In this document: positions 1-64,000 of the stretch, piece after piece | Numbering within the stretch: the stretch's first letter is position 1 | How the letters are laid out: each line of letters begins with the position of its first letter | Assembly: GCA_009917695.1 (NCBI GenBank) | Contig: JAACJG010000011.1 | Span: 92,997-156,996 of the forward strand | Origin: Candidatus Rifleibacterium amylolyticum | GTDB taxonomy: Bacteria; Muiribacteriota; Ozemobacteria; Ozemobacterales; Ozemobacteraceae | Direction: 5' to 3' | DNA length: 64,000 bases | Made by a program: the position numbers and the translations under genes | The notes under the pieces: model-generated | What the model was told of the DNA's origin: nothing | Database searches by the model: none | What the model saw: the letters and a program-made list of their open reading frames with translations, nothing else

Positions 1-1
1 C

Positions 2-490
2 TGGGGTGCTGTAGACGACGACTCTGCCAAAGACATTGTCTCCAAGCTCCTTTATCTTGAAGCCCTCAAACCAGGCGAACTCATCACCTTCTTTATCAAC
101 AGTCCGGGCGGAATAATTTCTTCTGGCATGGCTGTGATCGATACCATGCACATGATCAAGTCTCCAGTAGCGACCGTGTGTATGGGACTGGCCGCCTCGA
201 TGGGATCACTGATCCTTTCGGCTGGCGAAAAAGGCAAGCGCTTTGTTTTCCCAAACGGCAAGATTATGATACATCAACCCAGTGTTGATTTTCTTTACGG
301 CCAGGCTAGTGATCTTGAGATTCAGGCCAAACAGATATTGCGCACGCGCGAAAGTGTCGCTGCGATTCTGGCAAAAAACTGCGGCAAGCCCAAAGACCGC
401 ATACTCAAGGATATGGATCGCGACTACTGGATGGACAGCGACGAATCGATCAAATATGGCATAGTAGACGATATCTACAGTATCAAATAA
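2..490 (+). CDS. clpP: ATP-dependent Clp protease proteolytic subunit (5'-truncated by the window edge)
   Basis: The frame is open from nt 2. The translation (..LLYLEALKPGELITFFINSPGG..MHMIKSPVATVCMGLAASMGSLILSAG..IMIHQP) matches the ClpP S14 core around the catalytic Ser-His region. Confidence 0.9.
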   Translation, partial: WGAVDDDSAKDIVSKLLYLEALKPGELITFFINSPGGIISSGMAVIDTMHMIKSPVATVCMGLAASMGSLILSAGEKGKRFVFPNGKIMIHQPSVDFLYGQASDLEIQAKQILRTRESVAAILAKNCGKPKDRILKDMDRDYWMDSDESIKYGIVDDIYSIK

Positions 491-528
491 GTTCGAAAAT
501 ACTGTGAACATTCTTACAGGCAGGAATT

Positions 529-1818
529 ATGGAAGGTCTTGATTATGTTTTTCCGGTTCTGACCGGAATCTGTCTTTCGGCGATAACAGGCTTTCGCGCC
601 TTTTTGCCGCCGTTGATCATAGGCATTGTATTGAGATTTTTTCCAGGATTGCATGATTTCATACGCATTGACGTGGCAAATTTTGCGTTTCTGACCCAGG
701 ATCCGGTTTTGATCGCGCTGGCAGTGGCTGCTCTGGCTGAGTTTCTCGGCGACAAGATTCCCGTTGTCGATAACATTCTCGACTGGCTCGAGCTGCCGGC
801 CAAGGTTGCTTTTTCGGCAATTCTTACTTACGCTCTGGTACCGGGGTCGTCGCACTGGTTTTATCTTCTGGTGGCCCTGGTGTTCGCTGAATCGACGACC
901 CTGACTGTACATACCGGCAAAACCGGCCTGCGTGCAATCTCGACGGCAACGACCGGTGGTGTAGCCAACCCGGTGATGAGCATAGTCGAAGACATCATCA
1001 GCTTTATTGGGGCGCTCATCGCTCTGTTGGCGCCGATTCTCGCTGCCATTGGGATTTCCTGGCTGCTGTATAAATGTTTGCGATTTCTGTTTGGAAAAAC
1101 CGGCGGGAACGATGGAAAGATCGCCAATGCCCGACCTTCTTTTGTCTGGTATAACGTTTCACAGTTCGCCAGTCGCTGGTTTTTTCGTATTTACAACGGC
1201 ATGACAATACACAATTACGAACTGGTTCCCAAAAACGAACAGTTTGTTACTGTCGCCAACCACGCATCGATCTGGGACGGCTTCATCATGGGAGGTGCCG
1301 TACGGTTGCCCCTGTTCATCATGGTAAAGAAAGAAGCATTCGAAAACCCGATGATGGGCTGGTATCTGCGCAAAGTGCTGTGCTTCCCGGTCGATCGCTC
1401 CAAAGTCGATGCGGCGGCAATCAAGCATGCCATGAAAGTTCTAAATGATGGCTATAATCTCGGGATTTTCCCGGAAGGAACACGCAACCGTAATGGCTAC
1501 GTCAGTCAGTTCAAAGCGGGGGCCATAAAATTTGCGCTCAAGAAAAAACTGCCGATAGTTCCTGCCTATATCGCCAATTCTCACAAGTTGACCCCACCAG
1601 GGACCACTCTTCCCCACCCTGCCCGCATGTCAGTGCATTTTCTCGATGTCATCGATACCAAAGCCGAACTCGAGTCCGGCAAAGATGAGGCGCAGATTTT
1701 GCAGATGCTCTACGATCGAATCTGCGCCAAAGGCACTGAAGTCATGGGTTATGATGTGCGTGAACCCCATACAGAAGAAAGCAGCGAAAACGGTGAAGCG
1801 GTTTCGGCGCCGGCCTGA
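529..1818 (+). CDS. Fusion protein: N-terminal DUF4126-like polytopic membrane domain plus C-terminal lysophospholipid acyltransferase (PlsC/LPLAT)
   Basis: The first ~190 aa hold several hydrophobic helices. The C-terminal half has the acyltransferase HX4D motif (NHASIWDG) and an FPEGTRN block. Confidence 0.7.
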   Translation: MEGLDYVFPVLTGICLSAITGFRAFLPPLIIGIVLRFFPGLHDFIRIDVANFAFLTQDPVLIALAVAALAEFLGDKIPVVDNILDWLELPAKVAFSAILTYALVPGSSHWFYLLVALVFAESTTLTVHTGKTGLRAISTATTGGVANPVMSIVEDIISFIGALIALLAPILAAIGISWLLYKCLRFLFGKTGGNDGKIANARPSFVWYNVSQFASRWFFRIYNGMTIHNYELVPKNEQFVTVANHASIWDGFIMGGAVRLPLFIMVKKEAFENPMMGWYLRKVLCFPVDRSKVDAAAIKHAMKVLNDGYNLGIFPEGTRNRNGYVSQFKAGAIKFALKKKLPIVPAYIANSHKLTPPGTTLPHPARMSVHFLDVIDTKAELESGKDEAQILQMLYDRICAKGTEVMGYDVREPHTEESSENGEAVSAPA

Positions 1819-1821
1819 CCG

Positions 1822-2829
1822 ATGCATTCTAAATTTACTCCCGACCGCTTCAGCAGATGCTGGATAAGAATTGACCGTGACAGCCTGATGAGTAATATAG
1901 TTCAGGTTGCGCAGTCCGCTTCGATAATTGATCTTGGCCTGCCCATGCTGCGCCAGCTCTGGCCGTACATTGAAGAAGACATTTTGCGTGCCGGAATCAA
2001 TGGGCTTGCCAGCACAGATACCGAGACTCTCATCAGCGCCGATGAGTCTTTCGAGAGAATACTCAAGCCCGGCTCCAGCCAGAGCGACAAAGGCTATGCC
2101 CGCGCCGGCATTGTGCCTGTCATGTCATCGGTCTCAGAATGCCTGTCGCTTTCTAATCTTGCGCAGAGTCTCGATCAGCGACTGCCTTTTCTGATACATG
2201 TCCGCAGCTCAGAAAGCGATTCGCCAAGCGGCGACTGGAATCTCGAAAGTATCTGCGAAAAGGTGCCGTCTTTGCCAATGATCGATCTTGCCGGTTTTTA
2301 TTTGAGATTTACACCAGCAGCGCGCCTTATCGGTTATTTCAGGCGACTGCTGCACAATTCAGAAGCAATTGCCCGGAAAATAATATGTCCCCTGGCCTCA
2401 GAATCTGAGAAAATCGAAGGCATTACCTGTTATTCACTCTGGGAAAACCTGGCTATTGCTGTTGGCGCTACCACCTGTTTCCCGGTCGAAATCGGCTGTT
2501 GGGCTTATCCTGTTCGCACCGGCAGCGATTTTCAGATTTTTCAGGCAGATATTGGTCGGCTGCATGGTCTGCCTGAAAAATTTCCGGTGCTGATCGGCAA
2601 TCAAAAGGCTGAGATCGAAAGGATAGCTGATGACTTCTGTGAATTCATTATCAGAAGCCCACTCGCCGGCCCTTTCCCGGAAAAGGCACTGTTAACCGGA
2701 GGTTCAGCGCTTTCAGCAGTCGAGATGTCAGAATGGAAGCCTGAAGCATTGCAGAATCTGCTGCTGCACCTGAGTGACTGTCCGATCTATCTTCAGCAGA
2801 ACAGCCGCATAATCGAAATCATGCCCTGA
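1822..2829 (+). CDS. hypothetical protein
   Basis: A 335-aa ORF whose start sits 4 nt after the upstream stop, suggesting an operon. I recognise no motif. Confidence 0.4.
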   Translation: MHSKFTPDRFSRCWIRIDRDSLMSNIVQVAQSASIIDLGLPMLRQLWPYIEEDILRAGINGLASTDTETLISADESFERILKPGSSQSDKGYARAGIVPVMSSVSECLSLSNLAQSLDQRLPFLIHVRSSESDSPSGDWNLESICEKVPSLPMIDLAGFYLRFTPAARLIGYFRRLLHNSEAIARKIICPLASESEKIEGITCYSLWENLAIAVGATTCFPVEIGCWAYPVRTGSDFQIFQADIGRLHGLPEKFPVLIGNQKAEIERIADDFCEFIIRSPLAGPFPEKALLTGGSALSAVEMSEWKPEALQNLLLHLSDCPIYLQQNSRIIEIMP

Positions 2830-2830
2830 A

Positions 2831-3577
2831 TCAGGGGCGGTCTGCCATGCTCTGATCGTTAAAAATTGCATTTTTGAAAAGATGCTCTTCATCGGTAAAG
2901 TAGACGCGATCTACCACCGGGGTAATGATCTGTTTGTCGCCAAATGATTTTAGCAGCCACTGCTCAAGAAAGTCTTTGATGCTGATGCGAGCCGTATCGC
3001 GAATTGAGTCGATATTTTTGCGGCCGACCTCTTCGAGCAGCCCCGGAATCTCGTTCTGAAGCGCAATCTTTACTTCTTCACTGTCGCGGATCATACTGTC
3101 TTTCACTACTCTCAGGTCGTAACGCGCAAGATCTACTGCCGGGCGGTTAAAGTTGATGGGTGGTGCCACGACAATCAGTCGTCGCCCCTGGTCTCGTATG
3201 TAAAAAGACCACTCTTTGTCTTTAAGAGGAACGAAATAGGTAATCTCACATGGCACTCGGGCAGCCACTTCGACAACTCCGCCGGGCATGTATCGAAAGA
3301 GTTTTTTCTCACTGATATAGGCAAATTCTTCTCTGGTATTGATTTTGGCTACCTGCAGACTGTTTTGTCCCTGCAGGCCTCCGATATAAGATGCGAACTG
3401 GCCTCTTGTCATTTCTTCGCTGAGGGTTGGCAGCAATACGGCTGGTGCAGGCAGCTTTACCAGGAAATACCAGATAAGAGAACCCGCCGTCAGAATCGTG
3501 CAAACTGAAACTATGGCAAAAGCTTTTGCCCAGTTAAAAGAAGTCCGCAAGTTCTGCCCGTTTACTTGACTGGTCAT
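2831..3577 (-). CDS. hypothetical membrane-anchored protein
   Basis: A 248-aa ORF with one N-terminal transmembrane helix (FAIVSVCTILTAGSLIWYFLV). Confidence 0.4.
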   Translation of the reverse strand: MTSQVNGQNLRTSFNWAKAFAIVSVCTILTAGSLIWYFLVKLPAPAVLLPTLSEEMTRGQFASYIGGLQGQNSLQVAKINTREEFAYISEKKLFRYMPGGVVEVAARVPCEITYFVPLKDKEWSFYIRDQGRRLIVVAPPINFNRPAVDLARYDLRVVKDSMIRDSEEVKIALQNEIPGLLEEVGRKNIDSIRDTARISIKDFLEQWLLKSFGDKQIITPVVDRVYFTDEEHLFKNAIFNDQSMADRP

Positions 3578-3594
3578 CTGATACCCTGCCCCCC

Positions 3595-4284
3595 TCAGTT
3601 TTCTGCCGGCATTTCCTCGATTTCGACAACCGGAAGTTCTTCTGTTTCCGTTTTTGGGCGTGTCGGCATGAATTCGCCCTGCAGCACAACCCCATCGGGC
3701 AGAAATTCTATGTTACCTTTTCCGGCAAGAATTCGGGCCAGTGAACTTTCTGCATTTCTGCTGGCCAGTCTTTTTAAATAATCGATGACATGCTCAGCAA
3801 ACCAGTGGCTGGCGTCCAGCTCAAGACTGTTTATCTTTATTTGCGCAGTCTGCAGCGAGGTGGCAGAGCTTTTTAAATCAATCTGAAAGACCAGGCTGCG
3901 CATGAAAAATCCCGATCCTATGACATATAGTGATATATGATCCTGATTGACCAGATATCTGAGCCTTTGTAAACAGAAGCCGCCCTCAGGCGGTATCTGG
4001 CATCCGCTTAAAAAGGCATTGAATTCAGAGGGAGTCAGCTTGAGCGGGGAAGCAGACTGATTTACGTCGATCATTTTTTTCTGTAACGACCAGAAGTCTT
4101 CCTGTTCAGGGCCGGCGAATTCAGGCAGATTTACCGGAGTGCTGATCAGCATTAGTGACGGTACAAACAGCAGCGAGGACACCAGGAGAATCAGCGCCAC
4201 TAACACAACGGGATGCAGCCAGAACAGAAGAAACCTGACGAAGAGAGGCCTTCGCTGGCTGTCTATGGCGGGTGACTTCTGCAT
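3595..4284 (-). CDS. hypothetical membrane-anchored protein
   Basis: A 229-aa ORF with an N-terminal transmembrane helix, abutting the cheW stop. Confidence 0.4.
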   Translation of the reverse strand: MQKSPAIDSQRRPLFVRFLLFWLHPVVLVALILLVSSLLFVPSLMLISTPVNLPEFAGPEQEDFWSLQKKMIDVNQSASPLKLTPSEFNAFLSGCQIPPEGGFCLQRLRYLVNQDHISLYVIGSGFFMRSLVFQIDLKSSATSLQTAQIKINSLELDASHWFAEHVIDYLKRLASRNAESSLARILAGKGNIEFLPDGVVLQGEFMPTRPKTETEELPVVEIEEMPAEN

Positions 4285-4766
4285 CAGGATTTGAAATTTT
4301 TGAGCACAGACTGTTCTTCGAACGAGAGCAATTTCTCGACATCGAGGAGGATGATAAGCTTTTCTCCGAGTTTGGCGACACCCTGAACATATTGAGAGCT
4401 TATGTTAGAAGAGAACATCGGTGGCGCCTTTTCGATTTCATCGGTGTAGAACTTCATAACTTCAGATACGTTATCGACGATCATACCAACCTGATTTTTG
4501 CCAAGCTCGACAATCAGTATCTTGGCAGCCTGCTTACTCTCGTTTGCGGCAAGGTCAAAACGCTTGCGCAGATCGATGATCGGCACTATGTTGCCGCGCA
4601 GGTTAATTACGCCCTCAACGAACTGTGGGGCTTTGGGCACTTTGCGAATTTCAGTCATGGCGTAGATTTCGCGAACCTTGTGGATGTAAACCGCGTATTC
4701 ATCCTCACCAAGATAAAATCCGACGACCTGAATCTCCTGTCTGATACTGGGTTTCTTTACTGCCAT
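4284..4766 (-). CDS. cheW: chemotaxis coupling protein CheW
   Basis: A 160-aa protein with a CheW-like fold signature (..FVEGVINLRGNIVPIIDLRKRF..MIVDNVSEV..). Confidence 0.8.
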   Translation of the reverse strand: MAVKKPSIRQEIQVVGFYLGEDEYAVYIHKVREIYAMTEIRKVPKAPQFVEGVINLRGNIVPIIDLRKRFDLAANESKQAAKILIVELGKNQVGMIVDNVSEVMKFYTDEIEKAPPMFSSNISSQYVQGVAKLGEKLIILLDVEKLLSFEEQSVLKNFKS

Positions 4767-4767
4767 A

Positions 4768-5013
4768 TCAGTTTCCTTCGTTCTGCTGCTGTTTTTTTTC
4801 GGTATACTGCCTGCGTTTTTCTTTCAGATAAATGACGAAGCTGGCAAGCTGTGCCAGCACAACAGCGGCATCATCGAGCCAGCCAACTATTGGAACATCC
4901 GGAATGGCATCAACCGGGCTGATCACGTATATGACCGTGATGATAAAAAATAGCAGCTGCACTGCCGGTTTTGCCAGCAACTGTTTGGGAAGTGACGGGC
5001 CTTTTTCGGTCAT
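4768..5013 (-). CDS. small membrane protein, DUF1232/YkvA-like
   Basis: An 81-aa protein with two transmembrane helices and a basic C-terminal tail. Confidence 0.45.
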   Translation of the reverse strand: MTEKGPSLPKQLLAKPAVQLLFFIITVIYVISPVDAIPDVPIVGWLDDAAVVLAQLASFVIYLKEKRRQYTEKKQQQNEGN

Positions 5014-5405
5014 GATTCAAGGTCAGCTGAGCCAAAGCTGAATGGCAGAAGCTCTTCGTCGCTGGTGCGTTTTATCTCACCACGGTTATTGATCAGCATG
5101 ATTTCGATACCAGGAGCCAGTTCATGTATTACCTGGCGGCAGGCTCCACACGGCGCTGTAAAAGCCGGGCGATCGACATAGATTGCCAGCTTTTTAAAGC
5201 GCTTGTGACCGGCTGCTGTTGCAGTAAACAAAGCGGTTCTTTCCGCGCAGTTGGTCAGACCAAAGCTTGCATTTTCGATGTTGCAGCCCTGAATTATATC
5301 GCCGTTTTCGAGCAGCAGTGCTGCTCCAACCTGAAAGTTCGAGTAAGGCGCATAGGCCATTTTGCTGGCTGCTATCGCTTGATTGATCAGTTCCTTTTCC
5401 TTCAT
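5010..5405 (-). CDS. cdd: cytidine deaminase
   Basis: A 131-aa protein with the zinc-ligand motifs CAERTA and PCGACRQ. Confidence 0.85.
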   Translation of the reverse strand: MKEKELINQAIAASKMAYAPYSNFQVGAALLLENGDIIQGCNIENASFGLTNCAERTALFTATAAGHKRFKKLAIYVDRPAFTAPCGACRQVIHELAPGIEIMLINNRGEIKRTSDEELLPFSFGSADLES

Positions 5406-5453
5406 TCTGTCACCTCATAAGTCTTACTATTACCACAAAGCCGCGGTTAACTA

Positions 5454-5484
5454 AAGAAAAAAACACCCCTGACAGGCAGGGGTG
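5454..5484 (-). terminator. rho-independent terminator downstream of rpsI
   Basis: The hairpin cacccctg-acaggc-aggggtg is followed on the minus strand by a T9 run. Confidence 0.6.
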
Positions 5485-5510
5485 CTTTTGCAAACAATCT
5501 TTGAAAACAA

Positions 5511-5903
5511 TCAGCGTTTTGAGAACTGTGGTTTTCTTCTTGCTTTTTTGAGACCGTATTTTTTGCGTTCTTTCATTCTCTGGTCGCGAGTGAGGAAGCC
5601 ACTCTTCTTGAGAGGTGAGCGGAATTCTTCATTGAATTTGACCAGGGCGCGGGCCAGGCCGTGGCGCAGGGCGCCTGACTGACCGGTGCTGCCGCCGCCG
5701 GCGATATTTGCATATACGTCGAACTTGCCAAGAGTTTCGGTAGTGGCAAGGGGCTGTACAATGATCTTGCGGGTCAGAGGAATCGGAAAATATTCCTCAA
5801 TGGGTCTTTTGTTGATAACGATTTTGCCTTCGCCGCGGCAGATGCGTACGCGCGCGGTAGCAGACTTTCTTCTGCCGGTTCCCCAGAAAAATACTTCAGC
5901 CAT
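5511..5903 (-). CDS. rpsI: 30S ribosomal protein S9
   Basis: A 130-aa protein containing GTGRRK and ending ..[10 protein letters not shown]. Confidence 0.9.
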
Positions 5904-5920
5904 TGTGTATTCCTCCTTCC

Positions 5921-6355
5921 TTACTTGGTAAGCTTGATGGCTTTAGGCTGCTGAGCGATGTGGGGGTGCTCATTGCCTGCGTAAACCTTGAGTTTACCGA
6001 GATACTGCTTTCTCAGCTTGTTGCGAGGAAGCATTCTCTTAACGGCAACCCAGACCATTTTGTCGGGGGTGTTTTCGAGCATCTGGCCATAGGAAATTTC
6101 TTTGATTCCACCAGGATAACCTGTGTGCCAGTTGAATTTCTTGTCGTCGTGTTTTTTGCCGGTCAGAACGATCTGGTCGGCATTGATGACGATGACGAAA
6201 TCACCACAATCAACATTGGGGGTAAAAATAGGTCTGTGCTTGCCACGAAGGCGGGCAGCGACCTGGGAAGCGAGGCGGCCAAGAGGCATGTCTTTGGCAT
6301 CTACCACGACCCATTCACGGGTAAAATCAGTTTTCTTAGCATGGAACGTCTTCAC
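5921..6355 (-). CDS. rplM: 50S ribosomal protein L13
   Basis: A 144-aa protein with typical L13 sequence, immediately upstream of rpsI. Confidence 0.9.
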
Positions 6356-6374
6356 CGATTTTTTCTCCTTTCGG

Positions 6375-7121
6375 TTAATACATGACTTTCATCAGATAAA
6401 GTCCGCCGGGCGGTGCAGGGGCGCCAAGCCTTCGTCTATTCTGATTACGGTACAGTTCTTCGATTTCCGCCACCCGCATTTCGCCGTTGCCCACCAGATA
6501 TAACGCCCTTGCCATATTGCGAACCATGTTATGCATAAAACCGGTTCCGATTACGTCAAAGGTGATTACTTCGTGTTCAAGGCTGACGCTGGTTTCGATA
6601 ATCTTCCTAACGGTGCTCTCATACTGGCGCGGGGATTTTGCAAAAGCAGCAAAGTCGTGTTCGCCGATGAATTCGCGTGCCGCCGCCTGCATTTTTTCGA
6701 TATCGGGAGACTTGTTTAGCTGCCAGAAGAACCTTTCGAGGAAAGGCGAAGCAGTTTTGACCAGTCGGAAAAGATATCGGTAGTGCTTGCCGCGGGCGGA
6801 AAAACAAGGATGGAAGCTCTCGTCTGCTTCTTCTGCCCTGCTTACCCTTACTGCCCCAGGTAGAGCGCCGTTCATTCCTATGATTAACTTTTCAACCGGA
6901 ATCGGACACTCAGTTCTGATAAGAACCACCTGTTCAACCGCATGAACCCCGGTGTCTGTCCGACCCGCCCCGACTGCCCGGCATTTTTCACCGGTGATCA
7001 GCTTGATTACTCTTTCGAGCTCACCCTGAACTGTTGGTATATGCGGCTGGTATTGCCAGCCGAAAAATGCGCTACCGTCGTAGGTAACAAACAGTTTAAG
7101 ATATCTCGTAGTCATTGTCAA
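6375..7121 (-). CDS. truA: tRNA pseudouridine38-40 synthase
   Basis: A 248-aa protein with YDGSAFFGWQ and GAGRTDTGVHA, including the catalytic Asp. Confidence 0.85.
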   Translation of the reverse strand: MTMTTRYLKLFVTYDGSAFFGWQYQPHIPTVQGELERVIKLITGEKCRAVGAGRTDTGVHAVEQVVLIRTECPIPVEKLIIGMNGALPGAVRVSRAEEADESFHPCFSARGKHYRYLFRLVKTASPFLERFFWQLNKSPDIEKMQAAAREFIGEHDFAAFAKSPRQYESTVRKIIETSVSLEHEVITFDVIGTGFMHNMVRNMARALYLVGNGEMRVAEIEELYRNQNRRRLGAPAPPGGLYLMKVMY

Positions 7122-7269
7122 GCTTTATATCTTTCTTCAATCGCTATCGGTATCGAAATCGGGTTCTTAATCCGGGTCGATTTCGATACCGAACCCGTTT
7201 CCGATAATTGCAGAACGGCAATATACAACCTGCGACAGCAAAAGTAAATTCTCGCGAAGCTTTGCGTGA

Positions 7270-7299
7270 AAATAAAAACGCCCGGTGTCAGGCCGGGCG
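7270..7299 (-). terminator. rho-independent terminator
   Basis: The stem cgcccgg-cctgaca-ccgggcg is followed on the minus strand by tttttatttt. Confidence 0.6.
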
Positions 7300-7325
7300 T
7301 GCAATTATGAATGGTATTAAGATGA

Positions 7326-7577
7326 TCAGTCGGTGACTCTGATTTTTTGTGAGATTCGCCGTTTGGTATGATCGAGAATCTTTTCGATGTCTTCGTAGGT
7401 GCCTGAGAACATGGCAAGTTCAAGGTTGCGAGCAATTTCACCGATGAAGCGAGCTTCGCGCAGATCAGCTGACTCAAGAGTACGACCGATCTTTTCGAGG
7501 AATTCGCCGAACGAAATGTTTGACTTTTCGAGTTCTGAGCATGAATCCCAGACGATTTCAAGGTGTTCCTTCTTCAT
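7326..7577 (-). CDS. small hypothetical protein
   Basis: I chose the start MKKEHLEI because GAGGT lies 8 nt upstream. The ~83-aa protein is charged and helical. Confidence 0.4.
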   Translation of the reverse strand: MKKEHLEIVWDSCSELEKSNISFGEFLEKIGRTLESADLREARFIGEIARNLELAMFSGTYEDIEKILDHTKRRISQKIRVTD

Positions 7578-7680
7578 GATCCTACCTCTCATTTTGTTAG
7601 ATCTAAAGACAATTATACACAAAGCTTCTTGAAAATCAAAGCATATTGCGCGAAAATCAGAACCGAAATATTAATGCGGA

Positions 7681-8775
7681 GTGACTATGAACCAATCTAT
7701 GATCAATCTGATACCGGGACCGGTAAGTGTGCCCGAAGAGGTGCTGCGCGCGGCGCATCATGATTTTGGCTCGCCCGATCTCGACGAGAATTTTCTCGAG
7801 CTGTATAACCAGACTGAAAAGCGTTTGCAGACAATTCTGGGCACCAGAAATTCGGTCATTATCCAGACCGGCGAAGGCATGCTCGGCCTCTGGGGCGCAC
7901 TCAAAAGCTGCCTGAAGCCGGGAGACCGCGTAGTCGCAGTTTGCACCGGCGTTTTCGGCTATGGCATCGCCGACATGGCCGAGATGATCGGAGCTGAAGT
8001 CAGGCGCCTCGCCCTGCCCTACGACCAGACTTTTGCCGCCAGTGAAGAACTCGAAAAAATCGTGGCCGAATTCAAACCACTGATGATCACTGCCGTTCAC
8101 TGCGAAACGCCTTCGGGCACGCTGAACCCGCTTGGCGAAATTGCGCGTATAAAAAAGGAACATGCCGTGCCGCTGCTATGCGTCGATACCGTTGCCAGCG
8201 CCGGCGGTTGCCCGGTCGAGGCCGACCGCAATCTTATCGATCTCTGCTTGAATGGCAGCCAGAAATGCCTGTCAGCGCCGCCGAACATGACTTTCGTCGG
8301 TATCAGCGAAGCCGCCTGGGAAATCATCGACCGCGTAAATTACGTTGGCTATGATGCCTTTAAGCCATTTCGCAACGCTCAGGCCGAATTTTACTTTCCC
8401 AATACCATGTACTGGCACGGCATCGCGGCATTGCATGCTGCTGCCGGCCTGATTCTCGACGAAGTGCTCGACAAAGTTTATCAGCGCCACACCGCTGCAA
8501 TGGAATACTGCATAGAACGGTGCAGGCAGATGGGACTCGAACTTTATGCCTCGTCAGACGCCGTTAAGGCGCCAACTGTAACTGCTCTCAAAGTGCCTGA
8601 ACAGTATGGTTGGAAACACCTGCAGCAGGCCTGTCGCATGAGCGGCCTCGCCATCGCCGGTAGCTATGGCAAACTTGCCGGAAAAGTCATGCGCATAGGC
8701 CATATGGGCACCCAGGCAAATATCGGTCTGCTCGCGCGCGGCCTCGAAGTTCTCGAAAAAGTGCTGCGACCGTGA
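7681..8775 (+). CDS. class V (AGXT/PhnW-like) pyridoxal-phosphate aminotransferase
   Basis: A 364-aa protein with N-terminal ..LIPGPVSVPEEVL.., typical of serine-pyruvate and alanine-glyoxylate type transaminases. GGAG lies 7 nt upstream. Confidence 0.75.
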   Translation: MTMNQSMINLIPGPVSVPEEVLRAAHHDFGSPDLDENFLELYNQTEKRLQTILGTRNSVIIQTGEGMLGLWGALKSCLKPGDRVVAVCTGVFGYGIADMAEMIGAEVRRLALPYDQTFAASEELEKIVAEFKPLMITAVHCETPSGTLNPLGEIARIKKEHAVPLLCVDTVASAGGCPVEADRNLIDLCLNGSQKCLSAPPNMTFVGISEAAWEIIDRVNYVGYDAFKPFRNAQAEFYFPNTMYWHGIAALHAAAGLILDEVLDKVYQRHTAAMEYCIERCRQMGLELYASSDAVKAPTVTALKVPEQYGWKHLQQACRMSGLAIAGSYGKLAGKVMRIGHMGTQANIGLLARGLEVLEKVLRP

Positions 8776-9863
8776 CGAAAATAACTGTTGGCGCTTACTA
8801 TTATCCAGGCTGGCACCCCTGCTCGATTCGCGATGCTGCCTTCCCGAAAGGCTGGAGCGAATGGGATCTGCTCAAAAACTGTGCACCTCGCTTCGAAGGC
8901 CACGACCAGCCAAAAACGCCCTTGTGGGGTTACGAAAACGAGGCCGATCCGGAGGTTTTCGACAAGAAACTGCAGGCAGCGCAAGCTTATGGCATCGACT
9001 TTTTTGTCTTCGCGAACTACTGGTCGCGCGGCAGGCGGCTGCTTGAAGGCGCGCTCGATCGAGGTCTGATGCAGGCGAAAAGTCGTGGCAAAACAAGGTT
9101 TGCGCTAATGTGGGCAAACCGCATGCCGCGCAAGGTCATGCCGGTAAAAGACGCAGCCGCCCGCCTGATCGACCCGTCGCGTCTGGTCTACACCGATCCG
9201 GCCGATTTTCTAGAATATGTCAGTTACATCGCCGGCAGATATTTCGTTCAGCCCGATTATTACCGGGTTAACGATGCCTGCTATCTCAGCATATTCGATA
9301 CCGCATTTTTCATTCGGCAGCTTGGCCCGGAAGCAACGACAAAAGCAATAAACGAGGTCCGCGCATATCTCGCCGAACGCTCTTTGAAGCTTCATCTGGC
9401 TGCAATAGACCCGATTCCCGAACATCGGCCGCTGCTCAGGCAGATCGGTTTCGACAGCGTTACCCATTATGTTTTTCTGCCTGACTGGAGCGGCCCATAC
9501 CATCAGGATTTCAGCGAATGCGCGAAGATGAAGGCTGCCAGATGGCATGATTATCAGCCCGAAACCGGCCTGCCCTATGTTCCTTCAGTTACCCCAAACT
9601 GGGATGCCAGCCCGCGCGCGGCCGATTATGGAAAGGAAAAGCCGGGAAAGTATCCCTGGTCGCCGGTGCTTACCGGCTGCAGCCCGGATAAATTCGCAGA
9701 GTTTCTCAGCCTGGCGAAGAGCTTTGCTGTTGAGCATTCGCAGTTTGTCGAACCGACCATCATGATTTCATCCTGGAATGAATGGACAGAAGGTCACTAT
9801 CTCGAGCCTGACAAAAAGCACGGCTACGCCTGGCTGGAAGCAGTAAGATCGGTGCACGGCTGA
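8772..9863 (+). CDS. glycoside hydrolase family 99-like / WbsX-family protein
   Basis: YYYPGWHP..GWSEWDLL..RFEGHDQPKTPLWGYENEADPEV..YGIDFFVFANYWSRGRRLLE matches the WbsX/GH99-like N-terminal signature. Its start overlaps the upstream stop by 4 nt. Confidence 0.65.
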   Translation: MTKITVGAYYYPGWHPCSIRDAAFPKGWSEWDLLKNCAPRFEGHDQPKTPLWGYENEADPEVFDKKLQAAQAYGIDFFVFANYWSRGRRLLEGALDRGLMQAKSRGKTRFALMWANRMPRKVMPVKDAAARLIDPSRLVYTDPADFLEYVSYIAGRYFVQPDYYRVNDACYLSIFDTAFFIRQLGPEATTKAINEVRAYLAERSLKLHLAAIDPIPEHRPLLRQIGFDSVTHYVFLPDWSGPYHQDFSECAKMKAARWHDYQPETGLPYVPSVTPNWDASPRAADYGKEKPGKYPWSPVLTGCSPDKFAEFLSLAKSFAVEHSQFVEPTIMISSWNEWTEGHYLEPDKKHGYAWLEAVRSVHG

Positions 9864-10765
9864 TGGATAAGAGATGGCCGTTCTTTACTGTCGATATCGA
9901 GCTGACGAATCTCTGCGAGCAGAACTGCCGTTTCTGCCCGCGTGAGAGGCTGACGCGGCCGGCCGGCTTTATCGACACGCAACTGCTGCAGAACATCATG
10001 CGCCAGCTCGCCGCAATCGGCTCACGCGTGACCTTTTGCGGTATGGGCAATCCTCTGCTGCACCCGCAATGGGCTGAGATATGCACTATCTGTCATGCCA
10101 GCGGAGTTAAGTATGGTCTGACGATTCAGGCCCCGGCTCTCACCGAAGCCAATGTTAATAAAATCTGCGAACTTGAACCGTCGTTTATCGAGGTTTCGTT
10201 GCTAAGTATTGATTCCGGGCACTTTGCCAGAATATACCCTGGCGAGAATTTTGCCAACTCTCTGAGTTTATTGAACCGGCTGGTTGCTGCGCGCGGTTCA
10301 TCGCGTGGAATCAGCATAACAGCAGTAAGAACCGCCGACGACCCGGCCGAACCGGCAGAGACTCTTGCCTTCTGGCAGCAGCAGGGATTGCCGGTCAGAA
10401 TACAGCAATGTCACTCGCGCGGTGGCAACCTGCACGGACAGGCAACGACAGAACCGCGCTGTATAGCCAGTTGTGTGCTCTTTGCAACGCACTCATTCAT
10501 CACCTGGCAGGGCATTCTGCTCGCCTGTTGCCACGATCTCACCGGCGCCACTGCTGTTGCCGATCTCAGGCAACTCTCGCTCGACCAGGCCGCCGCCGCT
10601 AAAATCGAAATTCTGCAAAAGCCAATGCCCTGGCCGATATGCGCGAACTGTGACGAGCCGGCGGCAATCCGCCCCCTCCCCGATCGCCCTTTCCCCGAAA
10701 CAGAAAAAGCGCGAAGCCGCTATTTAAAAAGACTCTGTGCGAAGCCGCAGGATCTCACGGATTGA
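9863..10765 (+). CDS. radical SAM protein with C-terminal Cys-rich (SPASM/twitch-like) auxiliary-cluster domain
   Basis: CEQNCRFC is a CX3CX2C motif and FCGMGNPLL is the glycine-rich SAM-binding motif. Several additional Cys residues cluster at the C-terminus. The gene start overlaps the stop of the upstream gene. Confidence 0.75.
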   Translation: MDKRWPFFTVDIELTNLCEQNCRFCPRERLTRPAGFIDTQLLQNIMRQLAAIGSRVTFCGMGNPLLHPQWAEICTICHASGVKYGLTIQAPALTEANVNKICELEPSFIEVSLLSIDSGHFARIYPGENFANSLSLLNRLVAARGSSRGISITAVRTADDPAEPAETLAFWQQQGLPVRIQQCHSRGGNLHGQATTEPRCIASCVLFATHSFITWQGILLACCHDLTGATAVADLRQLSLDQAAAAKIEILQKPMPWPICANCDEPAAIRPLPDRPFPETEKARSRYLKRLCAKPQDLTD

Positions 10766-10768
10766 GAT

Positions 10769-11641
10769 TTACTTCAGTTCGCCCAGCTCTTTTGCCATTT
10801 CTTCGAGCGCGCGGGTCAGTTCGATGCGATGCTCCTGATCGAGGGTTTTTGCCTCTTGGAGCACCCTGCTGGCTTCGTCATATGCTTTGCTGGCGGCCTC
10901 ACGATCCTTGAGCTTAAGCTGCAGACGACAGCGCAAAAAGCTGGTTTCGAGCTGGTAGTCGCTGCTCACTGAATCTAGCCAGCCAAGAGCCATTTCGTAG
11001 TTGCCCTGGCGCATGTGCATGTTCGCCAGCGCAAAGGCGGGTGCCGTGTCAGTCGGATCGACGGCCAGACACTCGCTCAGGGCCATTTCGGCTTCGAGAA
11101 AGCGTTCGAGCTTGCTGAGCACGGTGCCCTTGTTGAAAAGCGCTGAACGTCTGACATGCTCATTGTGGGCAAGCGTATGCGCCTGCTCGAAAGCGCTCAG
11201 AGCCTGCTCATTTTCATCAAGAGCCAGATACATGTTGCCGAGGGCAAGATATGCCTCGGGGAACTGTGCTTTGAGCTCAACAGCCTTGAGATGGGCGTTG
11301 ATTGCTTCAGCAAATTTGTTGTTGAAACCCAGCGCCAGACCGAAATTATACATGGCCTCAGGCGACTCTGGATTCTCAACGACGGCGCGGCCGAGAATAG
11401 CTTCGGCTTCGCCCGTTTCTCCGGCGGCGAGTAACCTGGCGCCTTCATTTACCAGCGCCAGCGAGCCAAGGCTGCCGGGGTCGATGGTTGCCGGAGCAGC
11501 CGGTGCAGCCTGGTCGGCGCGCGGTTTTGCCGGAACCGGCAGGATCTCTTGAGCATATAGCATAGGGCTGGCCGTAAGTCCGATACAGGCAACAGATGTA
11601 AGAAAAAGATTTCGAATCTGGCTTTTAGCGGTATTTTTCAT
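10769..11641 (-). CDS. secreted TPR-repeat protein
   Basis: A signal peptide is followed by repeated 34-aa TPR-like units (..EAYLALGNMYL.., ..AMYNFGLAL..). Confidence 0.65.
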   Translation of the reverse strand: MKNTAKSQIRNLFLTSVACIGLTASPMLYAQEILPVPAKPRADQAAPAAPATIDPGSLGSLALVNEGARLLAAGETGEAEAILGRAVVENPESPEAMYNFGLALGFNNKFAEAINAHLKAVELKAQFPEAYLALGNMYLALDENEQALSAFEQAHTLAHNEHVRRSALFNKGTVLSKLERFLEAEMALSECLAVDPTDTAPAFALANMHMRQGNYEMALGWLDSVSSDYQLETSFLRCRLQLKLKDREAASKAYDEASRVLQEAKTLDQEHRIELTRALEEMAKELGELK

Positions 11642-11655
11642 GGTTAAAGCCTGTT

Positions 11656-12858
11656 TCAGTTAAGTTTGCCGGTCACAGATGTGATTATTACTGGAGTCCC
11701 CACTTTAACAAGCGAGAAGAGCTCTTCGGCGTCGGCAGTGAACATGCGTACGCAGCCGGCCGAGGCTTTTGAACCGATCGATGACGGAGCCGAGGTTCCG
11801 TGCATTCCGATGCTGCCGCCCCAGCCCGCGCTCAGTCCCATCCAGCGGGTGCCAAGCGGATTGTTTGCTGCCCCACCCGGAATATTCTTGTATTGCGGAT
11901 TTACCGCTTTGTTGACTATGCTAAAAGCGCCTTGTGGAGTGCGCTTGTCACCGACCTTCTGCTTGTTGGCGCCGTCTGGGTTGGCACCATAGGCAATCGG
12001 GTAAATTCTTACGACCTTCCCGTTCGAATAAACGGTCGAGGTGAAATTGGCTTTGTTGATCACGATTTTGTCGATTACAGCGGGATTGCTGCGCACTTTC
12101 TTAACTTCGTCAGAGCCCTTGGCAAGCAGACTGTAGATGCCGTATTTTGCCCTGAATTCACGCAGAGCAGTCTGAGTGTCAGCATGGTTGAGGCCTTTTG
12201 TCGGCACCAGTTTAGTATAGGCATTGTAAGCAATCATGAAATCCTGTTGAGCATGTTCAACCAGTTTGGGTTCTGAGCGTTCAATCATCTTTTCGCCGCT
12301 GATCAAAGCGATCTGAATCCAGCCATCCTTTTCGCCAAGCACCGGAAAGGTTCTTCCGATAGTGCTTGTTGAAACGATAGAATGACTGGTTGAGGGCCCG
12401 GATCTGAGGTTAACTTTGTCGAGTATAACCATGGCAACCTTGCCGACCTGTACACACATGTCGTTGCGCAGCCATGCTGACGGCTGTTTGCTGTCATCGA
12501 CATCGGCAACCACCATGCTGATGTTGTGCCATCCGGACTGAGATTTGATTACCGGAAAACGGTCACCGCGGCGCACCTGATCAAGAATTTCATAGCTGAG
12601 TCCCGGGCCTGACCTGACGTTGACCGTTCCCTGGGTGATGCTCAGCTGGCCCTTATCGACAACGCCCATGTCACCACGCACCCAGCCAGTCGGCTTTGCT
12701 GCAGCGGTTGCCGCAGTAATATTGGTTCTGCTGCTTCCAGAAGTCGTCGCCGGAACATTATCGACCTCAAATATCGACTGCGCCGATGAAATGAATGGCA
12801 TAACCAGCAGGATGGCGAACATCAGCCAGCTCGCGGTTCTCATGAAATTCTTTCTCAT
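11656..12858 (-). CDS. L,D-transpeptidase with two bacterial SH3 (SH3b) domains
   Basis: It has a signal peptide and two SH3b-like segments (VNVRSGPGLSYEIL.., VNLRSGPSTSHSIV..). The C-terminal YkuD motif HGT..SAGCVRM carries the catalytic Cys. Confidence 0.75.
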   Translation of the reverse strand: MRKNFMRTASWLMFAILLVMPFISSAQSIFEVDNVPATTSGSSRTNITAATAAAKPTGWVRGDMGVVDKGQLSITQGTVNVRSGPGLSYEILDQVRRGDRFPVIKSQSGWHNISMVVADVDDSKQPSAWLRNDMCVQVGKVAMVILDKVNLRSGPSTSHSIVSTSTIGRTFPVLGEKDGWIQIALISGEKMIERSEPKLVEHAQQDFMIAYNAYTKLVPTKGLNHADTQTALREFRAKYGIYSLLAKGSDEVKKVRSNPAVIDKIVINKANFTSTVYSNGKVVRIYPIAYGANPDGANKQKVGDKRTPQGAFSIVNKAVNPQYKNIPGGAANNPLGTRWMGLSAGWGGSIGMHGTSAPSSIGSKASAGCVRMFTADAEELFSLVKVGTPVIITSVTGKLN

Positions 12859-12952
12859 TTTGTCCCTCCAGAGGGTAAATCCGATAACTATGATTATACG
12901 AAGAAAGCCAGATCAGGTCAATGTCGGGTCTGACGTTGTCTTCTGCTGGGAA

Positions 12953-13546
12953 TTAATCGTTGGAGATAATTCGGAGCAGCTGTTGGCGGAGTTTGCCAAT
13001 GTTCTTGCTTATGGCCTGTGGAAAGGGCAAAACGAATGCCTGCTCGGCTGTGTCGCTGACGAAGCGGATTACGGCGCCGTTTAGCCCCCTGCCCTGCATG
13101 GCTTCGGCGAAAAAGAAGCTTTCCATATCGACCAGGCTGGCGTTGTATTTTACGGCCAGCTGTGCGCGTTCGTCTCTGGTGCTTGCCGGCTGATCAACGG
13201 TTAAAATTGCTGCCGGCGGCAGGTCTGGCAGAGTCGGCAGCTCAAGCTGGCGGCCGACGTAAAAAAGCTTGTTGCAACAGAACAACTGACCGATCTGCAG
13301 TTCTGGCGCGAGCGCTCCGGCTGCGCCAAATAGGATTATGCGTCGATAGCTGGCCTGTGCCAGTTCGCGGTCTAGCAGCGCAAGCAAAGGAGCGCCGCCG
13401 GCGGCATTGGCAGTCGCCAGTCTGCCGCCTTTAAAAGACCAGCTAGCGGCGTCTGACTGCCGGCAATCTGGCAGGATAGCGGCCAGCAGCCTGGCTTCGG
13501 CTTTGAACGGCGCCAAAATGAGAGTCTGCGGGTCTGTAGGGCTCAT
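12953..13546 (-). CDS. PNP_UDP_1-family nucleosidase (MTA/SAH or 5'-deoxyadenosine nucleosidase / futalosine-hydrolase-like)
   Basis: A 197-aa protein. ..IILFGAAGALAPELQIGQL.., VDMESFF.., and AVIRFVSDTAEQ align with the E. coli MtnN blocks IINTGSAGGLAP, VEMEA, and VVRAISDVADQ. Its start overlaps the upstream gene by 4 nt. Confidence 0.65.
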   Translation of the reverse strand: MSPTDPQTLILAPFKAEARLLAAILPDCRQSDAASWSFKGGRLATANAAGGAPLLALLDRELAQASYRRIILFGAAGALAPELQIGQLFCCNKLFYVGRQLELPTLPDLPPAAILTVDQPASTRDERAQLAVKYNASLVDMESFFFAEAMQGRGLNGAVIRFVSDTAEQAFVLPFPQAISKNIGKLRQQLLRIISND

Positions 13547-14592
13547 TTCTGCAGACTCTGGTCAAGCATTTTTTTGAGGTCAGCGCTGCCGAAATCAGTG
13601 TTTTTGAGGCGTTCCCAGACTTCGGGGGTTTCCATGCACATGTAGACCGGCACGTCGGCAAAATATTTCTGCAGACCGGCGCGCGCAAAATTGTATATCT
13701 GCTCGCGGAAGGGTCTGAAATACCTGATCTTGCCGTCAGTCGAAGGGTAAAATTCTTCGGCGAGAATTCCGGTGTCGGGGTGATACTTTTCGACGTATTC
13801 CTGAAAGCCCTTCGGAAAGCGGAAAGTGCCCAGGGAAATCCAGTTGATCTTAAGTCCGTGCAGATATTCGTGCATGAGTTCGAATACTTCTGTGTAGAGG
13901 ATCTGCCAGTTCTGCAGCGGCAGAAGCGGGTCAAAATGAAACGCCAGCGCGCAGCCTTTTGCACGGGCAGCCGTTGCTGCTGCGTTCAGGCGCTCGCGCA
14001 GCGAGGCCGCGCCATGTTCGAGGCGGTCGATATATTCCTGCGGATTCAGCGAAAAGGCCAGAGTCACATGGCGTGCATCTTTTGCCTGCATTATTGCCGT
14101 TATATCAGCACTTTTGCTCTTAACTTCGAGTGTAAAATCGGGCATTCCGGCGGTCCATCCGATAATTGAGGCGTTGAGCGGAAAAATTCCTTCAAGCGCG
14201 AGCGGGTCGCCGAACTGACCGGTGCCAAGTCTGATTGGCCCGCTGATGCGTTCGCGCAGCTCGAGTATTTCGCGGCGGCAGTCATCCCAGTTCAGAAAAA
14301 GAGTTATGTCGCCGGCGCCGGTGTAGTTCTGAATTATGCAGTATTCGCACTCGAACGGGCAGCCCATCCCCCACTCCACTACCCAGTAACCGCAGCAGAC
14401 GCTGCCTTTCTGACCCGGGCAGGGTTTTACAAACGCCCCGCGATTGAGCGTGAGCAGCAGACCATCACCGGGATGCTGCTCGCCGCTGACTTCATGGCGC
14501 TTGTCAAATTCAATCTGGCTCTCGATCTGTTTCGCCAGCCGCAGATCCTTGACCCGCTCATCAACATAGAGGTTTCTGAAACAAAGAGTCAT
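13543..14592 (-). CDS. spore-photoproduct-lyase-family radical SAM enzyme (SplB-like, COG1533)
   Basis: GMGCPFECEYC aligns to the SPL cluster motif GCMGHCHYC (CX3CX2C), and the 349-aa size fits. The gene lies 2 nt downstream of the ParB-like gene. Confidence 0.7.
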   Translation of the reverse strand: MTLCFRNLYVDERVKDLRLAKQIESQIEFDKRHEVSGEQHPGDGLLLTLNRGAFVKPCPGQKGSVCCGYWVVEWGMGCPFECEYCIIQNYTGAGDITLFLNWDDCRREILELRERISGPIRLGTGQFGDPLALEGIFPLNASIIGWTAGMPDFTLEVKSKSADITAIMQAKDARHVTLAFSLNPQEYIDRLEHGAASLRERLNAAATAARAKGCALAFHFDPLLPLQNWQILYTEVFELMHEYLHGLKINWISLGTFRFPKGFQEYVEKYHPDTGILAEEFYPSTDGKIRYFRPFREQIYNFARAGLQKYFADVPVYMCMETPEVWERLKNTDFGSADLKKMLDQSLQK

Positions 14593-14594
14593 TG

Positions 14595-15425
14595 TTATAA
14601 CTCTTCTACAGCTGCGAAAATTGCATCGACAGCGGCCTGTGCTTCGGTCAGGCGGCCGCTGTGACGGCGGGTCAGATTGCAGGTCAGCTGCATGCCAGGT
14701 TTGGAGAAGGTTTCATCGATCTTTATGCTTATGCCCGGTGGCAGCGGGTTCTGTTCGAGCGCCCGCGCAAATTTGTCGAGCGCATCAGTTCTGCGAGGTT
14801 GCGCCAGACGCTGCAGGTTTTCGAGTGCTTCAGCAGCATTGCTGCCAGGCAGCTTCTCTGGTAGCACGTTCTTTCGCTGGGCCTGGCGCAGAAACATGGC
14901 GATGTTGCGCTTTTCTGAAACCGTACCGGGCATAGACAGCAGATCGCCGGCAAAGCGTTGCATGTCGTCGCCGAGGTGTCCAAGTTCGCGCCAGATGTTG
15001 AGCGGCAACTGCTGCTCAGGCGGGTTGCTCCGGTTTTTTGCATTTTCAGCAATGTATTTAAGAGCCAGCCGCAGTTGCGGCGAATCGGCGCAGCGTGCCA
15101 GCCTAAGGAAATCTGCCTGATCTTCAGAGTGGCAGTCCGAATAGGCGACCGCCAGTTCAGTTGCGCCCAGTTCGCGATGGCCGTTCAACTGTGCAAAGAG
15201 CTGTGCTGGTGATCCGGCAGCTTCAATGCAGGGTGCGCTGCTATGCCCGAGCAGTTTGAAAGCAGCCAGCCGGCGGTGCCCGTCGCAGACCCGGCTCTGG
15301 CTGACAACCAGAGGCTGCATAATGCCATTCTCACTGATGCTGCGAACAAGATTATCATCCGGTGCCGGCGTGATTTCGCCGAGCAGCGGCTTCAGATCGG
15401 TTATCTGCATTTCAATTATTTTCAT
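14595..15425 (-). CDS. ParB N-terminal (ParB/Srx-fold) domain protein
   Basis: The N-terminus ..ITDLKP..NLVRSISENGIMQPLVV..DGHRRLAAFKLLG carries the ParB GxRR box. It is followed by a helical C-terminal region of unknown function. Confidence 0.65.
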   Translation of the reverse strand: MKIIEMQITDLKPLLGEITPAPDDNLVRSISENGIMQPLVVSQSRVCDGHRRLAAFKLLGHSSAPCIEAAGSPAQLFAQLNGHRELGATELAVAYSDCHSEDQADFLRLARCADSPQLRLALKYIAENAKNRSNPPEQQLPLNIWRELGHLGDDMQRFAGDLLSMPGTVSEKRNIAMFLRQAQRKNVLPEKLPGSNAAEALENLQRLAQPRRTDALDKFARALEQNPLPPGISIKIDETFSKPGMQLTCNLTRRHSGRLTEAQAAVDAIFAAVEEL

Positions 15426-15516
15426 GATGCAGCATTGTAACGTATACTGGCATCGCCATCAAGCAGCATCAGAGAATTCATGGTATAACCCGCCCGCCGA
15501 AGGCAGACTATGTATG

Positions 15517-15633
15517 TTTTTGTAATCGCATCGAATCTGATTCGATCATAATCGAATTAGTTGTATGTATTTAAGTTTAATTCTTTTATACTCGAATTAA
15601 ATTTGATATACTTAAGATAATGCGATTACAAAA
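15517..15633. promoter_or_regulatory. AT-rich divergent control region bounded by a perfect 14-bp inverted repeat (ttttgtaatcgcat / atgcgattacaaaa)
   Basis: The arms lie at 15517-15530 and 15620-15633. An internal palindrome cgaatctgattcg and repeated tcgaatta motifs are present. The AT content is far above the flanking DNA, and the region sits between the divergent ParB-operon and ATPase starts. Confidence 0.5.
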
Positions 15634-15654
15634 GAAATAACTCGAGGAATCAGA

Positions 15655-16875
15655 ATGCTCAAAAATCGAACGATCTTCGAACAAAAACTGCTGCATCTGA
15701 TCGATACGCCAGTTATAAAAATAGTGACTGGCGTCAGAAGATGCGGGAAATCTTATCTTTTGAAACTTCTTGCCGGGCATCTGCAAAAACAGGGCGTAGC
15801 TCGCGACAGAATAATCAGCATCGACTTTGAATCTATTGCGAATCGTGAATTAACCGATTACCTGGCACTTTACGATCACATTATGAGACTTGCGGGGAAA
15901 GACAAGAAGCGTGTTTACATAATGATTGACGAGATCCAGGAAGTAAAAGACTGGGAAAAAGCCGCTCGTTCTCTCATGGTCGATCTCGATTGCGATCTTT
16001 ATCTGACCGGCTCGAACGCCCATCTGCTGGCTGGCGAACTGGCAACCCTGCTTGCCGGAAGATATATTGAGCTGTCTCTTCTGCCGCTGTCTTTCAAAGA
16101 GTATCTTGACTTCAATGAAGTTTCTCGAGGCGACAGAGCATCAGTCGAAGAAGCTTTTTACAATTTCATAAAATTTGGGGGATTCCCAGCCATGCACATG
16201 CTTCCTGATGACGAAGAAATCAGGGGGCAATATCTAAAAGGCATTTTTAATTCGGTTGTTCTTAAAGATGTAATACAACGCCACGATATTAGAGATTCAG
16301 AGCTTCTCGAACGTATTTTAATTTATCTGATGGAAAATATCGGCAATATCTTCAGCGCAAAAAAGTTTGCGGATTATCTCAAAAGTCAAGGGCGCAAGGT
16401 TTCTACAGACTCTGTCTATAATTATATCAGAGCTCTCGAAACCGCGCTGGTTATCTATACCGCCCGCCGTTACGATGTCAAAGGTAAAAAAGTTCTTGAA
16501 CGACTCGAAAAATATTATCTTGTCGATCTCGGCTTAAGAAACGCTGTATTGGGTAACAAAACAGCTGATATTTCGCAGGCTCTTGAAAATATTGTTTATC
16601 TTGAGCTGCTAAGGCGTGGCAACAACGTATATGTAGGTAAGGAAGGCGAACTCGAAGTCGATTTCATCGCCTGCAGCGGCAATCAGAGACATTACTATCA
16701 GGTCTCCTATCTGATCGAATCAGAGCAGACCAGGGAACGTGAGTTCCGGCCTTTGCGACTCATCTGCGACAACTTCCCCAAAACCGTTATTTCGCTTGAT
16801 AAATTCAAGTTATCTGATAGCGACGGGATTGAGCACATGAACCTGCTTGATTTTCTGCTGATAGATCAAAACTGA
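15655..16875 (+). CDS. AAA-family ATPase with DUF4143-type C-terminal domain
   Basis: It has a Walker A (GVRRCGKSYLL), a Walker B-like IMIDEIQ, and the typical ~400-aa architecture. Confidence 0.7.
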   Translation: MLKNRTIFEQKLLHLIDTPVIKIVTGVRRCGKSYLLKLLAGHLQKQGVARDRIISIDFESIANRELTDYLALYDHIMRLAGKDKKRVYIMIDEIQEVKDWEKAARSLMVDLDCDLYLTGSNAHLLAGELATLLAGRYIELSLLPLSFKEYLDFNEVSRGDRASVEEAFYNFIKFGGFPAMHMLPDDEEIRGQYLKGIFNSVVLKDVIQRHDIRDSELLERILIYLMENIGNIFSAKKFADYLKSQGRKVSTDSVYNYIRALETALVIYTARRYDVKGKKVLERLEKYYLVDLGLRNAVLGNKTADISQALENIVYLELLRRGNNVYVGKEGELEVDFIACSGNQRHYYQVSYLIESEQTREREFRPLRLICDNFPKTVISLDKFKLSDSDGIEHMNLLDFLLIDQN

Positions 16876-16991
16876 CAAAGCATTCTCTGTATGTACTGGC
16901 ATTTTTGTCGAAATTTCGAACGCGGCCTTTGAATTTTCAAGGAGATTTACCCGGTATCTTTGTGAACTGGCGGTTGTCGCATCTGTCGTTG

Positions 16992-18941
16992 TCAGCGGCG
17001 GCGTTTGAAGAGGTTGCCGAGGTCTTTGAGAAGATCTTTGGCGGGGTCTGATTTTTTGGGCGCGGTATCGGGGCTCGTAGGTTCTTTGCTGCGGGGCTTG
17101 AGAATATCCTGCAGGAGCTTTTGCCCCTGGCGTTTGAGGCCAAGTTCGAGAAGTTTTTCGGGCTTGAAGCCGGGGAAAACCGGCGCCAGCAATGTGCCTT
17201 CGACGCGGCTTGGAATGCTGGCAGTTTTGCCGTCGAGAGATATCTGCTGCAGGACACGGCTTTTCGCTACTGCCGCCGTCGCGAATGTGATGTTGAGGTT
17301 GCCCTTGAGGCTGGTGTCGAGACCGACATCGCCGCGGTAATCTGCCCGGCCGGCGGAACTCAGAAACGCCATATCATTGGTGGTCATCACACCCTGTCTG
17401 ATCACGAAAGTTCCGCTGGCTTCACTTATGTCGCCAGATGCGAATTCTTTGAGGTTGATGAGCGACAGAAAAGGCGTCACAACAGGCGGCGTGTTGTACC
17501 GACCGTTCTGCATACGCAGGCTGCCGGTGCCGTTCCAGGAAGCCAGAGTCTCGATGTCGCCGGTAGCTTTAAAAGTGCCACCGACCGGTCCGGTAATTAC
17601 CTGTTTCTGCGTGGTGTTGCTGTCGAGGAAAGATTCAGCGCGCAGTCCTCTTCCCTTTGCATTTACCTGCAGCTGAACCGGATGTTTGTCAGGAAAAATC
17701 TTGCCGCTGCCGCTGAGAGAACCGCCGAAAAGTTTTGCTTGAGCACTTTTGATTGTAAAGACATTGCCGCTATAGCTGAAACTGGTGCTGACATCGAGAA
17801 ACGGAAACAGATACGAACTGCGATTCGTCGAAGATACCGGCAGATCGAAATCGAATCGCGGGACTGACGCTGATCCTGTCAATGACAGTTTTTTCGGCGT
17901 GCTTTTGGCCTGGAGATTTATCGAGACTTTGTTCATGTCGATTTTGCGACTGGGTATTGCAAGCGCTGCATTGGTAATGCCAATATCAGCCGAAACAGAG
18001 CCGTCAGCCATCTGACCGGTCATCGCCAGTTGCGCTGAAAACTTTTTGATTTCAGGGCTGGCGTTGTAAAAAATCGACTCGATGTTCTTAAGATTGGCTT
18101 TGAATGAAAACTTCGTCGCTGCTGCCAGCGAAAATTTCAGTTCTGAATCAGCTTGTCCGCCGGCAAGGCGCAATCCGTCGATGTGCCCAGGCGCGACTAT
18201 TCCGATGATTGCCGCCAAGGTTTCGACAGACGATGTTTCTATTGTCGCTGTACCTGAAGCCTGCATCGGCTTGAGCGCATGCACTTTAATGTCAGCTTTG
18301 AACGGCAGTTTGCCTGCCAGATCATTTTTTTTTGCATCAGCCACTGCCAAACTGCCCTTGAAATCGATATTCAGCTCGCTGCGTGACTCTGAGCGCGCGG
18401 CGGTGGCTGAAGGGATCTGTAAGAGCACGGCTTTACCGCCCTTCTGTGCGATAATGCGCAACTCAAGCTTGCTGCCTGAGAGCTTATCAAATGGCAAATC
18501 CTCGATCGCCATTTCCAGCGAACCTGAAGCCGGCCGTGAAATGCTGCCCAGCACGGGCTTGCCTTTCGCATCAAGGGTCAGCGCAGCCTTGAGCGATTTT
18601 ACATTAACTTCTTTCATTACCAGATTGCCGCCGAGCAGGCTCATGAAATCGCAGGTGGCAGACAGCTCTTTAATTTGAGCTGAAGGTAGTTCAGGCCGCG
18701 CGGAATCGCCGATGCGGATTCCGGTCAGGGTTACCGTTGTGTAGCTGAGCTTGTAATCCTTCGCCGAAACTGGCACGCCGACGAGTTCAGATATCTTCTG
18801 CTCGAACTGCTCTTTAATACCTGGTGACGGCTGCTCTTCGCCCATCGCAAATTCACAGCAAACAAGCAAAAAGCAGATCAGCATGGTCTTTGCAACAACA
18901 GCTCTACGGGTCGAAAAAGATCTCAATCGATACCTGGTCAT
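16992..18941 (-). CDS. large secreted AsmA-like protein
   Basis: A 649-aa protein with an N-terminal hydrophobic anchor, a long beta-rich repetitive body and a basic C-terminal tail. Confidence 0.4.
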   Translation of the reverse strand: MTRYRLRSFSTRRAVVAKTMLICFLLVCCEFAMGEEQPSPGIKEQFEQKISELVGVPVSAKDYKLSYTTVTLTGIRIGDSARPELPSAQIKELSATCDFMSLLGGNLVMKEVNVKSLKAALTLDAKGKPVLGSISRPASGSLEMAIEDLPFDKLSGSKLELRIIAQKGGKAVLLQIPSATAARSESRSELNIDFKGSLAVADAKKNDLAGKLPFKADIKVHALKPMQASGTATIETSSVETLAAIIGIVAPGHIDGLRLAGGQADSELKFSLAAATKFSFKANLKNIESIFYNASPEIKKFSAQLAMTGQMADGSVSADIGITNAALAIPSRKIDMNKVSINLQAKSTPKKLSLTGSASVPRFDFDLPVSSTNRSSYLFPFLDVSTSFSYSGNVFTIKSAQAKLFGGSLSGSGKIFPDKHPVQLQVNAKGRGLRAESFLDSNTTQKQVITGPVGGTFKATGDIETLASWNGTGSLRMQNGRYNTPPVVTPFLSLINLKEFASGDISEASGTFVIRQGVMTTNDMAFLSSAGRADYRGDVGLDTSLKGNLNITFATAAVAKSRVLQQISLDGKTASIPSRVEGTLLAPVFPGFKPEKLLELGLKRQGQKLLQDILKPRSKEPTSPDTAPKKSDPAKDLLKDLGNLFKRRR

Positions 18942-19088
18942 AATGTTGCCTCACGATTCTCTATTTCTCTAAACATATTCATAGCTTACCCATAAAGCGA
19001 GATAAAAAAATCGCGGTGCAGATTTTGTTGCAGCAGGAGTATAATTGGCTGAGTTGTGAGGCTATCTATGAGGTCACGGGAGGAAAGC

Positions 19089-21095
19089 ATGAAAAGATGC
19101 TGCAATTGTTATCTCGTTCTGGCAGTGATTTTTGCCTTTTGCATTACGGCCGATGCGTCGGCGCAGATAAAGCGCGAAGAGCTCAACAAGCTGACCGGCG
19201 CTGTAAAGATGTCGCCGGAAGAATACCTGCAGATTCAGCAGGTTAAGATGGTGCGCAGCTTCACTACCCTCTCCGGCAAACCGGCGATGAAACTGCCGAA
19301 GGCGGTCGACCTGAGCGGCGAGTTTCCGCCGATACGGCGGCAGACTGACCAGAGCTGCATGGGCTGGGCCAACGCCTACGCCATAAAAAGCTATCACGAA
19401 CGCCTCGAACATGGCTGGGAATACGGCCCCAACCATCTCTTCAGTCCTTCCTTTCTGTATAATCTGCTATACGAGAGAAAACCCGACGGTGGATACGTCA
19501 GAGACACCGAAGCGATGAAGTTTATGGTGGCCGAAGGCGCTGTGCCGCTCTCTCTTTTTCCTTATATTCCAGAAGATTTCACCCTGCCTTCAGCCGAATT
19601 GAGAAAATTCGCGATGGCTTTCCGAGCCCTGACCTATCGCCGCCTGCCGACCGACGATCTCTATATTCTCAAGGCCATGTTAGCTTCAGGCGAACCGGTG
19701 GCTATAACAACTTTGGTACATCAGGATCTTCTCGATCTGAACAGAAAAAACCCGATTCTGCGTAAAATCAGAACCCCCGAAATTCTCAGCATTCACGACA
19801 TGGTCGCGGTTGGCTTCGATGACTCGAAAAACGCAATCAAGGTGTATAACTCATGGGGAACCGGCTGGGCCGACAATGGCTGCGGCTGGCTCGATTACAG
19901 CCTGTGGAACAATGATTTTGTCTCGCGAGCGATAGTTACCTACGACCGTCCTACCCCGCCCGAGGTCGTGGTGTATCTGCACGACCCGAAGACAAAACCC
20001 GCCGGGCCGCTGCCTGATTTCAAAATGATGGATGCAACTCTGCCAACTGCGGCGATTTCGCGAGAAGACCCGACGAAGATGCTGGAACAGGCTGCCGCGA
20101 TTGCGAGCTACAGCGCCGGTCAGACTGCCAGCGGGTCGCCCATTCTGTTACCGGAAAAAGTGCCGATAGTCATTGTGCCGGAAGAAGCAGGGGTGTTCAT
20201 CGCCGACAACTGGCTGCGCCTCGGCGATGAACTGTCGCAGAGCGGCAGATTCATGATTACAAAAGCCGATAACAGCACACAACCTTTGCTGGCAAAGGCG
20301 AACGGCATACTGGTCGAAAGCGGGTTCATGGGCCCGGCTGAAGTCGGTCGTTTCGAATTCACATCGCGCAGTCAGTTCAGAGTCGAAACCAGTCGTGGCA
20401 TCGGTATCGCATCGCCGCGCTCAAAAGTTAGACGCATTTATCGAGAACCAGACGAGATTTCAAGCGATAAGAGCCGGGAGACTTACTTTTTCAAAACGGT
20501 GACCCGTGACTGGGGCGGAGTTAAGTTCGACAGCCACGCCGCGCTCGAGTTTTTTTACGACGAAAAAGGCATGGTCAACCGCATATCACTGTTTACCGCC
20601 TACGCTCAGGCCTACACCGGCAAGGCCCTCAAACCTATCGACGATAAAGAGTATAAACAGGAAAAACGCGGCCAGGTCGTCACCTCAAAAGAAGGACACA
20701 TGAGCTTCGCCAAGCCCGAGCACTTCGCCAAAGTCGATAAGGTTGTCTGGCCCAACATCGGCGTCGGTTACTTCATCAAAGAACACCCGCTGAACCCGGT
20801 CTGGATGGTAACCGTAAAGGTGTTCGAAGTAGCCGGCGCCAGTCGCGAAACACTTCTGGCAGAGCGTATTCCGGCTGACAAGAAGGTCTATGCGATGCTC
20901 AATCTCAAGGAACCGGTACCGGTCACCATTGGTGGCCGAGAATGGCTGCTGGTCGAGGATGCCGCCGGAGTCTTCGTTAACTATTATACCGTCGAGAACG
21001 GCCGCTATTACCAGGTCAATGTCGCCACCGACGCTCGCGTAACCGGTGAAAAGTGGCTGACTGACTTTCTAAGCTCGTTCGAGATAAGTAAATAA
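19089..21095 (+). CDS. secreted papain-family (C1) cysteine peptidase with large C-terminal extension
   Basis: GGGAGG lies 5 nt upstream of the ATG, and a signal peptide follows. QTDQSCMGWANAYA is the active-site Cys block, and HDMVAVGF..NSWGTGWADNGCGW carries the His/Asn-Trp block. Confidence 0.65.
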   Translation: MKRCCNCYLVLAVIFAFCITADASAQIKREELNKLTGAVKMSPEEYLQIQQVKMVRSFTTLSGKPAMKLPKAVDLSGEFPPIRRQTDQSCMGWANAYAIKSYHERLEHGWEYGPNHLFSPSFLYNLLYERKPDGGYVRDTEAMKFMVAEGAVPLSLFPYIPEDFTLPSAELRKFAMAFRALTYRRLPTDDLYILKAMLASGEPVAITTLVHQDLLDLNRKNPILRKIRTPEILSIHDMVAVGFDDSKNAIKVYNSWGTGWADNGCGWLDYSLWNNDFVSRAIVTYDRPTPPEVVVYLHDPKTKPAGPLPDFKMMDATLPTAAISREDPTKMLEQAAAIASYSAGQTASGSPILLPEKVPIVIVPEEAGVFIADNWLRLGDELSQSGRFMITKADNSTQPLLAKANGILVESGFMGPAEVGRFEFTSRSQFRVETSRGIGIASPRSKVRRIYREPDEISSDKSRETYFFKTVTRDWGGVKFDSHAALEFFYDEKGMVNRISLFTAYAQAYTGKALKPIDDKEYKQEKRGQVVTSKEGHMSFAKPEHFAKVDKVVWPNIGVGYFIKEHPLNPVWMVTVKVFEVAGASRETLLAERIPADKKVYAMLNLKEPVPVTIGGREWLLVEDAAGVFVNYYTVENGRYYQVNVATDARVTGEKWLTDFLSSFEISK

Positions 21096-21294
21096 AATCA
21101 AGGGTAATCTTATCGACAATGTACGATTGCGAATATGGAACTATAGAGATCTCACTGCGTTCGTCACAAACTTGCGAAGAAAGCATTCCCGATCTTACCG
21201 CCGCGAATTTCTGAATGAGCTGGTTGGTATTTGAGGTTGCTGGTTGGGCAAAAAATCATTAAAATACTGAGTAATTATTTTAGGAGGCTTGGGC

Positions 21295-21912
21295 ATGTAT
21301 AAATGTTTTAAAACGCTCGCTCTGGTTTTGTTCTTTGCAAGTCTGGTATCGGTTGCACAGGCGGCCACTTACGGTTATATGGTCGTGCGCGGCAAGGATC
21401 AGGCCATGATCGAACGCGAAATCACGACGATCGAACGCCTGATCAAGACCTGGCCGAACGGCGAAGTGCTTTATGTGCATACAGTTAAAGCCGGCGCCAT
21501 GTTTTTCAAGCGCATCACCTCGACCATATTCTTTGCCGGCAACCGCACCGAAATTTCGAAATTTCTCACCCAGGGGCCTTACGAAGGTGATTATCTGCGC
21601 GACATCATCGTCAGCTTCAACTACAGCAGCCTGCGCGACAAAAACGGTTACGATGGCGAAGTAAATACCACCTTTACCCGCAAGTATACCAATATCCGCA
21701 AGGCAGTCGAAACGGTTCAGGGCAAAAACGCCGAAATCCTCTGGAATGAACTGAAAGACAGCAAGCCTTCTGCTTACAAAAAGCATCTGGTCAGCGAAGA
21801 ACTGATCGCCCCACGAGTCAGTATAGTTTTCTACAGCATGCAGGCCAGCGAAGACAACCGCCTGCTCGGCATCAGCTACAGCGAAGACAAAATCAGCACC
21901 AGCCGCAAATAA
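21295..21912 (+). CDS. secreted hypothetical protein
   Basis: AGGAGG lies 7 nt upstream of the ATG, and a signal peptide ends ..VAQA. Confidence 0.45.
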   Translation: MYKCFKTLALVLFFASLVSVAQAATYGYMVVRGKDQAMIEREITTIERLIKTWPNGEVLYVHTVKAGAMFFKRITSTIFFAGNRTEISKFLTQGPYEGDYLRDIIVSFNYSSLRDKNGYDGEVNTTFTRKYTNIRKAVETVQGKNAEILWNELKDSKPSAYKKHLVSEELIAPRVSIVFYSMQASEDNRLLGISYSEDKISTSRK

Positions 21913-21924
21913 AACTCAGATATA

Positions 21925-21966
21925 AAAAAGCGCTTTGGCAATCTTACAGCCAAAGCGCTTTTTTAT
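21925..21966. terminator. bidirectional rho-independent terminator
   Basis: The stem aaaagcgctttggc...gccaaagcgctttttt is flanked by an A-run on one side and a T-run on the other, between convergent genes. Confidence 0.65.
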
Positions 21967-21967
21967 G

Positions 21968-22501
21968 TCAATTTGCCGGTTTGCGGTTGTAGAAGCCGAG
22001 AATGATGCCGAGGGCAACTGACCAGAGCGCGGCAAGGCCGATCTGGTAGGGTTTGGGCAGGGCAAAGGTTACGCTGTGTGCTGGAATCCAGAACCAGAGC
22101 AACGACATGAATCCCTTGTCGATGTTGGCCCAGTTGCTTTTGCGCGCGATCAGATTGTCGAGCAGGCGGTGCATAAGCACCAGAAAAGGCCCGAACTGCA
22201 GGTTGGTTGCCACCGAGATGGCGATTGCGCGTGACCATGGGCCGAGCTCCGGCAACATCTGATGCTGTACCAGAGTTTCGACAAAGCCGGCAAAGCCGAT
22301 AAAGGCATATTTGATCATAACCGCAAGCAGGGCCCATTCAAGCATTTTGCAGATCAATATGACGAAACCGAATGGCTTGCTGACACGACCTTCGATGATC
22401 CATTTGGCAATAACATCGCCAAACGTGCCGAGAACGGCGAACTGCAGCATGGCCGACACTATCGGCCAGGTTGTGACAAATTCAATATAACTGTCGATCA
22501 T
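21968..22501 (-). CDS. polytopic membrane protein
   Basis: A 177-aa protein with 4-5 predicted transmembrane helices. Confidence 0.45.
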   Translation of the reverse strand: MIDSYIEFVTTWPIVSAMLQFAVLGTFGDVIAKWIIEGRVSKPFGFVILICKMLEWALLAVMIKYAFIGFAGFVETLVQHQMLPELGPWSRAIAISVATNLQFGPFLVLMHRLLDNLIARKSNWANIDKGFMSLLWFWIPAHSVTFALPKPYQIGLAALWSVALGIILGFYNRKPAN

Positions 22502-23478
22502 CTGTTTTCCTCTTCAACATATTCCAGAATCAGAACTACCAGTTCGCCTATCTTTTCGCTCGATACATGATAGCGAGTCTTTTTGTCTCTGCTGGTACAA
22601 TTCAGGTCAGGATAGGCTGACATACGTACTCTTGGCATACCGGTTTTATGAGTATGCTTGATAGCATCGAACATCACGCAGTTGAGACAATTGGTAGTGT
22701 TACCACAGCCCTCTTCCTTGCGGGCATGTATACAACCAAAAATATCTCCGCATCTGAGTCCTCTAACCTGGTCAGCGCCAATACCGGCAAGGGCCAGGGC
22801 CTTTTTTCCGGCGGCGAGTACATTGAATTCCTTGTCTACTACTATTACCGGGGCGGCAAAGCTGTCGAGAAATTCCTGCATCGGTGTTGCCATTTCTGTG
22901 AAGATTTTTTTGCTGCAATCCTGACATATCCCGTGACTGATCGGCCGAGGGCGAGTGTCGGCAGAGTCAACTTTTAAAATCTTGCTGCACCAGGCGCAGA
23001 CGACACGCGTCTGCGATTTTTTGTCTTCTGCCAGTAATATTGGCATGCCTGGCTTGATTTCGCCACCTTCGAGAATCTCGGCACGCAGGCCGCCGCGGTC
23101 GAGCAGCCCGTGGAGCACGTCTGCATTCAACACCTTCTGCAGATAGTCACATGGCTGACACAGTTCCCAGGCGTATAACAGCACGTCACCTACATAAAAC
23201 TTCCTGCCCAGCAGTTCGTTGAGTTCGATTCCGCGGGTAATAAGATTTCGTCTGAAAGCTGAAGGCGCAAAATCGCTGTTGAGTTGTCGGTTGCAGGCCT
23301 CTATTGCCTCGATCGACTGAAGAGTAATCGCGTTTCTGTTGTCGCCATCGATGTTTTCCCGATAATAGCGATCGCCGACCAGCCCACAACCAGCGTGCGC
23401 CACGACAACAGACTTTTCAACCGTTTCTTCGCCGTTAGCAGGAGATGTGTATATTTTTATAACTTCAGCCATTTTCAT
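22498..23478 (-). CDS. MOSC-domain protein fused to a C-terminal zinc-ribbon/Cys-rich PAS-like domain
   Basis: The N-terminal ~150 aa carry MOSC features (..GDRYY..LCQPCDYL..). The C-terminus has CAWC..CQDC followed by a block with RCGDIFGC..CGNTTNCLNC. Confidence 0.6.
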   Translation of the reverse strand: MKMAEVIKIYTSPANGEETVEKSVVVAHAGCGLVGDRYYRENIDGDNRNAITLQSIEAIEACNRQLNSDFAPSAFRRNLITRGIELNELLGRKFYVGDVLLYAWELCQPCDYLQKVLNADVLHGLLDRGGLRAEILEGGEIKPGMPILLAEDKKSQTRVVCAWCSKILKVDSADTRPRPISHGICQDCSKKIFTEMATPMQEFLDSFAAPVIVVDKEFNVLAAGKKALALAGIGADQVRGLRCGDIFGCIHARKEEGCGNTTNCLNCVMFDAIKHTHKTGMPRVRMSAYPDLNCTSRDKKTRYHVSSEKIGELVVLILEYVEEENR

Positions 23479-23485
23479 AATCCTT

Positions 23486-24085
23486 CTAATATTCGAAGCG
23501 AAGCAGGTTGTTGATGACTCTTAACTCAGCGCTGGCAATGCGTTCGAATATGCTGCGTTTGATGTAATAAGGGTTCCAGCCAAAGATGAGCGAGGTAACG
23601 GCTTCCCATATTGCGACCCAGGCTGCTACTACCATGCCTTCCTGAAGAATTTTCTTCCAGACTTCGATATCTGGTGTGTCAGGCAGCTTGTAGATCGATA
23701 CAATGGTGAACAAAACAATGCCAAGCATCATCAACATGGTGAATTTGCGTACTTCTTTGCGCAGATTGAGATTTTCGATCTGATAGCGGTAGGTAAAGTA
23801 GTTGGCTACCGCCTTTCGCAATATGTTTTCCTGGAGCATGTTGAATTCCTGGTCAATAGATACTCTGATCAGAAATTCGCGCGTCCCGAGCTCTTTGACA
23901 CTGTCGATGATGTAGTCAACGAAATCCTGATCGAGTTCGCGCTTTACAAAAGATGCTTTTTTGTCAAAGCTGTTAAAAAGGTCATTCATCGACTCTACAC
24001 TGATATCGATGATAGCTTTGCCATCCTTGGTAAATTCGTATCTGTTTTCCAGAATCCCGCTGTCCATAAACTCAAGACCTGTCAT
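23486..24085 (-). CDS. hypothetical membrane protein
   Basis: A 199-aa protein with two transmembrane helices in its C-terminal half. Confidence 0.4.
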   Translation of the reverse strand: MTGLEFMDSGILENRYEFTKDGKAIIDISVESMNDLFNSFDKKASFVKRELDQDFVDYIIDSVKELGTREFLIRVSIDQEFNMLQENILRKAVANYFTYRYQIENLNLRKEVRKFTMLMMLGIVLFTIVSIYKLPDTPDIEVWKKILQEGMVVAAWVAIWEAVTSLIFGWNPYYIKRSIFERIASAELRVINNLLRFEY

Positions 24086-24176
24086 TTAAGAGTTCTTAGT
24101 AGTGGCAACAGTTAGAGCGCCGCTGTGCCGGGTATGCTAAAGATTAGATTGTGTGCAGTCTACCACAACTTTTGCT

Positions 24177-24539
24177 TTATTGCCCGCCCAGAATACTTTT
24201 CGCGCGGTAAATCGAACCAAGGTTGTGAATGTCACTGTAATTCTTGCTCAGAAGTATCCGACGGGCCAGAGCCGAGCGGGTACCACTCAGGCAATAGATT
24301 AAAATTGACTGCTGGCGGTCAGGCACAACGCTTTCTATTTTGTCACTCAGCTGATCCAGCGGCACATTTATGGCGCCGGCAATATGTCCTCCGGCAAATT
24401 CGTCGGCGGAGCGTACATCGATAACGATAGCGCCGGCTGCCTTGAGCTCACGCGCTTTTCGCGGATTGACCTGGCCCAGCTTTTTGAGAACGAAAAAAAT
24501 GATTATTGCTGCTATTATGATTAACTGTGTGTGATCCAT
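24177..24539 (-). CDS. membrane-anchored single-domain rhodanese (sulfurtransferase)
   Basis: I chose the start MDHTQL. A transmembrane helix precedes the rhodanese domain, which has the active-site loop ..IYCLSGTRS.. Confidence 0.7.
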   Translation of the reverse strand: MDHTQLIIIAAIIIFFVLKKLGQVNPRKARELKAAGAIVIDVRSADEFAGGHIAGAINVPLDQLSDKIESVVPDRQQSILIYCLSGTRSALARRILLSKNYSDIHNLGSIYRAKSILGGQ

Positions 24540-24549
24540 GGGTTCTGTC

Positions 24550-27500
24550 TCAGGTAAACGAGCCGTATGCGTGGTCGATCTCGACTTCGCCAGATTCAAG
24601 AACTATCGAATCTTCTATATTCTGATAGACGAGGAAGATGCCCTGCCGTCCGTCCATCACAACGCCAAGCTTGTGCGGCAGCCGGGTGTGAGTGAAATAT
24701 TTCTGGCGCTTGATTACAGGCTGACTGCGCAGCCAGTTCCAGTCGATAAAGCCTTCTCCTGAATCCTGGCGCACTGAGAAATAACCGATACCCATTGTGG
24801 TAACATTGTGAAAGAAGTGTGACCCCATCGAGGCATCGACGCGAAAGCCTTCGAGCGAGTATTCAACTATAACCTTGGCAAAGGAAGTCTGTGGCCAGGT
24901 TACCGGAATACCCAGCCAGCGATCTCGCGTGCCCCAGCGACCCGGGCCGAGCAGAATATATCTGCGGCCAGATTCCTTGAGCTCAAGATTGAAGGCCTCT
25001 ACTTCGCGTGCCATTTCTTCAGTCTGTGACTTGTCGAAAAGATCGGGGTCGATCCAGACGATATCGCTGATCTCATCGATACGCCCGTTGCCCATGCCCG
25101 AATCAGCATAGAGCATGAGCTTGCTTCGGTCGATACTGGCTTTGTCGATGTTGTAGTCTTCGCTTTCACGCAGCATGTGCTTGAGCTGCAATAGATAAAA
25201 CACCGGCTTGTCCAGATTATCAGCATCAACATCTACGGCAAATTCAATTTCTACCGGAGTTTCAAGGGCTTCTTCGGAGACGTTGAGTATGTGTTTGATC
25301 GTTCTGGCGAGTGGCATGGATTCATACTGAAGGATATTGGCAAAGTTGATGACACGCGGACCGCGGGTGTCGGTGCCGACTTCCAGCCTCTGGTCGAGAT
25401 GATTCCAGGTTGAAGCGACCTCCTGTAATGTTCCATCGGCATCTGCAACCGAAATATCGTGTTTGACCAGGGTGGCATCTTCGCCATTGAACAGATCGAC
25501 CGTGTTCTTTTCGAGATCGAGCACGGTAAAACGGCGCTGTGAGTTTTTGACCAGTTCCTCGGGTGTCAGAATCTCAAGTTGCGGATATGTCGGGCAGAAT
25601 CTGAACGAGCGCTCGCCACCGACAACATTGCGACCCAGGCCGAGAACCAGCATGCCAACTCCATCTTCGGGCTGAATGTATGAGAACGGGTAATAGTTGT
25701 ATGACTGCCCAACCCCTGAAATCAGCGGATAAAAGTTGTGGCCATGTTTGCGACCAACTATCTGCTGAATGACCACTGCCATCTTTTCTTCTTCAATGTT
25801 GTAATTAATGGCATCGAAGTATTCGCGCGCTTCCTTTGAATAAACCGATGCGTAAACAAGCTTGATCGCTTCCTCAAGCTGGCGCAGACGCACTTCTGAG
25901 TCCGGGTGATTGTTTGGCACGAAAAAGGTCTCATACAAACCCGACATCGAATGCGACACCGAGTCTTCAAGCACCCCGGAAGAGCGCACTGCCAGCGGGT
26001 ATGTCACCTTCTGCAACACGATTCGCAGCCGGTTGAGTATTTTCTCTGACAGGCGACTTTCGACGAAGCGGCGCTTTATCGTTGCGTAATCACGCTCAGA
26101 CGAAACAAAATCAGCCAGATCATTGGTGGTAATGAAATTGGTGAATTCATCTACTCCGATGATGAAGGTCTCAGGAATACGGATGACAATGTCAGATACC
26201 GATTCGAGCATGGATGAATTGTAAAGCAGATAGTTCATGAAGGCGATGCCGCGACCCTTACCGCCGATGGCGCCTTCGGCCAGTTTGCAGATATGATGAC
26301 GGTTGTCGCCAATGAATGACTTGTCGAACGAAATGACCTTGCCGCGGGTCTTCATTCTGAAAACCCAGTTGCCCATGTTGATGAGAAAATCGCGCAGCGA
26401 CTCAACTTCATCGAATTCGGCTACGTGAATACGTGAGACAACCTTGGCGATCTGAACTTCTCCGCGCGCCAGCAACCAGGTTGAAAAATTGTTGCGGCTG
26501 GCATGATACTCGATCGACTCGGCCGGCACTATGCGCAGACAGTTGCGAAAATCACTCATGGTGCGAGCCCGGGTGATTTCCTGACCATGTGCGTTTCTGA
26601 AGACGAAGTCGCCAAAACCGAGATTGCGATAGAAAAACTTTGAGAGGCGCTTGGAAAGAAACTGCGATTCTTTGTGCACGAACGCGGCCCCGAGACGGTT
26701 CGCAGCTGATTCGATCTCAGGCTCTGACGACTGAAGCAGAACCGGAAGATCGGGAGAAAGTTCCTTGAGTTTTTTAGCCAGTTTCAGACCCGCTTTGTCG
26801 TCGAGAACACCGTCTTTCTTGTATTTAACGTCAGAAATGACACACAACAGGTAATCCTCGAAGTGTTCATATTGCTGCATTGCTTCTTCATAACTGGTTG
26901 CCAGAATGATCTTGGGCCGACAGCGCATGCGCAGAACTTTTTTTGTTTCTTCCTGAAGCTCTTCTTCGACCAGCTTCGTTGTTTGCCTGATCAGTTCTGA
27001 ATATAGATGCGGCAGATAGCGCGAATAATATCGTATCGAGTCTTCGACAAGCAGAATAATGCGAACCTGTGCAATTGCCGTATCTTTGTCGGCATTACGG
27101 CGGTCTTCAATGTATTTGATCATTGCCAGAAAGATCTCAGAGTTGCCGTTCCAGACGAAGACATTGTCGTAATGGAGCCAGAGATCGCTGCGCGTGTCGA
27201 GAGCTTCCAGATCAGTGTTGTCATTGAGAAGCAGCAGAACAGGAAGATCGGGCCAGCGCTCTCTGATTCTTTGACCGCAGTTGATTGTGTCGGCTCGACT
27301 CAGGCGGCTGAGAACAACAACGAGATCGAATTTACGCTTTTCGAGCATTTCGATCGCTTCATCGCCTGATGTGACGCTGCTGATACGCGGGGCGCTGGTA
27401 AGATTCAGACTGAAATATTCACCAAAGATTTTCTCCGCCAGCAGGCCGTCCTGCTCCAGGGAAAAGGCGTCGAAAATGGTTGCGACCAGCAACAGTTCGC

Positions 27501-27585
27501 GGACCTTGAAGCGCATCAGGTCATGAAAAATTTCACTGTCAGATTTGAATTTTTTAAAGACCTGCATGAGTTCGTCGTTGTGCAT
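24550..27585 (-). CDS. multidomain protein: two N-terminal receiver-like (REC) domains plus a PEP/pyruvate-binding domain of the PEP-synthase/PPDK family, with a long C-terminal extension
   Basis: ..IILLVEDS.. and ..LCVISDVK.. mark a REC phospho-acceptor. ..YPLAVRSSGVLEDSVSHSMSGLYETFFV.. matches the PPDK/PpsA nucleotide-binding domain. The protein is 1011 aa. Confidence 0.7.
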   Translation of the reverse strand: MHNDELMQVFKKFKSDSEIFHDLMRFKVRELLLVATIFDAFSLEQDGLLAEKIFGEYFSLNLTSAPRISSVTSGDEAIEMLEKRKFDLVVVLSRLSRADTINCGQRIRERWPDLPVLLLLNDNTDLEALDTRSDLWLHYDNVFVWNGNSEIFLAMIKYIEDRRNADKDTAIAQVRIILLVEDSIRYYSRYLPHLYSELIRQTTKLVEEELQEETKKVLRMRCRPKIILATSYEEAMQQYEHFEDYLLCVISDVKYKKDGVLDDKAGLKLAKKLKELSPDLPVLLQSSEPEIESAANRLGAAFVHKESQFLSKRLSKFFYRNLGFGDFVFRNAHGQEITRARTMSDFRNCLRIVPAESIEYHASRNNFSTWLLARGEVQIAKVVSRIHVAEFDEVESLRDFLINMGNWVFRMKTRGKVISFDKSFIGDNRHHICKLAEGAIGGKGRGIAFMNYLLYNSSMLESVSDIVIRIPETFIIGVDEFTNFITTNDLADFVSSERDYATIKRRFVESRLSEKILNRLRIVLQKVTYPLAVRSSGVLEDSVSHSMSGLYETFFVPNNHPDSEVRLRQLEEAIKLVYASVYSKEAREYFDAINYNIEEEKMAVVIQQIVGRKHGHNFYPLISGVGQSYNYYPFSYIQPEDGVGMLVLGLGRNVVGGERSFRFCPTYPQLEILTPEELVKNSQRRFTVLDLEKNTVDLFNGEDATLVKHDISVADADGTLQEVASTWNHLDQRLEVGTDTRGPRVINFANILQYESMPLARTIKHILNVSEEALETPVEIEFAVDVDADNLDKPVFYLLQLKHMLRESEDYNIDKASIDRSKLMLYADSGMGNGRIDEISDIVWIDPDLFDKSQTEEMAREVEAFNLELKESGRRYILLGPGRWGTRDRWLGIPVTWPQTSFAKVIVEYSLEGFRVDASMGSHFFHNVTTMGIGYFSVRQDSGEGFIDWNWLRSQPVIKRQKYFTHTRLPHKLGVVMDGRQGIFLVYQNIEDSIVLESGEVEIDHAYGSFT

Positions 27586-27666
27586 CTGTGTCTCCGGTGG
27601 TGGCGTGTTTGCTGCAAGATTATAGCAGACTCTTTGCCAGTCTGGTTAATTTTTTCAAAACTAAAG

Positions 27667-27694
27667 TTGCGGCTTTCGTTTAATATGTTATAAT
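27667..27694 (+). promoter_or_regulatory. putative sigma70-like promoter (TTGCGG-N16-TATAAT)
   Basis: The hexamers lie at 27667-27672 and 27689-27694, ~30 nt upstream of the ATG at 27724, with a GGAGG RBS. Confidence 0.35.
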
Positions 27695-27723
27695 TTTTTC
27701 ATTATATCTTCCTGGAGGAACCA

Positions 27724-28392
27724 ATGAAGCTAATCAACAGACTGTTTGCAATTATGGTCGTATTGGCAGTGCTGTTCTCAGCCGGTAGTATTTATGCCGC
27801 CGTCGAAAGCACAGAAACCGTAAAAAATCTTTCGAAAGCATACGAATCCTGGAAAAACCAGGGCATCAAATTTGTCGTTCGCGACAGCAAAGGCAAATTT
27901 GTCCATTGGGCTTTTGGCCGCCTCGAATCGTGGGGTGCCAAATCAAAATGGGTTGTCAGAGATCCGAAGGGCCACTTCCTCACCCATGCCAATGGCACAG
28001 TTGAAAACTGGAAAAACGGCCAGACCCGTCTTGTTCTGCGCGACAACAAGGGTCGCCTGCTTACTCATGTTAACATCAACCTGACCGAAAGCACGAGCTT
28101 TGCCGCAACTGTTGTCGGCTTGAGACATCTCAAGAATGACAAATTTCTTGCCTTCGTGCAGGATAGTCTCAGCGATATCATCATCGGCGAACTCAAACAG
28201 GATCACACTGCTAAAGCAAGCGTTCTGATCAAGTATCTCAACAAATACAAGAACGACAAGGGAACCGAAAACTTCAAGCCAGTTCTGCGCAAGATCATTC
28301 CGGTTCTGGTTTTCATGTCTAACGACAAGCCGAACGACATCAAGACCAAAACCATGGTAGAAGACGCCAGAAAGCTTCTCACCGAACTCTAA
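27724..28392 (+). CDS. secreted protein with three internal ~35-aa repeats
   Basis: A signal peptide is followed by the repeats KFVVRDSKGKFVHWA, KWVVRDPKGHFLTHANG, and RLVLRDNKGRLLTHVN. Confidence 0.5.
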   Translation: MKLINRLFAIMVVLAVLFSAGSIYAAVESTETVKNLSKAYESWKNQGIKFVVRDSKGKFVHWAFGRLESWGAKSKWVVRDPKGHFLTHANGTVENWKNGQTRLVLRDNKGRLLTHVNINLTESTSFAATVVGLRHLKNDKFLAFVQDSLSDIIIGELKQDHTAKASVLIKYLNKYKNDKGTENFKPVLRKIIPVLVFMSNDKPNDIKTKTMVEDARKLLTEL

Positions 28393-28405
28393 ACTCCGCA
28401 GCTGT

Positions 28406-28439
28406 AAAAAAGCCTCCTTCGGGAGGCTTTTTTTTTATT
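28406..28439 (+). terminator. rho-independent terminator
   Basis: aaaaaagcctcc-ttcg-ggaggc is followed by T9. Confidence 0.7.
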
Positions 28440-28507
28440 TATGCTAACAAATTAGTCTAAAACAAACGAAGTATGTTCAGAAATAAAGCTGTGGCAAATG
28501 GTGAAGA

Positions 28508-29095
28508 ATGAGCCCTGCGAAGAACAAAAAAACCAGCATCTTCTCGATGCTGAATATTGGCGCAAACGCGCATTACTCGGCAGTCGCCTTCCTGCTCGGG
28601 CTGGTTGTGGTATTCTTTATCTTTCTGCATTACCGCAATCCGATCAAGCTGCTGGCAAAAGATGCTGTCGAAAATTTCGGATACCCTGCCCTGTTTCTGC
28701 TGTGCTGGGCGGCTGACGTTATCATTCAACCTATTCCTGCTGACGTAATCGTTTTTGGAACCGCATTTGGTGGCGCCAATATCTGGGTAACCTCTCTAAT
28801 AGCAGGTTTTTCCAGCGGTTTTGGCGGTGCCACCGGCTATTATATTGGCCGCTCCTTCGGCCCCTGGCGCTTCAGAAGGATTTTCGGACCCAAAATGCTG
28901 CGTATGGGGCGCGACTTGTTTCGCGATCATGGTGCACTCGCCATATTTGTCGCCGGTGTTACTCCGGTACCTTATTCGGCCGTCTGCTGGATTGGCGGAA
29001 TCTATAAAATGTCACTCACTAAAGTTATTCTGGCCAGCTGGATAAGCAGGACACTGCGATATTTTGTTGTAGCATGGCTGGCAAATCTGGTTTAG
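28508..29095 (+). CDS. DedA/SNARE-associated (VTT-domain) membrane protein
   Basis: It has multiple transmembrane helices and the DedA-like G..G..GY..GR motif region (GGATGYYIGRSFG). Confidence 0.65.
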   Translation: MSPAKNKKTSIFSMLNIGANAHYSAVAFLLGLVVVFFIFLHYRNPIKLLAKDAVENFGYPALFLLCWAADVIIQPIPADVIVFGTAFGGANIWVTSLIAGFSSGFGGATGYYIGRSFGPWRFRRIFGPKMLRMGRDLFRDHGALAIFVAGVTPVPYSAVCWIGGIYKMSLTKVILASWISRTLRYFVVAWLANLV

Positions 29096-29108
29096 CGAAA
29101 GAAGAAAC

Positions 29109-29780
29109 ATGCGACAAACAGTAACTCTGCTTGGAGACTACTTCTTTTACGCCTTTTCGACTCTGTCGATTATCTGTATTCTTGCTGTCATAACGACGCC
29201 GGCCCGCAGTTTCATCATAGCCGATCTTTATCAGCAGCTCGATAAAAATGGAAAAGAACGCGCTCTTGCAAGCTTTGCCGAGAAACTCGCAAGAGCAGGT
29301 GTCGAGCCTGCAAGTTTCAGTCCGCAACTGCTGATTCGTAAACGCAGTCGAGAGTTGCTGGTTCTTTCAGACGACAACATAATTGCTTCATATCCGATCG
29401 GACTGGGGCGGTCTCCGGTCGGCATTAAACTGCGCGGTAACGATCAGAAAACGCCCGAAGGCCAGTATTACATCTGCAATAAGCTCGAAAACCACCGTTA
29501 TCATCTGTTTCTACAAATAAATTACCCCTCTCCTGATGATGCAAAGCGAGGCTCTGTACAACAGATAATCAAGCCAGGTGAAGAAGCCAGAATTGAATCG
29601 GCCTGGCAGCAGATGCAGCCCCCGCCAACCGATACCGCACTCGGCGGCCCGCTTGGCATTCACGGTTTTGGCGCCGAAACCAACTGGACCACCGACGGCA
29701 GCATCGGCCTGCACAACATTCACATCGAAGAACTCTACTGGAACCTCGCCACCGGCACCCCCGTCGCGATAATCCCCTGA
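29109..29780 (+). CDS. YafK/L,D-transpeptidase-fold protein lacking the canonical catalytic Cys
   Basis: ..GNDQKTPEGQYYI.. and ..LQINYPSPDDAKRG.. match YafK-like blocks. The HG..S.GC motif reads IHGFG..SIGLHN, with Leu in place of Cys. Confidence 0.45.
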   Translation: MRQTVTLLGDYFFYAFSTLSIICILAVITTPARSFIIADLYQQLDKNGKERALASFAEKLARAGVEPASFSPQLLIRKRSRELLVLSDDNIIASYPIGLGRSPVGIKLRGNDQKTPEGQYYICNKLENHRYHLFLQINYPSPDDAKRGSVQQIIKPGEEARIESAWQQMQPPPTDTALGGPLGIHGFGAETNWTTDGSIGLHNIHIEELYWNLATGTPVAIIP

Positions 29781-29914
29781 TCACATTTTTCTTCGCCGCT
29801 GCTTCGCTCTGGTGATCGGTTGCGTTGTGCAATAGTTGACTTTGTCAGCATACTGGAATATAGACATTTTTAGTCTCGTAAAAAGGTCATTATATTCTTG
29901 AGGTGGGGAAAGTC

Positions 29915-30784
29915 ATGAAATCCGCGAAGCTTATATTAATCACTCTAATCTCGATACTCTTTTCTATTACACTGTTTGCTGATTCAGCTACTCGGCCAAA
30001 AACTGATGTCGAGAAGAAATTTTTCGACGAAGTCATTGCCGCCTGTGAGTCGGCAGTTGCCGGAATAAACACTTCCTGGGATGAAGAAAACCGCTCCGGT
30101 GAAGAAAATGATGACCGCATAACCGAAGACAGCGAAAAATACCCGCTTGTGCATTACTTCAATGTCAGTTGGGCTGATTCCAAACGTATCGAAGAAGCCA
30201 GAGCCAGAATCGACAAAGAACTAGAAACTCTGGCTCCCAAACTTCAGGAACAGACAAAAAGCTTCGACACCAAAGCTTTCGAAGAACTGGCGGCCAGAAT
30301 CGGTAAAGCTGCCGAAGCCGGCGACTTTGCTACCGTAGAGAAATTGCAGAAAGAAGCCGAGGTCATGGCAAAACAGTTGGAAACAGGTGGCAGGCAGATG
30401 GATCAGGAAATTAACAGCCTGACCGAAAAGCATACCCCGCATGATGTCAGCCTCAAAGTGCGCATAGCGGTCAACAACTTCTACCAGAACTTCAGCAGTG
30501 ACCCGTCAATAGTGAAGCTTAGCGACGGCACAGCCTGTTATCGCGTCGAAGAAAGCAGATTCACTAATGGCTGCTGGATCGAAGGCACTACCTTTCTGTT
30601 TCTCGGCAGTGGCTGGCAGATCGAGCAGGATGGCGATTACAAAGCGATGAAACACCCCGAATACCCGGAGAAGCCCTCTGCCAGTGTCAGAGCAGTAATC
30701 CTTTCAGTAGAGGCAGAAGAAAAACGGGCGCTGTCAGCTCTTAACTCAATGAACCTGTCAGCCCTCAAGGCTCTGATAAAGTAA
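29915..30784 (+). CDS. secreted hypothetical protein (acidic, helical)
   Basis: GAGGTGG lies 7 nt upstream of the ATG, and a signal peptide is present. Confidence 0.45.
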   Translation: MKSAKLILITLISILFSITLFADSATRPKTDVEKKFFDEVIAACESAVAGINTSWDEENRSGEENDDRITEDSEKYPLVHYFNVSWADSKRIEEARARIDKELETLAPKLQEQTKSFDTKAFEELAARIGKAAEAGDFATVEKLQKEAEVMAKQLETGGRQMDQEINSLTEKHTPHDVSLKVRIAVNNFYQNFSSDPSIVKLSDGTACYRVEESRFTNGCWIEGTTFLFLGSGWQIEQDGDYKAMKHPEYPEKPSASVRAVILSVEAEEKRALSALNSMNLSALKALIK

Positions 30785-30800
30785 TCGTCTGCCAGCCTGA

Positions 30801-31523
30801 TTACATCTTGTAAACCAGGCTGGTTAAAAAGTTACTGTCCATGCGCTCTTTGCCAGAAACCAGCGGCGTTTTTCGGTAATTGGTCAGGTATTTAACTTCG
30901 ATATCCATCTGCTCGTTCACGGTGCAGACGCCGCCAATCATCGAATCGACCTGGTAACGGTCCTCATAATCTTCATGCGGTGTGCCGACATCTATCGACG
31001 ATATCACTCGCACATTGTTGCCGATTTTTTTGTGGCCGTTAAGCCCAAATTTCAGCCATTTAACCGTATCGCTGGTGCTGTCGGTGTAATCTTCTCTGGT
31101 AACATCAACGCCAAAACTGCCGCGCAGACCAGCCTCGTCACCCTTGCTGAAATACTTGAAAAGACCGGCGCCGAGATTGAGTCGCTGATCGTAACCTGCG
31201 AATCTGTCTCTTAGATAACCGCTGTTAAGGTAGAATGAGTCACGGTCGCTCTTGATAAATTCGCTGACAAAGTTGGCGTTCTGTTTGTCGGTGTTGGTTT
31301 CGCCGTTGGCGCGCCCGTAGATGGCCAGACCGTTATAGCCGAACTTGAGCCGCTCGTTGCGCTGCTGCGTCAGATCGAAGTTAAAGTTGGTCTTCTGTTC
31401 GTCGGTATTGCCTGACGTGCTGGTATAGCCGAGCGAGAGGCGCCCTTCTACCGGTGCCGCGATGGATGCCAGAGGTGAGAAAGTGATGAGTGCTGCAACT
31501 GCTAAAATAGTGGATTTTTTCAA
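30801..31523 (-). CDS. outer-membrane beta-barrel protein, DUF481/YdiY-like
   Basis: A signal peptide is followed by alternating-hydrophobic beta-strand segments typical of the DUF481 family (..LSLGYTS..NFNFDL..). Confidence 0.55.
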   Translation of the reverse strand: MKKSTILAVAALITFSPLASIAAPVEGRLSLGYTSTSGNTDEQKTNFNFDLTQQRNERLKFGYNGLAIYGRANGETNTDKQNANFVSEFIKSDRDSFYLNSGYLRDRFAGYDQRLNLGAGLFKYFSKGDEAGLRGSFGVDVTREDYTDSTSDTVKWLKFGLNGHKKIGNNVRVISSIDVGTPHEDYEDRYQVDSMIGGVCTVNEQMDIEVKYLTNYRKTPLVSGKERMDSNFLTSLVYKM

Positions 31524-31602
31524 TGACTGCCTCCGTAAATTTACTCTCTTGCAATTATCGGAGAATCGGACAATATTACTTAGTATGCTATGAGGAGCTG
31601 TT

Positions 31603-33459
31603 ATGAGTGGAAAAGCCTGTCGTCTGCTGCTGATATGTCTGATCTGGTGCGCAACCGCTGCCGCTCAGGAACCAGAGATTCCGGCCCCCGGGAATTTCAG
31701 TGATGAGCGCATATACACAGTTATTACCAGCCGCTTTTTCGACGCTGACGAAGAGAACAACTACTACAACTACGAGCGCATCGAAAAAGGCGACCCGCAT
31801 TACCGCGGCGATTTTAAAGGATTGGCGCAGAAGCTGAATTACATAAAAAATCTTGGCTTTACCGCCATCTGCATCACGCCGCCGGTTGAAAATCGTGGCG
31901 GCTTCGATTTCATGGGCTTCAACGCCTACGACTGGGAAACATTCGAACCTCGCCTGACATCGAGCGATTTTACTTATGCCGACTTCGTCAGGTTTGCTCA
32001 TAATCTAGGATTGAAGGTCATTCAGACCTTGGTGGTCAATCACTGCTCGAACTTCGGCATTCGCAATCACTATTTTATTCCGCGACTGCCGCTTAAATTT
32101 TATCGCGGGCCGCTCAAGCCCTCATGGCCCTATATTTTCAACTTCGGCGACTATAAACACGAATTCCGCATGAATAACGACAACCCATGTGCGCCTGAGT
32201 GGTTCAAAGACTATCGTTTTCGCGATCCCTGGGGCGCAGGGCCGCTTAAAGACCCGGTAACCGGAGCAACTTTTCCGGCGCCAGATCTGCACCCTGAGCG
32301 ATTTTTCTCGACAGATGAGAGCGATCTTCATCCTGACTGGTTTCATCGTGAAGGCTGGCTTGCTTCAGCCGAGAACATGACCGTCGCTCGTGTGCAGCGC
32401 GCCCACCTCGATGCCAACAGCATCGATCTTGCCACCGATAACTGGCATATCAAGCGCTTTTTTGCAAAGATTGTTAACAAATACATCGATCTCGGTGTCG
32501 ATGGTGTGCGCTTGCAGTTCGCCCGCAATTCAGACCGCCAGGATCTCATGCATATGCTCGAACTCTGGCGTCAGCTCAAACCAGAATTTTATGTATTCGC
32601 TGATGTGGCACCGGTTCTCGACGGCTTTGGCAAACTGACCGGTGATGAGCCGACCGAACTGGTGCCCTGGTGGTACACCCGCAAAACTCCGAGCCCGTTC
32701 GAGCCTGAGATTGGTGGCGGATCTGGTCTGGCAGTTATGGATTACCCGCTTTTCAAAACCTTCGCGGCAAATATTTCCATGGGCCATTTCAGCGGTGTTG
32801 GCAACATCATCAAAAACGACTGGCTCTATGCCGACCCAAACCAGCTGGTAACTTTCTTTCACAACTTCGACATCGGCCCCGAAACTGGCAATCTGACACG
32901 ATTCTCAGGCGAAACCTGGAAAGCAGCCTGCGCTTATAACCTGATGTGGACACTCAGAGGCGTGCCAATGCTGCTGATGGGCGAAGAAATCGAATTCATG
33001 AAAGGCATGCCGCAGATCTGCGTGCTGCCGACCGACGTTCTTTCGCGGACTGGCAAGGCCTATTTTGGCGATAATCTGAGCGATGCCAACATCGCTCAGA
33101 CTTCGGCTCATACGCTGGCGCAGCATATAAAGCGACTCAACCAGATTCGCGCCGCTGTTCCTGCACTTAGTCGCGGCACTATGGAAAATGGCAATGAGTT
33201 CGTTTCTGGCATCAGCTTTGTCAGAAATTACAACAATGGTGAAAGCTATGCAGTAGTCGGGCTGACGGCATTTATCGATCAGGATATAAGCGTAACCCGG
33301 GTTCTGCCGGGTAATTATACCGACGTTGTGACCGGCGAAAGCCAGCAGGTCGCAACCAGTTCGCGCACTTTGAACTTCAGCGTCAAGGCCAATTCAGCCG
33401 GAATCTGGGTGCTCGACGGTCCCGGAAAAATCGGCACTGACGGCGAATTTTTGCGCTAG
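31603..33459 (+). CDS. secreted GH13 (alpha-amylase family) protein with non-canonical catalytic-region residues
   Basis: GDFKGLAQKLNYIKNLGFTAICITPP is the region-I-proximal block, VVNH is region I, GVDGVRLQFARN is the region-II position, and VTFFHNFD is the region-IV position, where NHD reads NFD. Confidence 0.65.
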   Translation: MSGKACRLLLICLIWCATAAAQEPEIPAPGNFSDERIYTVITSRFFDADEENNYYNYERIEKGDPHYRGDFKGLAQKLNYIKNLGFTAICITPPVENRGGFDFMGFNAYDWETFEPRLTSSDFTYADFVRFAHNLGLKVIQTLVVNHCSNFGIRNHYFIPRLPLKFYRGPLKPSWPYIFNFGDYKHEFRMNNDNPCAPEWFKDYRFRDPWGAGPLKDPVTGATFPAPDLHPERFFSTDESDLHPDWFHREGWLASAENMTVARVQRAHLDANSIDLATDNWHIKRFFAKIVNKYIDLGVDGVRLQFARNSDRQDLMHMLELWRQLKPEFYVFADVAPVLDGFGKLTGDEPTELVPWWYTRKTPSPFEPEIGGGSGLAVMDYPLFKTFAANISMGHFSGVGNIIKNDWLYADPNQLVTFFHNFDIGPETGNLTRFSGETWKAACAYNLMWTLRGVPMLLMGEEIEFMKGMPQICVLPTDVLSRTGKAYFGDNLSDANIAQTSAHTLAQHIKRLNQIRAAVPALSRGTMENGNEFVSGISFVRNYNNGESYAVVGLTAFIDQDISVTRVLPGNYTDVVTGESQQVATSSRTLNFSVKANSAGIWVLDGPGKIGTDGEFLR

Positions 33460-33489
33460 TCCACTGTCACGTAAGAGTTTAAGGTTCAC

Positions 33490-33563
33490 CGTCATTGCGA
33501 GAAGGGCGCCAGCCCGGCGCGGCAATAGTAGAAGGATTGCTTCGCTTCGCTCGCAATGACAAA
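33490..33563. repeat. small palindromic intergenic element (arms cgtcattgcgag / ctcgcaatgacaaa)
   Basis: A perfect 12-bp terminal inverted repeat flanks a ~50-bp GC-rich core, lying between convergent genes. Confidence 0.6.
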
Positions 33564-33592
33564 TCACACCCATATTCAAGCTTGACAGACCA

Positions 33593-33877
33593 CTAGAGTG
33601 GTTTGAGTCGCACGAGCGTGGCGCCCCAGTGACCGCCATCATGACCAGCCGGTTCCCAGGAATCAACTATTTCTAGACGTTGTAGAGTCGCTTCGACAGT
33701 TCTTCTGAGGTTGCCGATGCCTTTTCCGTGGACAACGCGTATATTGTAGATCCGCTTTTCACGGCAGGCTTCGAGGTAATCTGCGACAACCGCTGCGACT
33801 TCGCGTGGCTGAAAGGTGTGCAGATCGAGAGTTCCGTCGAGCGGCAGTTCTACCTGGTCAGGTTGTTTGTCTGGCAT
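33593..33877 (-). CDS. Smr-domain protein
   Basis: LDLHTF..IRVVHGKGIGNLRRTVEATL matches the Smr (MutS2 C-terminal-like) nuclease domain. Confidence 0.7.
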   Translation of the reverse strand: MPDKQPDQVELPLDGTLDLHTFQPREVAAVVADYLEACREKRIYNIRVVHGKGIGNLRRTVEATLQRLEIVDSWEPAGHDGGHWGATLVRLKPL

Positions 33878-34271
33878 CGAGCAGACTGGCGCGGGTCGGC
33901 AGAAGTTCAGCTGGTGTCATTATTCTGGCGCCGGCCGGGCCGGGCACAATGATCTCAGCCTTCGGGCAGTAATCGATAAACAGTTCGCGACATCGGCCAC
34001 ATGGCGCAATGACTTCGCCGATGCGGTTAACGACGACAAGCGCTTCGATTTCGGTTACACCCTCTTCGGCTGCTGCGGCCAGAGCGACCGATTCAGCACA
34101 GATTTCTACGCCAGCTATCGAGGTTTTAAGTTGAAGCCCGGTAAAGATTTTGCCGTCTTTAGCTTTTATAGCTGCCGCAAAATGATGGCGGTTTTCTTTG
34201 AACCTCTGTGAAATCAGCTTTTTAGCAGTCTCGATCAGGTAAAAATGGTTCTTTTTCAACTGGTTTAACAT
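33858..34271 (-). CDS. cytidine/blasticidin-S deaminase-like zinc enzyme
   Basis: CAESVA and PCGRCRE zinc-ligand motifs are present in a 137-aa protein. It overlaps the Smr gene by 20 nt. Confidence 0.6.
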   Translation of the reverse strand: MLNQLKKNHFYLIETAKKLISQRFKENRHHFAAAIKAKDGKIFTGLQLKTSIAGVEICAESVALAAAAEEGVTEIEALVVVNRIGEVIAPCGRCRELFIDYCPKAEIIVPGPAGARIMTPAELLPTRASLLDARQTT

Positions 34272-34287
34272 TCAACGCCTCTTTCTC

Positions 34288-34722
34288 TCAAAACTCACCC
34301 TTGAGCTCGCGGGCAAAAAACTCGCGTTCATCTGCGCCGTAGCAGACAAGCCCGATTCTGACCGATGTTTTTACCGGCTTGCTGCCCCAGGGCCAGAACG
34401 CACAATACATGCAGGCCTGGTCACATATCGGCTTGCGGTATAACGTCTGTTCCTTGCGGGTGCCACCGACTTCACGAACGAACTTGTCGAAAAAATTCTT
34501 GAAAAACGCTCCCTCGCCAGCTGGCTTGTAAGGTTTGCCAAAATATTCTTCGACCTCGACCGCCAGCCTGGCTATCAGATCGGTATCTGCAACCCCGCAA
34601 TATAACAGGGGTTCATCCACATCATTGTTTGGCTTGATGTTGTATTTTTTCTCGATGACATCAATCAGTTTGAGCGTTTTGCGGATTTCCGGCAGATAAC
34701 TTTTCATATCACCTCTTATCAT
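34288..34722 (-). CDS. hypothetical Cys-containing protein
   Basis: A 144-aa protein with ..CDQACMYCAFWPWG.. The start codon is uncertain and could be MKSYLP. Confidence 0.35.
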   Translation of the reverse strand: MIRGDMKSYLPEIRKTLKLIDVIEKKYNIKPNNDVDEPLLYCGVADTDLIARLAVEVEEYFGKPYKPAGEGAFFKNFFDKFVREVGGTRKEQTLYRKPICDQACMYCAFWPWGSKPVKTSVRIGLVCYGADEREFFARELKGEF

Positions 34723-34770
34723 GTTCTTGCGTGAGTATATACGAAGCCAGCCTGTTCAGGCAATATAAAA

Positions 34771-35595
34771 CTATTTGCGTAAAACGCTGTTCCGCGCCGC
34801 TACCATTGCCTTGAGGCGGTCGGGGTCGAGCGGGTTTTCCCAGAAACCGTCGTATTTGAGACTTGAGCCAATGATCCAGGCATCGGCACGGGCAAAATCA
34901 GCAGCGTTTTCTGGAGTAAGGCCCGATCCTATGATGACTGGAATGCGGCCGGCCGTACGCGCGCGTTTGAGCTCATCTTTGCTGGCAGCCTTGCCGGTTG
35001 CACTGCCGGTAATGATAACTCCGTCGATACCGAAAAAATCAGCGCCATGCACCCAGTCTTCCAGGGCGAGATCGGCAGTTACCGCATGAGCTGAGTGCTT
35101 TTTCTGAATGTCGGTCCAGATTCTGATGCGGCCGGCTCCAAGACGTGTGCGTTCACGCAGCAGTTCGCCGGCGCAGGCTTCTATCCAGCCCTCGTCTGCG
35201 ACATGGCCAAAAACGCAGCCTTCGGCCCTGATGAAATCGCAACCGGAAACATGGGCGACTGCCAGAGCTTCAAGGTTCGCGCCCGCCAGAATCTGTATGC
35301 CAAGCGGGAAACTGTTGCCAATTTTGCGTCTGACCTCGCAGGCAACCCGTGTCATGCCAGCCACGATTTCGGGCCCGACGGAGCCTTTGAGATAAGGCCG
35401 GTCGTGCATATTTTCGAGCATTATGCCATCAAAGCCGGCACTTTGCAGCATGCCTGCTTCAGCCACGGCGGTCGCACAGATCTTTTCCATCGAATCGGTA
35501 TTGAACGGCGTGCCTGGCAGCGCCCTGACATGCACCATACCAATAAGTGCCGGAAGCGGCAACCGGTTTGCGACATCGAGAAGTGGCTTCATCAC
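34771..35595 (-). CDS. BtpA/SgcQ-family TIM-barrel protein
   Basis: ..GFDGIMLENMHD..GIQILAGAN..GCDFIR.. carries BtpA-family hallmarks. Confidence 0.7.
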   Translation of the reverse strand: MMKPLLDVANRLPLPALIGMVHVRALPGTPFNTDSMEKICATAVAEAGMLQSAGFDGIMLENMHDRPYLKGSVGPEIVAGMTRVACEVRRKIGNSFPLGIQILAGANLEALAVAHVSGCDFIRAEGCVFGHVADEGWIEACAGELLRERTRLGAGRIRIWTDIQKKHSAHAVTADLALEDWVHGADFFGIDGVIITGSATGKAASKDELKRARTAGRIPVIIGSGLTPENAADFARADAWIIGSSLKYDGFWENPLDPDRLKAMVAARNSVLRK

Positions 35596-35602
35596 AGACT
35601 CC

Positions 35603-36580
35603 TTAGCTCAACAGATAGATCAGAATGTTTCCTGCAAACAGTATGGCCGGATACCAGAAGCGGCACACCCTGTCGAGATAGATCGCCATATCGAAACGGC
35701 GACGCTTGGCATAGTTATTATTAACCACAGTTTGCACCAGCGCAAGAAAAATCACAATGTAGAACAGAATGAATATTTTGTCAGACATCAACAGATAACC
35801 GACATTCGGCAGCGCGTCGGCCTGCGAATTGTGCAGGGCAACCGCCGAAAGCAGTGCGGTGATGCAGATTCCACACTGAGCCTCGAATTCGCTGGCATTG
35901 ATGAAAAATACGACATAAGCCATGCCGGCAATAATCAGCAGAGGCAGAATGAACTTAACCAGATGCGGCATGAACAGCCGCGAGAGATTGACACTGAAGG
36001 TAAATCTTGAATAGCTCGATTTCCTGTTTGACCCCAGGCCAAAGTCAGTTCGGTAATGATGGGTATCGGTAGCACAGGTGGCGCCTGCCCTTTTCCAGTC
36101 TGGAACTCGAAGTTCCGGTTCGATCCAGAGGTTGAAATCGGCCGGGCTGGCAGAATCCGCGGCAAAATAGAGTTCTTTGTCGGTATACTCGGCGTCTTCG
36201 ATGACAATCGGCAGGCTCTGGCGGTCAAAGGGATAAGAATGCAGCTCGAAATGACCTCGGAATCGCCCCTTGATCCTCTGTGACCATTGCTGTTGACCAT
36301 CAGCACTGGTGCCGCTTGCCAACGGCGTCGCACTCTCGATCACGCCATTCATGAACTCGATATTTTCCGGCTTCCAGACGCTGTCTGCCGGTGCCTTGTA
36401 CCAGATGTAAAAATCGGCGTAAAATTCGCTCTCTTTTACGTCGAGATGCGCAATATCAAGAATGTAAAGGCCGATCTCGATTCGCATCGGCGCTGGTTTT
36501 TCATCAGCCCCCACTCCGCCGGCAACCAACAGAAAGGCGCTTATAATCAGTAATTTTACTAATAACTTGTTTTGCGACAT
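35603..36580 (-). CDS. prokaryotic pentameric ligand-gated ion channel (Cys-loop superfamily) homologue
   Basis: A signal peptide precedes a ~190-aa extracellular beta-rich domain. That domain carries the beta6-beta7 loop motif YPFDRQ and a pre-M1 Arg. Four transmembrane helices follow, with a basic M3-M4 loop (NNNYAKRRRFD). Confidence 0.65.
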   Translation of the reverse strand: MSQNKLLVKLLIISAFLLVAGGVGADEKPAPMRIEIGLYILDIAHLDVKESEFYADFYIWYKAPADSVWKPENIEFMNGVIESATPLASGTSADGQQQWSQRIKGRFRGHFELHSYPFDRQSLPIVIEDAEYTDKELYFAADSASPADFNLWIEPELRVPDWKRAGATCATDTHHYRTDFGLGSNRKSSYSRFTFSVNLSRLFMPHLVKFILPLLIIAGMAYVVFFINASEFEAQCGICITALLSAVALHNSQADALPNVGYLLMSDKIFILFYIVIFLALVQTVVNNNYAKRRRFDMAIYLDRVCRFWYPAILFAGNILIYLLS

Positions 36581-36653
36581 GCTCTAAATTTAACAAAAAT
36601 ACTGCAATAATTAAACAAATTCATTTTCAACACAGCATGAGGCAACTGACGTT

Positions 36654-37343
36654 TCAGCTGGCGTTGAGTTGTTCGAGAACCCAGGTGAGGGCTTCTTCGC
36701 GGATTTCTTCGGGCGCGGTGCGATGGCCGCCTTCGAACTCATACCATTTCACCCGCCAGCCAAGACTGGTCAGAAACTTGCGGTCCTCTTTCATCAGCTT
36801 GTAATTGAAGTCGGTCGGGCTGGTGAGAAAGGCGCAAACCTTGTCGCGCGGGTAAACATCTTTCTGCTTGAGACTGTTCTCATGAATGTAGCCGACACTG
36901 GTTATGACTGCAGCAACAGTATCAGCGTGAAAAAACGAAAACAGATGCGAAGCCATGCCGCCGCCTGAAGTGCCAACTGCAATGATGCGGTCGGGCATGA
37001 TCGGATACTCACTGGCGACTTTTTCGTGAATCAGTTTGCTCAGCCTGACGAGATATCGCGATATATCCATGCCGTTTTTGACTATTTTAGATGCCAGAAT
37101 AACGCACAAGTGCCTGTCAGCGTGACCTTTCCAGGTGTCGATTGTGTCGTGGGCATTGGCCGACGGTGAAAACCCGACGATCAGAGGATATCTGCTGCCT
37201 TCCGCCAGTCCATCTGGAACGTAAATGAGATACTCGTTGTCCTCATGCATTCCGGCAACCGGCGCCGGCACCTGCGCGAACACAGTCTCTGAGAAGACAA
37301 TACAGACAAAGGTCAGCAGAACAACAAATCTGAACAGTCTCAT
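36654..37343 (-). CDS. secreted alpha/beta-hydrolase (esterase) family protein
   Basis: It has a signal peptide and the nucleophile elbow GTSGGG, and the His-containing C-terminus is typical of esterases/depolymerases. Confidence 0.6.
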   Translation of the reverse strand: MRLFRFVVLLTFVCIVFSETVFAQVPAPVAGMHEDNEYLIYVPDGLAEGSRYPLIVGFSPSANAHDTIDTWKGHADRHLCVILASKIVKNGMDISRYLVRLSKLIHEKVASEYPIMPDRIIAVGTSGGGMASHLFSFFHADTVAAVITSVGYIHENSLKQKDVYPRDKVCAFLTSPTDFNYKLMKEDRKFLTSLGWRVKWYEFEGGHRTAPEEIREEALTWVLEQLNAS

Positions 37344-37361
37344 AGGCGTCTCCAGTGATGG

Positions 37362-38420
37362 TTAATTCTTGTCCTGGGTTGCGTAATACGGGCAGGCAAC
37401 GAAGTGATCGGGCTCAACTTCAAGCATTGGCGGCGGTTCGATTGCGCATTCATTGCGCGCAATCGGACAGCGCGTTCTGAAGCCGCAGCCAGATGGTTTT
37501 TTCATCGGACTTGGCACATCACCCTCCAGCACTATGCGCTTTTCCTTTTTAACATTCGGGTCCGGGTGAGGAATAGCTGACATGAGTGCGCGCGTATATG
37601 GATGCAGCGGAGTCTTGAACAGGGTTTCGGCTTCGGCCAGTTCGACGATGTTACCCAGATACATGACCGCGATACGGTCTGAAATGTGTTCTACGACAGC
37701 AAGATCGTGGGCGATGAAGATATAGGTCAGACCGAATTCTTCCTGCAGATCCTGCATCAGGTTGATAACCTGGGCCTGAATCGAGACATCGAGCGCTGAA
37801 ACCGGTTCATCAGCTATAACCAGGCGTGGGTTGGTTGCCAGAGCGCGGGCTATGCCTATGCGCTGGCGCTGACCACCCGAGAATTCGTGCGGGTAACGGG
37901 TTGCCTGCTCGGCTGAGAGTCCGACCTTTTCCATGAGCCAGCCGACCTTTTCGAGCATCTGTGACTTGCTGAGTTCGGGCATGTGTATGCTTAGCGGCTC
38001 CATGATGATGTCGCTGACCGTCATGCGCGGATTAAGTGAGGCATAGGGGTCTTGAAAGATCATCTGAATTTCTGAGCGGTAAGGTCGCATCTGATCGTTG
38101 TTGAGTTTGGCAATATCTACCGGCTTTGGTTTTACATCGGTGATTTTATAGCCGGCGGCCGCGTCTTTCTGAGTGTGAAAGAGAATGTGGCCGTCTGTTG
38201 GTCGATTCAGATTGATTATGCATTTGCCGGTAGTTGACTTGCCGCAGCCCGATTCGCCGACCAGACCGAGGGTTTCGCCTTCACGTAAAGTGAAGCTGAC
38301 CCCGTCAATCGCCTTAACATCAGCGACATGACTGCGAAAAACTCCGCCATACACCGGAAAATACATCTTTAGATCATTTACTTCGAGAAGGTTTTTTCTG
38401 TCGGCTTTTGCTTCTGTCAT
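37362..38420 (-). CDS. oppF: oligopeptide/dipeptide ABC transporter ATP-binding protein
   Basis: It has the Walker [10 protein letters not shown], the ABC signature LSGGQRQR, and an Opp-type C-terminal domain. GAGGAGGG lies 8 nt upstream of MTEAKA. Confidence 0.8.
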
Positions 38421-38433
38421 GTTATTTCCCTCC

Positions 38434-39432
38434 TCAGACGCTTTGCATTGGCTTGGCCAGGTGGCATCTGACAAAATGTCCGGGCGCGGTTTCGACCATT
38501 TCAGGCGGCACGTTTTCGCAGGGTTCGTGCTTCTTGCTGCATCGCGTGCAGAAACTACAACCCTTCGGCAGATTGAAAAGCGATGGTACCATACCTTCGA
38601 TAGTACTCAGGCGTCTTACCTTCTGGCCTGGTTTTGGCAGCGAGGCCAGCAAACCCTGTGTGTATGGGTGCTGGGGTGAATGAAAGATCGTTTTGACGTC
38701 GGCGATTTCCTGAATGCGCCCGCAATACATGACAACGACGCGATGACAGGTTTCAGCAATAACCGCCATGTCATGTGTAATCAGCAGAATAGCGGCATTT
38801 GAGGTCTTTGCCTTGACTTCGAGCATCAGTTCAAGAATCTGCGCCTGAATCGTCACATCGAGCGCTGTTGTCGGCTCATCAGCGATGAGCAGCGAAGGGT
38901 CGCATGACAACGCCATGGCGATCATTACGCGCTGGCGCATTCCACCTGAGAACTGATGCGGATACTCGTCGATGCGCTCGCGCGCCGACGGGATGCCGAC
39001 GAGTTCGAGCATTTTAACGGCGTAGTCACGTGCCTCTTTTGGCGTCATGCCTTTGTGATGAACGAGAGACTCGGCTACCTGATCGCCGATGGTGAAGACC
39101 GGGTTGAGGCTGGTCATCGGCTCCTGAAAGATCATCGAAATCTTGTTGCCGCGGATCTTGCGAATTACGTCGTAGTCTTTGCGCCGATAAGCTTCGAGCA
39201 GGTCAGTGCCTTCGAAGATGATGTTGCCCTCGACGATTTCGCCCGGCGGATTCGGAATCAGCTGCATGATCGACAGCGAGGTAACCGATTTGCCAGAGCC
39301 GGATTCGCCGACGATGCCAAGCACCTCACCCGGCAAAATGTCGAAATCGACTCCGTCAACCGCTTTGGCAATTCCCGCCTCGGTCTTGAAGTAGGTTTTG
39401 AGATTCTTAACTTTTAACAGTTCGTTAGCCAT
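38434..39432 (-). CDS. oppD: oligopeptide/dipeptide ABC transporter ATP-binding protein
   Basis: It has the Walker [10 protein letters not shown], the signature FSGGMRQR, and an OppD_C tail. Confidence 0.8.
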
Positions 39433-39447
39433 TTGTATGTCTCCCGC

Positions 39448-40962
39448 TTATCTGAGCCGCGAATACTGCTTCGGGTCGAAGGCTTCGCGAATTGCTTCGC
39501 CGATGAACGATACCAGAAGCAGTGTCAGGAACATCGCCAGCGTCGGCGAAAGAATCAGCCATGGTTTGGTCAGGTTGGCGAGGCCCTGACCGAGCAGTTC
39601 TCCCCACGAAGGTGTCGGTGCCGGCAGGCCGAAACCGAGAAAGTCGAGCGATACGAGCGCGCCAATGTCTGCTACAACTGCGAAGGGAGCGAACGATATG
39701 ACCGGCGTCAGCGAATTGGGCAGAATGTGACGAAAAATGATAGCACCGTCGGTGCACCCGATAGCACGCGCTGCTGATACGTAATCACGCGATTTTTCGC
39801 GCAGAAACTCGGCACGGATGTAATAAGTCATGCCCATCCATTTAAACATGACAAGTATCACGACCAGCATCCAGAAATTCGGTATCATTATCGCGGCAAA
39901 GATCATTACTGTGTACAAAAACGGCATTGCTGACCAGATTTCGACGAAGCGCTGCATGATGATATCGAACAAACCGCCATAATAACCGAGCAGTGCCCCG
40001 ATGGTGATGCCGATAAGGTAGCAGCAGAACGTGACGACGAGCGAGAATGACAGTGAAGTGCGAAAACCGTAGACCATGCGGGCAAACACATCGCGGCCGC
40101 GGTCATCGGTGCCGAGAATATGTTGAAAGGTTCCTGGCTCTCTTACCTCGGGCTTGAGCTTAAGCATGCCGGCATGCGCCATTTCGAGATAAAGGGCGGC
40201 CGGCTCAAGATCGACCCAGTCTGGTCGCTTGAATTTTTCGGTGATTTCTTCAGGAGTCGGCAGAGAATCTGGCAGCTGATACAATGATTCGCCAATATAA
40301 GCCTTGCGCCATTCTCCGGTAAGCCAGGTCGGTGGATGTGGCGGCCGTGTCGGCAGTTCGTCGAGCAATGATTCCAGTGGGCTGTATGGGTATATTGGCA
40401 GCCACACCCAGTCGTCGCCCCATTGTTCATATTTGAGGTCTTCTTCACTGGCATTTCCGGCTTTGATGCGCTCGGCGCGTTCCTTGTTGCGCACGCTGAA
40501 AACATCTTTCATCATGCGGTAATTCGGGTTGCCGTAGCCGCGCATGCCAAAGGTGCGGGCGCTGATGAACCTGAACAGTGTAAAATAGTAGCTGCCCTGA
40601 TATTTAACCATTATGGCGTTGCCATTGATGAAAAATTCAGCGAACAGCGACAGCACAAACAGGGCAATAATCAGCAGAAATGCGTAATAGCCGCGTTTGA
40701 GCGTTTTGAATTTGCCCCAGCGTCTGCGAAAAATAGGACTGGTGATGAAGATGCGAAAGGAATCGGCGCCCGAAACCAGAAGCGGTAGAATGTAGACGAC
40801 AAATCCCGCCGCCAGCACCAGCGCGATAACAGCCTCGGTCGTGTATGAGGGGTTGATGCCCTTTTCGCCAATCGCCGGCATGACCGAATACAGACCCGCC
40901 CAGGCTATCAGCAACGCAATGACATTGAATATCTTTTTGTATTTGTTCCAGGTTTCTATCAT
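39448..40962 (-). CDS. oppC: peptide ABC transporter permease (OppC-like, extended N-terminal region)
   Basis: A 504-aa protein with multiple transmembrane helices and the BPD-transporter EAA-like region, positioned within the operon. Confidence 0.7.
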   Translation of the reverse strand: MIETWNKYKKIFNVIALLIAWAGLYSVMPAIGEKGINPSYTTEAVIALVLAAGFVVYILPLLVSGADSFRIFITSPIFRRRWGKFKTLKRGYYAFLLIIALFVLSLFAEFFINGNAIMVKYQGSYYFTLFRFISARTFGMRGYGNPNYRMMKDVFSVRNKERAERIKAGNASEEDLKYEQWGDDWVWLPIYPYSPLESLLDELPTRPPHPPTWLTGEWRKAYIGESLYQLPDSLPTPEEITEKFKRPDWVDLEPAALYLEMAHAGMLKLKPEVREPGTFQHILGTDDRGRDVFARMVYGFRTSLSFSLVVTFCCYLIGITIGALLGYYGGLFDIIMQRFVEIWSAMPFLYTVMIFAAIMIPNFWMLVVILVMFKWMGMTYYIRAEFLREKSRDYVSAARAIGCTDGAIIFRHILPNSLTPVISFAPFAVVADIGALVSLDFLGFGLPAPTPSWGELLGQGLANLTKPWLILSPTLAMFLTLLLVSFIGEAIREAFDPKQYSRLR

Positions 40963-42176
40963 GAGAATCTGATCCTTGGGTCGATTATGCAGTAAAGCAC
41001 GTCAGACATGATGTTACCGAAGAGTTTGAGCATCGAACCGATGACGAGAATGCCCAGCGTTACCGGGTAATCACGTGCGATCAGCGATTCATAGCCAAGC
41101 AGGCCAAACCCGTTGATGTTGAATACTTTTTCGATCAGGTAAGAACCGGCGAGAATGATTGAAAGCATGTGACCAAGACCTGTTGCAATCGGAATCAGCG
41201 AATTGCGCAGTGCATGCTTGAAAATGACGGTGCGCTCAGACAACCCCTTGGCGAAGGCCGTGCGCACGTAGTCCTGCCCGAGGTTTTCCATCAGCGAATT
41301 TTTCATCAACACTGTTTTCGAGGCAAACATGCCAAGAACGTAGCAGAAGACAGGTAAAATCATGTGCCACATGCTGTCTAGCAGGCGACCGACAAAGTTC
41401 AGATCGGCATGGCCGCCGGTTTTTAGCTGAAAACGTTTTTCGCTCGGGACATGGGCAAAGGCCGGATGATTGGCGCTGATCTGCTGATTGTCGCGTAATT
41501 TTGGGTATTGACTGCGGATTTCGGCCGGCAGATCGACGGCCAGAGCACCCTGCTGCAAAAACATCGAGAGTTTTGACTTTTCGGTGATGTAGCCACTTTC
41601 TTTGCCGCCAGACGGAACAATATCAAGAAATGCATTGCCGCCAAGCAGCATTAGCAGCAGAACGCCGGCAGTCCAGCCGGGAATCGAATATGCGATGAAT
41701 ACCATAACCGAACTGCCGGTATCAAAAGCCGAGCCATGCTTAACTGCTTTCCAGACTCCAAGCGGAATACAGATCAGGTAAGACAGCGTAAAACCGGTCA
41801 ACCCGAAGATAATCGAGATAGGAAACTTTTCTTTTATCAGATCCCATACCGGCCTCGAATAGGTATCTGATGTGCCAAGATCGAAGTGAAGAACACGCCA
41901 GAGCCAATGCAGATATGCGATATAAAAGGGTTTGTCGAAGCCATAGATGGCTTTGAGCTGTTGCATCATTTCTTCTGAGATCTGCCCCTGCTCCATTGCC
42001 GAGTCAGAGGTGCCGCCACCGCCCTCGCTGGTATTAGCCATGGCCTGCTGATAACGCAACACTGCCTGTTCGACCGGTCCGCCCGGAACGAAGCGGGTAA
42101 CCGTAAAACACAGAAAGGTGATGCCGATAAACGTCGGTATCATCAAGAGAAACCTGCGGATAAAATAGCTGTACAT
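40959..42176 (-). CDS. oppB: peptide ABC transporter permease (OppB-like, large periplasmic loop)
   Basis: A 405-aa protein with transmembrane helices and a BPD-transporter fold. Its stop overlaps the oppC start. Confidence 0.7.
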   Translation of the reverse strand: MYSYFIRRFLLMIPTFIGITFLCFTVTRFVPGGPVEQAVLRYQQAMANTSEGGGGTSDSAMEQGQISEEMMQQLKAIYGFDKPFYIAYLHWLWRVLHFDLGTSDTYSRPVWDLIKEKFPISIIFGLTGFTLSYLICIPLGVWKAVKHGSAFDTGSSVMVFIAYSIPGWTAGVLLLMLLGGNAFLDIVPSGGKESGYITEKSKLSMFLQQGALAVDLPAEIRSQYPKLRDNQQISANHPAFAHVPSEKRFQLKTGGHADLNFVGRLLDSMWHMILPVFCYVLGMFASKTVLMKNSLMENLGQDYVRTAFAKGLSERTVIFKHALRNSLIPIATGLGHMLSIILAGSYLIEKVFNINGFGLLGYESLIARDYPVTLGILVIGSMLKLFGNIMSDVLYCIIDPRIRFS

Positions 42177-42179
42177 AAT

Positions 42180-44150
42180 TTACTCGTCTCCTGCTGAAGG
42201 CGGGTAATGCTCATCCCACCAGCGTATTTCTTCAGGACCCCGGTCGAGCCTGGTTTTGCTGCGGCGCGCTTCCTGCAATATCCGATCTTTTTCGTCATCG
42301 AACCACCACAATGAAGCAATAGTCCGCTGGTCGCCAGTTTTCGAAAGCACGTAATCAGGCATGCCGAATTTGTTCCAGTAAAGCAGTCGGGTGCTTGCTG
42401 AATACCAGCCCAGCGCATAAAGCTGCTCGCGGGTAACTATGCCATCGATCTCTCGCACAGCTTTTATACGTTCTTTCGGATCAAACATCAGTGGATACTG
42501 CGCGCAGATCTCATCGACGCGGGCGTTTTTGAAGCCCCAGATATTGTTATTGTTCTTCTTATCGGCAAACTTTGAATGCAACGAACTTTCCGGGTTCGGA
42601 AAAAGCAGGCCGCCGTATGCGCGAGAACTCAGTTCAAATGTGCGTTCGCCGACTTCTTTAATGTCGGTAGCCCAGGTGACCTGTTTCAGGTTGAGCTTGA
42701 TGCCGATGTCGCGCAGGTCTTCCTGAAAGATGGTCAAGATACGCTCAGAACTCTTCTGTACATAATTGATGGAGAGTTCGAAACGTTTGCCGTCCTTGAC
42801 CAGCCAGCCATCTCTATCACGATTCTTCTGTAACCAGCCGGCTGCTTCGAGTAGTTCGACTGCCTTGTCCGGGTCATAGCGTGTTTTGGGATTGTCTGGA
42901 TTTTCGTAGGGTGAATTCGGGTAAAACGAATCGAGATACTCGTATTCATTGAAAAACAGCTTGTCCATCATCTTTTCGCGGTTATAAAGATGGGCGATGG
43001 CTTTGCGCACTCTGATATCGTCGAACGGCGGTTTGCGCATGTTGAAGGCAATGCCGGAAGTGCCGATCGGGCGATGCGTGTAGATCTTGCGCTTTTGAAT
43101 GTAGCCATATGCCAGCTCCGCCAGCATCGCCGGAATAAACTCCTGATTCCATTCGCGCGCCACATTGATTGCAATCCAATCGAGTTCACCCTTTTTAAAG
43201 CGGAGTTTTACCAGGTTGTCGTCCTGAATGAATATGAAATGCAGCCGGTCGAAATTGTAATAGCCGATATTCTTAACCGCATCCTTCTGCCACCAGTCGC
43301 GGCGTCGGTTGAGAATGATCTCTTCATTAACCTTCGAGCTCTCAAATGCATAGGGGCCTGAGCCGGGCATAAGCTTGTTCTGATATTCGGTGAGATAGGT
43401 TTTTCCATCAATTTTAGCAATAATGTGACCCGGCAGCACCGTCATAAAGCCGATCGACATGAAGGCGCGCCAGTTGAGCTGCTTCGACTTTACCATCACT
43501 ACGCTCTTCGAGATCGCCACCGGCTTTTCGTATTTGTTCCAGTAGTCGATAGAAAAGGGGTCTTCGATGCCAGGGTCAGTGTAGAGTTCCCAGCTTTTAA
43601 CTATGTCTTCGGCAACGACCGGTTGCCCGTCAGACCAGCGTGCGTTTTCATCGAGTTCAAAAAAGAAGCTGACTTTGTCGTCAGCTATTGCCCAGCGTTT
43701 TGCCAGATTAGGTACGTAATTGAAAGTAACCGGGTCGAGATCGAGCATGCTTTCGTAGCATAGCCCGGTCAACATGCTGTTGAAGGTCGAATTGGCGTTC
43801 TTGCCGACTGTGCGCAGCGAAGGCGGGTAAGAAGTCTCGGCATACTTGAGAGTGCCACCCTTTTTGGCATCCCGACTGCCAAGCCCCTGAAATTCAGCAT
43901 TGGTTTCCCATTTGAGATCACTCAACATCACGATAATTTCACGGCTGATACCATCATAAACACCAGAATAAGCAGTCTGAACTGCTTCGGCGTGGATTTT
44001 GAATTCCTCTTCACTCATGGGTTCTGACATCAGAGAGACTGTTTCACTGCCTGATTCCGGTGTCGGCGTCGCAGTAGCGACCTCTTCGCCATGCACCGCC
44101 TGAAAAACCAGCAGCATGCATATAATCACAACTAAAATATTTCTGTTCAA
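42180..44150 (-). CDS. oppA: ABC transporter substrate-binding protein, family 5 (peptide/nickel)
   Basis: A signal peptide precedes a 656-aa SBP_bac_5-type sequence. It is the first gene of the minus-strand opp operon. Confidence 0.75.
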   Translation of the reverse strand: MNRNILVVIICMLLVFQAVHGEEVATATPTPESGSETVSLMSEPMSEEEFKIHAEAVQTAYSGVYDGISREIIVMLSDLKWETNAEFQGLGSRDAKKGGTLKYAETSYPPSLRTVGKNANSTFNSMLTGLCYESMLDLDPVTFNYVPNLAKRWAIADDKVSFFFELDENARWSDGQPVVAEDIVKSWELYTDPGIEDPFSIDYWNKYEKPVAISKSVVMVKSKQLNWRAFMSIGFMTVLPGHIIAKIDGKTYLTEYQNKLMPGSGPYAFESSKVNEEIILNRRRDWWQKDAVKNIGYYNFDRLHFIFIQDDNLVKLRFKKGELDWIAINVAREWNQEFIPAMLAELAYGYIQKRKIYTHRPIGTSGIAFNMRKPPFDDIRVRKAIAHLYNREKMMDKLFFNEYEYLDSFYPNSPYENPDNPKTRYDPDKAVELLEAAGWLQKNRDRDGWLVKDGKRFELSINYVQKSSERILTIFQEDLRDIGIKLNLKQVTWATDIKEVGERTFELSSRAYGGLLFPNPESSLHSKFADKKNNNNIWGFKNARVDEICAQYPLMFDPKERIKAVREIDGIVTREQLYALGWYSASTRLLYWNKFGMPDYVLSKTGDQRTIASLWWFDDEKDRILQEARRSKTRLDRGPEEIRWWDEHYPPSAGDE

Positions 44151-44329
44151 GAAAGAACTCCTTCCCTGCTGAATCTTATATATCTTTTTATGCGATCACT
44201 CTGGCGACCAGCGCCACAACTGCCTTTGAACTTCTTCAAACTGCGTGGCAGCAAAACAGTCAACCATAGAGCATTCGAATTGCCTGCCAATAACTTACAG
44301 GCTGTTGCCAGACTTGGCAAGCGTGAATT

Positions 44330-44914
44330 TTAGAAAACGCGATAACCCTTTTCTGACGCCAGTTCAAGCATCTCGCGGTCACCGCGCGAATCACCGTAAG
44401 CATAGATTTTATCACAACTTGCGAGATCGACAATCTCTTTGATGCGTCTGACTTTTTCAGGGCCCCAGCAGTTGGCCGTTGCAAAATTGCCGGTCAGAAC
44501 GCCATCTATCTCTTCGAGTCGGGTCGCTATCAGCTCGATTCCATGCTGACTACACCAGAATTTCAGATAATCGGTGAACGAGGCCGAAACAAGAATTACC
44601 CTGTGTTTCTGGGAAACATGCCAGCGCATCTTCTCGATTGCCGCCGGCCTGATCATGCGGTTGAGTTTTTCAGTCACAAAGCGCTCGGCGAAAGCATCGA
44701 ATTCTTCGCGACGCATGCCTTTTAAAAACGCCTGGGTCACCCTTTGTTTGGCCGCCTGATTGTCGATGATTCTTGCCGCGAAAGCAAGCAGCCATGGCGA
44801 AACTGGCAGCATGCGCCACAAAAAAGCCGGTGCCCCGAAACAGAACAGCAGGAATTCACGGAAGCTGTCGTGCGTTGTCACGGTTCCGTCAAAATCAAAC
44901 AGGGCAAGCGTCAT
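44330..44914 (-). CDS. HAD-superfamily subfamily IB hydrolase (phosphoserine-phosphatase-like)
   Basis: I chose the start MTLALFDFDGTV, which has the DxDGT motif I. ..ILVSASF.. is motif II, and ..YGDSRGD.. is motif IV. Confidence 0.65.
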   Translation of the reverse strand: MTLALFDFDGTVTTHDSFREFLLFCFGAPAFLWRMLPVSPWLLAFAARIIDNQAAKQRVTQAFLKGMRREEFDAFAERFVTEKLNRMIRPAAIEKMRWHVSQKHRVILVSASFTDYLKFWCSQHGIELIATRLEEIDGVLTGNFATANCWGPEKVRRIKEIVDLASCDKIYAYGDSRGDREMLELASEKGYRVF

Positions 44915-46992
44915 TAAGCCGTCTCCAGCCCGGTCTGCCAGCGCAGAAATATCCACTGATCGGTCTGTTCTTCGAGGGTTATCTTGAGTGGCTTCCCTAT
45001 CCCATGGCCACTTTCACGGTCGACCCAGAGAATTATCGGCTTCTCTTCATTATTGGCAGCATGAGCCTGCAAGGCTGCTGTCATCTTTCTTGCATGCATC
45101 GGGTGCACCCTGGTATCGTTTTCACCGGTAAAAAAGAATACTGCCGGGTATTCTCTTTTGTTGCAGACATTGTGATAAGGAGAATAATCGACCAGCCAGT
45201 CGAAATCTGCCTCATTGTCGGCACAACCATATTCTGGCACCCAGTATCTGGCCATCAGGAACTTGTGATACCTGATCATGTCCAGTAACGGAACACCGCA
45301 GATAACAGCTTTGAACAAATGTGGCCTTCGAGTCAGGCAGGCGCCTGTCAGCAGTCCGCCATTCGAGCGCCCGCTGATTGCCAGTTTTTCGCTGCAGGTA
45401 TATTTTTGCGCTATCAGCCACTCCGCTGCTGCTTCAAAATCTTCAAAAACAGATTTCTTGTTGGCCAGCATCCCGGCCTGATGCCACTTGTCACCATATT
45501 CACCGCCACCGCGCAGATTGGCAACCGCGTAAATACCGCCATCCTGAATCCAGGGTATCAGCAGTCCTGAAAAAGCCGGGTTCATACTGATGCCAAACCC
45601 GCCGTAACCATAAAGCAAGGTCGGGTTTCTGCCGTTTTTTTCGATACCACGGCGATAGACCAGAAACATGCTGACCTGGGTTCCATCTTTTGACTGATAA
45701 CAGTGCTGCTCGACCAGCATCTCGGAAAGATCGATCGCGAGCTCGCACTTCCACCAGACCCGCTGCAGACCATCAGAGCTTCGGCACTGAATAATTGTGG
45801 GCAGGTGATTGAATGATTCATAGTGAATGAAAAAGTTATCATGCTCTTCGCTGCACGAAATGCCGGCAGAGCCGATTCCCGGCAGTTTGATGGCAGACCG
45901 TTCTTTACTCTTCAAATCGTACTTAACCAGCTCACTGGCGGCGGCTTTCTGATAACTGACTATCATCGAGTTGCCGGTGAAATCCCAGCCTTCGATTGTC
46001 GCATCGGAGCGCTCTTTGATTATTATCTGCCAGTTTTTCCGGCTGGGGTTGGTCAGTTCAGATTCGTAGATCTGGCCATTCGGGGTGCCCTCGTTACTGT
46101 GAATGAACAGACGATCACCGACGACCCGGGCGTGCGTTGTACTGTCGCAGTCGCAGATTATCACGCGCTTGTTGAAATCGCCAAACTCGACCCATTCTTT
46201 GAAATCGATCAACCAGAGATCGTTCGAGCGGGTGCTCGTGTAATATGACAGCAGCAGCCATCTGCCATCTTCCGATAGTGATGCAAACGGGCCCCAGGTC
46301 GTAGCCAGAGGGCCTTCTTTGTATTGCGCGTAGATCAGGCGGTCGTCATCAGGATTGTCACCGAGATAATGCAGCTTTATCTCGCGGGAATAGGGATTCT
46401 TGACGTCAGACAGGCGCGAATATATGAAGCCTGAGTTGTCTGCCAGCCAGTAGACGCTGATGACCTTGTTGGCTATTTCATCTTTGAGATGGCTGCCGTC
46501 TTTCACCCGCATGATTTTGAGCTGGTAATTCTCATCGCCACTGCGTGCAGTGCCATAAGCCAGCAGTTCCCCGTCGTGTGAAGCTGAAAACCAGCCAATT
46601 GTCGTCAATCCGCTGGCATCGATCTTTTCGGGATCGATCAATATCTTCTCACGACCCCAGACATCTTCGGCCATGAACAGGCAAGGCTGATCCTTGTTTC
46701 CTTCACGCCTGAAATAAAAGATGCGATTGCCGGCATAGACCGGAAGGCTGTTGCTGCTGCGCTCGAGTAAAGGAGTCAGGCGCTCTTTGAGCTTCTGCCG
46801 ACCTGGCAGACGGTCGAGAATCGACCTGGTAAAAGCATTCTGCTGATCTGTCCATTCGGCGACCTCGGGGGTGATTTTTCCCTCGGCATCGCCTTCGAGC
46901 CAGCGGAATTCATCAGCACAGCGAACTCCATGCAGTTCTTCCTTTACTTTTACGACTTTACTCGGCGGATAACCCGGCTTTTTCTTTGGCAT
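44914..46992 (-). CDS. prolyl oligopeptidase (S9A family)
   Basis: A 692-aa protein with an N-terminal beta-propeller and a C-terminal catalytic domain with GRSNGGLL (GxSxGG) and ..DTRVHP... Confidence 0.8.
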   Translation of the reverse strand: MPKKKPGYPPSKVVKVKEELHGVRCADEFRWLEGDAEGKITPEVAEWTDQQNAFTRSILDRLPGRQKLKERLTPLLERSSNSLPVYAGNRIFYFRREGNKDQPCLFMAEDVWGREKILIDPEKIDASGLTTIGWFSASHDGELLAYGTARSGDENYQLKIMRVKDGSHLKDEIANKVISVYWLADNSGFIYSRLSDVKNPYSREIKLHYLGDNPDDDRLIYAQYKEGPLATTWGPFASLSEDGRWLLLSYYTSTRSNDLWLIDFKEWVEFGDFNKRVIICDCDSTTHARVVGDRLFIHSNEGTPNGQIYESELTNPSRKNWQIIIKERSDATIEGWDFTGNSMIVSYQKAAASELVKYDLKSKERSAIKLPGIGSAGISCSEEHDNFFIHYESFNHLPTIIQCRSSDGLQRVWWKCELAIDLSEMLVEQHCYQSKDGTQVSMFLVYRRGIEKNGRNPTLLYGYGGFGISMNPAFSGLLIPWIQDGGIYAVANLRGGGEYGDKWHQAGMLANKKSVFEDFEAAAEWLIAQKYTCSEKLAISGRSNGGLLTGACLTRRPHLFKAVICGVPLLDMIRYHKFLMARYWVPEYGCADNEADFDWLVDYSPYHNVCNKREYPAVFFFTGENDTRVHPMHARKMTAALQAHAANNEEKPIILWVDRESGHGIGKPLKITLEEQTDQWIFLRWQTGLETA

Positions 46993-47176
46993 CTGCTCAC
47001 CTTATCGATCATGCCCGGCCGTGGCAGCCCAGTCTGTCAGGCTGCCCCGACTCATAAGTCGAAGCGCGACCTCCCGAAGTGAGAAGCACTGTTTCGACCG
47101 ACAACATATTAATAGCAGCCGTCTCTTCTGTAAAGCAAAATCGACCACGCGCAGCAATTCTCGGTAAAAGTCAGGC

Positions 47177-47272
47177 GTCATTCTGCGCGAGCCTTCAGGC
47201 GAAGTCGCAGAATCCATGTTTTGTTGCTCTTTTCTGGATCCTGCGACTGCGCTTTGCTCCGCGCAGGATGAC
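47177..47272. repeat. MITE/REP-like palindromic element, copy A
   Basis: The terminal inverted repeats are gtcattctgcgc ... gcgcaggatgac. It is ~85% identical to the reverse complement of 63454-63542. Confidence 0.6.
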
Positions 47273-47408
47273 AAACAAAAAAAGTCAAACCCTAACATCG
47301 TGATCACTGTTGATGATTGTCTTGCGCCTCACCGAAAATTGCTGGACTACGCGATTGATTTTGCTGGCGCGAATATATCGGAATGGTTATTATTATAGTA
47401 TGGCTATA

Positions 47409-48326
47409 TCGGTAAAAGGGATCCAGTATTCTTATCAGATCGACTTCTTCAACCAGGTTCCGACCCGACTCAAGAGCCAGGTACACGATCTGCCGGTCGT
47501 CTCTGTACTGCGACCGACACCTATAGATAAAACTGAAGTTACCGATTCTTATCTGCCGCTGGCCGAACAGGCTTTCCCCTATGCCGGCCCGCGCGCTGCC
47601 GCCCCAATCGAGAATGTCAGCAACACCGACTTGTTGCCTACCGTTGCCCCACCGTCGCAACTGAATGCGATAACGCAACAGGACAATCGCGTTGAAAGCT
47701 CGCCACAGTTTAATTCGGCTGTCGCTGAACCGGCACAGATCGAGCGCAAATTGCCAGATGCCAACGCCAACCTGCGTCCGGCAACCCCGCTGGCCGCCGA
47801 AACCGAACGCGACAACCCGCTGATGCCGGTCGAACTGCCGGCTCCCCTTTCAGGTACCCTGCCAACAACAGAAGCCACACCGACCGAGCCGGTCAAGGCC
47901 ACGCCGCGCTATGAGTATAACCTGGCTCTGCGTGCCTATAAACCAGATGCCGGATCTTATCTGCAACCGGTTGGCTACGAAAAAGCCGAGTTCGCCCGCG
48001 CCGAGTTCTTTGCCGAGCCGCCACGCTCCGTAATCGAACCACCTGCCCTGCCGGCAGCGTCATCTCAGACTGAGATCAACCCTCTGGCAGAAGGCGAAAA
48101 CCGCGTTCAACCTGCAATTGCCCGCCGCGAACCAGTCGAAACCGCCGGCGAAGCTCTGCTGCGCCGCGAACGCGAGCAACCGCTGACCGCGAAAACCGAA
48201 CAACCCGAAGAAACCATGCGCCTGCGCGGCGAAAATTTTCTTTCCCGCCAGGTTTTCAGGCTCTACGACATGATCGCAACCCCGGCCATGTTCAATACCG
48301 GCAATTTAGTCGACGTCAGATCCTGA
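47409..48326 (+). CDS. Pro/Ala/Glu-rich low-complexity hypothetical protein
   Basis: I chose the start MAISVKG. About 305 aa, largely proline/glutamate-rich with no recognisable domain. Confidence 0.4.
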   Translation, partial: SVKGIQYSYQIDFFNQVPTRLKSQVHDLPVVSVLRPTPIDKTEVTDSYLPLAEQAFPYAGPRAAAPIENVSNTDLLPTVAPPSQLNAITQQDNRVESSPQFNSAVAEPAQIERKLPDANANLRPATPLAAETERDNPLMPVELPAPLSGTLPTTEATPTEPVKATPRYEYNLALRAYKPDAGSYLQPVGYEKAEFARAEFFAEPPRSVIEPPALPAASSQTEINPLAEGENRVQPAIARREPVETAGEALLRREREQPLTAKTEQPEETMRLRGENFLSRQVFRLYDMIATPAMFNTGNLVDVRS

Positions 48327-48385
48327 CCTATATTTTACTGCACAAATCAGGCTGACTATGACAATTCAAACTGAACCATACCCGA

Positions 48386-48467
48386 AATTCGTGCTCAGCG
48401 AAGCGGTGCTCGTAATCGTAATCGAAAAACAAAATCGATTACGATTAAGATTACGCGAACGAGCACG
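48386..48467. repeat. imperfect palindrome containing tandem cgtaat units (copy 1 of a direct repeat)
   Basis: The sequence is ttcgtgctcagcgaagcggtgctcgtaatcgtaatcgaaaaacaaaatcgattacgattaagattacgcgaacgagcacgag. Confidence 0.5.
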
Positions 48468-48570
48468 AGAACTGTTAAACCTTTCGCCCTCAGTGAGTTC
48501 GATTGTTACTTTTCATTATTATCTGGGATCAAGCATCAGAAAGCCAGGGTTCTATTTTATCAAACCCTCA

Positions 48571-48756
48571 TTACATGCCGCCGGTTGAGGCGAATTCTAC
48601 CTTGTCTGAACAGGCTACCATTATTCCCAGCATCGCCAGGAACAGGCCGATCATTATCCCGACAACCTTGCGGTGAGCAGCCTGCAGATCGTATTTCTGC
48701 GGGCCTTTAATTTCTTCGTTTTCAATATCTGCGTTCTTTTTCTTGTCTGCTTTCAT
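48571..48756 (-). CDS. small Lys-rich single-TM protein
   Basis: AGGAG lies 5 nt upstream of the ATG. The 61-aa protein has one transmembrane helix. Confidence 0.4.
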   Translation of the reverse strand: MKADKKKNADIENEEIKGPQKYDLQAAHRKVVGIMIGLFLAMLGIMVACSDKVEFASTGGM

Positions 48757-48814
48757 TTTTTTCTCCTGGCATAATGACTGTCAGAATGAGTTTTTCCGTG
48801 CCTGATTATAAGCC

Positions 48815-48843
48815 TTGCGTCATTCACTTGTAAACAATATACT
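48815..48843 (+). promoter_or_regulatory. putative thrA promoter (TTGCGT-N17-TATACT)
   Basis: The hexamers lie at 48815-48820 and 48838-48843. The repeat at 48854-48902 lies between the -10 element and the RBS. Confidence 0.3.
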
Positions 48844-48853
48844 ATGCGCATTC

Positions 48854-48902
48854 TATTCGTGCTCAGCTAAGCGTTAATCGTAATCGTAATCGATTTTTCG
48901 AA
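48854..48902. repeat. copy 2 of the cgtaat-containing direct repeat (putative operator)
   Basis: The sequence ttcgtgctcagctaagcgttaatcgtaatcgtaatcgatttttcgaatc is ~85% identical to the first half of 48386-48467. Confidence 0.5.
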
Positions 48903-48947
48903 TCAGAACACTGTCTCTCTATCATCGTCGCGCAAGGAGAATCTCGG

Positions 48948-51413
48948 ATGAAGGTCATGAAATTCGGCGGAACTTCCCTGGGAAACTGGGAAAGATTTTC
49001 ACAGGCGGCAGATATCATTCTGGCGGCAGCTCATACCGAAAAAGTTGCGGCTGTGCTTTCGGCGCCGGCAACCATAACCAACAGTCTCCTCGAAATGATG
49101 GAAAAGGCTCGCACTGGTGAAGACTACGAGGAGGTTATCAACCGTATCGAAGTTCTTCTGCGCAACCTTTTCGATGCCGCCAATACTGTGATAAGCGAAG
49201 AACAGCGCCAGCTTCTGGCGGCTATACTCAATAACCAGCTCAGTTTCTGGCGCCACAAGGCTGACGGCGTCGCGCTGCTCGGTGAATGCAGCGAAACCAT
49301 TACCGCCGCTGTCGCCGTCGGTGGCGAATACATGTCGGCGGCGCTCATGGAACAGATCATGATCGCCCGCGGCAGAACCTGCGCGCAGCTCGACCCGGCA
49401 CGGCTTTTTCCGGCATACGGCCCGACTCTCGATGCCATGGTTAACATAGATCAGGGCCGCAAACTCTTTGCTGGCGTGAACCTGAGTGAAAAGCAGGTCT
49501 GGATAATGCCGGGATTCGCAGCCTTCAATCGTCTCGGCCAGATTGTGACCCTTGGCCGAAACGGTTCTGATTATTCGGCCGCCGTTCTGGCCGCCTGCAT
49601 TAACGCCGACAGCTGCGAGATCTGGACCGACGTCGATGGCGCTTTCAGTGCTGATCCTCGCCTGGTGCCGGATGCTGCCTTTCTTGCTCAGCTCAGCTAC
49701 CAGGAAGCCATGGAAATGTCATATTTTGGCGCCAAGGTGCTGCACCCCAAGACGATTGTACCGATCGCCCAGTATCATATTCCCTGTTACATCAAAAACA
49801 GTCTGCGCCCGGATTTTCCCGGAACACTGATCTCAAGTGAGACAGACCGCACCGGCATGCAGGTCAAAGCGGTGTCGCATCTCGAAAAACAGACGATGTT
49901 CAATCTTTCCGGGCCAGGAATGAAGGGAATGGTCGGCATGGCCAGCCGCGTCTTTGGCGCCATTTCGCGAACCGGCGTCTCGATTTCGCTTATTTCGCAA
50001 AGCTCGTCCGAATACAGCATCTGTTTCTGCGTCGCTTCTGATTGCGCCGACAGGGCCGAACAGGCACTCAGCGCCGAATTCGAGCTTGAACTCCATACCG
50101 GGCTGCTCGAACCTTTTGCGCTGATGCATGGCCTGGCAATCGTCTCGCTGATTGGCGACGGCATGCGCACCCGCCGTGGACTGGCCGCAAAGTTTTTCAA
50201 GGCACTCGCTCTGGCCGGCGTCAACATCATAGCTATCGCCCAGGGTTCTTCCGAACGCTCGATCTCCGTAGTCATCGATCAGAAAAAGGCGACTCAGGCA
50301 GTCATCGGCTGCCATCAGATTTTTTTCGATGTGCAGCAATATCTCGACCTGTTTCTCGTCGGCTGCGGCAACATCGGCAAAGCCCTTCTGCGCCAGGTGC
50401 AGCAGCAGAAGGATATGCTCAAAAAAAGCAACATCACGATCCGAACCTGTGCCATAGCCAACTCAAAAAAAATGCTGCTCGATGCCCGCGGTATCGATCT
50501 TGAAAACTGGCAGCAGCAGCTCGAAGAAAAGGGTCAGGAATGTGACCTCGCGGTAATGTTTGCCTGGGCCACCGAACAGCAGTTGTCAAACCCCGTTTTT
50601 ATGGATTGCACCAGCAGTCAGCGCGTCGCCGACAGCTACGTCGATGCCATGAATGCCGGTCTGCACGTGGTGACGCCAAATAAAAAGGCCAATACCCGTG
50701 ATTACGCTTACTATACGGCCATGCGCGACACAGCGCTGCGACAGCGCCGGCAGTTTCTCTACGAAGCGACAGTCGGTGCCGGTCTGCCGGTTATCGACAA
50801 TCTCAAAAAACTTATCTATGCCGGCGATGAACTGCTCCGCTTCACTGGCATTCTCTCGGGATCGCTTTCCTTCATTTTTGGTCAGCTCGATGAGGGAGTC
50901 ACAATGTCAGAAGCTACGCGCATTGCACGCGAACGCAACTTTACCGAGCCTGACCCGCGCGACGACCTCAGCGGCATGGATGTCGCCAGAAAAGTGCTGA
51001 TTCTGGCCCGCGAAGCCGGTTACACTCTTGAACTTTCTGATATAAAGGTCGAAGGCGCCCTGCCCGAGAGCTTTGATGCAACTGGCAGCGTTGACGAATT
51101 CATGGCCCGGTTGCCACAGGCCGACGCCGCAATCAAAGCGCGTGTCGAAGCGGCACGGGCTCAAAACAAAGTTTTGCGCTATATCGGCGAGATCGATGCC
51201 GGCGTTTGCCGGGTCAGAGTTGGCGAAGTAAGTGCCGATGACCCTTTATACAGCGTCAAAGGCGGCGAAAACGCTCTCGCCTTTTACAGCCGGTATTATC
51301 AGCCGATTCCATTTGTGTTACGAGGTTATGGCGCTGGTAACGAAGTCACGGCGGCCGGCGTCTTCGCTGATCTAATGCGCACCCTCAACTGGACAAGAGA
51401 GACGGTCGTATGA
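48948..51413 (+). CDS. thrA: bifunctional aspartokinase / homoserine dehydrogenase I
   Basis: An 821-aa protein with KFGGTS at the N-terminus, ACT domains, and a C-terminal homoserine dehydrogenase domain. Confidence 0.9.
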
Positions 51414-52348
51414 GTGTCAAAGTCTACGCACCGGCTACCATAGCCAATCTCAGTGTCGGCTTCGATCTGCTAGGTGCCGCTGTCGTGCCGGTTGATGGCA
51501 GCTGTCTCGGTGACCGGCTCAAAGCCGAACGCACCGCAAAAGGCATCAGCCTCGACTGTTCAGGCCCTTGGCAGCATAAACTGCCGCAGGACCCCCAGCA
51601 GAATATAGTATATCAGTGCGCTGAACACTTTCTGCAACGCCTTGGTTCGGCCGGCAAAACTGGCGTCAGCCTCGAACTCGAAAAAAACCTGCCGGTCGGC
51701 AGCGGACTCGGATCGAGTGCCTGCTCGGTAGTGGCCGCTTTTGTTGCACTTAACCAGCTGTTCGAACAGCCTTTCAGCAACGACAAGCTCATGCTGATGA
51801 TGGGCGAATTCGAAGGGAAGGTCAGCGGTTCGATTCATTACGACAATGTCGCGCCCTGTTTTCTCGGCGGTTTGCAGCTCATGCTGCAGAGCGAAAAAAG
51901 CTTCTGCGCCAGCCTGCCATTTTTTCGTGACTGGTTCTGGGTTGTCGCCTACCCCGGCATCTCACTTTCGACCGCGAAAATGCGTGCCCTGCTTCCAGAA
52001 AAATACAGCCGAGCAGATCTCATTACCTATGGTCGTCTGCTCAGCGGTTTCATTCACGCCTCGCATACCAACGATGCTGAACTCGCCGCTTCACTGCTGC
52101 ACGATGTCGTGGCCGAACCCTGGCGCAGCCCGCATATACCAGGATATAACGCTGCTAAAAGTGCTTTGCGCGAGTTTGGCGTGCTTGCCAGCGGTATTTC
52201 CGGCAGCGGCCCGACCATGTTTGCCGTTAGCAACAGCCGTAAAACTGCCGATCTGGCAGCTGAATGGCTCGCCAACCATTATCTCTGCGAACCCGGCGGC
52301 TTTGTTAAAGTCTGCAGAATCTCAGAAGCCGGCACTCACTGCATATAG
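51410..52348 (+). CDS. thrB: homoserine kinase
   Basis: GHMP-kinase motifs are present (..[10 protein letters not shown]..), and the start overlaps the thrA stop. Confidence 0.85.
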
Positions 52349-52380
52349 CAGTTAAAATTGAATCAGGAAATTGAAACAGC

Positions 52381-53661
52381 ATGAAACTTTATAACCTGCA
52401 GCACCCGGAAGAACAGGTCACATTTGCCGAGGCGGTGAAACTTGGGATGGGCCGGGACCGTGGTCTTTTCTTTCCGACAGAGATTCCGCAATTGCATGAT
52501 GTCGACAGTCTGCTGCGACTTCCATTTTTAGAGCGCAGTTGCCGTATCATCGAAGCCTGGATTGGCACTGAAGTCGGCCATGCGGCAGTCAGACAGCTGG
52601 TCGAAAAAGCCTTTGACTTTCCGTTGAAACTGGTAAAAGTAGACGACCATCGCAGTATACTTGAACTCTTTCACGGCCCTACTCTCGCGTTCAAAGATTT
52701 TGGCGCGCGCTTCATGGCACAGTGTCTGAGCGAATTTGCGGCCGGCCAGAAGATCACCATTCTGACCGCAACTTCCGGAGATACCGGCGCAGCCGTAGCA
52801 CATGCCTTTTACGGCCTGCCAGGAATCAGAGTCGTCGTACTTTACCCGGAAGGCAAGATCAGCCCGCTCCAGGAAAAGCTTTTCTGTACACTCGGCGGCA
52901 ACATTCATACTGTCGCAGTCAGTTCAGATTTCGATGCCTGCCAGGAACTGGTTAAAAAGTCATTCGTCGATAATGACCTGCAACAGGCCTTGCATCTCAA
53001 TTCAGCCAACTCGATCAATATCGCACGTCTGCTGGCGCAGGTCTGCTACTATTTCGAGGCTGTCGCCGCCTGCGATTGCGGCAAACCACCGGTTATCGCC
53101 GTGCCCAGCGGCAATTTCGGCAACCTGACTGCTGGACTGCTGGCGCAGGCAATGGGCTTGCCGGTTAAGCGTTTTATCGCAGCGACCAATTGCAATGATA
53201 CGGTTCCGCGCTATCTGAGCAGCGGTGTCTGGTCGCCGAACCCGACAGCAGCAACCGCGTCGAATGCCATGGACGTCGCCGCGCCAAGCAACTGGCCGCG
53301 CGTCGAGGCTGTTCTAGCAGCAATGGGTCGACCGCTCAGCGACCTTGCCGGCATTGCCGTTTCAGAAGAGCAGACACGCGAATCACTGCGCGACCTAAAG
53401 CGTCTCGGCTACCTTGCCGAACCACATGCCGCAGTGGCTGCATACGCGCTGCAGAAATCACTGCAACCCGGCGAGCACGGCATCTTTCTTGGCACCGCGC
53501 ATCCGGCCAAATTCAAAGAAACGGTAGAGCAGACACTCGCTCTCATCATCGACCTGCCCGCACCGTTACAGGCCGTCTCCGACCGCCCCGTTCTCTCAGG
53601 CCGTTCTGGAAATGATTTTGACAAATTTAAAGACTATCTGCTCAAAGAGATTGCAGACTGA
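52381..53661 (+). CDS. thrC: threonine synthase
   Basis: A 426-aa protein with ..FHGPTLAFKD.. carrying the PLP lysine, and a ThrC-type N-terminus. Confidence 0.9.
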   Translation: MKLYNLQHPEEQVTFAEAVKLGMGRDRGLFFPTEIPQLHDVDSLLRLPFLERSCRIIEAWIGTEVGHAAVRQLVEKAFDFPLKLVKVDDHRSILELFHGPTLAFKDFGARFMAQCLSEFAAGQKITILTATSGDTGAAVAHAFYGLPGIRVVVLYPEGKISPLQEKLFCTLGGNIHTVAVSSDFDACQELVKKSFVDNDLQQALHLNSANSINIARLLAQVCYYFEAVAACDCGKPPVIAVPSGNFGNLTAGLLAQAMGLPVKRFIAATNCNDTVPRYLSSGVWSPNPTAATASNAMDVAAPSNWPRVEAVLAAMGRPLSDLAGIAVSEEQTRESLRDLKRLGYLAEPHAAVAAYALQKSLQPGEHGIFLGTAHPAKFKETVEQTLALIIDLPAPLQAVSDRPVLSGRSGNDFDKFKDYLLKEIAD

Positions 53662-53673
53662 AAAGGTGAAACT

Positions 53674-54621
53674 ATGCGAAAACTGATTCTGCTGGCTATT
53701 GTGTGCATCGTGCTGCCTCAGCTGGTCGCAGCCAAAGACTTTGCTTCGGAGATTTTTCAGGTGAATTCGGCCGGGTTCCCTAAAATTGGCGTGCTGCTGA
53801 AAGTGTTCAGCAAGGAACCGACAGAGTTGAAGAATGACAATTTTACCATCAGCGAAGATGCCACAGGAATCAGCAGTTTTGAGCTGGTATTTCAGAAAAA
53901 CCGGCATTACATGGTGCTGGTCATCGACCGCTCATCGAGCATCGAACCGGCTATGCCAGCGGTTAAGCAGGCGGCGGCATCTTTTGTTCAAAGCATGGTC
54001 AGCGATGTCCAAATGTCTGTGCTGTCGTTTGGCAGCGACCTCGATTTCACACATGACTTCTCGACTGACGGGGAGTCTCTGGTCGCCAGCATTCAGAAAA
54101 TACGGCCCTGGGGTGGCACGACACTTTATGATGCGCTCTATTCGGCCTGTGAAGAGCTTAATAATAAGGCAGGCCGCAGCGATCTCAAGACGGTCGTCTG
54201 CCTTACCGACGGGCGTGACAGCAAACCGAACGGACAAACGCCGATGTCTACTCATACACCGGCCGAAGTCAGCAAGTTTGCGACTGACAAAGGCGTCAGG
54301 CTGATCACCGTCGGCCTTGGCAACGATATAGACGAGGCCATTCTCAGAGATTTCGCAACATCGACCGGCGGCTGGTATCTACAGACAACCACGCCTGAAC
54401 AGCTGGCAAAGCTTTATGAAGCTCTCAGCCGCCGCATGAAGCTCGAACGTTACTACCGCATGACCCACACCCGAAGCCGGAAGCCGACGGCACCCGCCGT
54501 AATATCGAGATTGTCAGCCGGCTGCGCGGAAATGAAGAGCAGGGCAAAGGTTTCTATACCGCACCGACAAAAACAGTCTACAAGCCAGCAGCCGATGATT
54601 CCGGCAGCTCCGGCAAAATGA
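53674..54621 (+). CDS. secreted von Willebrand factor A (VWA) domain protein
   Basis: A signal peptide is followed by the MIDAS motif VLVIDRSSS and ..GGTTLYDAL..CLTDG... It has a basic low-complexity tail. Confidence 0.7.
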   Translation: MRKLILLAIVCIVLPQLVAAKDFASEIFQVNSAGFPKIGVLLKVFSKEPTELKNDNFTISEDATGISSFELVFQKNRHYMVLVIDRSSSIEPAMPAVKQAAASFVQSMVSDVQMSVLSFGSDLDFTHDFSTDGESLVASIQKIRPWGGTTLYDALYSACEELNNKAGRSDLKTVVCLTDGRDSKPNGQTPMSTHTPAEVSKFATDKGVRLITVGLGNDIDEAILRDFATSTGGWYLQTTTPEQLAKLYEALSRRMKLERYYRMTHTRSRKPTAPAVISRLSAGCAEMKSRAKVSIPHRQKQSTSQQPMIPAAPAK

Positions 54622-55388
54622 CGCTGCGCTCGGTTTTCAGCGATCTGCATATAGATGGCCCCGATTCGGTCTTTCTCACCGGGCCGATCATACCGCCACC
54701 ATCACATCCGGTTTTTGGCCTTAACCGCGCTTCTCTGCTTGGCCTGTCGCAGTCTGATGCGCTGGCCCTCATCGAGCAGACGCGCGAACGGGTCGGCGCC
54801 GAGCATCTTGCCAACTATCATAGGCAGCAGGCCTATCTCGACAATTACAGCAACGGCCTTGCCAGTCTTTCAGCACAGGTCGAAGAAAACGCCAGCCGCA
54901 GCGACCTCAAGGAATTCGAACGGCCGCGCATCGAATACCGCCGCGAATACCTGCGCATGCGCAGCGAAGAAATCAACCTGCATTCGCAGCAGGCCTATGA
55001 TGAATACCATGCCAGACACACAGCGGCCATGGCCGATCTGGATTTTTTTCAGCAGCATGTCGCCAATGATGAGGCTGATGTCGACGACCTCTTTCATGCC
55101 AACTCAGCCAGTCTCACCGCTACTCTCAGCCAGATTGACGAAAAATACGACAATCTTCTGAATCAGCATCAGGAAAAGATGAACCAGCATTTCTCAGACA
55201 CTCTCGACAGCCGTGGCAGCAACGTCGAATTCAATCAGACCATCACCGATGAACAGATAGACCTGCCGATCATCCCTGACCCGACCGGCAGCGGCCGCCC
55301 ATCTGTCGGCAACATCCGGGAGTTTATAAATAAGCACGTTCCCGGCGCCGATGGTGACGCCCCCGAACTAGAGCTTCTCGACGATTAG
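54618..55388 (+). CDS. acidic hypothetical protein translationally coupled to the VWA gene
   Basis: There is an ATGA start/stop overlap. The 256-aa protein is helical and acidic. Confidence 0.4.
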   Translation: MTLRSVFSDLHIDGPDSVFLTGPIIPPPSHPVFGLNRASLLGLSQSDALALIEQTRERVGAEHLANYHRQQAYLDNYSNGLASLSAQVEENASRSDLKEFERPRIEYRREYLRMRSEEINLHSQQAYDEYHARHTAAMADLDFFQQHVANDEADVDDLFHANSASLTATLSQIDEKYDNLLNQHQEKMNQHFSDTLDSRGSNVEFNQTITDEQIDLPIIPDPTGSGRPSVGNIREFINKHVPGADGDAPELELLDD

Positions 55389-55401
55389 TCGATAACTTAA
55401 C

Positions 55402-56082
55402 TTAGTTCAGACGCAGGCGGAAGCTGGCAAGAGGAGTCGTTTCGATTTTCGTAATCTTATCGACGCCCTCATTTCTGCTCGCGCCTGAAGCCTCGATGTA
55501 AGTTGTTTTTAAAATACATTCAATGTCGTAGACGCCCGGTGTAAGGCTTTCAAGAAATATCCGGGCATTGATATAGCGAACATCGTCAGTGCCAATAGCG
55601 CTGTCACTCGGAACCCAGGTCGTCTCAGGCTTCTCGACTTCGATTTCGATAAGCTGGGGCTCCGGCTTCTGGTTAGAATCGTCATCGACATAAGTGAACG
55701 CTCTCTTGAATTCAGCTTTAGTGATTTTCATGCCGCGCATATCATCGGCACCATTGCCGCTCATTCCATGCAGAATGTAGAGCATCGGGCGCTCGTCTAC
55801 TCTGTATTCGACATCCTGCTTTGCGACAGACTGGCTGTCAGGCCGGTCGAACATTTCTTTTTTGAGCTTGTTGACTATGTCGTTTTCAGTGGCGAGAATC
55901 ACGCGCAAAGTTCTATTGGTTCCCTGAGTTTTGCTGATCAGCTCGCCAATATTTTTCTCGTTTCCAGAGCTGTAGCTCTTCAGGAATTCACTCTTCAGGT
56001 GAAGCGTTTCAGCTGAAACGCTTGCCGCCATGAACCACGCTAAAGTTATCACCAGACAAACTGCCCAAAACTGTCTTCTCAT
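55402..56082 (-). CDS. secreted hypothetical protein
   Basis: I chose the start MRRQFWAVCL, which begins a signal peptide ending ..SVSA. Confidence 0.4.
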   Translation of the reverse strand: MRRQFWAVCLVITLAWFMAASVSAETLHLKSEFLKSYSSGNEKNIGELISKTQGTNRTLRVILATENDIVNKLKKEMFDRPDSQSVAKQDVEYRVDERPMLYILHGMSGNGADDMRGMKITKAEFKRAFTYVDDDSNQKPEPQLIEIEVEKPETTWVPSDSAIGTDDVRYINARIFLESLTPGVYDIECILKTTYIEASGASRNEGVDKITKIETTPLASFRLRLN

Positions 56083-56148
56083 AGATGTCCTCCTGAATGA
56101 GCCTATGTATAAAATAGCAGAGTACAAGGCAAACCTCAAGATCCACGG

Positions 56149-56949
56149 TCAGCGGCTGTAGTAGTTGATGTTATCCTTTTTCCAGCTTGTGCGTTTTTCG
56201 AGGTCACGCAGGCTGACCGGGCCTTCGACCGGGTTGTTGTCCATACTCGGGCCCATCAGCATGACATGGGCGCGTTTGCCGATCACTTCAAGCACCATAA
56301 CCTGCTGACCGGTCGGAACTTTTGTATCACCGAGCTTGAGATATTTTGCGGTTACACTGTATTTTTGCGTGCGTTTTGGAATATTGGCGACCTGAGCCTT
56401 GAGCCTGTCGAGTTCTGGCGGGCCAAACTGCCTGTCTGCGCGAAACTGGTCGATAACCTGATTATAAAGTGCCATAACCAGCATGCTCGATTTGATGATG
56501 GCGGCCTTGAATCCACTGTCAATGCGAAGATTCTTCATAACTCCGGTCATGCCTTCAAAAAGCTGATATTTGGCGGCATAAATCTGGGCGAGAATTTTAA
56601 GCTCTTCAGGCAGTCGTGGTTCGAGTTGACGATAAATGCCGGCGGCGTTGGCAAATTTTGTTTTTACCTCAGGCATCTTACCGAGAACGTTGAGATACTT
56701 CATGTCGTGAAAGTAGCCTTCGTATTCATCGAGAAAAGAAAACAGCTGCATCAACTGTTCGCGCTGATTGATCTGCCCGGGTTGATGAGTCGAAAGCTGC
56801 ACTGCTTTTGGTTGCGGCGTCATGCAACCAGCGCAGAATGTCGCATTATCTGGCAGTTCGGCATTGCACCCGATACACAGTTTGGCGTCAACCTGTGGAC
56901 AAAGTGCCCCCAGCAACAGCAGCGCAAGCAGCAGACAACGCAATTTCAT
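56149..56949 (-). CDS. secreted protein with N-terminal CxxC..CxxC zinc-ribbon and C-terminal SH3-like segment
   Basis: It has a signal peptide, CIGCNAELPDNATFCAGC, and a C-terminal ..GQQVMVLEVIGKRAHVML.. Confidence 0.4.
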   Translation of the reverse strand: MKLRCLLLALLLLGALCPQVDAKLCIGCNAELPDNATFCAGCMTPQPKAVQLSTHQPGQINQREQLMQLFSFLDEYEGYFHDMKYLNVLGKMPEVKTKFANAAGIYRQLEPRLPEELKILAQIYAAKYQLFEGMTGVMKNLRIDSGFKAAIIKSSMLVMALYNQVIDQFRADRQFGPPELDRLKAQVANIPKRTQKYSVTAKYLKLGDTKVPTGQQVMVLEVIGKRAHVMLMGPSMDNNPVEGPVSLRDLEKRTSWKKDNINYYSR

Positions 56950-57318
56950 AGTAATCTCCAGTCATTTGAGTTTTGTATATCATGCCTCTTTTAAACCCAT
57001 CTTGCAACCCCATAATTGGGTTTCATCTGACAAAAGCGAACTTTGCCAAAAAATACAAACGCATAGGAGCCAAATTAGAGTAAGGGCGCAGGCGGGTTTC
57101 TCATGCGCGGAAACTTCGAGCCAGGCGACTTTGACGCAGAGCCATAGCTTTACAAAATTAGCCCCCGTCTGGGGAGAGTTGTAGCGAATGAGATTCCGCC
57201 GAGAGCCCGATTTAAAAGGCACTTCTCGTAAAAATCATGCAAGAAACGGATGATCCTTAATTTTTTTCAGTACATGACTTTCTTGCGTTTGGGGTGAAAT
57301 TGCATACTTTATCTGATC

Positions 57319-57885
57319 ATGAAAAATCTGAAAAATTTTGGCGCTTTTCTCTGTTGCTTTCTGCTGGCCATTATTACGGTCGGCAGAGTGCCGGCAAGCG
57401 CAGAAGAAAAGATGTTTCCGCCGTTTTACGTAAAAAAACTGGCGCCCGGCGAGCAGTTCACTCCTTTCGAAATCGTCGATCTCGATGGCCGCACCTGGAG
57501 CAACCGCCGTTATCTGACGCGCCCGCTGCTGCTTATTACCGGAAAATGGGCCCTGCGTCACGATCTGCGCAAATGGGCTGAACATCTTAATTTGCAGTAT
57601 GCTCTGAAGGCCGATGTTCTCTGGATTTTCAACCCGAACGCAGGCTGGTTCGAAGACCGCCGCAAAAGATCTGAAGATGCCTTCAAGGAATTCAACCCCA
57701 AGATTCCGCTGCTGATCGACTCGCACGCGCTGATCGGTCGCAGCCTCAAAATCGAATACGATATTCCCACCATCATTGGCATCGACAGCAACAACCGTTA
57801 CCAGTTCGCACTCGAAAGCCCCTTCAACAAACCCGGCAGCGCCAAACTCGACGCCCTGATCAGAACAAAACTCCTATATAACTGA
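57319..57885 (+). CDS. secreted hypothetical protein (possible thioredoxin-like fold, no CxxC)
   Basis: A 188-aa protein with a signal peptide. Confidence 0.35.
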   Translation: MKNLKNFGAFLCCFLLAIITVGRVPASAEEKMFPPFYVKKLAPGEQFTPFEIVDLDGRTWSNRRYLTRPLLLITGKWALRHDLRKWAEHLNLQYALKADVLWIFNPNAGWFEDRRKRSEDAFKEFNPKIPLLIDSHALIGRSLKIEYDIPTIIGIDSNNRYQFALESPFNKPGSAKLDALIRTKLLYN

Positions 57886-57957
57886 TGATGCAGGTAGTGG
57901 ACATTTGGGCAGATTAAAGTTATCATCTTGCAAAATTCACAGCATGAGGGTAACCGA

Positions 57958-59628
57958 ATGAATAACAGCAAACACATCGCCTGGCCGGCCATTGCACAAC
58001 AGAAACACATCGCCTGGTGGCGGGGTGATAACGAACAACTGCACGCCGACAGCGAAAACACCGCTCGAATACTTGCCGAATCAGAAAAACCTGTATGTGT
58101 AGTTCTCAAAGATGGACAGCTTTGCTTTACCAACAGCGGGAACCTGTCGTTCGACCTCAATACCAGACCGGTAAAAAGCCTGCCGTTGCTGGCAATGCTG
58201 CCCCCCTGCCCGCTCGAACAGCTTGGCGACAGCTCATTCTGTCGTGATCACGGACTGCGCTACCCTTATCTTGGCGGTTCGATGGCACATGGCATCAGTT
58301 CCCCAGAAATCGCCATCGCACTCGGCCAGCATGGTATGCTTGGCTTTATCGGTGCCGCCGGCGACTCACCGGAAAAGGTCGAGAAGGCAATTCTGCGCAT
58401 GAAAAGCCTGCCGGAACCGGTGCCCTTTGGCTTCAATCTGATTCACAGCCCGAACGAAAGAGGTCTCGAAGACATAATTGTCGACCTCTATCTCAAACAC
58501 GAAGTTCGTCTGATCGAAGCTTCAGCCTTTCTTGCCATGTCGCTGCCACTGGTGCGCTACCGGGTAACCGGCATACACCAGGATGCCAGCGGTCGCATTG
58601 TTACTCCGAACAATATTATCGCCAAGGTCAGTCGCGTCGAAGTAGCCTCAAAATTCTTCGCACCGCCACCCGAAAAAATGCTCCAGCAGCTGGTTGCCTC
58701 AGGTGTTATCAGCGAAGCTCAGGCTCAGCTGGCCAGCCGCATACCTGTCGCGCAGGATCTTACATCTGAAGCAGATTCCGGTGGTCATACCGATAACCGC
58801 CCTGCAGTTTCCCTACACCCAACCATGGTAGCTCTCAAAAACCGCATGCAGCAGGAATACAACTACGAAATGCCACTTCGCGTCGGCTTTGGCGGCGGCA
58901 TCGGCACTCCGGCATCAGCTGCCGCCTGCTTCGCCATGGGTGCTGCCTATATAGTTGTCGGTTCGGTGCATCAGGCCTGTAATGAATCAGGCACTTCCGA
59001 TGCGGCCCGGGTAATGCTCGCCGGTGCCGGTCAGGCTGATATCGCCATGGCGCCGGCCGGCGACATGTTCGAAATGGGCGTAACCGTGCAGGTTCTCAAG
59101 CGCGGCACCATGTTCGCCATGCGCGCCCAGAAGCTTTACGAAATCTATCGAAAATACGACAGCATTGCCGCGATTCCGACGGCTGAGCGTCAGACTCTCG
59201 AAAAGACCGTCTTTCAGGACAGCCTCGATAACATCTGGGCGATGACCGCAGATTTTTTCAGACAGCGTGACCCATCTCAGCTTGAAAAAGCCGAAAAAGA
59301 CCCGCATCACAAGATGGCTCTGGTCTTCAGATGGTATCTCGGCAAATCGCCGCGCTGGGCTGTCGCAGGCGAAGAAGCGCGCAAGGTCGATTATCAGATC
59401 TGGTGTGGAGCCGCCATGGGCGCCTTCAATGAATGGGCAAAAGGCAGCATTTTTGAAGAACAGAAGAATCGCAGGGTCGTTGATGTCGCAATGAATCTGC
59501 TGCACGGCGCCGCTCTTGAACTGCGGCTGGGCCAGCTGCGCAGTCAGGGTGTCATTCTCTGCCCGGAACTCAACCGGGTTACCCCTCGCCCGCTCGACCA
59601 GATAGAACGCCTTGCTCACACCAGCTGA
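57958..59628 (+). CDS. pfaD: PfaD-family trans-acting enoyl reductase (PUFA/polyketide synthase ER, FMN-dependent)
   Basis: GAGGG lies 7 nt upstream of the ATG. ..SGGHTD.. and ..GFGGGIGTP.. are the FabK/PfaD hallmark blocks. The ~556-aa size fits. Confidence 0.7.
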   Translation: MNNSKHIAWPAIAQQKHIAWWRGDNEQLHADSENTARILAESEKPVCVVLKDGQLCFTNSGNLSFDLNTRPVKSLPLLAMLPPCPLEQLGDSSFCRDHGLRYPYLGGSMAHGISSPEIAIALGQHGMLGFIGAAGDSPEKVEKAILRMKSLPEPVPFGFNLIHSPNERGLEDIIVDLYLKHEVRLIEASAFLAMSLPLVRYRVTGIHQDASGRIVTPNNIIAKVSRVEVASKFFAPPPEKMLQQLVASGVISEAQAQLASRIPVAQDLTSEADSGGHTDNRPAVSLHPTMVALKNRMQQEYNYEMPLRVGFGGGIGTPASAAACFAMGAAYIVVGSVHQACNESGTSDAARVMLAGAGQADIAMAPAGDMFEMGVTVQVLKRGTMFAMRAQKLYEIYRKYDSIAAIPTAERQTLEKTVFQDSLDNIWAMTADFFRQRDPSQLEKAEKDPHHKMALVFRWYLGKSPRWAVAGEEARKVDYQIWCGAAMGAFNEWAKGSIFEEQKNRRVVDVAMNLLHGAALELRLGQLRSQGVILCPELNRVTPRPLDQIERLAHTS

Positions 59629-60343
59629 TACAGACCCTGATTTTGGTGCACAGCGCGCCGACATCTGGACAATCGATGTCGGGGAATTTGCCGCTGACAG
59701 CGTGCTGTTGCGAAGCTTTCTGCTGCCGGACGAACTGGAGCGCCATGCCCGTTTCGCCAGTCGCCAGACCGCAAATACCTGGCTGGCGGCGCGGGCGGGT
59801 CTGCGCTTTCTGCTCGGTCGCTATCTCGACGAAAACGTACGCGCACTGATCATCAAAACCGGCCCGAACGGCAAACCCTTTGTCGAGAACCACTTTCAGT
59901 TATGCTTCAATATCAGCCACAGCGGAAGCATTGCGGTAATTGCAATTACCGATCGTGACGTCGGTATAGACGTCGAACATCTCGAGCGCCAGGTCGATAC
60001 AGTTGCCGTTCTGCGCCGTTTTTTCTCGCCGGCCGAGCAGGCCAGTTATGCACAATACCAGCAGACAGACCCGCGCTGCACTTTCTTTCGCGGCTGGACC
60101 CGCAAAGAAGCTGTTCTCAAAGCAACCGGCGAAGGCATCGCCGGCCTCGCTCACAATGAAATCAGCTTCGCGCCCGCCCTTCCCCATGCCATGCAGACTT
60201 ATCGAAATTCGGCCGAAACTGCGCACACCTGGTTTTTTCACGAATTCGAGCCGGTGCCGGGCTATATCGCCGCACTCGCCTGCCAGTCGCCGCCTCTGCA
60301 GATAAAACACAACAGACTGCACAGTAACATGCTCTTCGCCTGA
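59612..60343 (+). CDS. Sfp/EntD-type 4'-phosphopantetheinyl transferase
   Basis: The motifs FNISHSG, GIDVE, and WTRKEAVLKATG are present. The gene overlaps the pfaD end. Confidence 0.75.
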   Translation: MLTPADTDPDFGAQRADIWTIDVGEFAADSVLLRSFLLPDELERHARFASRQTANTWLAARAGLRFLLGRYLDENVRALIIKTGPNGKPFVENHFQLCFNISHSGSIAVIAITDRDVGIDVEHLERQVDTVAVLRRFFSPAEQASYAQYQQTDPRCTFFRGWTRKEAVLKATGEGIAGLAHNEISFAPALPHAMQTYRNSAETAHTWFFHEFEPVPGYIAALACQSPPLQIKHNRLHSNMLFA

Positions 60344-60438
60344 GCATAAGCCCGACCTTCCCGCTGCAGTTAGTGCTTGATCATACTTGAGTTTCGTGGC
60401 ATTATCTATTCATATAGCAAGTTGTTGGAGAGAATAAA

Positions 60439-61068
60439 ATGGCAGGACGAGCAGCAAGAAAAAAAGACATAATTGAAAGCTACAATTATGGTGATTACGA
60501 AAAGTGGAAAGACTCAGACCGCTGGGAGATCATCGAAGGTGATATATATGCAATGTCGCCGGCTCCAAACACAGAGCATCAGACCTTGCTGGTAAATCTC
60601 TGCATAGCAGTCGGTGCTTTTTTAAAGGGGCATAAGTGCAAGCTTTTTGTTGCGCCCTATGACGTTCTTCTGCCGAAAGGCGACGAAGCGGACGAGCTTG
60701 TAAAAACAGTTGTACAGCCTGATCTTGCCGTCGTATGCGATGAAAAAAAGTTAACAGATCGCTCATGTCGTGGTGCACCTGACTGGATTATTGAAATCCT
60801 TTCGCATTCGACTGCAGGGCGCGACCAGATCCTCAAAAAGCGTATCTACGAAAGCGCCGGCGTCAGAGAATACTGGATCTGCAGCCCGCATGACCGTATC
60901 ATCTTCGTCTATTTACTCGACAAAAACAAGTTCACACTCTCTGAAGTCTACGACGAAACCGCAAAAATAGAGGTAAAGACCCTTCCTGGTCTGGCGATCG
61001 ACTGTGGCGAAATCTTTCCGCCAAAACCGCCGGAAGAAGTCAGAGAACCTGGTTTAGTATATATTTAA
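60439..61068 (+). CDS. Uma2-family (DUF820) endonuclease
   Basis: ..PDLAVV.., PDWIIEILSHST, and GVREYW match Uma2 signature blocks. Confidence 0.75.
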   Translation: MAGRAARKKDIIESYNYGDYEKWKDSDRWEIIEGDIYAMSPAPNTEHQTLLVNLCIAVGAFLKGHKCKLFVAPYDVLLPKGDEADELVKTVVQPDLAVVCDEKKLTDRSCRGAPDWIIEILSHSTAGRDQILKKRIYESAGVREYWICSPHDRIIFVYLLDKNKFTLSEVYDETAKIEVKTLPGLAIDCGEIFPPKPPEEVREPGLVYI

Positions 61069-61081
61069 ACAGGTGAGAGTA

Positions 61082-61798
61082 ATGAAAAACGAACCACTTC
61101 TTCAGATTAACGATGTATCCCGCAAGTTTGGAGAGATCTGCGTGCTGAACCGCCTGAGCATGGCGGTGCGGCGCGGCGAAATCTTCGGCCTTCTCGGACT
61201 CAATGGCGCCGGCAAAACGACTCTGTTCAAGTGTATTCTCAAGTTGATCAACACAGACGAAGGCTCGATTCTCTACGACAATAAGCCGCTCGAAGTGCCG
61301 GTGATTCACGAAAAAATTGGCTATCTGCCCGAATTTTATCTGCCGCCCGGCGAACTCAAGGCGCGCGAATATCTGCGCCTGCTGAGTATGGCGGTTTCGG
61401 GCCCGAAACCTGACGTTGATGCTCTGCTGCAGAAAACCGATCTCGATCCGCACAAGCTGATCGGCGACTATTCGCGCGGTATGATTCAGCGTCTCGGTCT
61501 CGCGATTGCACTGCTGAAATCGCCAGAGTTCATAATACTCGACGAGCCAACTCTCGGCCTCGATCCGCTGGTCAGGCTCAGGCTGCTCGACTGGTTGCGC
61601 GAACTCAATGCGCAGGGCAAAACGATTCTACTCTCCTCACATGATTTTTCACAGGTCGAAAAAATCTGTCAGCGCATCGCGGTTCTGCATGAACACCAGT
61701 TGCGCTACATAGGCCCTCTGGCTGATTTTCTCGAACAGCATAAGGTAAATTCTCTCGAAGATGCCTTCTTAAAAGAGATCGGAGGCATAAATGCGTAA
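61082..61798 (+). CDS. ABC transporter ATP-binding protein (ABC-2 type)
   Basis: It has the Walker A GLNGAGKTT, a Q-loop, a signature-like region, and the Walker B ILDEPT. Confidence 0.8.
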   Translation: MKNEPLLQINDVSRKFGEICVLNRLSMAVRRGEIFGLLGLNGAGKTTLFKCILKLINTDEGSILYDNKPLEVPVIHEKIGYLPEFYLPPGELKAREYLRLLSMAVSGPKPDVDALLQKTDLDPHKLIGDYSRGMIQRLGLAIALLKSPEFIILDEPTLGLDPLVRLRLLDWLRELNAQGKTILLSSHDFSQVEKICQRIAVLHEHQLRYIGPLADFLEQHKVNSLEDAFLKEIGGINA

Positions 61799-62552
61799 AA
61801 TGTTCGCCATGACTGCAATCACTTTTTTGCAGGGGTTCAGAACCCAGACCTTCAGAATTGTCGGTATGCTTTTTGTTGCTATCATGGCAATGACCTATGC
61901 GTTGCGCGTGCTGTCTATCGGTCACAAAGAAATGATGCTGCGCAGTTTTGGCCTGTCGGTAATGGAAATCAGCAGCCTTCTGCTCATAATTTTCGGCTGT
62001 GTGTCGAGCTTTTATCGTGAGCGTGAAACGCGATTACAGGCCATTCACCTGACCTACGTTTCTTCGTTCGACCACGTCCTCGGTCGCCTGCTTGGCAACT
62101 GTCTGCTGGTTGGCGTTTATACTCTGCTCGCCACTCTTGGTTGTGCTCTGGTGCTCTGGCACGAAGGGGCCTGGAGCTGGGTGTTCGTTATCGGTGCCTG
62201 GTCAATTTTTCTAAAACTCTGTATTATCTGCGCATTCTGTTCGCTGTTCGCCAATCTGTTCGGCTCAGCTGTCTTTGCATCGCTGATGACGGTCTTTGTC
62301 TATTTTGCCGCCGAATATGCCTCATACCCGCTGGCAATGATGCGGCGTGGCGCAACCGTCGTGCCGGAGAGCGTGTCTCGACTGGTATACCATCTGCTGC
62401 CCAACTTCGATAAAATCGACCTCAAATATGCCGCAATACATGGTGAAAACGTAGCCGGCATGCTGCTGATCGAAATAACACTCTATGTGGCTCTATACAT
62501 GGCTGTCGTGTTCATTCCGTCCTGGAGGTTTTTTGCACGCCATGAGCATTGA
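61791..62552 (+). CDS. ABC-2-type transporter permease
   Basis: A 253-aa protein with six predicted transmembrane helices. It overlaps the stop of the ATPase gene. Confidence 0.55.
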   Translation: MRKMFAMTAITFLQGFRTQTFRIVGMLFVAIMAMTYALRVLSIGHKEMMLRSFGLSVMEISSLLLIIFGCVSSFYRERETRLQAIHLTYVSSFDHVLGRLLGNCLLVGVYTLLATLGCALVLWHEGAWSWVFVIGAWSIFLKLCIICAFCSLFANLFGSAVFASLMTVFVYFAAEYASYPLAMMRRGATVVPESVSRLVYHLLPNFDKIDLKYAAIHGENVAGMLLIEITLYVALYMAVVFIPSWRFFARHEH

Positions 62553-63369
62553 GAAACTGCTGCAGCGTTTTGCCTGGCCTGTTTTCGTCGCTCTTTTTGC
62601 GTTGACTCTTTACATGTCATACAATTTCGGCAGCGAAGGCTCTGGATGGCGCAGCGATCAGGCTTTTGTTCCACAACCAGAATACGTCGCCCGCATGAGC
62701 GGGACCTACCGACCAGCTGTTGCACTGTTTTTTCTGATGCGTGGCGCCCTTGAGATTTCTGGTGAAACTGCGCATAAGATCGATATGGTTCTTGAACTTT
62801 TCAACCTCGTGCTCGAACTTGATCCTAAACTTGTTCAGGCTGCATTTCTTGGCGGACTTGTGGCGCCGACAACCGAAACGAGCCTTATCAAAGCGACGGC
62901 GTTTCTAGAAAAAGCCTGTGAACTCAACAAGGATAACTGGCGTATTCCATACTGGACCGGCTATAACCACCTTGAGCTCGAAAACATTAACAAAGGCTCC
63001 GAATATTACTGGAAAGCTTCGCGGCTTGAGGGTGCGCCGCCTTTTTTGCGCTATTCTGCCGCGAATCTGCCGATCGAAGGTCGTACTCTCGAAAGCGCCA
63101 TTCTCGAAACCGAAGGAATGCTTGAATCTGTTGACAATGACGATGCGCGCGAATGGATCGGCCAGCGCCTGATCTGGCTGCAGACTATGCTGCTGCTTGA
63201 ACACAGGTCACGCGACTTCAAAAATCAGGTCATGCGCTATCCCACTGATCTCAATGAACTGGTTGAGCGCGGCCTGATCAAAGAAATACCCAAAGACAGC
63301 TTCGGCAACGGATTTTATCTTGTGCACCCCGGCGATCCCGACAAAGGCTACATGGTTCGCAGCCTCTGA
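62542..63369 (+). CDS. hypothetical protein (single N-terminal TM, helical repeat body)
   Basis: I chose the start MSIEKLLQ, which overlaps the permease by 11 nt. I recognise no motif. Confidence 0.4.
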   Translation: MSIEKLLQRFAWPVFVALFALTLYMSYNFGSEGSGWRSDQAFVPQPEYVARMSGTYRPAVALFFLMRGALEISGETAHKIDMVLELFNLVLELDPKLVQAAFLGGLVAPTTETSLIKATAFLEKACELNKDNWRIPYWTGYNHLELENINKGSEYYWKASRLEGAPPFLRYSAANLPIEGRTLESAILETEGMLESVDNDDAREWIGQRLIWLQTMLLLEHRSRDFKNQVMRYPTDLNELVERGLIKEIPKDSFGNGFYLVHPGDPDKGYMVRSL

Positions 63370-63453
63370 AGCCGATGGTAATCAACCAATTCTCGGTGAG
63401 GCGTAAGACCTCCATCAACAGGGATCACGATGTTGGGGTGTGATTTTCCTGTT

Positions 63454-63542
63454 CGTCATCCTGCCCGCTTCGAGGTCGCAGGATCCAGAAAAGCGCTAAA
63501 AATGGATTCTGCGACTTCGCCTGACGGCTCGCGCAGAATGAC
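63454..63542. repeat. MITE/REP-like palindromic element, copy B (inverted relative to 47177-47272)
   Basis: The terminal inverted repeats are gtcatcctgc ... gcgcagaatgac. It shares the core gcgaagtcgcagaatccat ... ggatcctgcgac with copy A. Confidence 0.6.
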
Positions 63543-63619
63543 GCTGATTTTGTTCGAGAGCGCTGATGGTTTTCATCGTATTGTTTCACAAGCGGGGGCA
63601 ATTGAGTTATACTGCCTGA

Positions 63620-64000
63620 ATGCTGCTGAAACATAAACAGACAACCGCGACGACGCTGGTCGAGATTCTTATCGCAACTACGATTCTGGCATTCACGCTG
63701 GCGCCGATCGTTGCCATGTTCACCTTCGCCTCACGCAGCATGGGTTCGAGCGTTCACCGAATTCAGGCGCAGTTCCTCGCCCACGCCGTGCTCGAATCGC
63801 TCAAGGCTGAAGCCCATCGCTATCCCGCCGCCATCACCCGCTATCCGAGCCGCTTCGAAGTCTCGCCCGTGCGCAAGCCACTCGGCTTCTTTTCGACATC
63901 GAGCATCAACTTCTTCAACAATATCCTCGGCCCTGACAAGCCAATAACCAGCGATTCGCCGCTATATGACGAGTTCAGCCAGTTCCGCATCATGGTCACG
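63620..64000 (+). CDS. prepilin-type N-terminal cleavage/methylation domain protein (pseudopilin-like), 3'-truncated by the window edge
   Basis: My own translation from the ATG at 63620 gives MLLKHKQTTATTLVEILIATTILAFTLAPIVAMF. It is a class-III signal-peptide-like sequence with Glu at +5, although Gly at -1 is replaced. The frame stays open to the window end. Confidence 0.45.
   Translation, partial: MLLKHKQTTATTLVEILIATTILAFTLAPIVAMFTFASRSMGSSVHRIQAQFLAHAVLESLKAEAHRYPAAITRYPSRFEVSPVRKPLGFFSTSSINFFNNILGPDKPITSDSPLYDEFSQFRIMVT

Follow-up and report, generated by a model that had tools for sequence, protein, structure and literature searches.

A GH99-fold enzyme and a twitch-type radical SAM protein form a conserved gene pair, joined to a class-V aminotransferase in one Riflebacteria clade

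What is made or modified by an operon in which genes for an aminotransferase, a WbsX-like protein and a radical SAM enzyme overlap, and do these three genes form a functional unit at all? The question is raised by a locus of the uncultured anaerobe Candidatus Rifleibacterium amylolyticum that was analysed within a stretch of 64,000 nucleotides of contig JAACJG010000011.1 (the window), and for which an earlier note, made from the DNA alone, had proposed synthesis or radical-mediated tailoring of an aminated sugar or glycan. The three co-directional reading frames overlap at their successive ends (Table 1), by GTGA at the first junction (ccGTGAcg, with the GTG start at 8772 and the TGA stop at 8773-8775) and by TGATG at the second (cTGATGg, with TGA at 9861-9863 and ATG at 9863-9865), and the tightly coupled operon described earlier was thus confirmed. 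The true start of the aminotransferase is probably ATG 7687, with GGAG at 7678-7681, which agrees with the public gene call. A weak promoter-like match is located upstream of the operon within the divergent intergenic region common to the truA side, and the housekeeping genes truA-rplM-rpsI adjoin the operon. Neither the two junctions nor the 3' end of the radical SAM gene showed a terminator-like structure in a hairpin scan, whose sole plus-strand match (7745-7757) is internal to the aminotransferase gene. Because the radical SAM gene starts inside the stop codon of the WbsX-like gene and no small open reading frame of the 5' leader is convincing, the 5' leader and the gene junctions offer no plausible candidate for a precursor peptide, in line with the earlier opinion that the enzyme is not the maturase of a ribosomal peptide encoded with it.

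Table 1. Features of the operon and of its companion operon (positions are those of the window)
Feature	Positions	Strand	Assignment and remarks
Promoter-like match	7629..7657	+	Sigma-70-like, weak; TTGAAA-17-GAAAAT, 9/12 consensus positions; consensus match only
Aminotransferase gene	7681..8775	+	Class-V PLP aminotransferase, AGXT/pyridoxamine-pyruvate type; PF00266
WbsX-like gene	8772..9863	+	WbsX-like, GH99-fold TIM-barrel enzyme; half of the core pair; PF14307
Radical SAM gene	9863..10765	+	BtrN-like twitch radical SAM, CX3CX2C and one predicted auxiliary 4Fe-4S site; half of the core pair
Nucleosidase-like gene	12953..13546	-	PNP_UDP_1 nucleosidase/phosphorylase-like, last gene of the companion operon; PF01048, E 3.3e-12
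SPL-like gene	13543..14592	-	Spore-photoproduct-lyase-like radical SAM, CPFECEYC motif; PF20903, E 1.3e-15
ParB-like gene	14595..15425	-	ParB N-terminal-domain-like, GHRR box, first gene of the companion operon; PF02195, weak

Comparison of genomic contexts shows which of the genes travel together. About 97 loci, spread over at least four phyla (Riflebacteria, anammox Planctomycetota, Desulfobacterota and Myxococcota), have the WbsX-like gene directly upstream of the radical SAM gene, and in 89 of them the start codon overlaps the stop codon. The aminotransferase gene accompanies the WbsX-like gene in 22 loci, all of the Riflebacteria type and belonging to one clade; it is missing from all pairs outside the Riflebacteria, and a deeper Riflebacteria metagenome-assembled genome possesses the pair without it. 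The conserved unit is the pair of WbsX-like and radical SAM genes, not the trio, and the aminotransferase gene, which opens the operon, is specific to its lineage and was joined to the pair in one Riflebacteria clade; of the trio that the earlier note had treated as a unit, only the last two genes held together. The pair appears to be new to description. Most pairs are solitary, lie in unrelated contexts and have no glycan genes nearby, and about one third of the close WbsX-like orthologues have no adjacent radical SAM gene. The slot directly 5' of the WbsX-like gene is occupied by the aminotransferase or, in three Desulfobacterota loci (L044, L062 and L068), by a short-chain dehydrogenase (SDR).

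The radical SAM protein (300 residues) scored 52 bits with the Pfam profile Radical_SAM (PF04055, cut-off 29.5) and, like the other two proteins, lies well above the Pfam cut-off for the domain assigned to it earlier. Its C18-x3-C22-x2-C25 motif is invariant, as expected for a member of the radical SAM superfamily, and an AF2 model (pLDDT 93) adopts the radical SAM fold. The radical SAM protein of the closest named relative, Candidatus Riflebacteria HGW-2, is 88% identical. SPASM domains have the seven-cysteine motif CX9-15GX4C-gap-CX2CX5CX3C-gap-C, and a twitch domain consists of the first half of this motif (CX9-15GX4C) and cysteines for one further cluster only (PMC6231123). The auxiliary region of the protein contains C204-x12-G217-x4-C222 and then only C260-x2-C263, and judged by this motif the enzyme is of the twitch subclass, a truncated SPASM type with one predicted auxiliary cluster. 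[quoted passage not shown] The cysteine-rich auxiliary domain noticed earlier is therefore present, but as a twitch and not as a full SPASM domain. C204, C222, C260, C263 and R186 are near-invariant across 233 family members, and Cys183 and Cys223 are additional conserved cysteines.

When the family profile was compared with solved proteins, BtrN was matched with E 2.9e-15 (next 1.8e-8), and its four auxiliary-cluster cysteines and R-G-G motif align with C204, C222, C260, C263 and R186. BtrN was also the best Foldseek match (E 3.3e-11), at an identity of about 17-18%. It is a radical SAM dehydrogenase with a twitch domain (PMC10337720); all ligands of its single auxiliary cluster are cysteines, and this cluster is proposed to be the oxidant of the radical intermediate (PMC6231123). 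In an NCBIfam search the curated BtrN model was not matched, and the weak matches obtained were mostly to predicted maturases. An assignment as anSME/AtsB was rejected, since anSME did not reach E 0.01 in the profile comparison and no corresponding NCBIfam match was found. The comparison with known radical SAM enzymes for which the earlier note had called thus separates the protein from anSME and, among solved proteins, places it nearest to BtrN by sequence profile. Members of the wider family are fused to GT1/GT4, to an EryCIII-like glycosyltransferase, to two GT2 domains, to GT41 or to an FkbM methyltransferase, homologues from Chloroflexota are placed between RmlD, a Wzt ABC ATPase and GT1, and plasmid homologues from Lawsonia, Solidesulfovibrio and Roseibium adjoin DegT aminotransferases and acetyltransferases. 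Together with the relationship to BtrN, these associations make a sugar or glycan substrate, as suggested before, the best-supported reading. The more specific idea of a modified cell-surface polysaccharide was not upheld: the gene content of the window gives no sign of such a cluster near the operon, and no signal peptide is visible in either protein of the pair.

The WbsX-like protein was matched over nearly the whole Pfam model Glyco_tran_WbsX (150.8 bits, cut-off 25.1, E 8.9e-44, model positions 3-350 of 350). With its AF2 model (pLDDT 89.5) as query, Foldseek returned BtGH99 (4ad0) as top match (E 4.5e-15, TM 0.61-0.68) and human MANEA as the next. The glutamate pair of E337-W-x-E340 is invariant in the family and aligns with the 'NEWHEG' motif of BtGH99/BxGH99, and as both catalytic glutamates of endo-alpha-mannosidases are retained on a GH99 fold, the putative enzyme probably cleaves or transfers a glycosidic bond. 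The window protein did not match the GH99 sequence family PF16317 of Pfam, and its identity to GH99 enzymes is 14-16%; PF16317 occurs as a secondary precomputed match in a few WbsX-like relatives only. The many invariant arginines (R20, R86, R117, R120, R137 and R282) suggest an anionic substrate, and a cytoplasmic location is predicted because a signal peptide is absent. At two positions the family is divided: genes paired with a radical SAM gene mostly encode Cys at position 17 (93%) and Ser at position 85 (96%), and unpaired ones Ile (78%) and Cys (96%), respectively.

The first gene product belongs to the AGXT subgroup of class V, as indicated by its match to Aminotran_5 (56.8 bits, cut-off 21.5, E 2.5e-15) and by the PLP-binding lysine in 'GSQKCLSAPP', which aligns with 'GPNKCLGAPP' of 2z9u, the best PDB match (E 1.8e-44); AGXT and SPT structures were matched with E about 1e-41. 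NCBIfam equivalog cut-offs were not reached by the models for pyridoxamine-pyruvate transaminase (212 bits, cut-off 600), PhnW (129 versus 361 and 112 versus 401) or BhcA (143 versus 650). The class-V assignment made earlier therefore stands, with AGXT/pyridoxamine-pyruvate as the type, whereas the suggested likeness to PhnW remains below cut-off. A sugar aminotransferase of the DegT/DnrJ/EryC1 type was rejected, as PF01041 does not match the window protein; this family is a minor precomputed match in two distant relatives only. Orthologues of 56-61% identity that stand alone, in unrelated contexts, occur in Desulfobacterales, Anaerolineaceae and Omnitrophica, and because such orthologues are found in many anaerobes, the aminotransferase may have a housekeeping role and simply share the transcript of the pair. 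The orthologue from Desulfonema (59% identical) adjoins a gene for a fusion of UDP-GlcNAc 3-dehydrogenase-like and NeuD/PglB-type acetyltransferase domains.

A companion operon on the opposite strand, absent from the earlier reading of the locus, recurs beside the pair. Its SPL-like protein belongs to the Pfam SPL superfamily (57.6 bits, cut-off 27) and matches the SPL structure 4fhg (E 1.9e-10); a true spore photoproduct lyase was rejected at 62 bits, far from the TIGR04070 cut-off of 400. The ParB-like protein remains below the cut-off of PF02195 (22.3 versus 26.3 bits; Spo0J 6sdk, E 0.036), and the best NCBIfam matches of the nucleosidase-like protein, HpnG (59 bits, cut-off 187) and futalosine hydrolase, are both below cut-off. 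The SPL-like gene adjoins the pair, in either orientation, in all Riflebacteria-type loci with sufficient flanking sequence, the nucleosidase-like gene adjoins the trio in 9 Riflebacteria loci, and ParB-like and SPL-like genes co-occur in 18 loci. Outside the Riflebacteria, about 8 of 73 pair loci contain the SPL-like gene: it forms one overlapping operon in the order SPL, SDR, WbsX, radical SAM in the three loci with the SDR and stands beside the pair in L028, L058, L097, L100 and L102, and PNP-like genes accompany it in the Desulfobacterota-type loci L044 and L097. Most pairs outside the Riflebacteria have neither an SPL-like nor a PNP-like gene within 5 kb. The companion operon probably belongs to the same pathway as the pair. 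A search with PADLOC anti-phage models gave marginal matches only (pVip, E 8e-7, on the radical SAM core; DndA/SspA, E ~1e-4).

We propose, with a probability of roughly 0.45, that the locus encodes a cytoplasmic carbohydrate-modifying module whose core is formed by the GH99-fold enzyme and the twitch radical SAM enzyme and which would oxidise a hydroxyl to a ketone by radical chemistry. By analogy, the cluster bound by C18, C22 and C25 would cleave SAM, and the 5'-deoxyadenosyl radical would take a hydrogen from the carbinol carbon of a sugar or cyclitol; the hydroxyl would be deprotonated, with R186 and D225 as candidate residues, and an electron would pass to the single fully Cys-ligated auxiliary cluster, giving a keto-sugar without O2 or NAD+. 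The carbonyl would then be processed by the product of the gene directly upstream of the WbsX-like gene, to an amino sugar by the class-V aminotransferase in the Riflebacteria clade and to a reduced or epimerised sugar by the SDR in some Desulfobacterota; most lineages have no such gene in this slot. The GH99-like partner may supply or consume the glycoside. Against this proposal stand the low identity to BtrN, the solitary state of most pairs away from glycan genes and the third of close WbsX-like orthologues that lack a neighbouring radical SAM gene. The aminotransferase also weakens it, being not of the DegT type, missing from the deeper Riflebacteria genome and possibly a housekeeping protein.

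Alternatively, the trio would be no functional unit and only the two genes of the pair would act together, a housekeeping AGXT/COG0075 aminotransferase of central amino-acid metabolism sharing a promoter with them by chance in one Riflebacteria clade. This view is favoured by the widespread stand-alone orthologues, the absence of the gene from pairs elsewhere and from the deeper genome, an enzyme class unlike the usual sugar aminotransferases and the adjacent truA-rplM-rpsI genes. We consider it rather unlikely, as the linkage (4-nt overlap or near-abutting) persists across Riflebacteria whose radical SAM proteins have diverged to 46% identity and whose downstream genes are rearranged, the SDR that takes the same slot in Desulfobacterota also handles carbonyls, and the Desulfonema orthologue adjoins the sugar 3-dehydrogenase-like/acetyltransferase fusion. 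The companion genes could point elsewhere, to an adenosyl-adduct pathway with the logic of HpnH/HpnG/HpnO or MqnE/MqnB, in which the SPL-like enzyme would attach the 5'-deoxyadenosyl radical to an unsaturated compound and the PNP-like nucleosidase would strip the adenine; the aminotransferase would then aminate the ribose-derived aldehyde, or the SDR would reduce it, and the WbsX-like and twitch enzymes would tailor the ribosyl part. The constant SPL-like neighbour in Riflebacteria-type loci, its recurrence in the eight others, the PNP_UDP_1 genes beside it in the window and two further loci (with HpnG and futalosine hydrolase as best matches) and the aldehydes used by the best-scoring characterised relatives of the aminotransferase (pyridoxal; phosphonoacetaldehyde for PhnW) are consistent with such a scheme. 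It is nevertheless very improbable, given that most non-Riflebacteria pairs lack these genes, that all family scores are far below cut-offs, that SPL chemistry consists of hydrogen abstraction and repair rather than adenosyl addition, that the ParB-like protein has no explained role and that the nucleosidase could merely remove the inhibitory by-product 5'-deoxyadenosine; squalene-hopene cyclase and mqn genes are absent from the window.

The strict two-gene cassette, with its stop/start overlap and no other conserved neighbour, might also encode an enzyme and its maturase, the radical SAM enzyme converting Ser85 or Cys17 of the WbsX-like protein to formylglycine or forming a thioether cross-link, for example at Cys17. 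AtsB/anSME oxidises a sulfatase residue to formylglycine, and the sharp difference between the paired (Cys17/Ser85) and unpaired (Ile17/Cys85) clades would mirror, at position 85, the division of sulfatases into a Ser-type, which depends on a radical SAM enzyme, and a Cys-type; S/C85-R-G-K-R loosely resembles C/S-x-P-x-R. From the topology of the model, positions 17 and 85 would lie just after beta1 and beta2, next to beta8 with E337/E340. The predicted maturases among the weak NCBIfam matches also fit a maturase role. If true, this would give the sulfatase/anSME system a counterpart with a glycosidase fold, and the clade free of radical SAM would represent an oxygen-tolerant, differently matured or unmodified version. 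We regard a maturase as improbable, however, since the wider radical SAM family, with the same invariant residues, is linked to glycosyltransferases and sugar-nucleotide enzymes and not to candidate protein substrates, the profile favours BtrN while anSME misses E 0.01, one auxiliary cluster is predicted and not the two of anSME, and the unpaired clade functions with Ile17. In addition, we know of no GH99-like enzyme that requires a modified residue.

The locus shares with anSME/AtsB-sulfatase systems the adjacency of radical SAM and hydrolase genes, mainly in anaerobes, close hydrolase homologues elsewhere without a radical SAM gene, and a Ser/Cys dichotomy at a residue of the active-site face; it differs in having a GH99-fold TIM barrel instead of the alkaline-phosphatase fold, in lacking a C/S-x-P-x-R motif, and in a radical SAM family that has one predicted auxiliary cluster instead of two and is otherwise linked to glycosyltransferases. 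As in HpnH/HpnG/HpnO and MqnE/MqnB, radical SAM enzymes are found here with an aminotransferase and a protein resembling PNP_UDP_1 nucleosidases, but every family score is far below cut-off, and the radical SAM proteins of the locus are of the SPL-like and twitch types, not HpnH or MqnE. HpnO is a class III aminotransferase, unlike the class-V enzyme of the locus. With the GH99 endo-alpha-1,2-mannosidases/mannanases (BtGH99, BxGH99, human MANEA) the WbsX-like protein has in common the TIM barrel and the aligned N-E-W-x-E-G; it is distinguished from them by low identity and a separate Pfam family, by many invariant arginines, by its coupling to a radical SAM enzyme and by a predicted cytoplasmic location, GH99 enzymes being secreted or located in the Golgi. 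In the acetamido-sugar routes of WbpB/WbpE/WbpD, oxidation of a sugar hydroxyl is followed by transamination, as proposed here, and the Desulfonema orthologue beside its fusion gene as well as the radical SAM homologues on plasmids of Lawsonia and Solidesulfovibrio, which have DegT aminotransferases and acetyl- or methyltransferases as neighbours, recall these routes. They use an NAD-dependent GFO/IDH/MocA enzyme as oxidant, whereas a radical SAM enzyme is proposed for the locus; the locus also lacks a DegT-type aminotransferase, having the class-V enzyme, and the window contains no acetyltransferase, nucleotidyltransferase or export genes. BtrN, the 2-deoxy-scyllo-inosamine dehydrogenase of butirosin biosynthesis (PDB 4m7t/4m7s, chains of 269-270 residues), is similar in size to the 300-residue radical SAM protein, which has the extra conserved Cys183 and Cys223; BtrN has 2-deoxy-scyllo-inosose synthase and a DegT-type aminotransferase as partners instead of the GH99-like and class-V enzymes. 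Both proteins have an N-terminal CX3CX2C, one C-terminal auxiliary cluster (predicted for the window protein) and R-G-G before the twitch hairpin, and in the BtrN pathway the ketone product is subsequently transaminated.

All three domain assignments made in the earlier note scored well over the Pfam thresholds, and the overlapping stop and start codons that it described are borne out by the junction sequences, ccGTGAcg between the class-V aminotransferase and WbsX-like genes (overlap of 4 bases) and cTGATGg between the WbsX-like and radical SAM (rSAM) genes (overlap of 1 base). A scan for terminator-like hairpins was negative at both junctions and at the rSAM 3' end. The true start of the aminotransferase is most likely the ATG at 7687, which has GGAG ahead of it and agrees with the public gene call. 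An identical protein is present on a 69-kb Logan contig, and the closest named relatives are Candidatus Riflebacteria MAGs (rSAM identity 88%). The doubt already cast on a RiPP was well placed: neither intergenic space nor a small ORF precedes the rSAM gene and the neighbours are enzymes, and this reading was rejected.

Coordinates of features in the window and in three compared loci (L numbers denote loci from other genomes or metagenomes; SPL, spore photoproduct lyase)
Feature	Position	Strand	Remarks
truA (tRNA pseudouridine synthase)	6375-7121	-	divergent, just upstream of the trio operon in Riflebacteria
Promoter-like match, weak	7629-7657		sequence scan
Class-V aminotransferase ORF	7681-8775	+	Aminotran_5 (Pfam)
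WbsX-like ORF	8772-9863	+	Glyco_tran_WbsX, full length (Pfam)
Radical SAM ORF	9863-10765	+	Radical_SAM (Pfam)
Secreted-looking TPR protein and SH3-YkuD L,D-transpeptidase	10769-12858	-	between trio and companion operon
Companion operon, three genes	15425-12953	-	ParB-N-like protein with GHRR box; SPL-like rSAM with CPFECEYC motif (SPL 4fhg match, E 1.9e-10); PNP_UDP_1-like protein (best matches HpnG and futalosine hydrolase, both far under cut-offs)
1011-residue protein	24550-27585	-	response-regulator receiver and PPDK_N (PEP-utilising, ATP-binding) domains
L028 (Sandaracinaceae MAG)	4955-6886		643-residue protein, SPL-like domain at residues 394-591
L044 (Thermodesulfobacteriaceae MAG)	1004-7568		co-directional: B12-binding radical SAM, PNP_UDP_1-like, SPL-like rSAM, SDR, WbsX-like, twitch rSAM
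L172 (Desulfonema ishimotonii)	6001-8966		59% identical aminotransferase orthologue, then a single fusion protein

Elsewhere the window holds ordinary chromosomal genes (truA-rplM-rpsI and those for a peptide ABC transporter, prolyl oligopeptidase, thrA/thrC and amylase), and no tRNA or Rfam features occur anywhere along it. The proposal of a cell-surface polysaccharide is unsupported at this locus because no glycan-assembly or export machinery lies nearby. The GC content is 0.55-0.56 at 8-12 kb versus 0.49 just upstream. The TPR and YkuD genes separate the two operons only in the sublineage of the window (the window, L010, L012 and L092). Many Scalindua loci (L003, L038, L052, L056, L059, L114, L123, L140) likewise have a truA homologue 0.5-3 kb upstream of the WbsX-like/rSAM pair; this recurrence of one neighbour in two phyla may be chance or may point to a connection with RNA.

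The rSAM profile was scanned against one genome per species and the WbsX-like profile against metagenomes, and the ORFs of every retrieved locus were classified by phmmer. A WbsX-like gene was found directly upstream of the rSAM gene in about 97 loci, from Riflebacteria/Ozemobacter, Brocadiales (Scalindua, Kuenenia, Anammoxibacter), Desulfobulbales/Desulfocapsaceae, other Thermodesulfobacteriota, Sandaracinaceae and unclassified MAGs, and the rSAM gene begins before the WbsX-like gene ends in 89/97 of them, most commonly with an overlap of 11 or 8 nt. The trio had been presented as the unit; the aminotransferase, however, was found ahead of the pair in 22 loci, all of Riflebacteria type and with rSAM identities as low as 46%, and one deeper 'Riflebacteria' MAG carries the pair without it. 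Outside Riflebacteria, each lineage has its own, unrelated set of genes around the pair, so the two genes make up a self-contained cassette. Three Desulfobacterota-type loci have a classical SDR in the place ahead of the WbsX-like gene, in an operon that runs SPL-like rSAM, SDR, WbsX, rSAM.

Some lineages show further local arrangements. The Thermodesulfobacteriaceae cluster holds three radical SAM enzymes, and a gap of about 700 nt with no clear ORF separates its WbsX-like and twitch rSAM genes. Scalindua-type loci (L003, L004, L005 and about 20 other Brocadiales) encode, downstream of the pair and on the opposite strand, a conserved protein of 173 residues that matches no family; next come an LsrF/ADH-synthase-type DeoC-family aldolase (351 bits, over the NF006081 cut-off) and, in L004 and L005, where gene calls exist, a Zn-dependent alcohol dehydrogenase. 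These downstream genes may represent lineage synteny only.

The invariant residues of the rSAM family are C18/C22/C25, R186-G-G, C204-x12-G217-x4-C222, D225 and C260-x2-C263. The Cys-rich auxiliary domain recognized in the earlier note is present, but it comprises only the first half of a SPASM motif plus one CX2C; by published definitions (PMC6231123), under which a twitch domain has one auxiliary cluster, it is a twitch domain, with a single cluster predicted from the motifs. The family profile matched BtrN best (E 2.9e-15), with the core and twitch stretches each significant, followed by MoaA and BlsE at about 1e-8. No match to anSME was obtained at E 0.01 or better, so that a grouping with these enzymes, considered in the earlier note, does not hold. 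BtrN was also ranked top by Foldseek, and in the alignment its cluster cysteines and R-G-G motif superpose on C204, C222, C260, C263 and R186. Arg152 of BtrN is presumably a substrate-contacting residue or base.

A full-library profile search with the rSAM family gave 763 clusters (50% identity) at E <=1e-30. Among the best 150 of these 763, fusions to GT1/GT4, an EryCIII-like GT, two GT2 domains, TPR plus GT41 and FkbM methyltransferase were found. Chloroflexota homologues (27-29% identical) are located between genes for RmlD, a Wzt ABC ATPase carrying its glycan-binding C-domain, and GT1. On plasmids, more distant homologues are flanked by an acetyltransferase and a DegT aminotransferase gene in Lawsonia, immediately follow a DegT aminotransferase gene and precede those for a methyltransferase and WbqC in Solidesulfovibrio, and form part of a DegT/GNAT/heptose cluster in Roseibium; no WbsX homologue occurs within the four plasmid loci examined. 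In Desulfonema ishimotonii, the protein encoded next to the aminotransferase orthologue fuses a UDP-GlcNAc 3-dehydrogenase-like GFO/IDH/MocA domain to a NeuD/PglB/VioB-type acetyltransferase domain, which suggests that AGXT-type aminotransferases of this family can take part in making acetamido sugars.

The WbsX-like proteins of this clade are 45-60% identical across phyla (mean column identity about 60%), and this cytoplasmic clade is therefore under strong constraint. The best fold matches of the AF2 model (pLDDT 89.5) in Foldseek were GH99 endo-alpha-mannosidases, BtGH99 (E 4.5e-15, TM 0.61-0.68) being followed by human MANEA and BxGH99; the protein lies outside the GH99 sequence family and lacks a signal peptide. 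In a profile-to-PDB alignment, the invariant S-x-N-E337-W-x-E340-G-H coincides with the GH99 'SFNEWHEG' segment. PDB titles of the BxGH99 variants E333Q and E336Q mark the two corresponding glutamates as catalytic, and the GH99 catalytic pair is therefore kept. Its numerous invariant arginines may indicate an anionic substrate.

About one third of the close WbsX-like orthologues have no rSAM gene downstream. Replacement by a non-homologous aerobic enzyme was rejected, as the genes 3' of the WbsX-like gene were mutually unrelated in the three rSAM-free loci examined closely. Paired and unpaired WbsX-like proteins form separate clades, with Cys (93%) versus Ile (78%) at position 17, Ser (96%) versus Cys (96%) at position 85, and Trp28/Gln183/Trp335 versus Phe28/Glu183/Leu335. 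Positions 17 and 85 come after strands beta1 and beta2, which in a TIM barrel flank beta8, the strand that carries E337/E340, and on this topology they would lie near these glutamates. The change is a cysteine swap between two adjacent loops predicted to be on the active-site face.

A tentative reading, to which we assign a probability of 0.45, builds on what has been established directly: the structure of the genes, their conservation, the fold and motifs of the proteins, and the contexts of the family. The rSAM enzyme would oxidise a hydroxyl of a sugar or cyclitol to a ketone in the manner of BtrN, a twitch-domain radical SAM dehydrogenase (PMC10337720) whose auxiliary cluster has been proposed as electron acceptor in radical oxidation (PMC6231123). 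The 5'-deoxyadenosyl radical would take a hydrogen, and deprotonation and transfer of an electron to the fully ligated auxiliary cluster would follow. The carbonyl would then be handled by the product of the upstream gene, being aminated by the aminotransferase in Riflebacteria and reduced by the SDR in Desulfobacterota, and the GH99-like partner would cleave or transfer a glycoside. It is somewhat unlikely that the aminotransferase is a housekeeping enzyme that is merely co-transcribed. In favour of this, its orthologues (56-61% identical) are common as stand-alone genes in Desulfobacterales, Anaerolineaceae and Omnitrophica; against it, the Desulfonema neighbour speaks for a sugar role. This question bears on the trio and not on the pair. 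For the pair, the rSAM enzyme might modify its WbsX-like partner at Ser85 or Cys17, as anSME/AtsB does with sulfatases. The Ser/Cys dichotomy between clades would fit this, as would the bias towards anaerobes and the arrangement as a two-gene cassette, but the sugar-related contexts of the rSAM family, its one auxiliary cluster and its sequence similarity to BtrN make it improbable.

The companion operon adjoins the trio, convergently or co-directionally, in every Riflebacteria-type locus that is long enough. SPL-like genes also lie beside the pair in at least 8 non-Riflebacteria loci (L028, L044, L058, L062, L068, L097, L100, L102), in three of them inside the pair's own overlapping operon. 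A larger adenosyl-adduct pathway, in which the companion SPL-like rSAM and PNP-like nucleosidase would follow HpnH/HpnG/HpnO logic, would accommodate this proximity, and we consider it very unlikely. Membership of a hopanoid or futalosine pathway was rejected, since every family score stayed far under its cut-off and the surroundings lack cyclase and mqn genes; so was a defence system of ParB-like and rSAM proteins, as the companion operon matches no PADLOC system. In the Sandaracinaceae locus, the SPL-like gene overlaps the pair directly downstream of it, and about 390 residues without Pfam match precede its SPL-like domain.

Searches of the literature for WbsX/PF14307, for radical SAM with GH99 and for Riflebacteria radical SAM gave nothing relevant, and no description of a fixed cassette of GH99 fold and twitch rSAM was found in the searchable literature. 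Nor was a biochemically characterised member found there for PF14307, a large family, or any characterised member or description of the glycan-linked BtrN-like rSAM family, for which the rSAM profile defines about 760 clusters of twitch radical SAM enzymes at 50% identity. The exchange of Cys and Ser that separates paired from unpaired clades yields a prediction open to direct test. If the rSAM enzyme were a maturase after all, radical SAM enzyme maturation would be extended to glycosidase-fold proteins, which would be considerably more surprising. The pair points to sugar oxidation, amination or epimerisation without oxygen or NAD in anaerobes. The cassette is a clear and testable lead on two uncharacterised families: each of the proteins falls in a known superfamily, and their overlapping partnership in anammox bacteria, sulfate reducers and Riflebacteria offers a concrete handle on both, with BtrN and the GH99 endo-alpha-mannosidases as the closest known counterparts.

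Follow-up and report, generated by a model that had tools for sequence, protein, structure and literature searches.

Palindromic boxes on the promoter of an AAA_14/DUF4143 ATPase gene in a Candidatus Riflebacteria genome: a candidate gene-specific operator array

The divergent spacer, its inverted repeat and its counterparts in related loci

When a perfect inverted repeat lies between two divergently transcribed genes, which of the two does it serve, and what might recognize it? This question is raised by a 229-nt intergenic spacer (15426–15654; 35% GC) in the 64-kb window, the whole stretch of DNA analysed here, which comes from a Candidatus Riflebacteria metagenome-assembled genome. To its left, on the minus strand, a ParB_N-like gene (14595–15425), so called from a weak, sub-threshold Pfam match, is the first gene of an operon that continues with SPL-like radical SAM and PNP_UDP_1 nucleosidase-like genes. 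To its right, on the plus strand, a gene at 15655–16875 encodes an ATPase of 406 aa that was assigned to AAA_14 plus DUF4143 by Pfam and to PDC-S01 by PADLOC, and a convergent AsmA-like gene comes after it. The AT-rich core is the right-hand part of the spacer only (approximately 15505–15654, 27% GC), and the stretch 15507–15656, at 26% GC, is the lowest 150-nt stretch of a window whose mean is 51%, in agreement with the original prediction of a spacer far more AT-rich than its surroundings. The ATPase gene has 43% GC and a GC3 of 0.45, compared with 52–57% GC and a GC3 of about 0.6 in its neighbours, and past a few Riflebacteria-type sequences its nearest relatives were found in Clostridia, Spirochaetes and Fusobacteria. 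By these features the gene looks foreign, that is, a putatively horizontally acquired low-GC cassette between the ParB-like operon and the AsmA-like gene.

Direct reading and a repeat finder both located a left arm, TTTTGTAATCGCAT, at 15518–15531 and a right arm, ATGCGATTACAAAA, at 15620–15633, which is its exact reverse complement; 88 nt separate the arms, and their centres are 102 bp apart. The perfect 14-bp repeat had been predicted with the right arm in this place and the left arm 1 nt off, at 15517–15530. The ATPase ATG (15655) lies 21 nt past the end of the right arm, and 92 nt separate the ParB-like ATG (15425) from the start of the left arm, close to the predicted distances of about 20 and 90 nt. 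When the 229-nt spacer was shuffled 1000 times with its dinucleotide composition preserved, perfect inverted repeats were at their longest 6–12 nt and none reached 14 bp (0/1000), so the claimed repeat was borne out and is not a product of chance. An inner palindrome and repeated short motifs, also predicted, were found as well: CGAATCTGATTCG occupies 15532–15544 and arises from an extra ATCGAAT half-site that abuts the left half of the first palindromic box described below, and TCGAATTA occurs at 15552–15559 and 15592–15599, with a lag of 40. No second exact copy of the 14-mer occurred in the 64-kb window, where the near-matches all had 2 mismatches, consistent with chance level. As a side observation, (TAATCG)n repeats at 48.4–48.9 kb share only a 6-mer with the boxes. 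An Rfam scan of 15000–17200 returned a meaningless best match (E = 0.46), which scored 18 bits where the gathering score is 208. Two further readings of the region were tried and rejected: core-site motifs of an integron attC were not found by eye, and the cumulative GC skew climbs steadily across 13–18 kb with no inflection of the kind sought for a replication origin.

Promoters were predicted for both genes. On the minus strand, a promoter scan together with conserved alignment columns placed the ParB-like operon promoter at 15434–15462, with a −35 TTGATG (15462–15457), a 17-nt spacer and a −10 TACAAT (15439–15434). Its hexamers fall in invariant or near-invariant columns of the alignment of five Riflebacteria loci that have differing right-hand neighbours. 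The −10 ends 8 nt before the ATG (15425) and a Shine-Dalgarno sequence is missing; because of these two features, the mRNA of the ParB-like operon is probably leaderless. On the plus strand, the best match of the scan was a sigma-70-type promoter for the ATPase gene at 15585–15612, composed of a −35 TTTATA (15585–15590), which falls within the second box, a 16-nt spacer and an extended −10 TGaTATACT (15604–15612; hexamer 15607–15612). Counterparts of this promoter were recognized in the homologous loci L006, L007, L008 and L089 (TATCTT, TATTTT, TATATT and TATAAT). The position of the predicted promoter would put the ATPase transcription start at about 15619–15620, the first base of the right arm. 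A Shine-Dalgarno sequence, GAGGA (15644–15648, plus strand), stands 6 nt before the ATPase ATG.

To which gene the AT-rich core belongs was examined in related loci, four of them retrieved via the ParB-like protein and one, L006, via the closest ATPase homologue. The ParB-like start and the next 50–75 nt were common to all five Riflebacteria loci, and divergence set in beyond approximately 15500. A GC-rich motif, AACCCGCCCGCCG (15487–15499), which is kept in the window, L004 and L006, closes the part that is shared with the ParB-like side, and the variable left-arm stretch comes next. In L002, the ParB-like protein is 88% identical, and in place of the whole array there is a different gene preceded by unrelated sequence of extreme AT content. 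L003 carries in the slot a low-GC ORF of 162 aa with no Pfam match, which was considered as an ATPase remnant and rejected for want of significant similarity to the ATPase. L004 follows the window as far as position 15602 and continues directly with window 16828–16859 of the ATPase gene, at 91% identity; these final 30-odd bases of the gene are a deletion remnant, and they are followed by a DUF6036/AbiEii-like nucleotidyltransferase gene and one gene of no assigned family. L006 has an ATPase gene, with 87% identity, in the same slot. Since the loci differ past approximately 15500, this slot, bounded by the ParB-like operon on one side and the AsmA-like gene on the other, is a place where Riflebacteria exchange genes with particular frequency. 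A direct repeat of 18 nt (14/18; 15500–15517 and 16877–16894) that exactly brackets array plus gene was tried as an att-like site or target-site duplication and judged a chance occurrence, because the L006 flank gave it no support and repeats as good as this one are frequent nearby.

For ATPase homologues with 72–87% identity, the sequence upstream of the gene could be matched, position by position, to the 75 nt at the right-hand end of the spacer; the aligned features were box 2 (TTAATTCTTTTATAnTCGAATTAA), a TAT belonging to the −10, CGATTA as the core of the right arm, and the start codon. Two of these homologues are demonstrably in other genomic contexts. The L008 ATPase gene adjoins HicAB toxin-antitoxin genes, the short upstream flank of L007 is free of the ParB-like start sequence, and in L089 the ATPase gene is the one called gene of the contig. 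Taken together, these comparisons assign the AT-rich core at approximately 15505–15654 to the ATPase gene, as a 5′ control region that it does not share with the ParB-like operon, whose own predicted promoter does not depend on the array.

Phased palindromic boxes in the window and in the ATPase family

The recurrent unit of this control region is a 16-bp palindrome, TTC-N10-GAA, with a TATA-like centre. Box 1, TTCGATCATAATCGAA (15541–15556), is the best palindrome of the TTC-N10-GAA form, with its start 114 nt ahead of the ATG; L004 has it unchanged, and related boxes were present in L006, L007 and L003. Box 2, TTCTTTTATACTCGAA (15581–15596), likewise TTC-N10-GAA, starts 74 nt before the ATG and covers the predicted −35. 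It is the most conserved site of the family, with equivalents 69 to 87 nt before the ATG in eight further loci (L089, L008, L009, L010, L013, L015, L096 and L097). Box 3, TGCGATTACAAAAGAA (15621–15636), is degenerate, with one mismatch to TTC-N10-GAA, and covers the predicted transcription start and 5′ UTR; in L007, L013 and L015, its equivalents begin some 29 to 32 nt ahead of the start codon. The three boxes begin at 15541, 15581 and 15621 and thus follow each other at exactly 40 bp. Within 15300–15800 of the window, TTC-N10-GAA was found only at 15541 and 15581. In addition, six ATAATCGAAT-like half-sites (at most 2 mismatches) in alternating orientation are packed into 15522–15629, compared with about one per kb elsewhere in the window.

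Position 15620–15633 identifies the right arm as the left two-thirds of box 3, the start-proximal box of the family, and the CGATTA core of this arm is invariant in five homologues. The left arm, in turn, is a poor match to the TTC-N10-GAA core, and the alignment showed that it is not kept in the two nearest relatives: L004 has CTCTAGTGGCCGTTA at this position and L006 a longer unrelated segment. The most plausible reading of the left arm is that the left two-thirds of box 3 were copied in inverted orientation in this lineage, and its perfect identity (14/14) to the right arm suggests that the copying event was recent. Given this poor fit to the box core and its restriction to one lineage, any function of the left arm is putative. 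The boxes of the window are themselves degenerate, and their best direct-repeat score, 9, is no higher than in shuffles; the case for them rests on the comparison with homologues for this reason.

This comparison was carried out first for the TTC-N10-GAA box among close relatives. Upstream of 33 non-redundant genes with at least 39% identity to the window ATPase, the motif occurred 17 times, against 1.6 occurrences expected. At least one site was present in 11 of the 11 genes with at least 46% identity, mostly starting 69 to 87 nt before the ATG, and wherever a pair occurred within one region the two sites were exactly 40 bp apart (4/4). The same box type with the same phasing was found on plasmids of the cultured species Peptoclostridium acidaminophilum and Ilyobacter polytropus, and the box type accompanies the gene in Riflebacteria, Clostridia and Fusobacteria.

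The wider family was surveyed in the 170 nt upstream of about 90 homologues with 28–87% identity, of which 69 were non-redundant. A strong direct repeat was detected in 36 of these 69 regions, compared with 6 of 37 control intergenic regions from the same loci. Its lag was 40 bp in 11 regions and 73–77 bp in 16, and lags were scattered among the controls. The repeated units measured 14–50 bp, were usually palindromic and depended on the subfamily, for example, ATTACGAAAAAGTTCC...GGAAAAAATTCGTAAT, GAAGAAAAAGTGGCAATATTGCCAAAAATTCTTC and AATAGTTTCTTTTATAAAAGAAACTATT. In 25 of 30 regions the second copy ended at most 33 nt before the start codon, and in 17 of 30 a sigma-70-like −10, as part of a predicted promoter, lay between the copies. 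Copies upstream of the same gene (median 96% identity) were more alike than either was to the upstream regions of other genes (median 70%) in 27 of 30 cases, and paralogues on one contig carried different boxes (L039 and L046). Same-gene likeness and differing paralogues together argue for a gene-specific recognition factor. By a simple repeat measure, clear twin boxes were absent from the plasmid homologues of Moraxella, Lactobacillus, Methanosphaera and Acinetobacter. The pattern is thus frequent and not universal, with strong repeats in about half of the family. ATPase homologues were also found on 242 plasmid records and 18 phage-type records.

Two qualifications apply to the conservation of the boxes. 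Their centres look like TATAAT, and the promoter itself could be behind part of the conservation; a host factor could likewise account for part of it. Furthermore, L003 and L004 still have boxes 1 and 2 although their ATPase gene is gone or has given way to another, and in these loci the boxes may serve something else or their decay may not yet be complete.

The candidate binder and competing explanations

The candidate binder is the ATPase protein itself. It matched the PADLOC model for PDC-S01 over its full length (PDLC04787, E = 3.2e-156, residues 3–402). A confident AlphaFold2 model built on a 26-sequence alignment (pLDDT 84, pTM 0.85) contains an AAA+ domain and its helical lid, a three-helix bundle that makes up a winged helix with a beta-hairpin wing (residues 215–289), and a C-terminal nuclease-like unit. 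The alpha-beta-beta-beta-alpha-beta arrangement of this last unit in the model fits the placing of DUF4143 among PD-(D/E)XK domains in the literature (PMC3424549). Over residues 218–268, in the winged-helix region, the Pfam matches were HTH_11, Trans_reg_C and FUR, all of them sub-threshold. The best fold matches in the PDB by Foldseek were 2qby_A, 2v1u_A and 2qby_B, with E-values of about 1e-6 and TM-scores that were low (0.30–0.37); 2qby and 2v1u are archaeal Orc1/Cdc6 initiators bound to origin DNA. A PDB sequence search with the ATPase gave no matches, and no Pfam or NCBIfam match that would place the ATPase in the Cdc6/ORC group was found at E-values up to 10.

The reading that we favour, and consider fairly probable, is that the AT-rich core is the ATPase gene's own control region, with 40-bp-phased boxes on its promoter, the ATPase itself as the likeliest binder and autoregulation as the outcome. 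The part of the original prediction that saw an operator-type promoter region with palindromic sites, one arm being in operator position at the predicted ATPase promoter, is supported here; palindromes overlap the predicted promoter, and the sites co-occur and co-vary with the gene. Which protein binds the boxes, and with what effect, we infer from sequence comparison and the predicted model. Binding by the ATPase is held to be the likeliest mechanism because of its predicted Orc1/Cdc6-like fold with a winged helix and a nuclease-like domain, and above all because of specificity, the box sequence following the gene across phyla and differing among the paralogues of a genome. About one helical turn separates the half-sites and about four turns separate the boxes, which would place them on roughly the same DNA face. 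Dimers or higher oligomers of the ATPase would then bind the boxes through the winged helix from one face of the DNA, cover the −35 at box 2 and the start site at box 3, and so bring about autorepression. The extra inverted copy approximately 100 bp upstream might strengthen repression by cooperative binding or by looping with box 3. A wider proposal, which we put forward tentatively as a possibility, is that PDC-S01 ATPases in general are Orc1/Cdc6-like sequence-specific binders, each with private boxes on its own promoter that are phased at 40 or about 75 bp and co-evolve with the paralogue concerned. Such proteins would assemble at their own locus and repress themselves at rest, and infection would release or activate the AAA+/nuclease; the 14-bp pair of the window would be an elaboration of this lineage that supplies a looping site.

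Among the competing explanations, we regard it as unlikely that the binder is a host-encoded regulator or nucleoid protein instead of the ATPase, for instance one that silences foreign DNA of high AT content. In favour of this explanation, no other region of the window is as AT-rich, the gene has a foreign look, and the boxes outlast the ATPase gene in L003 and L004. Against such a host factor, the same box type travels with the gene through Riflebacteria, Clostridia and Fusobacteria, boxes differ between paralogues of the same contig, and the copies belonging to one gene evolve in concert.

The operator might alternatively be a shared, bidirectional one, with a single palindrome-binding regulator, possibly the ParB-like protein, acting on both arms and co-ordinating both units, as the original prediction had proposed. 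The arms do lie between two divergent genes, with one of them in operator position for the ATPase, and boxes 1 and 2 are retained beside the ParB-like operon in the ATPase-less L003 and L004. The evidence nevertheless makes this explanation improbable. The ParB-like promoter and the left arm are separated by at least 55 nt, L002 keeps this promoter although it is without the array, and the left arm is absent from both L004 and L006; these observations speak against co-ordinated control of the two units. As for the binder, the ParB-like protein has a sub-threshold ParB_N match and no match to a helix-turn-helix domain, and boxes occur beside ATPase genes that have no ParB-like neighbour, going with the ATPase gene into other contexts in L007, L008 and the Peptoclostridium and Ilyobacter plasmids.

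A further explanation, which we find very doubtful, takes the 88-bp segment between the arms for an invertible promoter that a recombinase flips towards either the ATPase gene or the ParB-like operon, causing phase variation. It would agree with perfect inverted repeats around a predicted promoter upstream of a defence-type gene. Known invertons, however, make a segment of 88 bp with 14-bp arms a small one, at the lower end of their size range. Moreover, the sister lineage L006 has no left arm, the promoter faces the ATPase gene in all homologues, and the repeats elsewhere in the family are direct, not inverted. A single assembly carries the locus, a search for a second one having led back to the same contig, so no alternative orientation was seen.

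It is highly improbable, moreover, that the 116-nt element acts in cis as structured RNA or single-stranded DNA in the form of a three-way junction. The predicted fold is a 14-bp outer stem with two box hairpins (−21.5 kcal/mol, z = −5.5), a kind of fold that palindromic sites for proteins produce automatically. The outer stem is conserved in no homologue, the left arm and box 1 are upstream of the predicted promoter and so would not be transcribed, and Rfam gave no match (best E = 0.46). Finally, a MITE, or another kind of small mobile insertion with the 14-bp arms as its terminal inverted repeats, which the original prediction had allowed for and which an AT-rich, foldable element of about 116 bp with perfect ends (14/14) would resemble, is hardly credible: no further copy of the element, and none of the 14-mer, was found in the 64-kb window, the approximately 100 loci fetched or viral contigs, the flanks (...TATGT / GAAAT...) are without a target-site duplication, and the interior is homologous to ATPase upstream regions, with the right arm lying within a conserved box.

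Relation to known systems

Autoregulation of the ATPase gene through its own boxes, the reading preferred here, bears on a very common family. PDC-S01 is a PADLOC phage-defence candidate (Payne et al., bioRxiv 10.1101/2024.01.29.577857), and one survey reported it as the fourth most common candidate "defence" across prokaryotes (PMC12988326). AAA_14/DUF4143 (PDC-S01) genes are among the most abundant uncharacterised defence candidates in bacteria and archaea. The literature on DUF4143, COG1373 and PDC-S01 amounts to a handful of papers of classification or survey work, in which no description of a box array upstream of these genes was found; as far as could be found, the regularity of the boxes in the PDC-S01 family is undescribed. 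If the ATPase binds the boxes, every family member has a cognate DNA site beside its gene, and a family without known mechanism could then be tested directly for DNA binding, autoregulation and activation. The inverted repeat alone would be one more operator-like promoter feature. Its value lies in the family pattern that it exposed, namely gene-specific phased boxes together with a predicted Orc1/Cdc6-like ATPase-nuclease fusion.

One close parallel is offered by restriction-modification systems. Their controller (C) proteins bind paired palindromic C-boxes, which serve as autoregulatory operators. Like C-boxes, the boxes described here are gene-specific palindromes in at least two copies, lie on or beside their own promoter, and move and diverge with a mobile, defence-type gene. 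Unlike the C-box arrangement, the window has no separate small regulator gene, the presumed binder being the predicted AAA+/nuclease protein itself, and the phasing of the boxes in the ATPase family is fixed at 40 or approximately 75 bp.

A second parallel is with Orc1/Cdc6 and its origin recognition boxes (ORB). It lies in the best fold matches, in the predicted AAA+-lid-winged-helix architecture, and in repeated, dyad-symmetric boxes, some of them inverted, that flank a very AT-rich stretch just upstream of the gene, as at orc1/cdc6. The ATPase differs from Orc1/Cdc6 in being an AAA_14/DUF4143 protein with an extra C-terminal PD-(D/E)XK-like domain, and the locus differs from an ORB-type origin in being a single-gene island in a bacterial chromosome, with boxes on a promoter and no GC-skew inflection. 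The resemblance to an Orc1/ORB-type origin is one of architecture only.

With PDC-S01 as described, the window ATPase shares a full-length match to the model, the PD-(D/E)XK fusion and the mobility of a gene that is found on plasmids and phage-like contigs; the difference is that the candidate is defined by its protein alone, and the upstream box array is absent from the literature found. With MITEs and invertons, the feature shares short perfect inverted repeats around an AT-rich segment of about 90 bp. It departs from both in its single copy, the missing target-site duplication, an interior tied to a gene family and an arm pair that is missing in the sister lineage. The feature appears to belong with the known operator arrays at autoregulated, mobile, defence-type genes.

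A hot spot of gene turnover beside the ParB-like operon

The ParB-like operon and the AsmA-like gene enclose a slot (window 15500-16990) that is a hot spot for gene turnover. In the window and in L006, the locus of the closest homologue of the window's ATPase, this slot was occupied by the PDC-S01 ATPase gene. Three Riflebacteria loci found via the ParB-like protein differed in content: L004 (2534-4755) carried an ATPase remnant together with a DUF6036/AbiEii-like nucleotidyltransferase gene and an uncharacterised gene, L003 (5226-6000) a 162-aa ORF of low GC, and L002 (1-575) an unrelated, very AT-rich gene.

The adjoining operon (window 12953-15425, minus strand) comprises three genes, encoding a ParB_N-like protein, for which the ParB_N match was sub-threshold, an SPL-like radical SAM enzyme and a PNP_UDP_1 / MTA-nucleosidase-like protein, and this arrangement was conserved in every Riflebacteria relative retrieved (L002-L004). 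The first gene of the operon is probably leaderless, as judged from the sequence, because just 8 nt separate its -10 element, TACAAT, from the ATG and an SD sequence is absent. The window shares with L004 and L006 a conserved GC-rich motif, AACCCGCCCGCCG (window 15487-15499), which lies at the border between the conserved block on the ParB side and the variable stretch.

Boxes 1 and 2 at loci lacking the ATPase gene

Boxes 1 and 2, the two TTC-N10-GAA palindromes 5' of the window's ATPase gene, were retained on the minus strand of L003 (5760-5870) and L004 (4590-4650), where they are still 40 bp apart despite loss of the ATPase gene. Both cores were kept in L003, in which the arms of box 2 are intact and its spacer has diverged. 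In L004, the core was kept in box 1 only, and box 2 now ends in AAA.

Repeats around the ATPase gene and elsewhere in the window

A 13-nt perfect inverted repeat pairs the box-1 region (window 15536-15548) with a stretch in the 3' portion of the ATPase gene (16712-16724), and ATCTGATCGA has two exact copies within that gene (15695-15704 and 16709-16718); these repeats may reflect either chance or an internal box. Furthermore, an 18-nt direct repeat matching at 14 of 18 positions flanks the box array and the ATPase gene, its left copy (15500-15517) lying immediately outside the array and its right copy (16877-16894) immediately after the ATPase stop codon. Since the L006 flank gave no support for this repeat, it is probably due to chance.

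Farther along the window, the two copies of a 39-nt direct repeat (48387-48466 and 48855-48897), 90% identical and 468 bp apart, were found in the intergenic region that precedes the start, at 48948, of a gene for an aspartokinase/homoserine dehydrogenase. They contain tandem TAATCG hexamers, and the first copy belongs to a long palindrome (48410-48450). The pattern GTAATCGTAATCG gave nine near-matches versus 0.95 expected. Other perfect inverted repeats of at least 12 nt with short loops, located at 2536-2581, 7147-7192, 21922-21966 and 28406-28433, may form hairpins such as terminators.

Box classes and genomic settings of ATPase homologues

The repeated boxes upstream of ATPase homologues (L009-L094) fell into two architectural classes. 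A distance of exactly 40 bp between box copies accompanied genes approximately 37-100% identical to the window's ATPase, and a distance of 73-77 bp accompanied genes approximately 34-37% identical; in this latter class, the box copies enclose a consensus sigma-70 promoter. Two loci (L091:1871-4218 and L093:1453-4212) carried a pair of divergent, head-to-head DUF4143 ATPase paralogues, separated by an intergenic region of approximately 290 bp with three copies of AGTTCTnTTAtAAAAGAACT in 40-bp phasing, directly upstream of a TTGACT-17-TACAAT promoter.

In the plasmid collection, 242 records carried ATPase homologues, and Acinetobacter accounted for 175 of these records. In the phage collection, homologues were detected on 18 phage-type records. 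Several homologues adjoin recombinase, Fic, HNH or phospholipase D genes.

Follow-up and report, generated by a model that had tools for sequence, protein, structure and literature searches.

A compact pentameric ligand-gated ion channel homologue conserved in the candidate phylum Riflebacteria

The gene at 35603..36580 (minus strand) of the window, the whole 64-kb stretch of DNA analyzed here, encodes an ion channel of the pentameric ligand-gated type (pLGIC, or Pro-loop receptor) of 325 aa, a real and uncharacterized bacterial relative of the animal neurotransmitter-gated ion channels. The identification draws on the ORF, Pfam matches, PDB sequence matches to ELIC and GLIC, an AlphaFold2 (AF2) model with its fold matches, and conserved positions, all of which support the pLGIC homology proposed in a preliminary description of this DNA. 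Every superfamily feature that could be tested is present, and the protein is predicted to work as ELIC and GLIC do; that it is a bacterial pLGIC operating by the mechanism set out below is very probably the best overall explanation of the gene. Prokaryotic pLGICs serve as structural models for the human nicotinic, GABA-A, glycine and 5-HT3 receptors. Few of them have been characterized (GLIC, ELIC, sTeLIC and DeCLIC), and for none of these is the physiological role known (PMC4795631). The window protein adds to this well-known family and is no new kind of system; it leaves the picture of the family unchanged and would not surprise a specialist. It is a well-conserved, compact, stand-alone pLGIC from a candidate phylum, distant from the solved members and with an ELIC-like acidic and aromatic pocket, and with these properties it is a reasonable choice for expression and a ligand screen.

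Reading frame, fold and superfamily membership

The gene is one unbroken ORF from ATG to TAA, stop included, in the ORF listing and its translation. Its coordinates and its length had been given exactly in the preliminary description, from which only the minus strand was missing; the plus-strand frame across the same interval is riddled with stops. The GC content is 49.7%, against 51.3% for the window. Comparison with the 86%-identical orthologue at locus L002 yielded a dN of 0.08, a dS of 1.41 and a dN/dS of ~0.06, a ratio which, together with orthologue conservation, rules out a chance ORF. A family HMM searched against the six-frame translation found no second pLGIC paralogue within the 64-kb window, and neither tRNA genes nor Rfam families at gathering threshold were detected in positions 1-64000.

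Profiles for both halves of a pLGIC match the protein at the places and in the order expected. PF02932 (Neur_chan_memb) scores 38.2 bits over aa 211-294, above its gathering cut-off of 28.1, while PF02931 (Neur_chan_LBD) scores 24.4 bits over aa 63-202, slightly under its cut-off of 26 but with a significant E-value of 2.2e-5. Both domains are also precomputed matches on several orthologues. The NCBIfam models TIGR00860 (LIC; 66.8 bits, 1.5e-18) and NF033918 (LGIC_1; 56.2 bits, 3.5e-15) score far below their cut-offs of 280.2 and 500, which indicates a protein that is homologous yet lies outside both curated subfamilies. In a phmmer search of the PDB, aa 66-323 aligned to almost the entire length of ELIC, of GLIC and of chimeras between the two, with E-values from 6e-16 to 1e-12. 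The closest experimentally studied member is 23% identical, and the solved members, at 15-23%, are about equally distant.

In HMMER, GLIC and ELIC alignments, the window protein keeps all seven of the positions that Jaiteh, Taly & Henin 2016 (Table 1; PMC4795631) list as the superfamily's most conserved. The [F/Y]-P-x-D signature is present as Y116-P117-F118-D119, corresponding to Y119-P120-F121-D122 of GLIC and F-P-F-D of ELIC, with Y116 and P117 invariant among 42 homologues. It forms part of the hexapeptide YPFDRQ (aa 116-121; 36218..36235, minus strand), which was correctly reported from the ectodomain and which, by its sequence and its alignment with GLIC and ELIC, is the tip of the beta6-beta7 "Pro loop". 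W162 in the ectodomain core is equivalent to GLIC W160; R201, just before M1, aligns with GLIC R192, the arginine that pairs with the Pro-loop aspartate, an equivalence of residue identity as distinct from salt-bridge geometry; P213 at the M1 kink corresponds to GLIC P204, and P258 in the M2-M3 loop to GLIC P247. The reference sequences were checked against the PDB, where the GLIC sequence equals 2XQ3 over residues 1-317 and that of ELIC is residue-identical to 2YN6. The cysteines of the Cys-loop disulfide are absent, with G109 and L123 standing at seven residues either side of Y116 and C169 being the only ectodomain Cys. Their loss is the normal prokaryotic state (PMC4795631). The "Cys-loop family" label given earlier thus fits loosely, in that superfamily membership holds and the eponymous cysteines are missing.

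The AF2 monomer model, computed from 42 homologues, has a mean pLDDT of 91.7 and a pTM of 0.77, and its fold matches are to pLGICs only, so that the comparison with GLIC and ELIC recommended at the outset came out in favor of the family. The protein begins with a signal peptide of about 26 aa (aa 1-26; 36503..36580, minus strand), as had been proposed: the N-terminus, MSQNKLLVKLLIISAFLLVAGGVGA followed by DEKP, has the n-h-c layout typical of signal peptides, hydropathy peaks at aa 12-17, the model places a helix at 2-21, and the hydrophobic N-terminus is also kept in orthologues. Cleavage is likely to follow GVGA, as judged from the sequence. A beta-sandwich ligand-binding domain, predicted to be periplasmic, spans aa 27-202 (35975..36502, minus strand) on the evidence of DSSP, the GLIC and ELIC alignments and PF02931; with strands over aa 32-201 it is as beta-rich as first described, but at about 176 aa in the mature protein it is shorter than the ~190 aa then estimated. 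In the model, four transmembrane helices with very short connecting loops come after this sandwich, in agreement with the original topology. They are M1 (aa 203-226; 35903..35974), with P213 as kink proline; the pore-lining M2 (aa 232-256; 35813..35887); M3 (aa 265-292; 35705..35788), seen in both AF2 and hydropathy; and M4 (aa 296-325; 35606..35695), modeled as a helix over 296-324, aligned with the M4 of GLIC and ELIC and ending in a periplasmic C-terminus, all on the minus strand. The M3-M4 loop is short and basic, as stated before, and consists of a cytoplasmic turn of about three residues, RRR within AKRRRFD (35696-35704, minus strand). Signal peptide, ectodomain and transmembrane domain use up the 325 aa entirely, and neither Pfam nor the model reveals an additional fused periplasmic domain of the DeCLIC or PBP-fused type in the protein.

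The low profile scores, with PF02931 slightly under its gathering threshold and the NCBIfam subfamily models far under theirs, would also suit a decayed, non-functional remnant or a mis-called ORF whose likeness to pLGICs is superficial. This is extremely improbable given a full-length ORF free of frameshifts, the dN/dS of ~0.06, orthologues of 57-93% identity in at least 22 MAGs, the retention of all seven superfamily positions, and a confident model that matches pLGIC folds only. A pseudogene or chance ORF was rejected on dN/dS, conservation and structure.

Pore and candidate ligand site

The M2 register is fixed by L257-P258, which aligns with GLIC L246-P247 (22' and 23'), and reads E233 (-2'), A, Q (0'), C, G (2'), I, C, I, T (6'), A, L, L (9'), S, A, V, A (13'), L, H, N (16'), S, Q, A, D (20'). 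Within the Riflebacteria clade, hardly any variation occurs in M2 or the M2-M3 loop. Anion channels begin M2 with P-A-R, and Leu 9' is the usual hydrophobic gate. The E-A-Q start of the window protein resembles the E-A-N of GLIC, unlike P-A-R, and a cation-selective pore is therefore predicted, by the selectivity-filter rules summarized in section 7 of PMC4795631. ELIC shares Thr 6', Leu 9' and Ala 13' with the window protein and has S-E-R in place of the GLIC-like E-A-Q charged ring. At 16' the window protein and its three closest homologues carry Asn (N251; 35828-35830, minus strand), whereas ELIC has Phe and the family mostly Ile, a few members having Met, Ser or Gln. Position 16' is usually hydrophobic in pLGICs. 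An Asn where most of the family has Ile suggests that the gate may differ.

The agonists measured for ELIC are cysteamine, GABA and other primary amines. In the study of Zimmermann & Dutzler 2011 (PMC3119659), ELIC Glu77 and Glu131 may bind the primary amino group of the agonist, Phe187, Phe133, Tyr174 and Ile79 lie around its aliphatic portion, and the mutations F19A and V40A shift activation. Much of this site has counterparts in the window protein. Across 42 homologues, E75 (ELIC E77) is conserved in at least 90%, E128 (ELIC E131) is invariant, and the D129 that follows it is conserved in at least 90%; among the aromatic positions, ELIC F187 (F187/188) corresponds to the conserved Y190, F19 to the conserved Y39, V40 to W60, and Y38 to the invariant Y58. 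Of the 176 ectodomain positions, 32 are at least 90% conserved in the 42 homologues, and these 32 include six of the nine positions of the ELIC site (hypergeometric p=0.0013). Two others, F133 and I79, are A130 and M77 here and not conserved, the loop-B aromatic F133 being Ala or Ser in the window family. Five of the nine mappings are stable across alignments. Loop C aligns to ELIC differently in HMMER and in two MAFFT runs, which makes the equivalence of Y176 with ELIC Y174 uncertain; this loop has a conserved motif of its own, Y-x-T-x-F-G, at aa 176-181. The conserved aromatics W60 and Y39 could belong to the structural core rather than contact a ligand.

These residues would form a pocket at the subunit interface in which acidic E75 and E128 with D129, and aromatic Y39, Y58, Y176/F180 and Y190, occupy the positions of the ELIC primary-amine site. 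Since acidic and aromatic residues both match that site, a ligand with an amino group appears most likely, and with moderate-to-low confidence we propose a small periplasmic amine or amino-acid-type ligand, bound directly, as the trigger of the channel. ELIC (PDB 2VL0, 2YN6) resembles the window protein further in being a stand-alone protein of ~320 aa with a short M3-M4 turn, no Cys-loop cysteines and FPFDRQ where YPFDRQ stands here. The two are about 23% identical, and the window protein differs in its alanine at the position of F133, in lacking ~20 residues of the beta2-beta3 region and in its longer loop C with the Y-x-T-x-F-G motif.

Other prokaryotic pLGICs respond to different stimuli. 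GLIC and sTeLIC are pH-gated, the latter by alkaline pH, and DeCLIC is Ca2+-modulated. With two of the four well-studied members gated by pH and a third modulated by Ca2+, the window protein may be gated mainly by protons or divalent cations, its acidic residues being titratable or cation-binding; we consider this a realistic alternative, though a less likely one. GLIC (the proton-gated Gloeobacter channel, PDB 3EAM) is about 18-21% identical, and its proton sensors, which we take to be E35, H235 (11') and E243 (19'), align to S51, A246 and A254 of the window protein. A GLIC-like sensor is for that reason less likely, and pH sensitivity as such is possible. GLIC also lacks the ELIC-like pocket residues: I131, V132 and E181 stand where the window protein has E128, D129 and Y190. 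sTeLIC and DeCLIC (PDB 6FL9, 6V4A) are about 19-21% identical, and the large N-terminal domain of DeCLIC is absent from the window protein. The aromatic residues are moreover conserved together with the acidic ones, and both are lost in relatives fused to SBP_bac_5, a pattern that resembles a pocket for an organic ligand.

Under the preferred reading of an amino-group ligand, removal of the signal peptide would leave the compact beta-sandwich of each subunit in the periplasm and its four helices in the inner membrane, and five identical subunits would assemble around a pore lined by M2. Following GLIC and nAChR rules, rings of Glu -2' and Asp 20', together with Thr 6' and Leu 9', would make this pore cation-selective, with a hydrophobic gate at Leu 9'. 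The gating machinery appears intact, comprising Y116-P117-F118-D119, the pre-M1 R201 and the near-invariant L-P-x-V-G-Y of the M2-M3 loop. Binding of a small periplasmic ligand of the amine or amino-acid type may then open the pore and lead to depolarization or cation entry. Chemosensing of nutrient-derived solutes is a plausible role for such a channel.

Homologues and fused relatives

The pLGIC gene is conserved throughout the candidate phylum Riflebacteria. A scan of species-representative genomes recovered 22 loci at 52-93% identity, namely 21 full-length genes (57-93%) and one cut fragment; orthologues include those of HGW-Riflebacteria-2 (86%) and Ca. Ozemobacter sibiricus (60%). A word-indexed search returned 76 homologues, and the organism-labelled homologues above ~43% identity are, with one exception, Candidatus Riflebacteria/Ozemobacteraceae MAG proteins, all of them annotated as "hypothetical". 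These relationships place the window in a Riflebacteria genome. The exception, from a MAG labelled "Erysipelotrichia bacterium" (L005, SABV01000137.1), lies in the same succession of pLGIC, BtpA, 144-aa orphan (hyp144) and deaminase genes at 68-79% identity, and its contig probably belongs to Riflebacteria and was mis-binned or mislabelled. Exhaustive HMMER searching of 1.84 billion representatives gave 4,441 matches at E<=1e-3, of which 138 reached E<=1e-30; with relatives in over 4,400 representative clusters, pLGIC genes of this sort are not rare in metagenomes. The literature searched held nothing relevant on ion channels of Riflebacteria.

On alignment, the window protein falls in a subfamily that stands out by its compact ectodomain and its loop C, the beta2-beta3 region being ~20 residues shorter than in GLIC and ELIC and loop C longer. 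The nearest relatives outside Riflebacteria, at 35-42% identity, include N-terminal fusions of two kinds: NMT1_3 (TAXI/NMT1-like) with pLGIC in P0081, P0082 and P0088, and Peripla_BP_6 (type-I periplasmic binding) with pLGIC in P0101. What they share with the window protein is a compact ectodomain, the motif in loop C and the sequence of M2; the window protein differs from them in having no accessory domain. Of the two that were aligned, P0081 retains the ELIC-like pocket residues for the most part and P0101 has lost several.

A more unusual observation, which lies outside the window, concerns many relatives, among them six of 33-39% identity (P0109, P0111, P0116, P0122, P0131 and P0138), in which the pLGIC is followed by a Pro/Ala-rich linker and a C-terminal SBP_bac_5 domain (OppA/DppA-like). 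This domain sits after M4, whose end is periplasmic. Tasneem, Iyer, Jakobsson & Aravind 2004 (PMC549065) described N-terminal PBP fusions and operonic PBP-II only; a pLGIC with C-terminal SBP_bac_5 is not listed there, and we found no mention of one in the literature searched.

In four relatives with C-terminal SBP_bac_5 the pocket is degenerate, with E75 replaced by S/D/H/S, E128 by S/G/G/E, Y190 by A/G/L/V and R192 by T/S/V/Q. Stand-alone relatives keep the pocket residues, and the NMT1_3-fused P0081 mostly does; retention in stand-alone forms and loss in SBP_bac_5 fusions suggest that stand-alone channels bind their ligand directly.

Gene neighborhood

The pLGIC gene lies among genes of the same, minus strand. 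Directly upstream of its esterase-like neighbor is a peptide-utilization cluster (37362-46992, minus strand), which runs from an S9 prolyl oligopeptidase (44914-46992) through a HAD hydrolase to an OppA-like SBP_bac_5 protein (42180-44150), six genes upstream of the pLGIC, and then to the permeases OppB and OppC and the ATPases OppD and OppF. The upstream neighbor itself (36654-37343, minus strand) is an alpha/beta hydrolase of 229 aa that had been called a secreted esterase. Its signal-peptide-like N-terminus and GTSGG serine-hydrolase motif make this plausible, while the backing from profiles is weak, consisting of sub-threshold esterase/PHB-depolymerase matches (NF050058, 5.6e-8). Downstream, the BtpA/SgcQ-family gene (34771..35595, minus strand) was named correctly (PF03437 1.4e-61, TIGR00259 1.3e-57). 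It is followed on that strand by a 144-aa orphan gene (34288-34722), a cytidine-deaminase-like gene and Smr.

That an OppA-like gene and OppBCDF directly precede the esterase and the pLGIC bears on a different trigger, in which a periplasmic solute-binding protein loaded with ligand, for instance the OppA-like one, would dock onto the channel and gate it, as a split form of the SBP-fused relatives. Relatives of 30-42% identity do carry N-terminal NMT1_3 or Peripla_BP_6 or C-terminal SBP_bac_5 domains; among the 150 best representatives, extensions of at least 200 aa occur C-terminally in 32 and N-terminally in 15; and cooperation of operonic PBPs with bacterial pLGICs was proposed by Tasneem et al. 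2004 (PMC549065). We nevertheless regard this arrangement as very unlikely. The OppA-like protein of the window is only 22% identical to the SBP_bac_5 domain of P0111, a generic, family-level similarity; the adjacency to Opp genes is confined to the closely syntenic clade and is broken by insertions of ~2.4 kb in L002 and L004; the genes flanking Ozemobacter-clade orthologues and distant stand-alone relatives are unrelated; and the pocket is kept in stand-alone forms and lost in SBP_bac_5 fusions. The search for a ligand-binding domain that the preliminary description had recommended thus found none fused to the channel, and as a neighbor this one solute-binding protein of generic similarity.

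A wider proposal would combine these observations. The channels may constitute an undescribed pLGIC subfamily, marked by a compact ectodomain with the beta2-beta3 deletion, the Y-x-T-x-F-G motif and a near-invariant M2, to which periplasmic solute-binding domains have been recruited repeatedly at either end, C-terminal OppA-like (SBP_bac_5) domains behind M4 included. The window protein, standing at the end of a cluster for peptide degradation and uptake, would then be a sensor that couples peptide or amino-acid nutrients to membrane potential, alone or with the OppA-like protein. Taken as a whole, this proposal is unlikely.

Directly bound amine or amino-acid-type ligands remain the preferred trigger. 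The gene itself is likely co-transcribed with BtpA. The stop codon TAA of the pLGIC overlaps the BtpA Shine-Dalgarno sequence AAGGAG (35599-35604), and an ATG at 35592, likelier as the BtpA start than the mechanically picked GTG at 35595, stands at ideal spacing from it. No terminator-like site was found at the junction by sequence scanning. We infer co-transcription from these three features, and the junction (35590-35605, minus strand) looks like one of translational coupling. Scans for promoters and terminators around the pLGIC gave counts no higher than in shuffled sequence, with nothing at gene boundaries.

The order pLGIC, BtpA, 144-aa orphan, deaminase and Smr is kept in loci L001-L014, and none of these neighbors occurs in L015-L021. 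In P0040, CorA and then Smr come next after the pLGIC, and other relatives are flanked by RND efflux genes, guanylate cyclases or a CHASE/PAS protein. No conserved partner emerged across the loci, and gene context was set aside as a clue to function. At two independent, distantly related loci (L023/L024 and L027) the pLGIC follows an RND efflux pair of membrane-fusion protein and ACR_tran, possibly by coincidence. The 144-aa orphan has no Pfam, NCBIfam or PDB match; it is 73-94% identical over L001-L014 and better conserved than the pLGIC.
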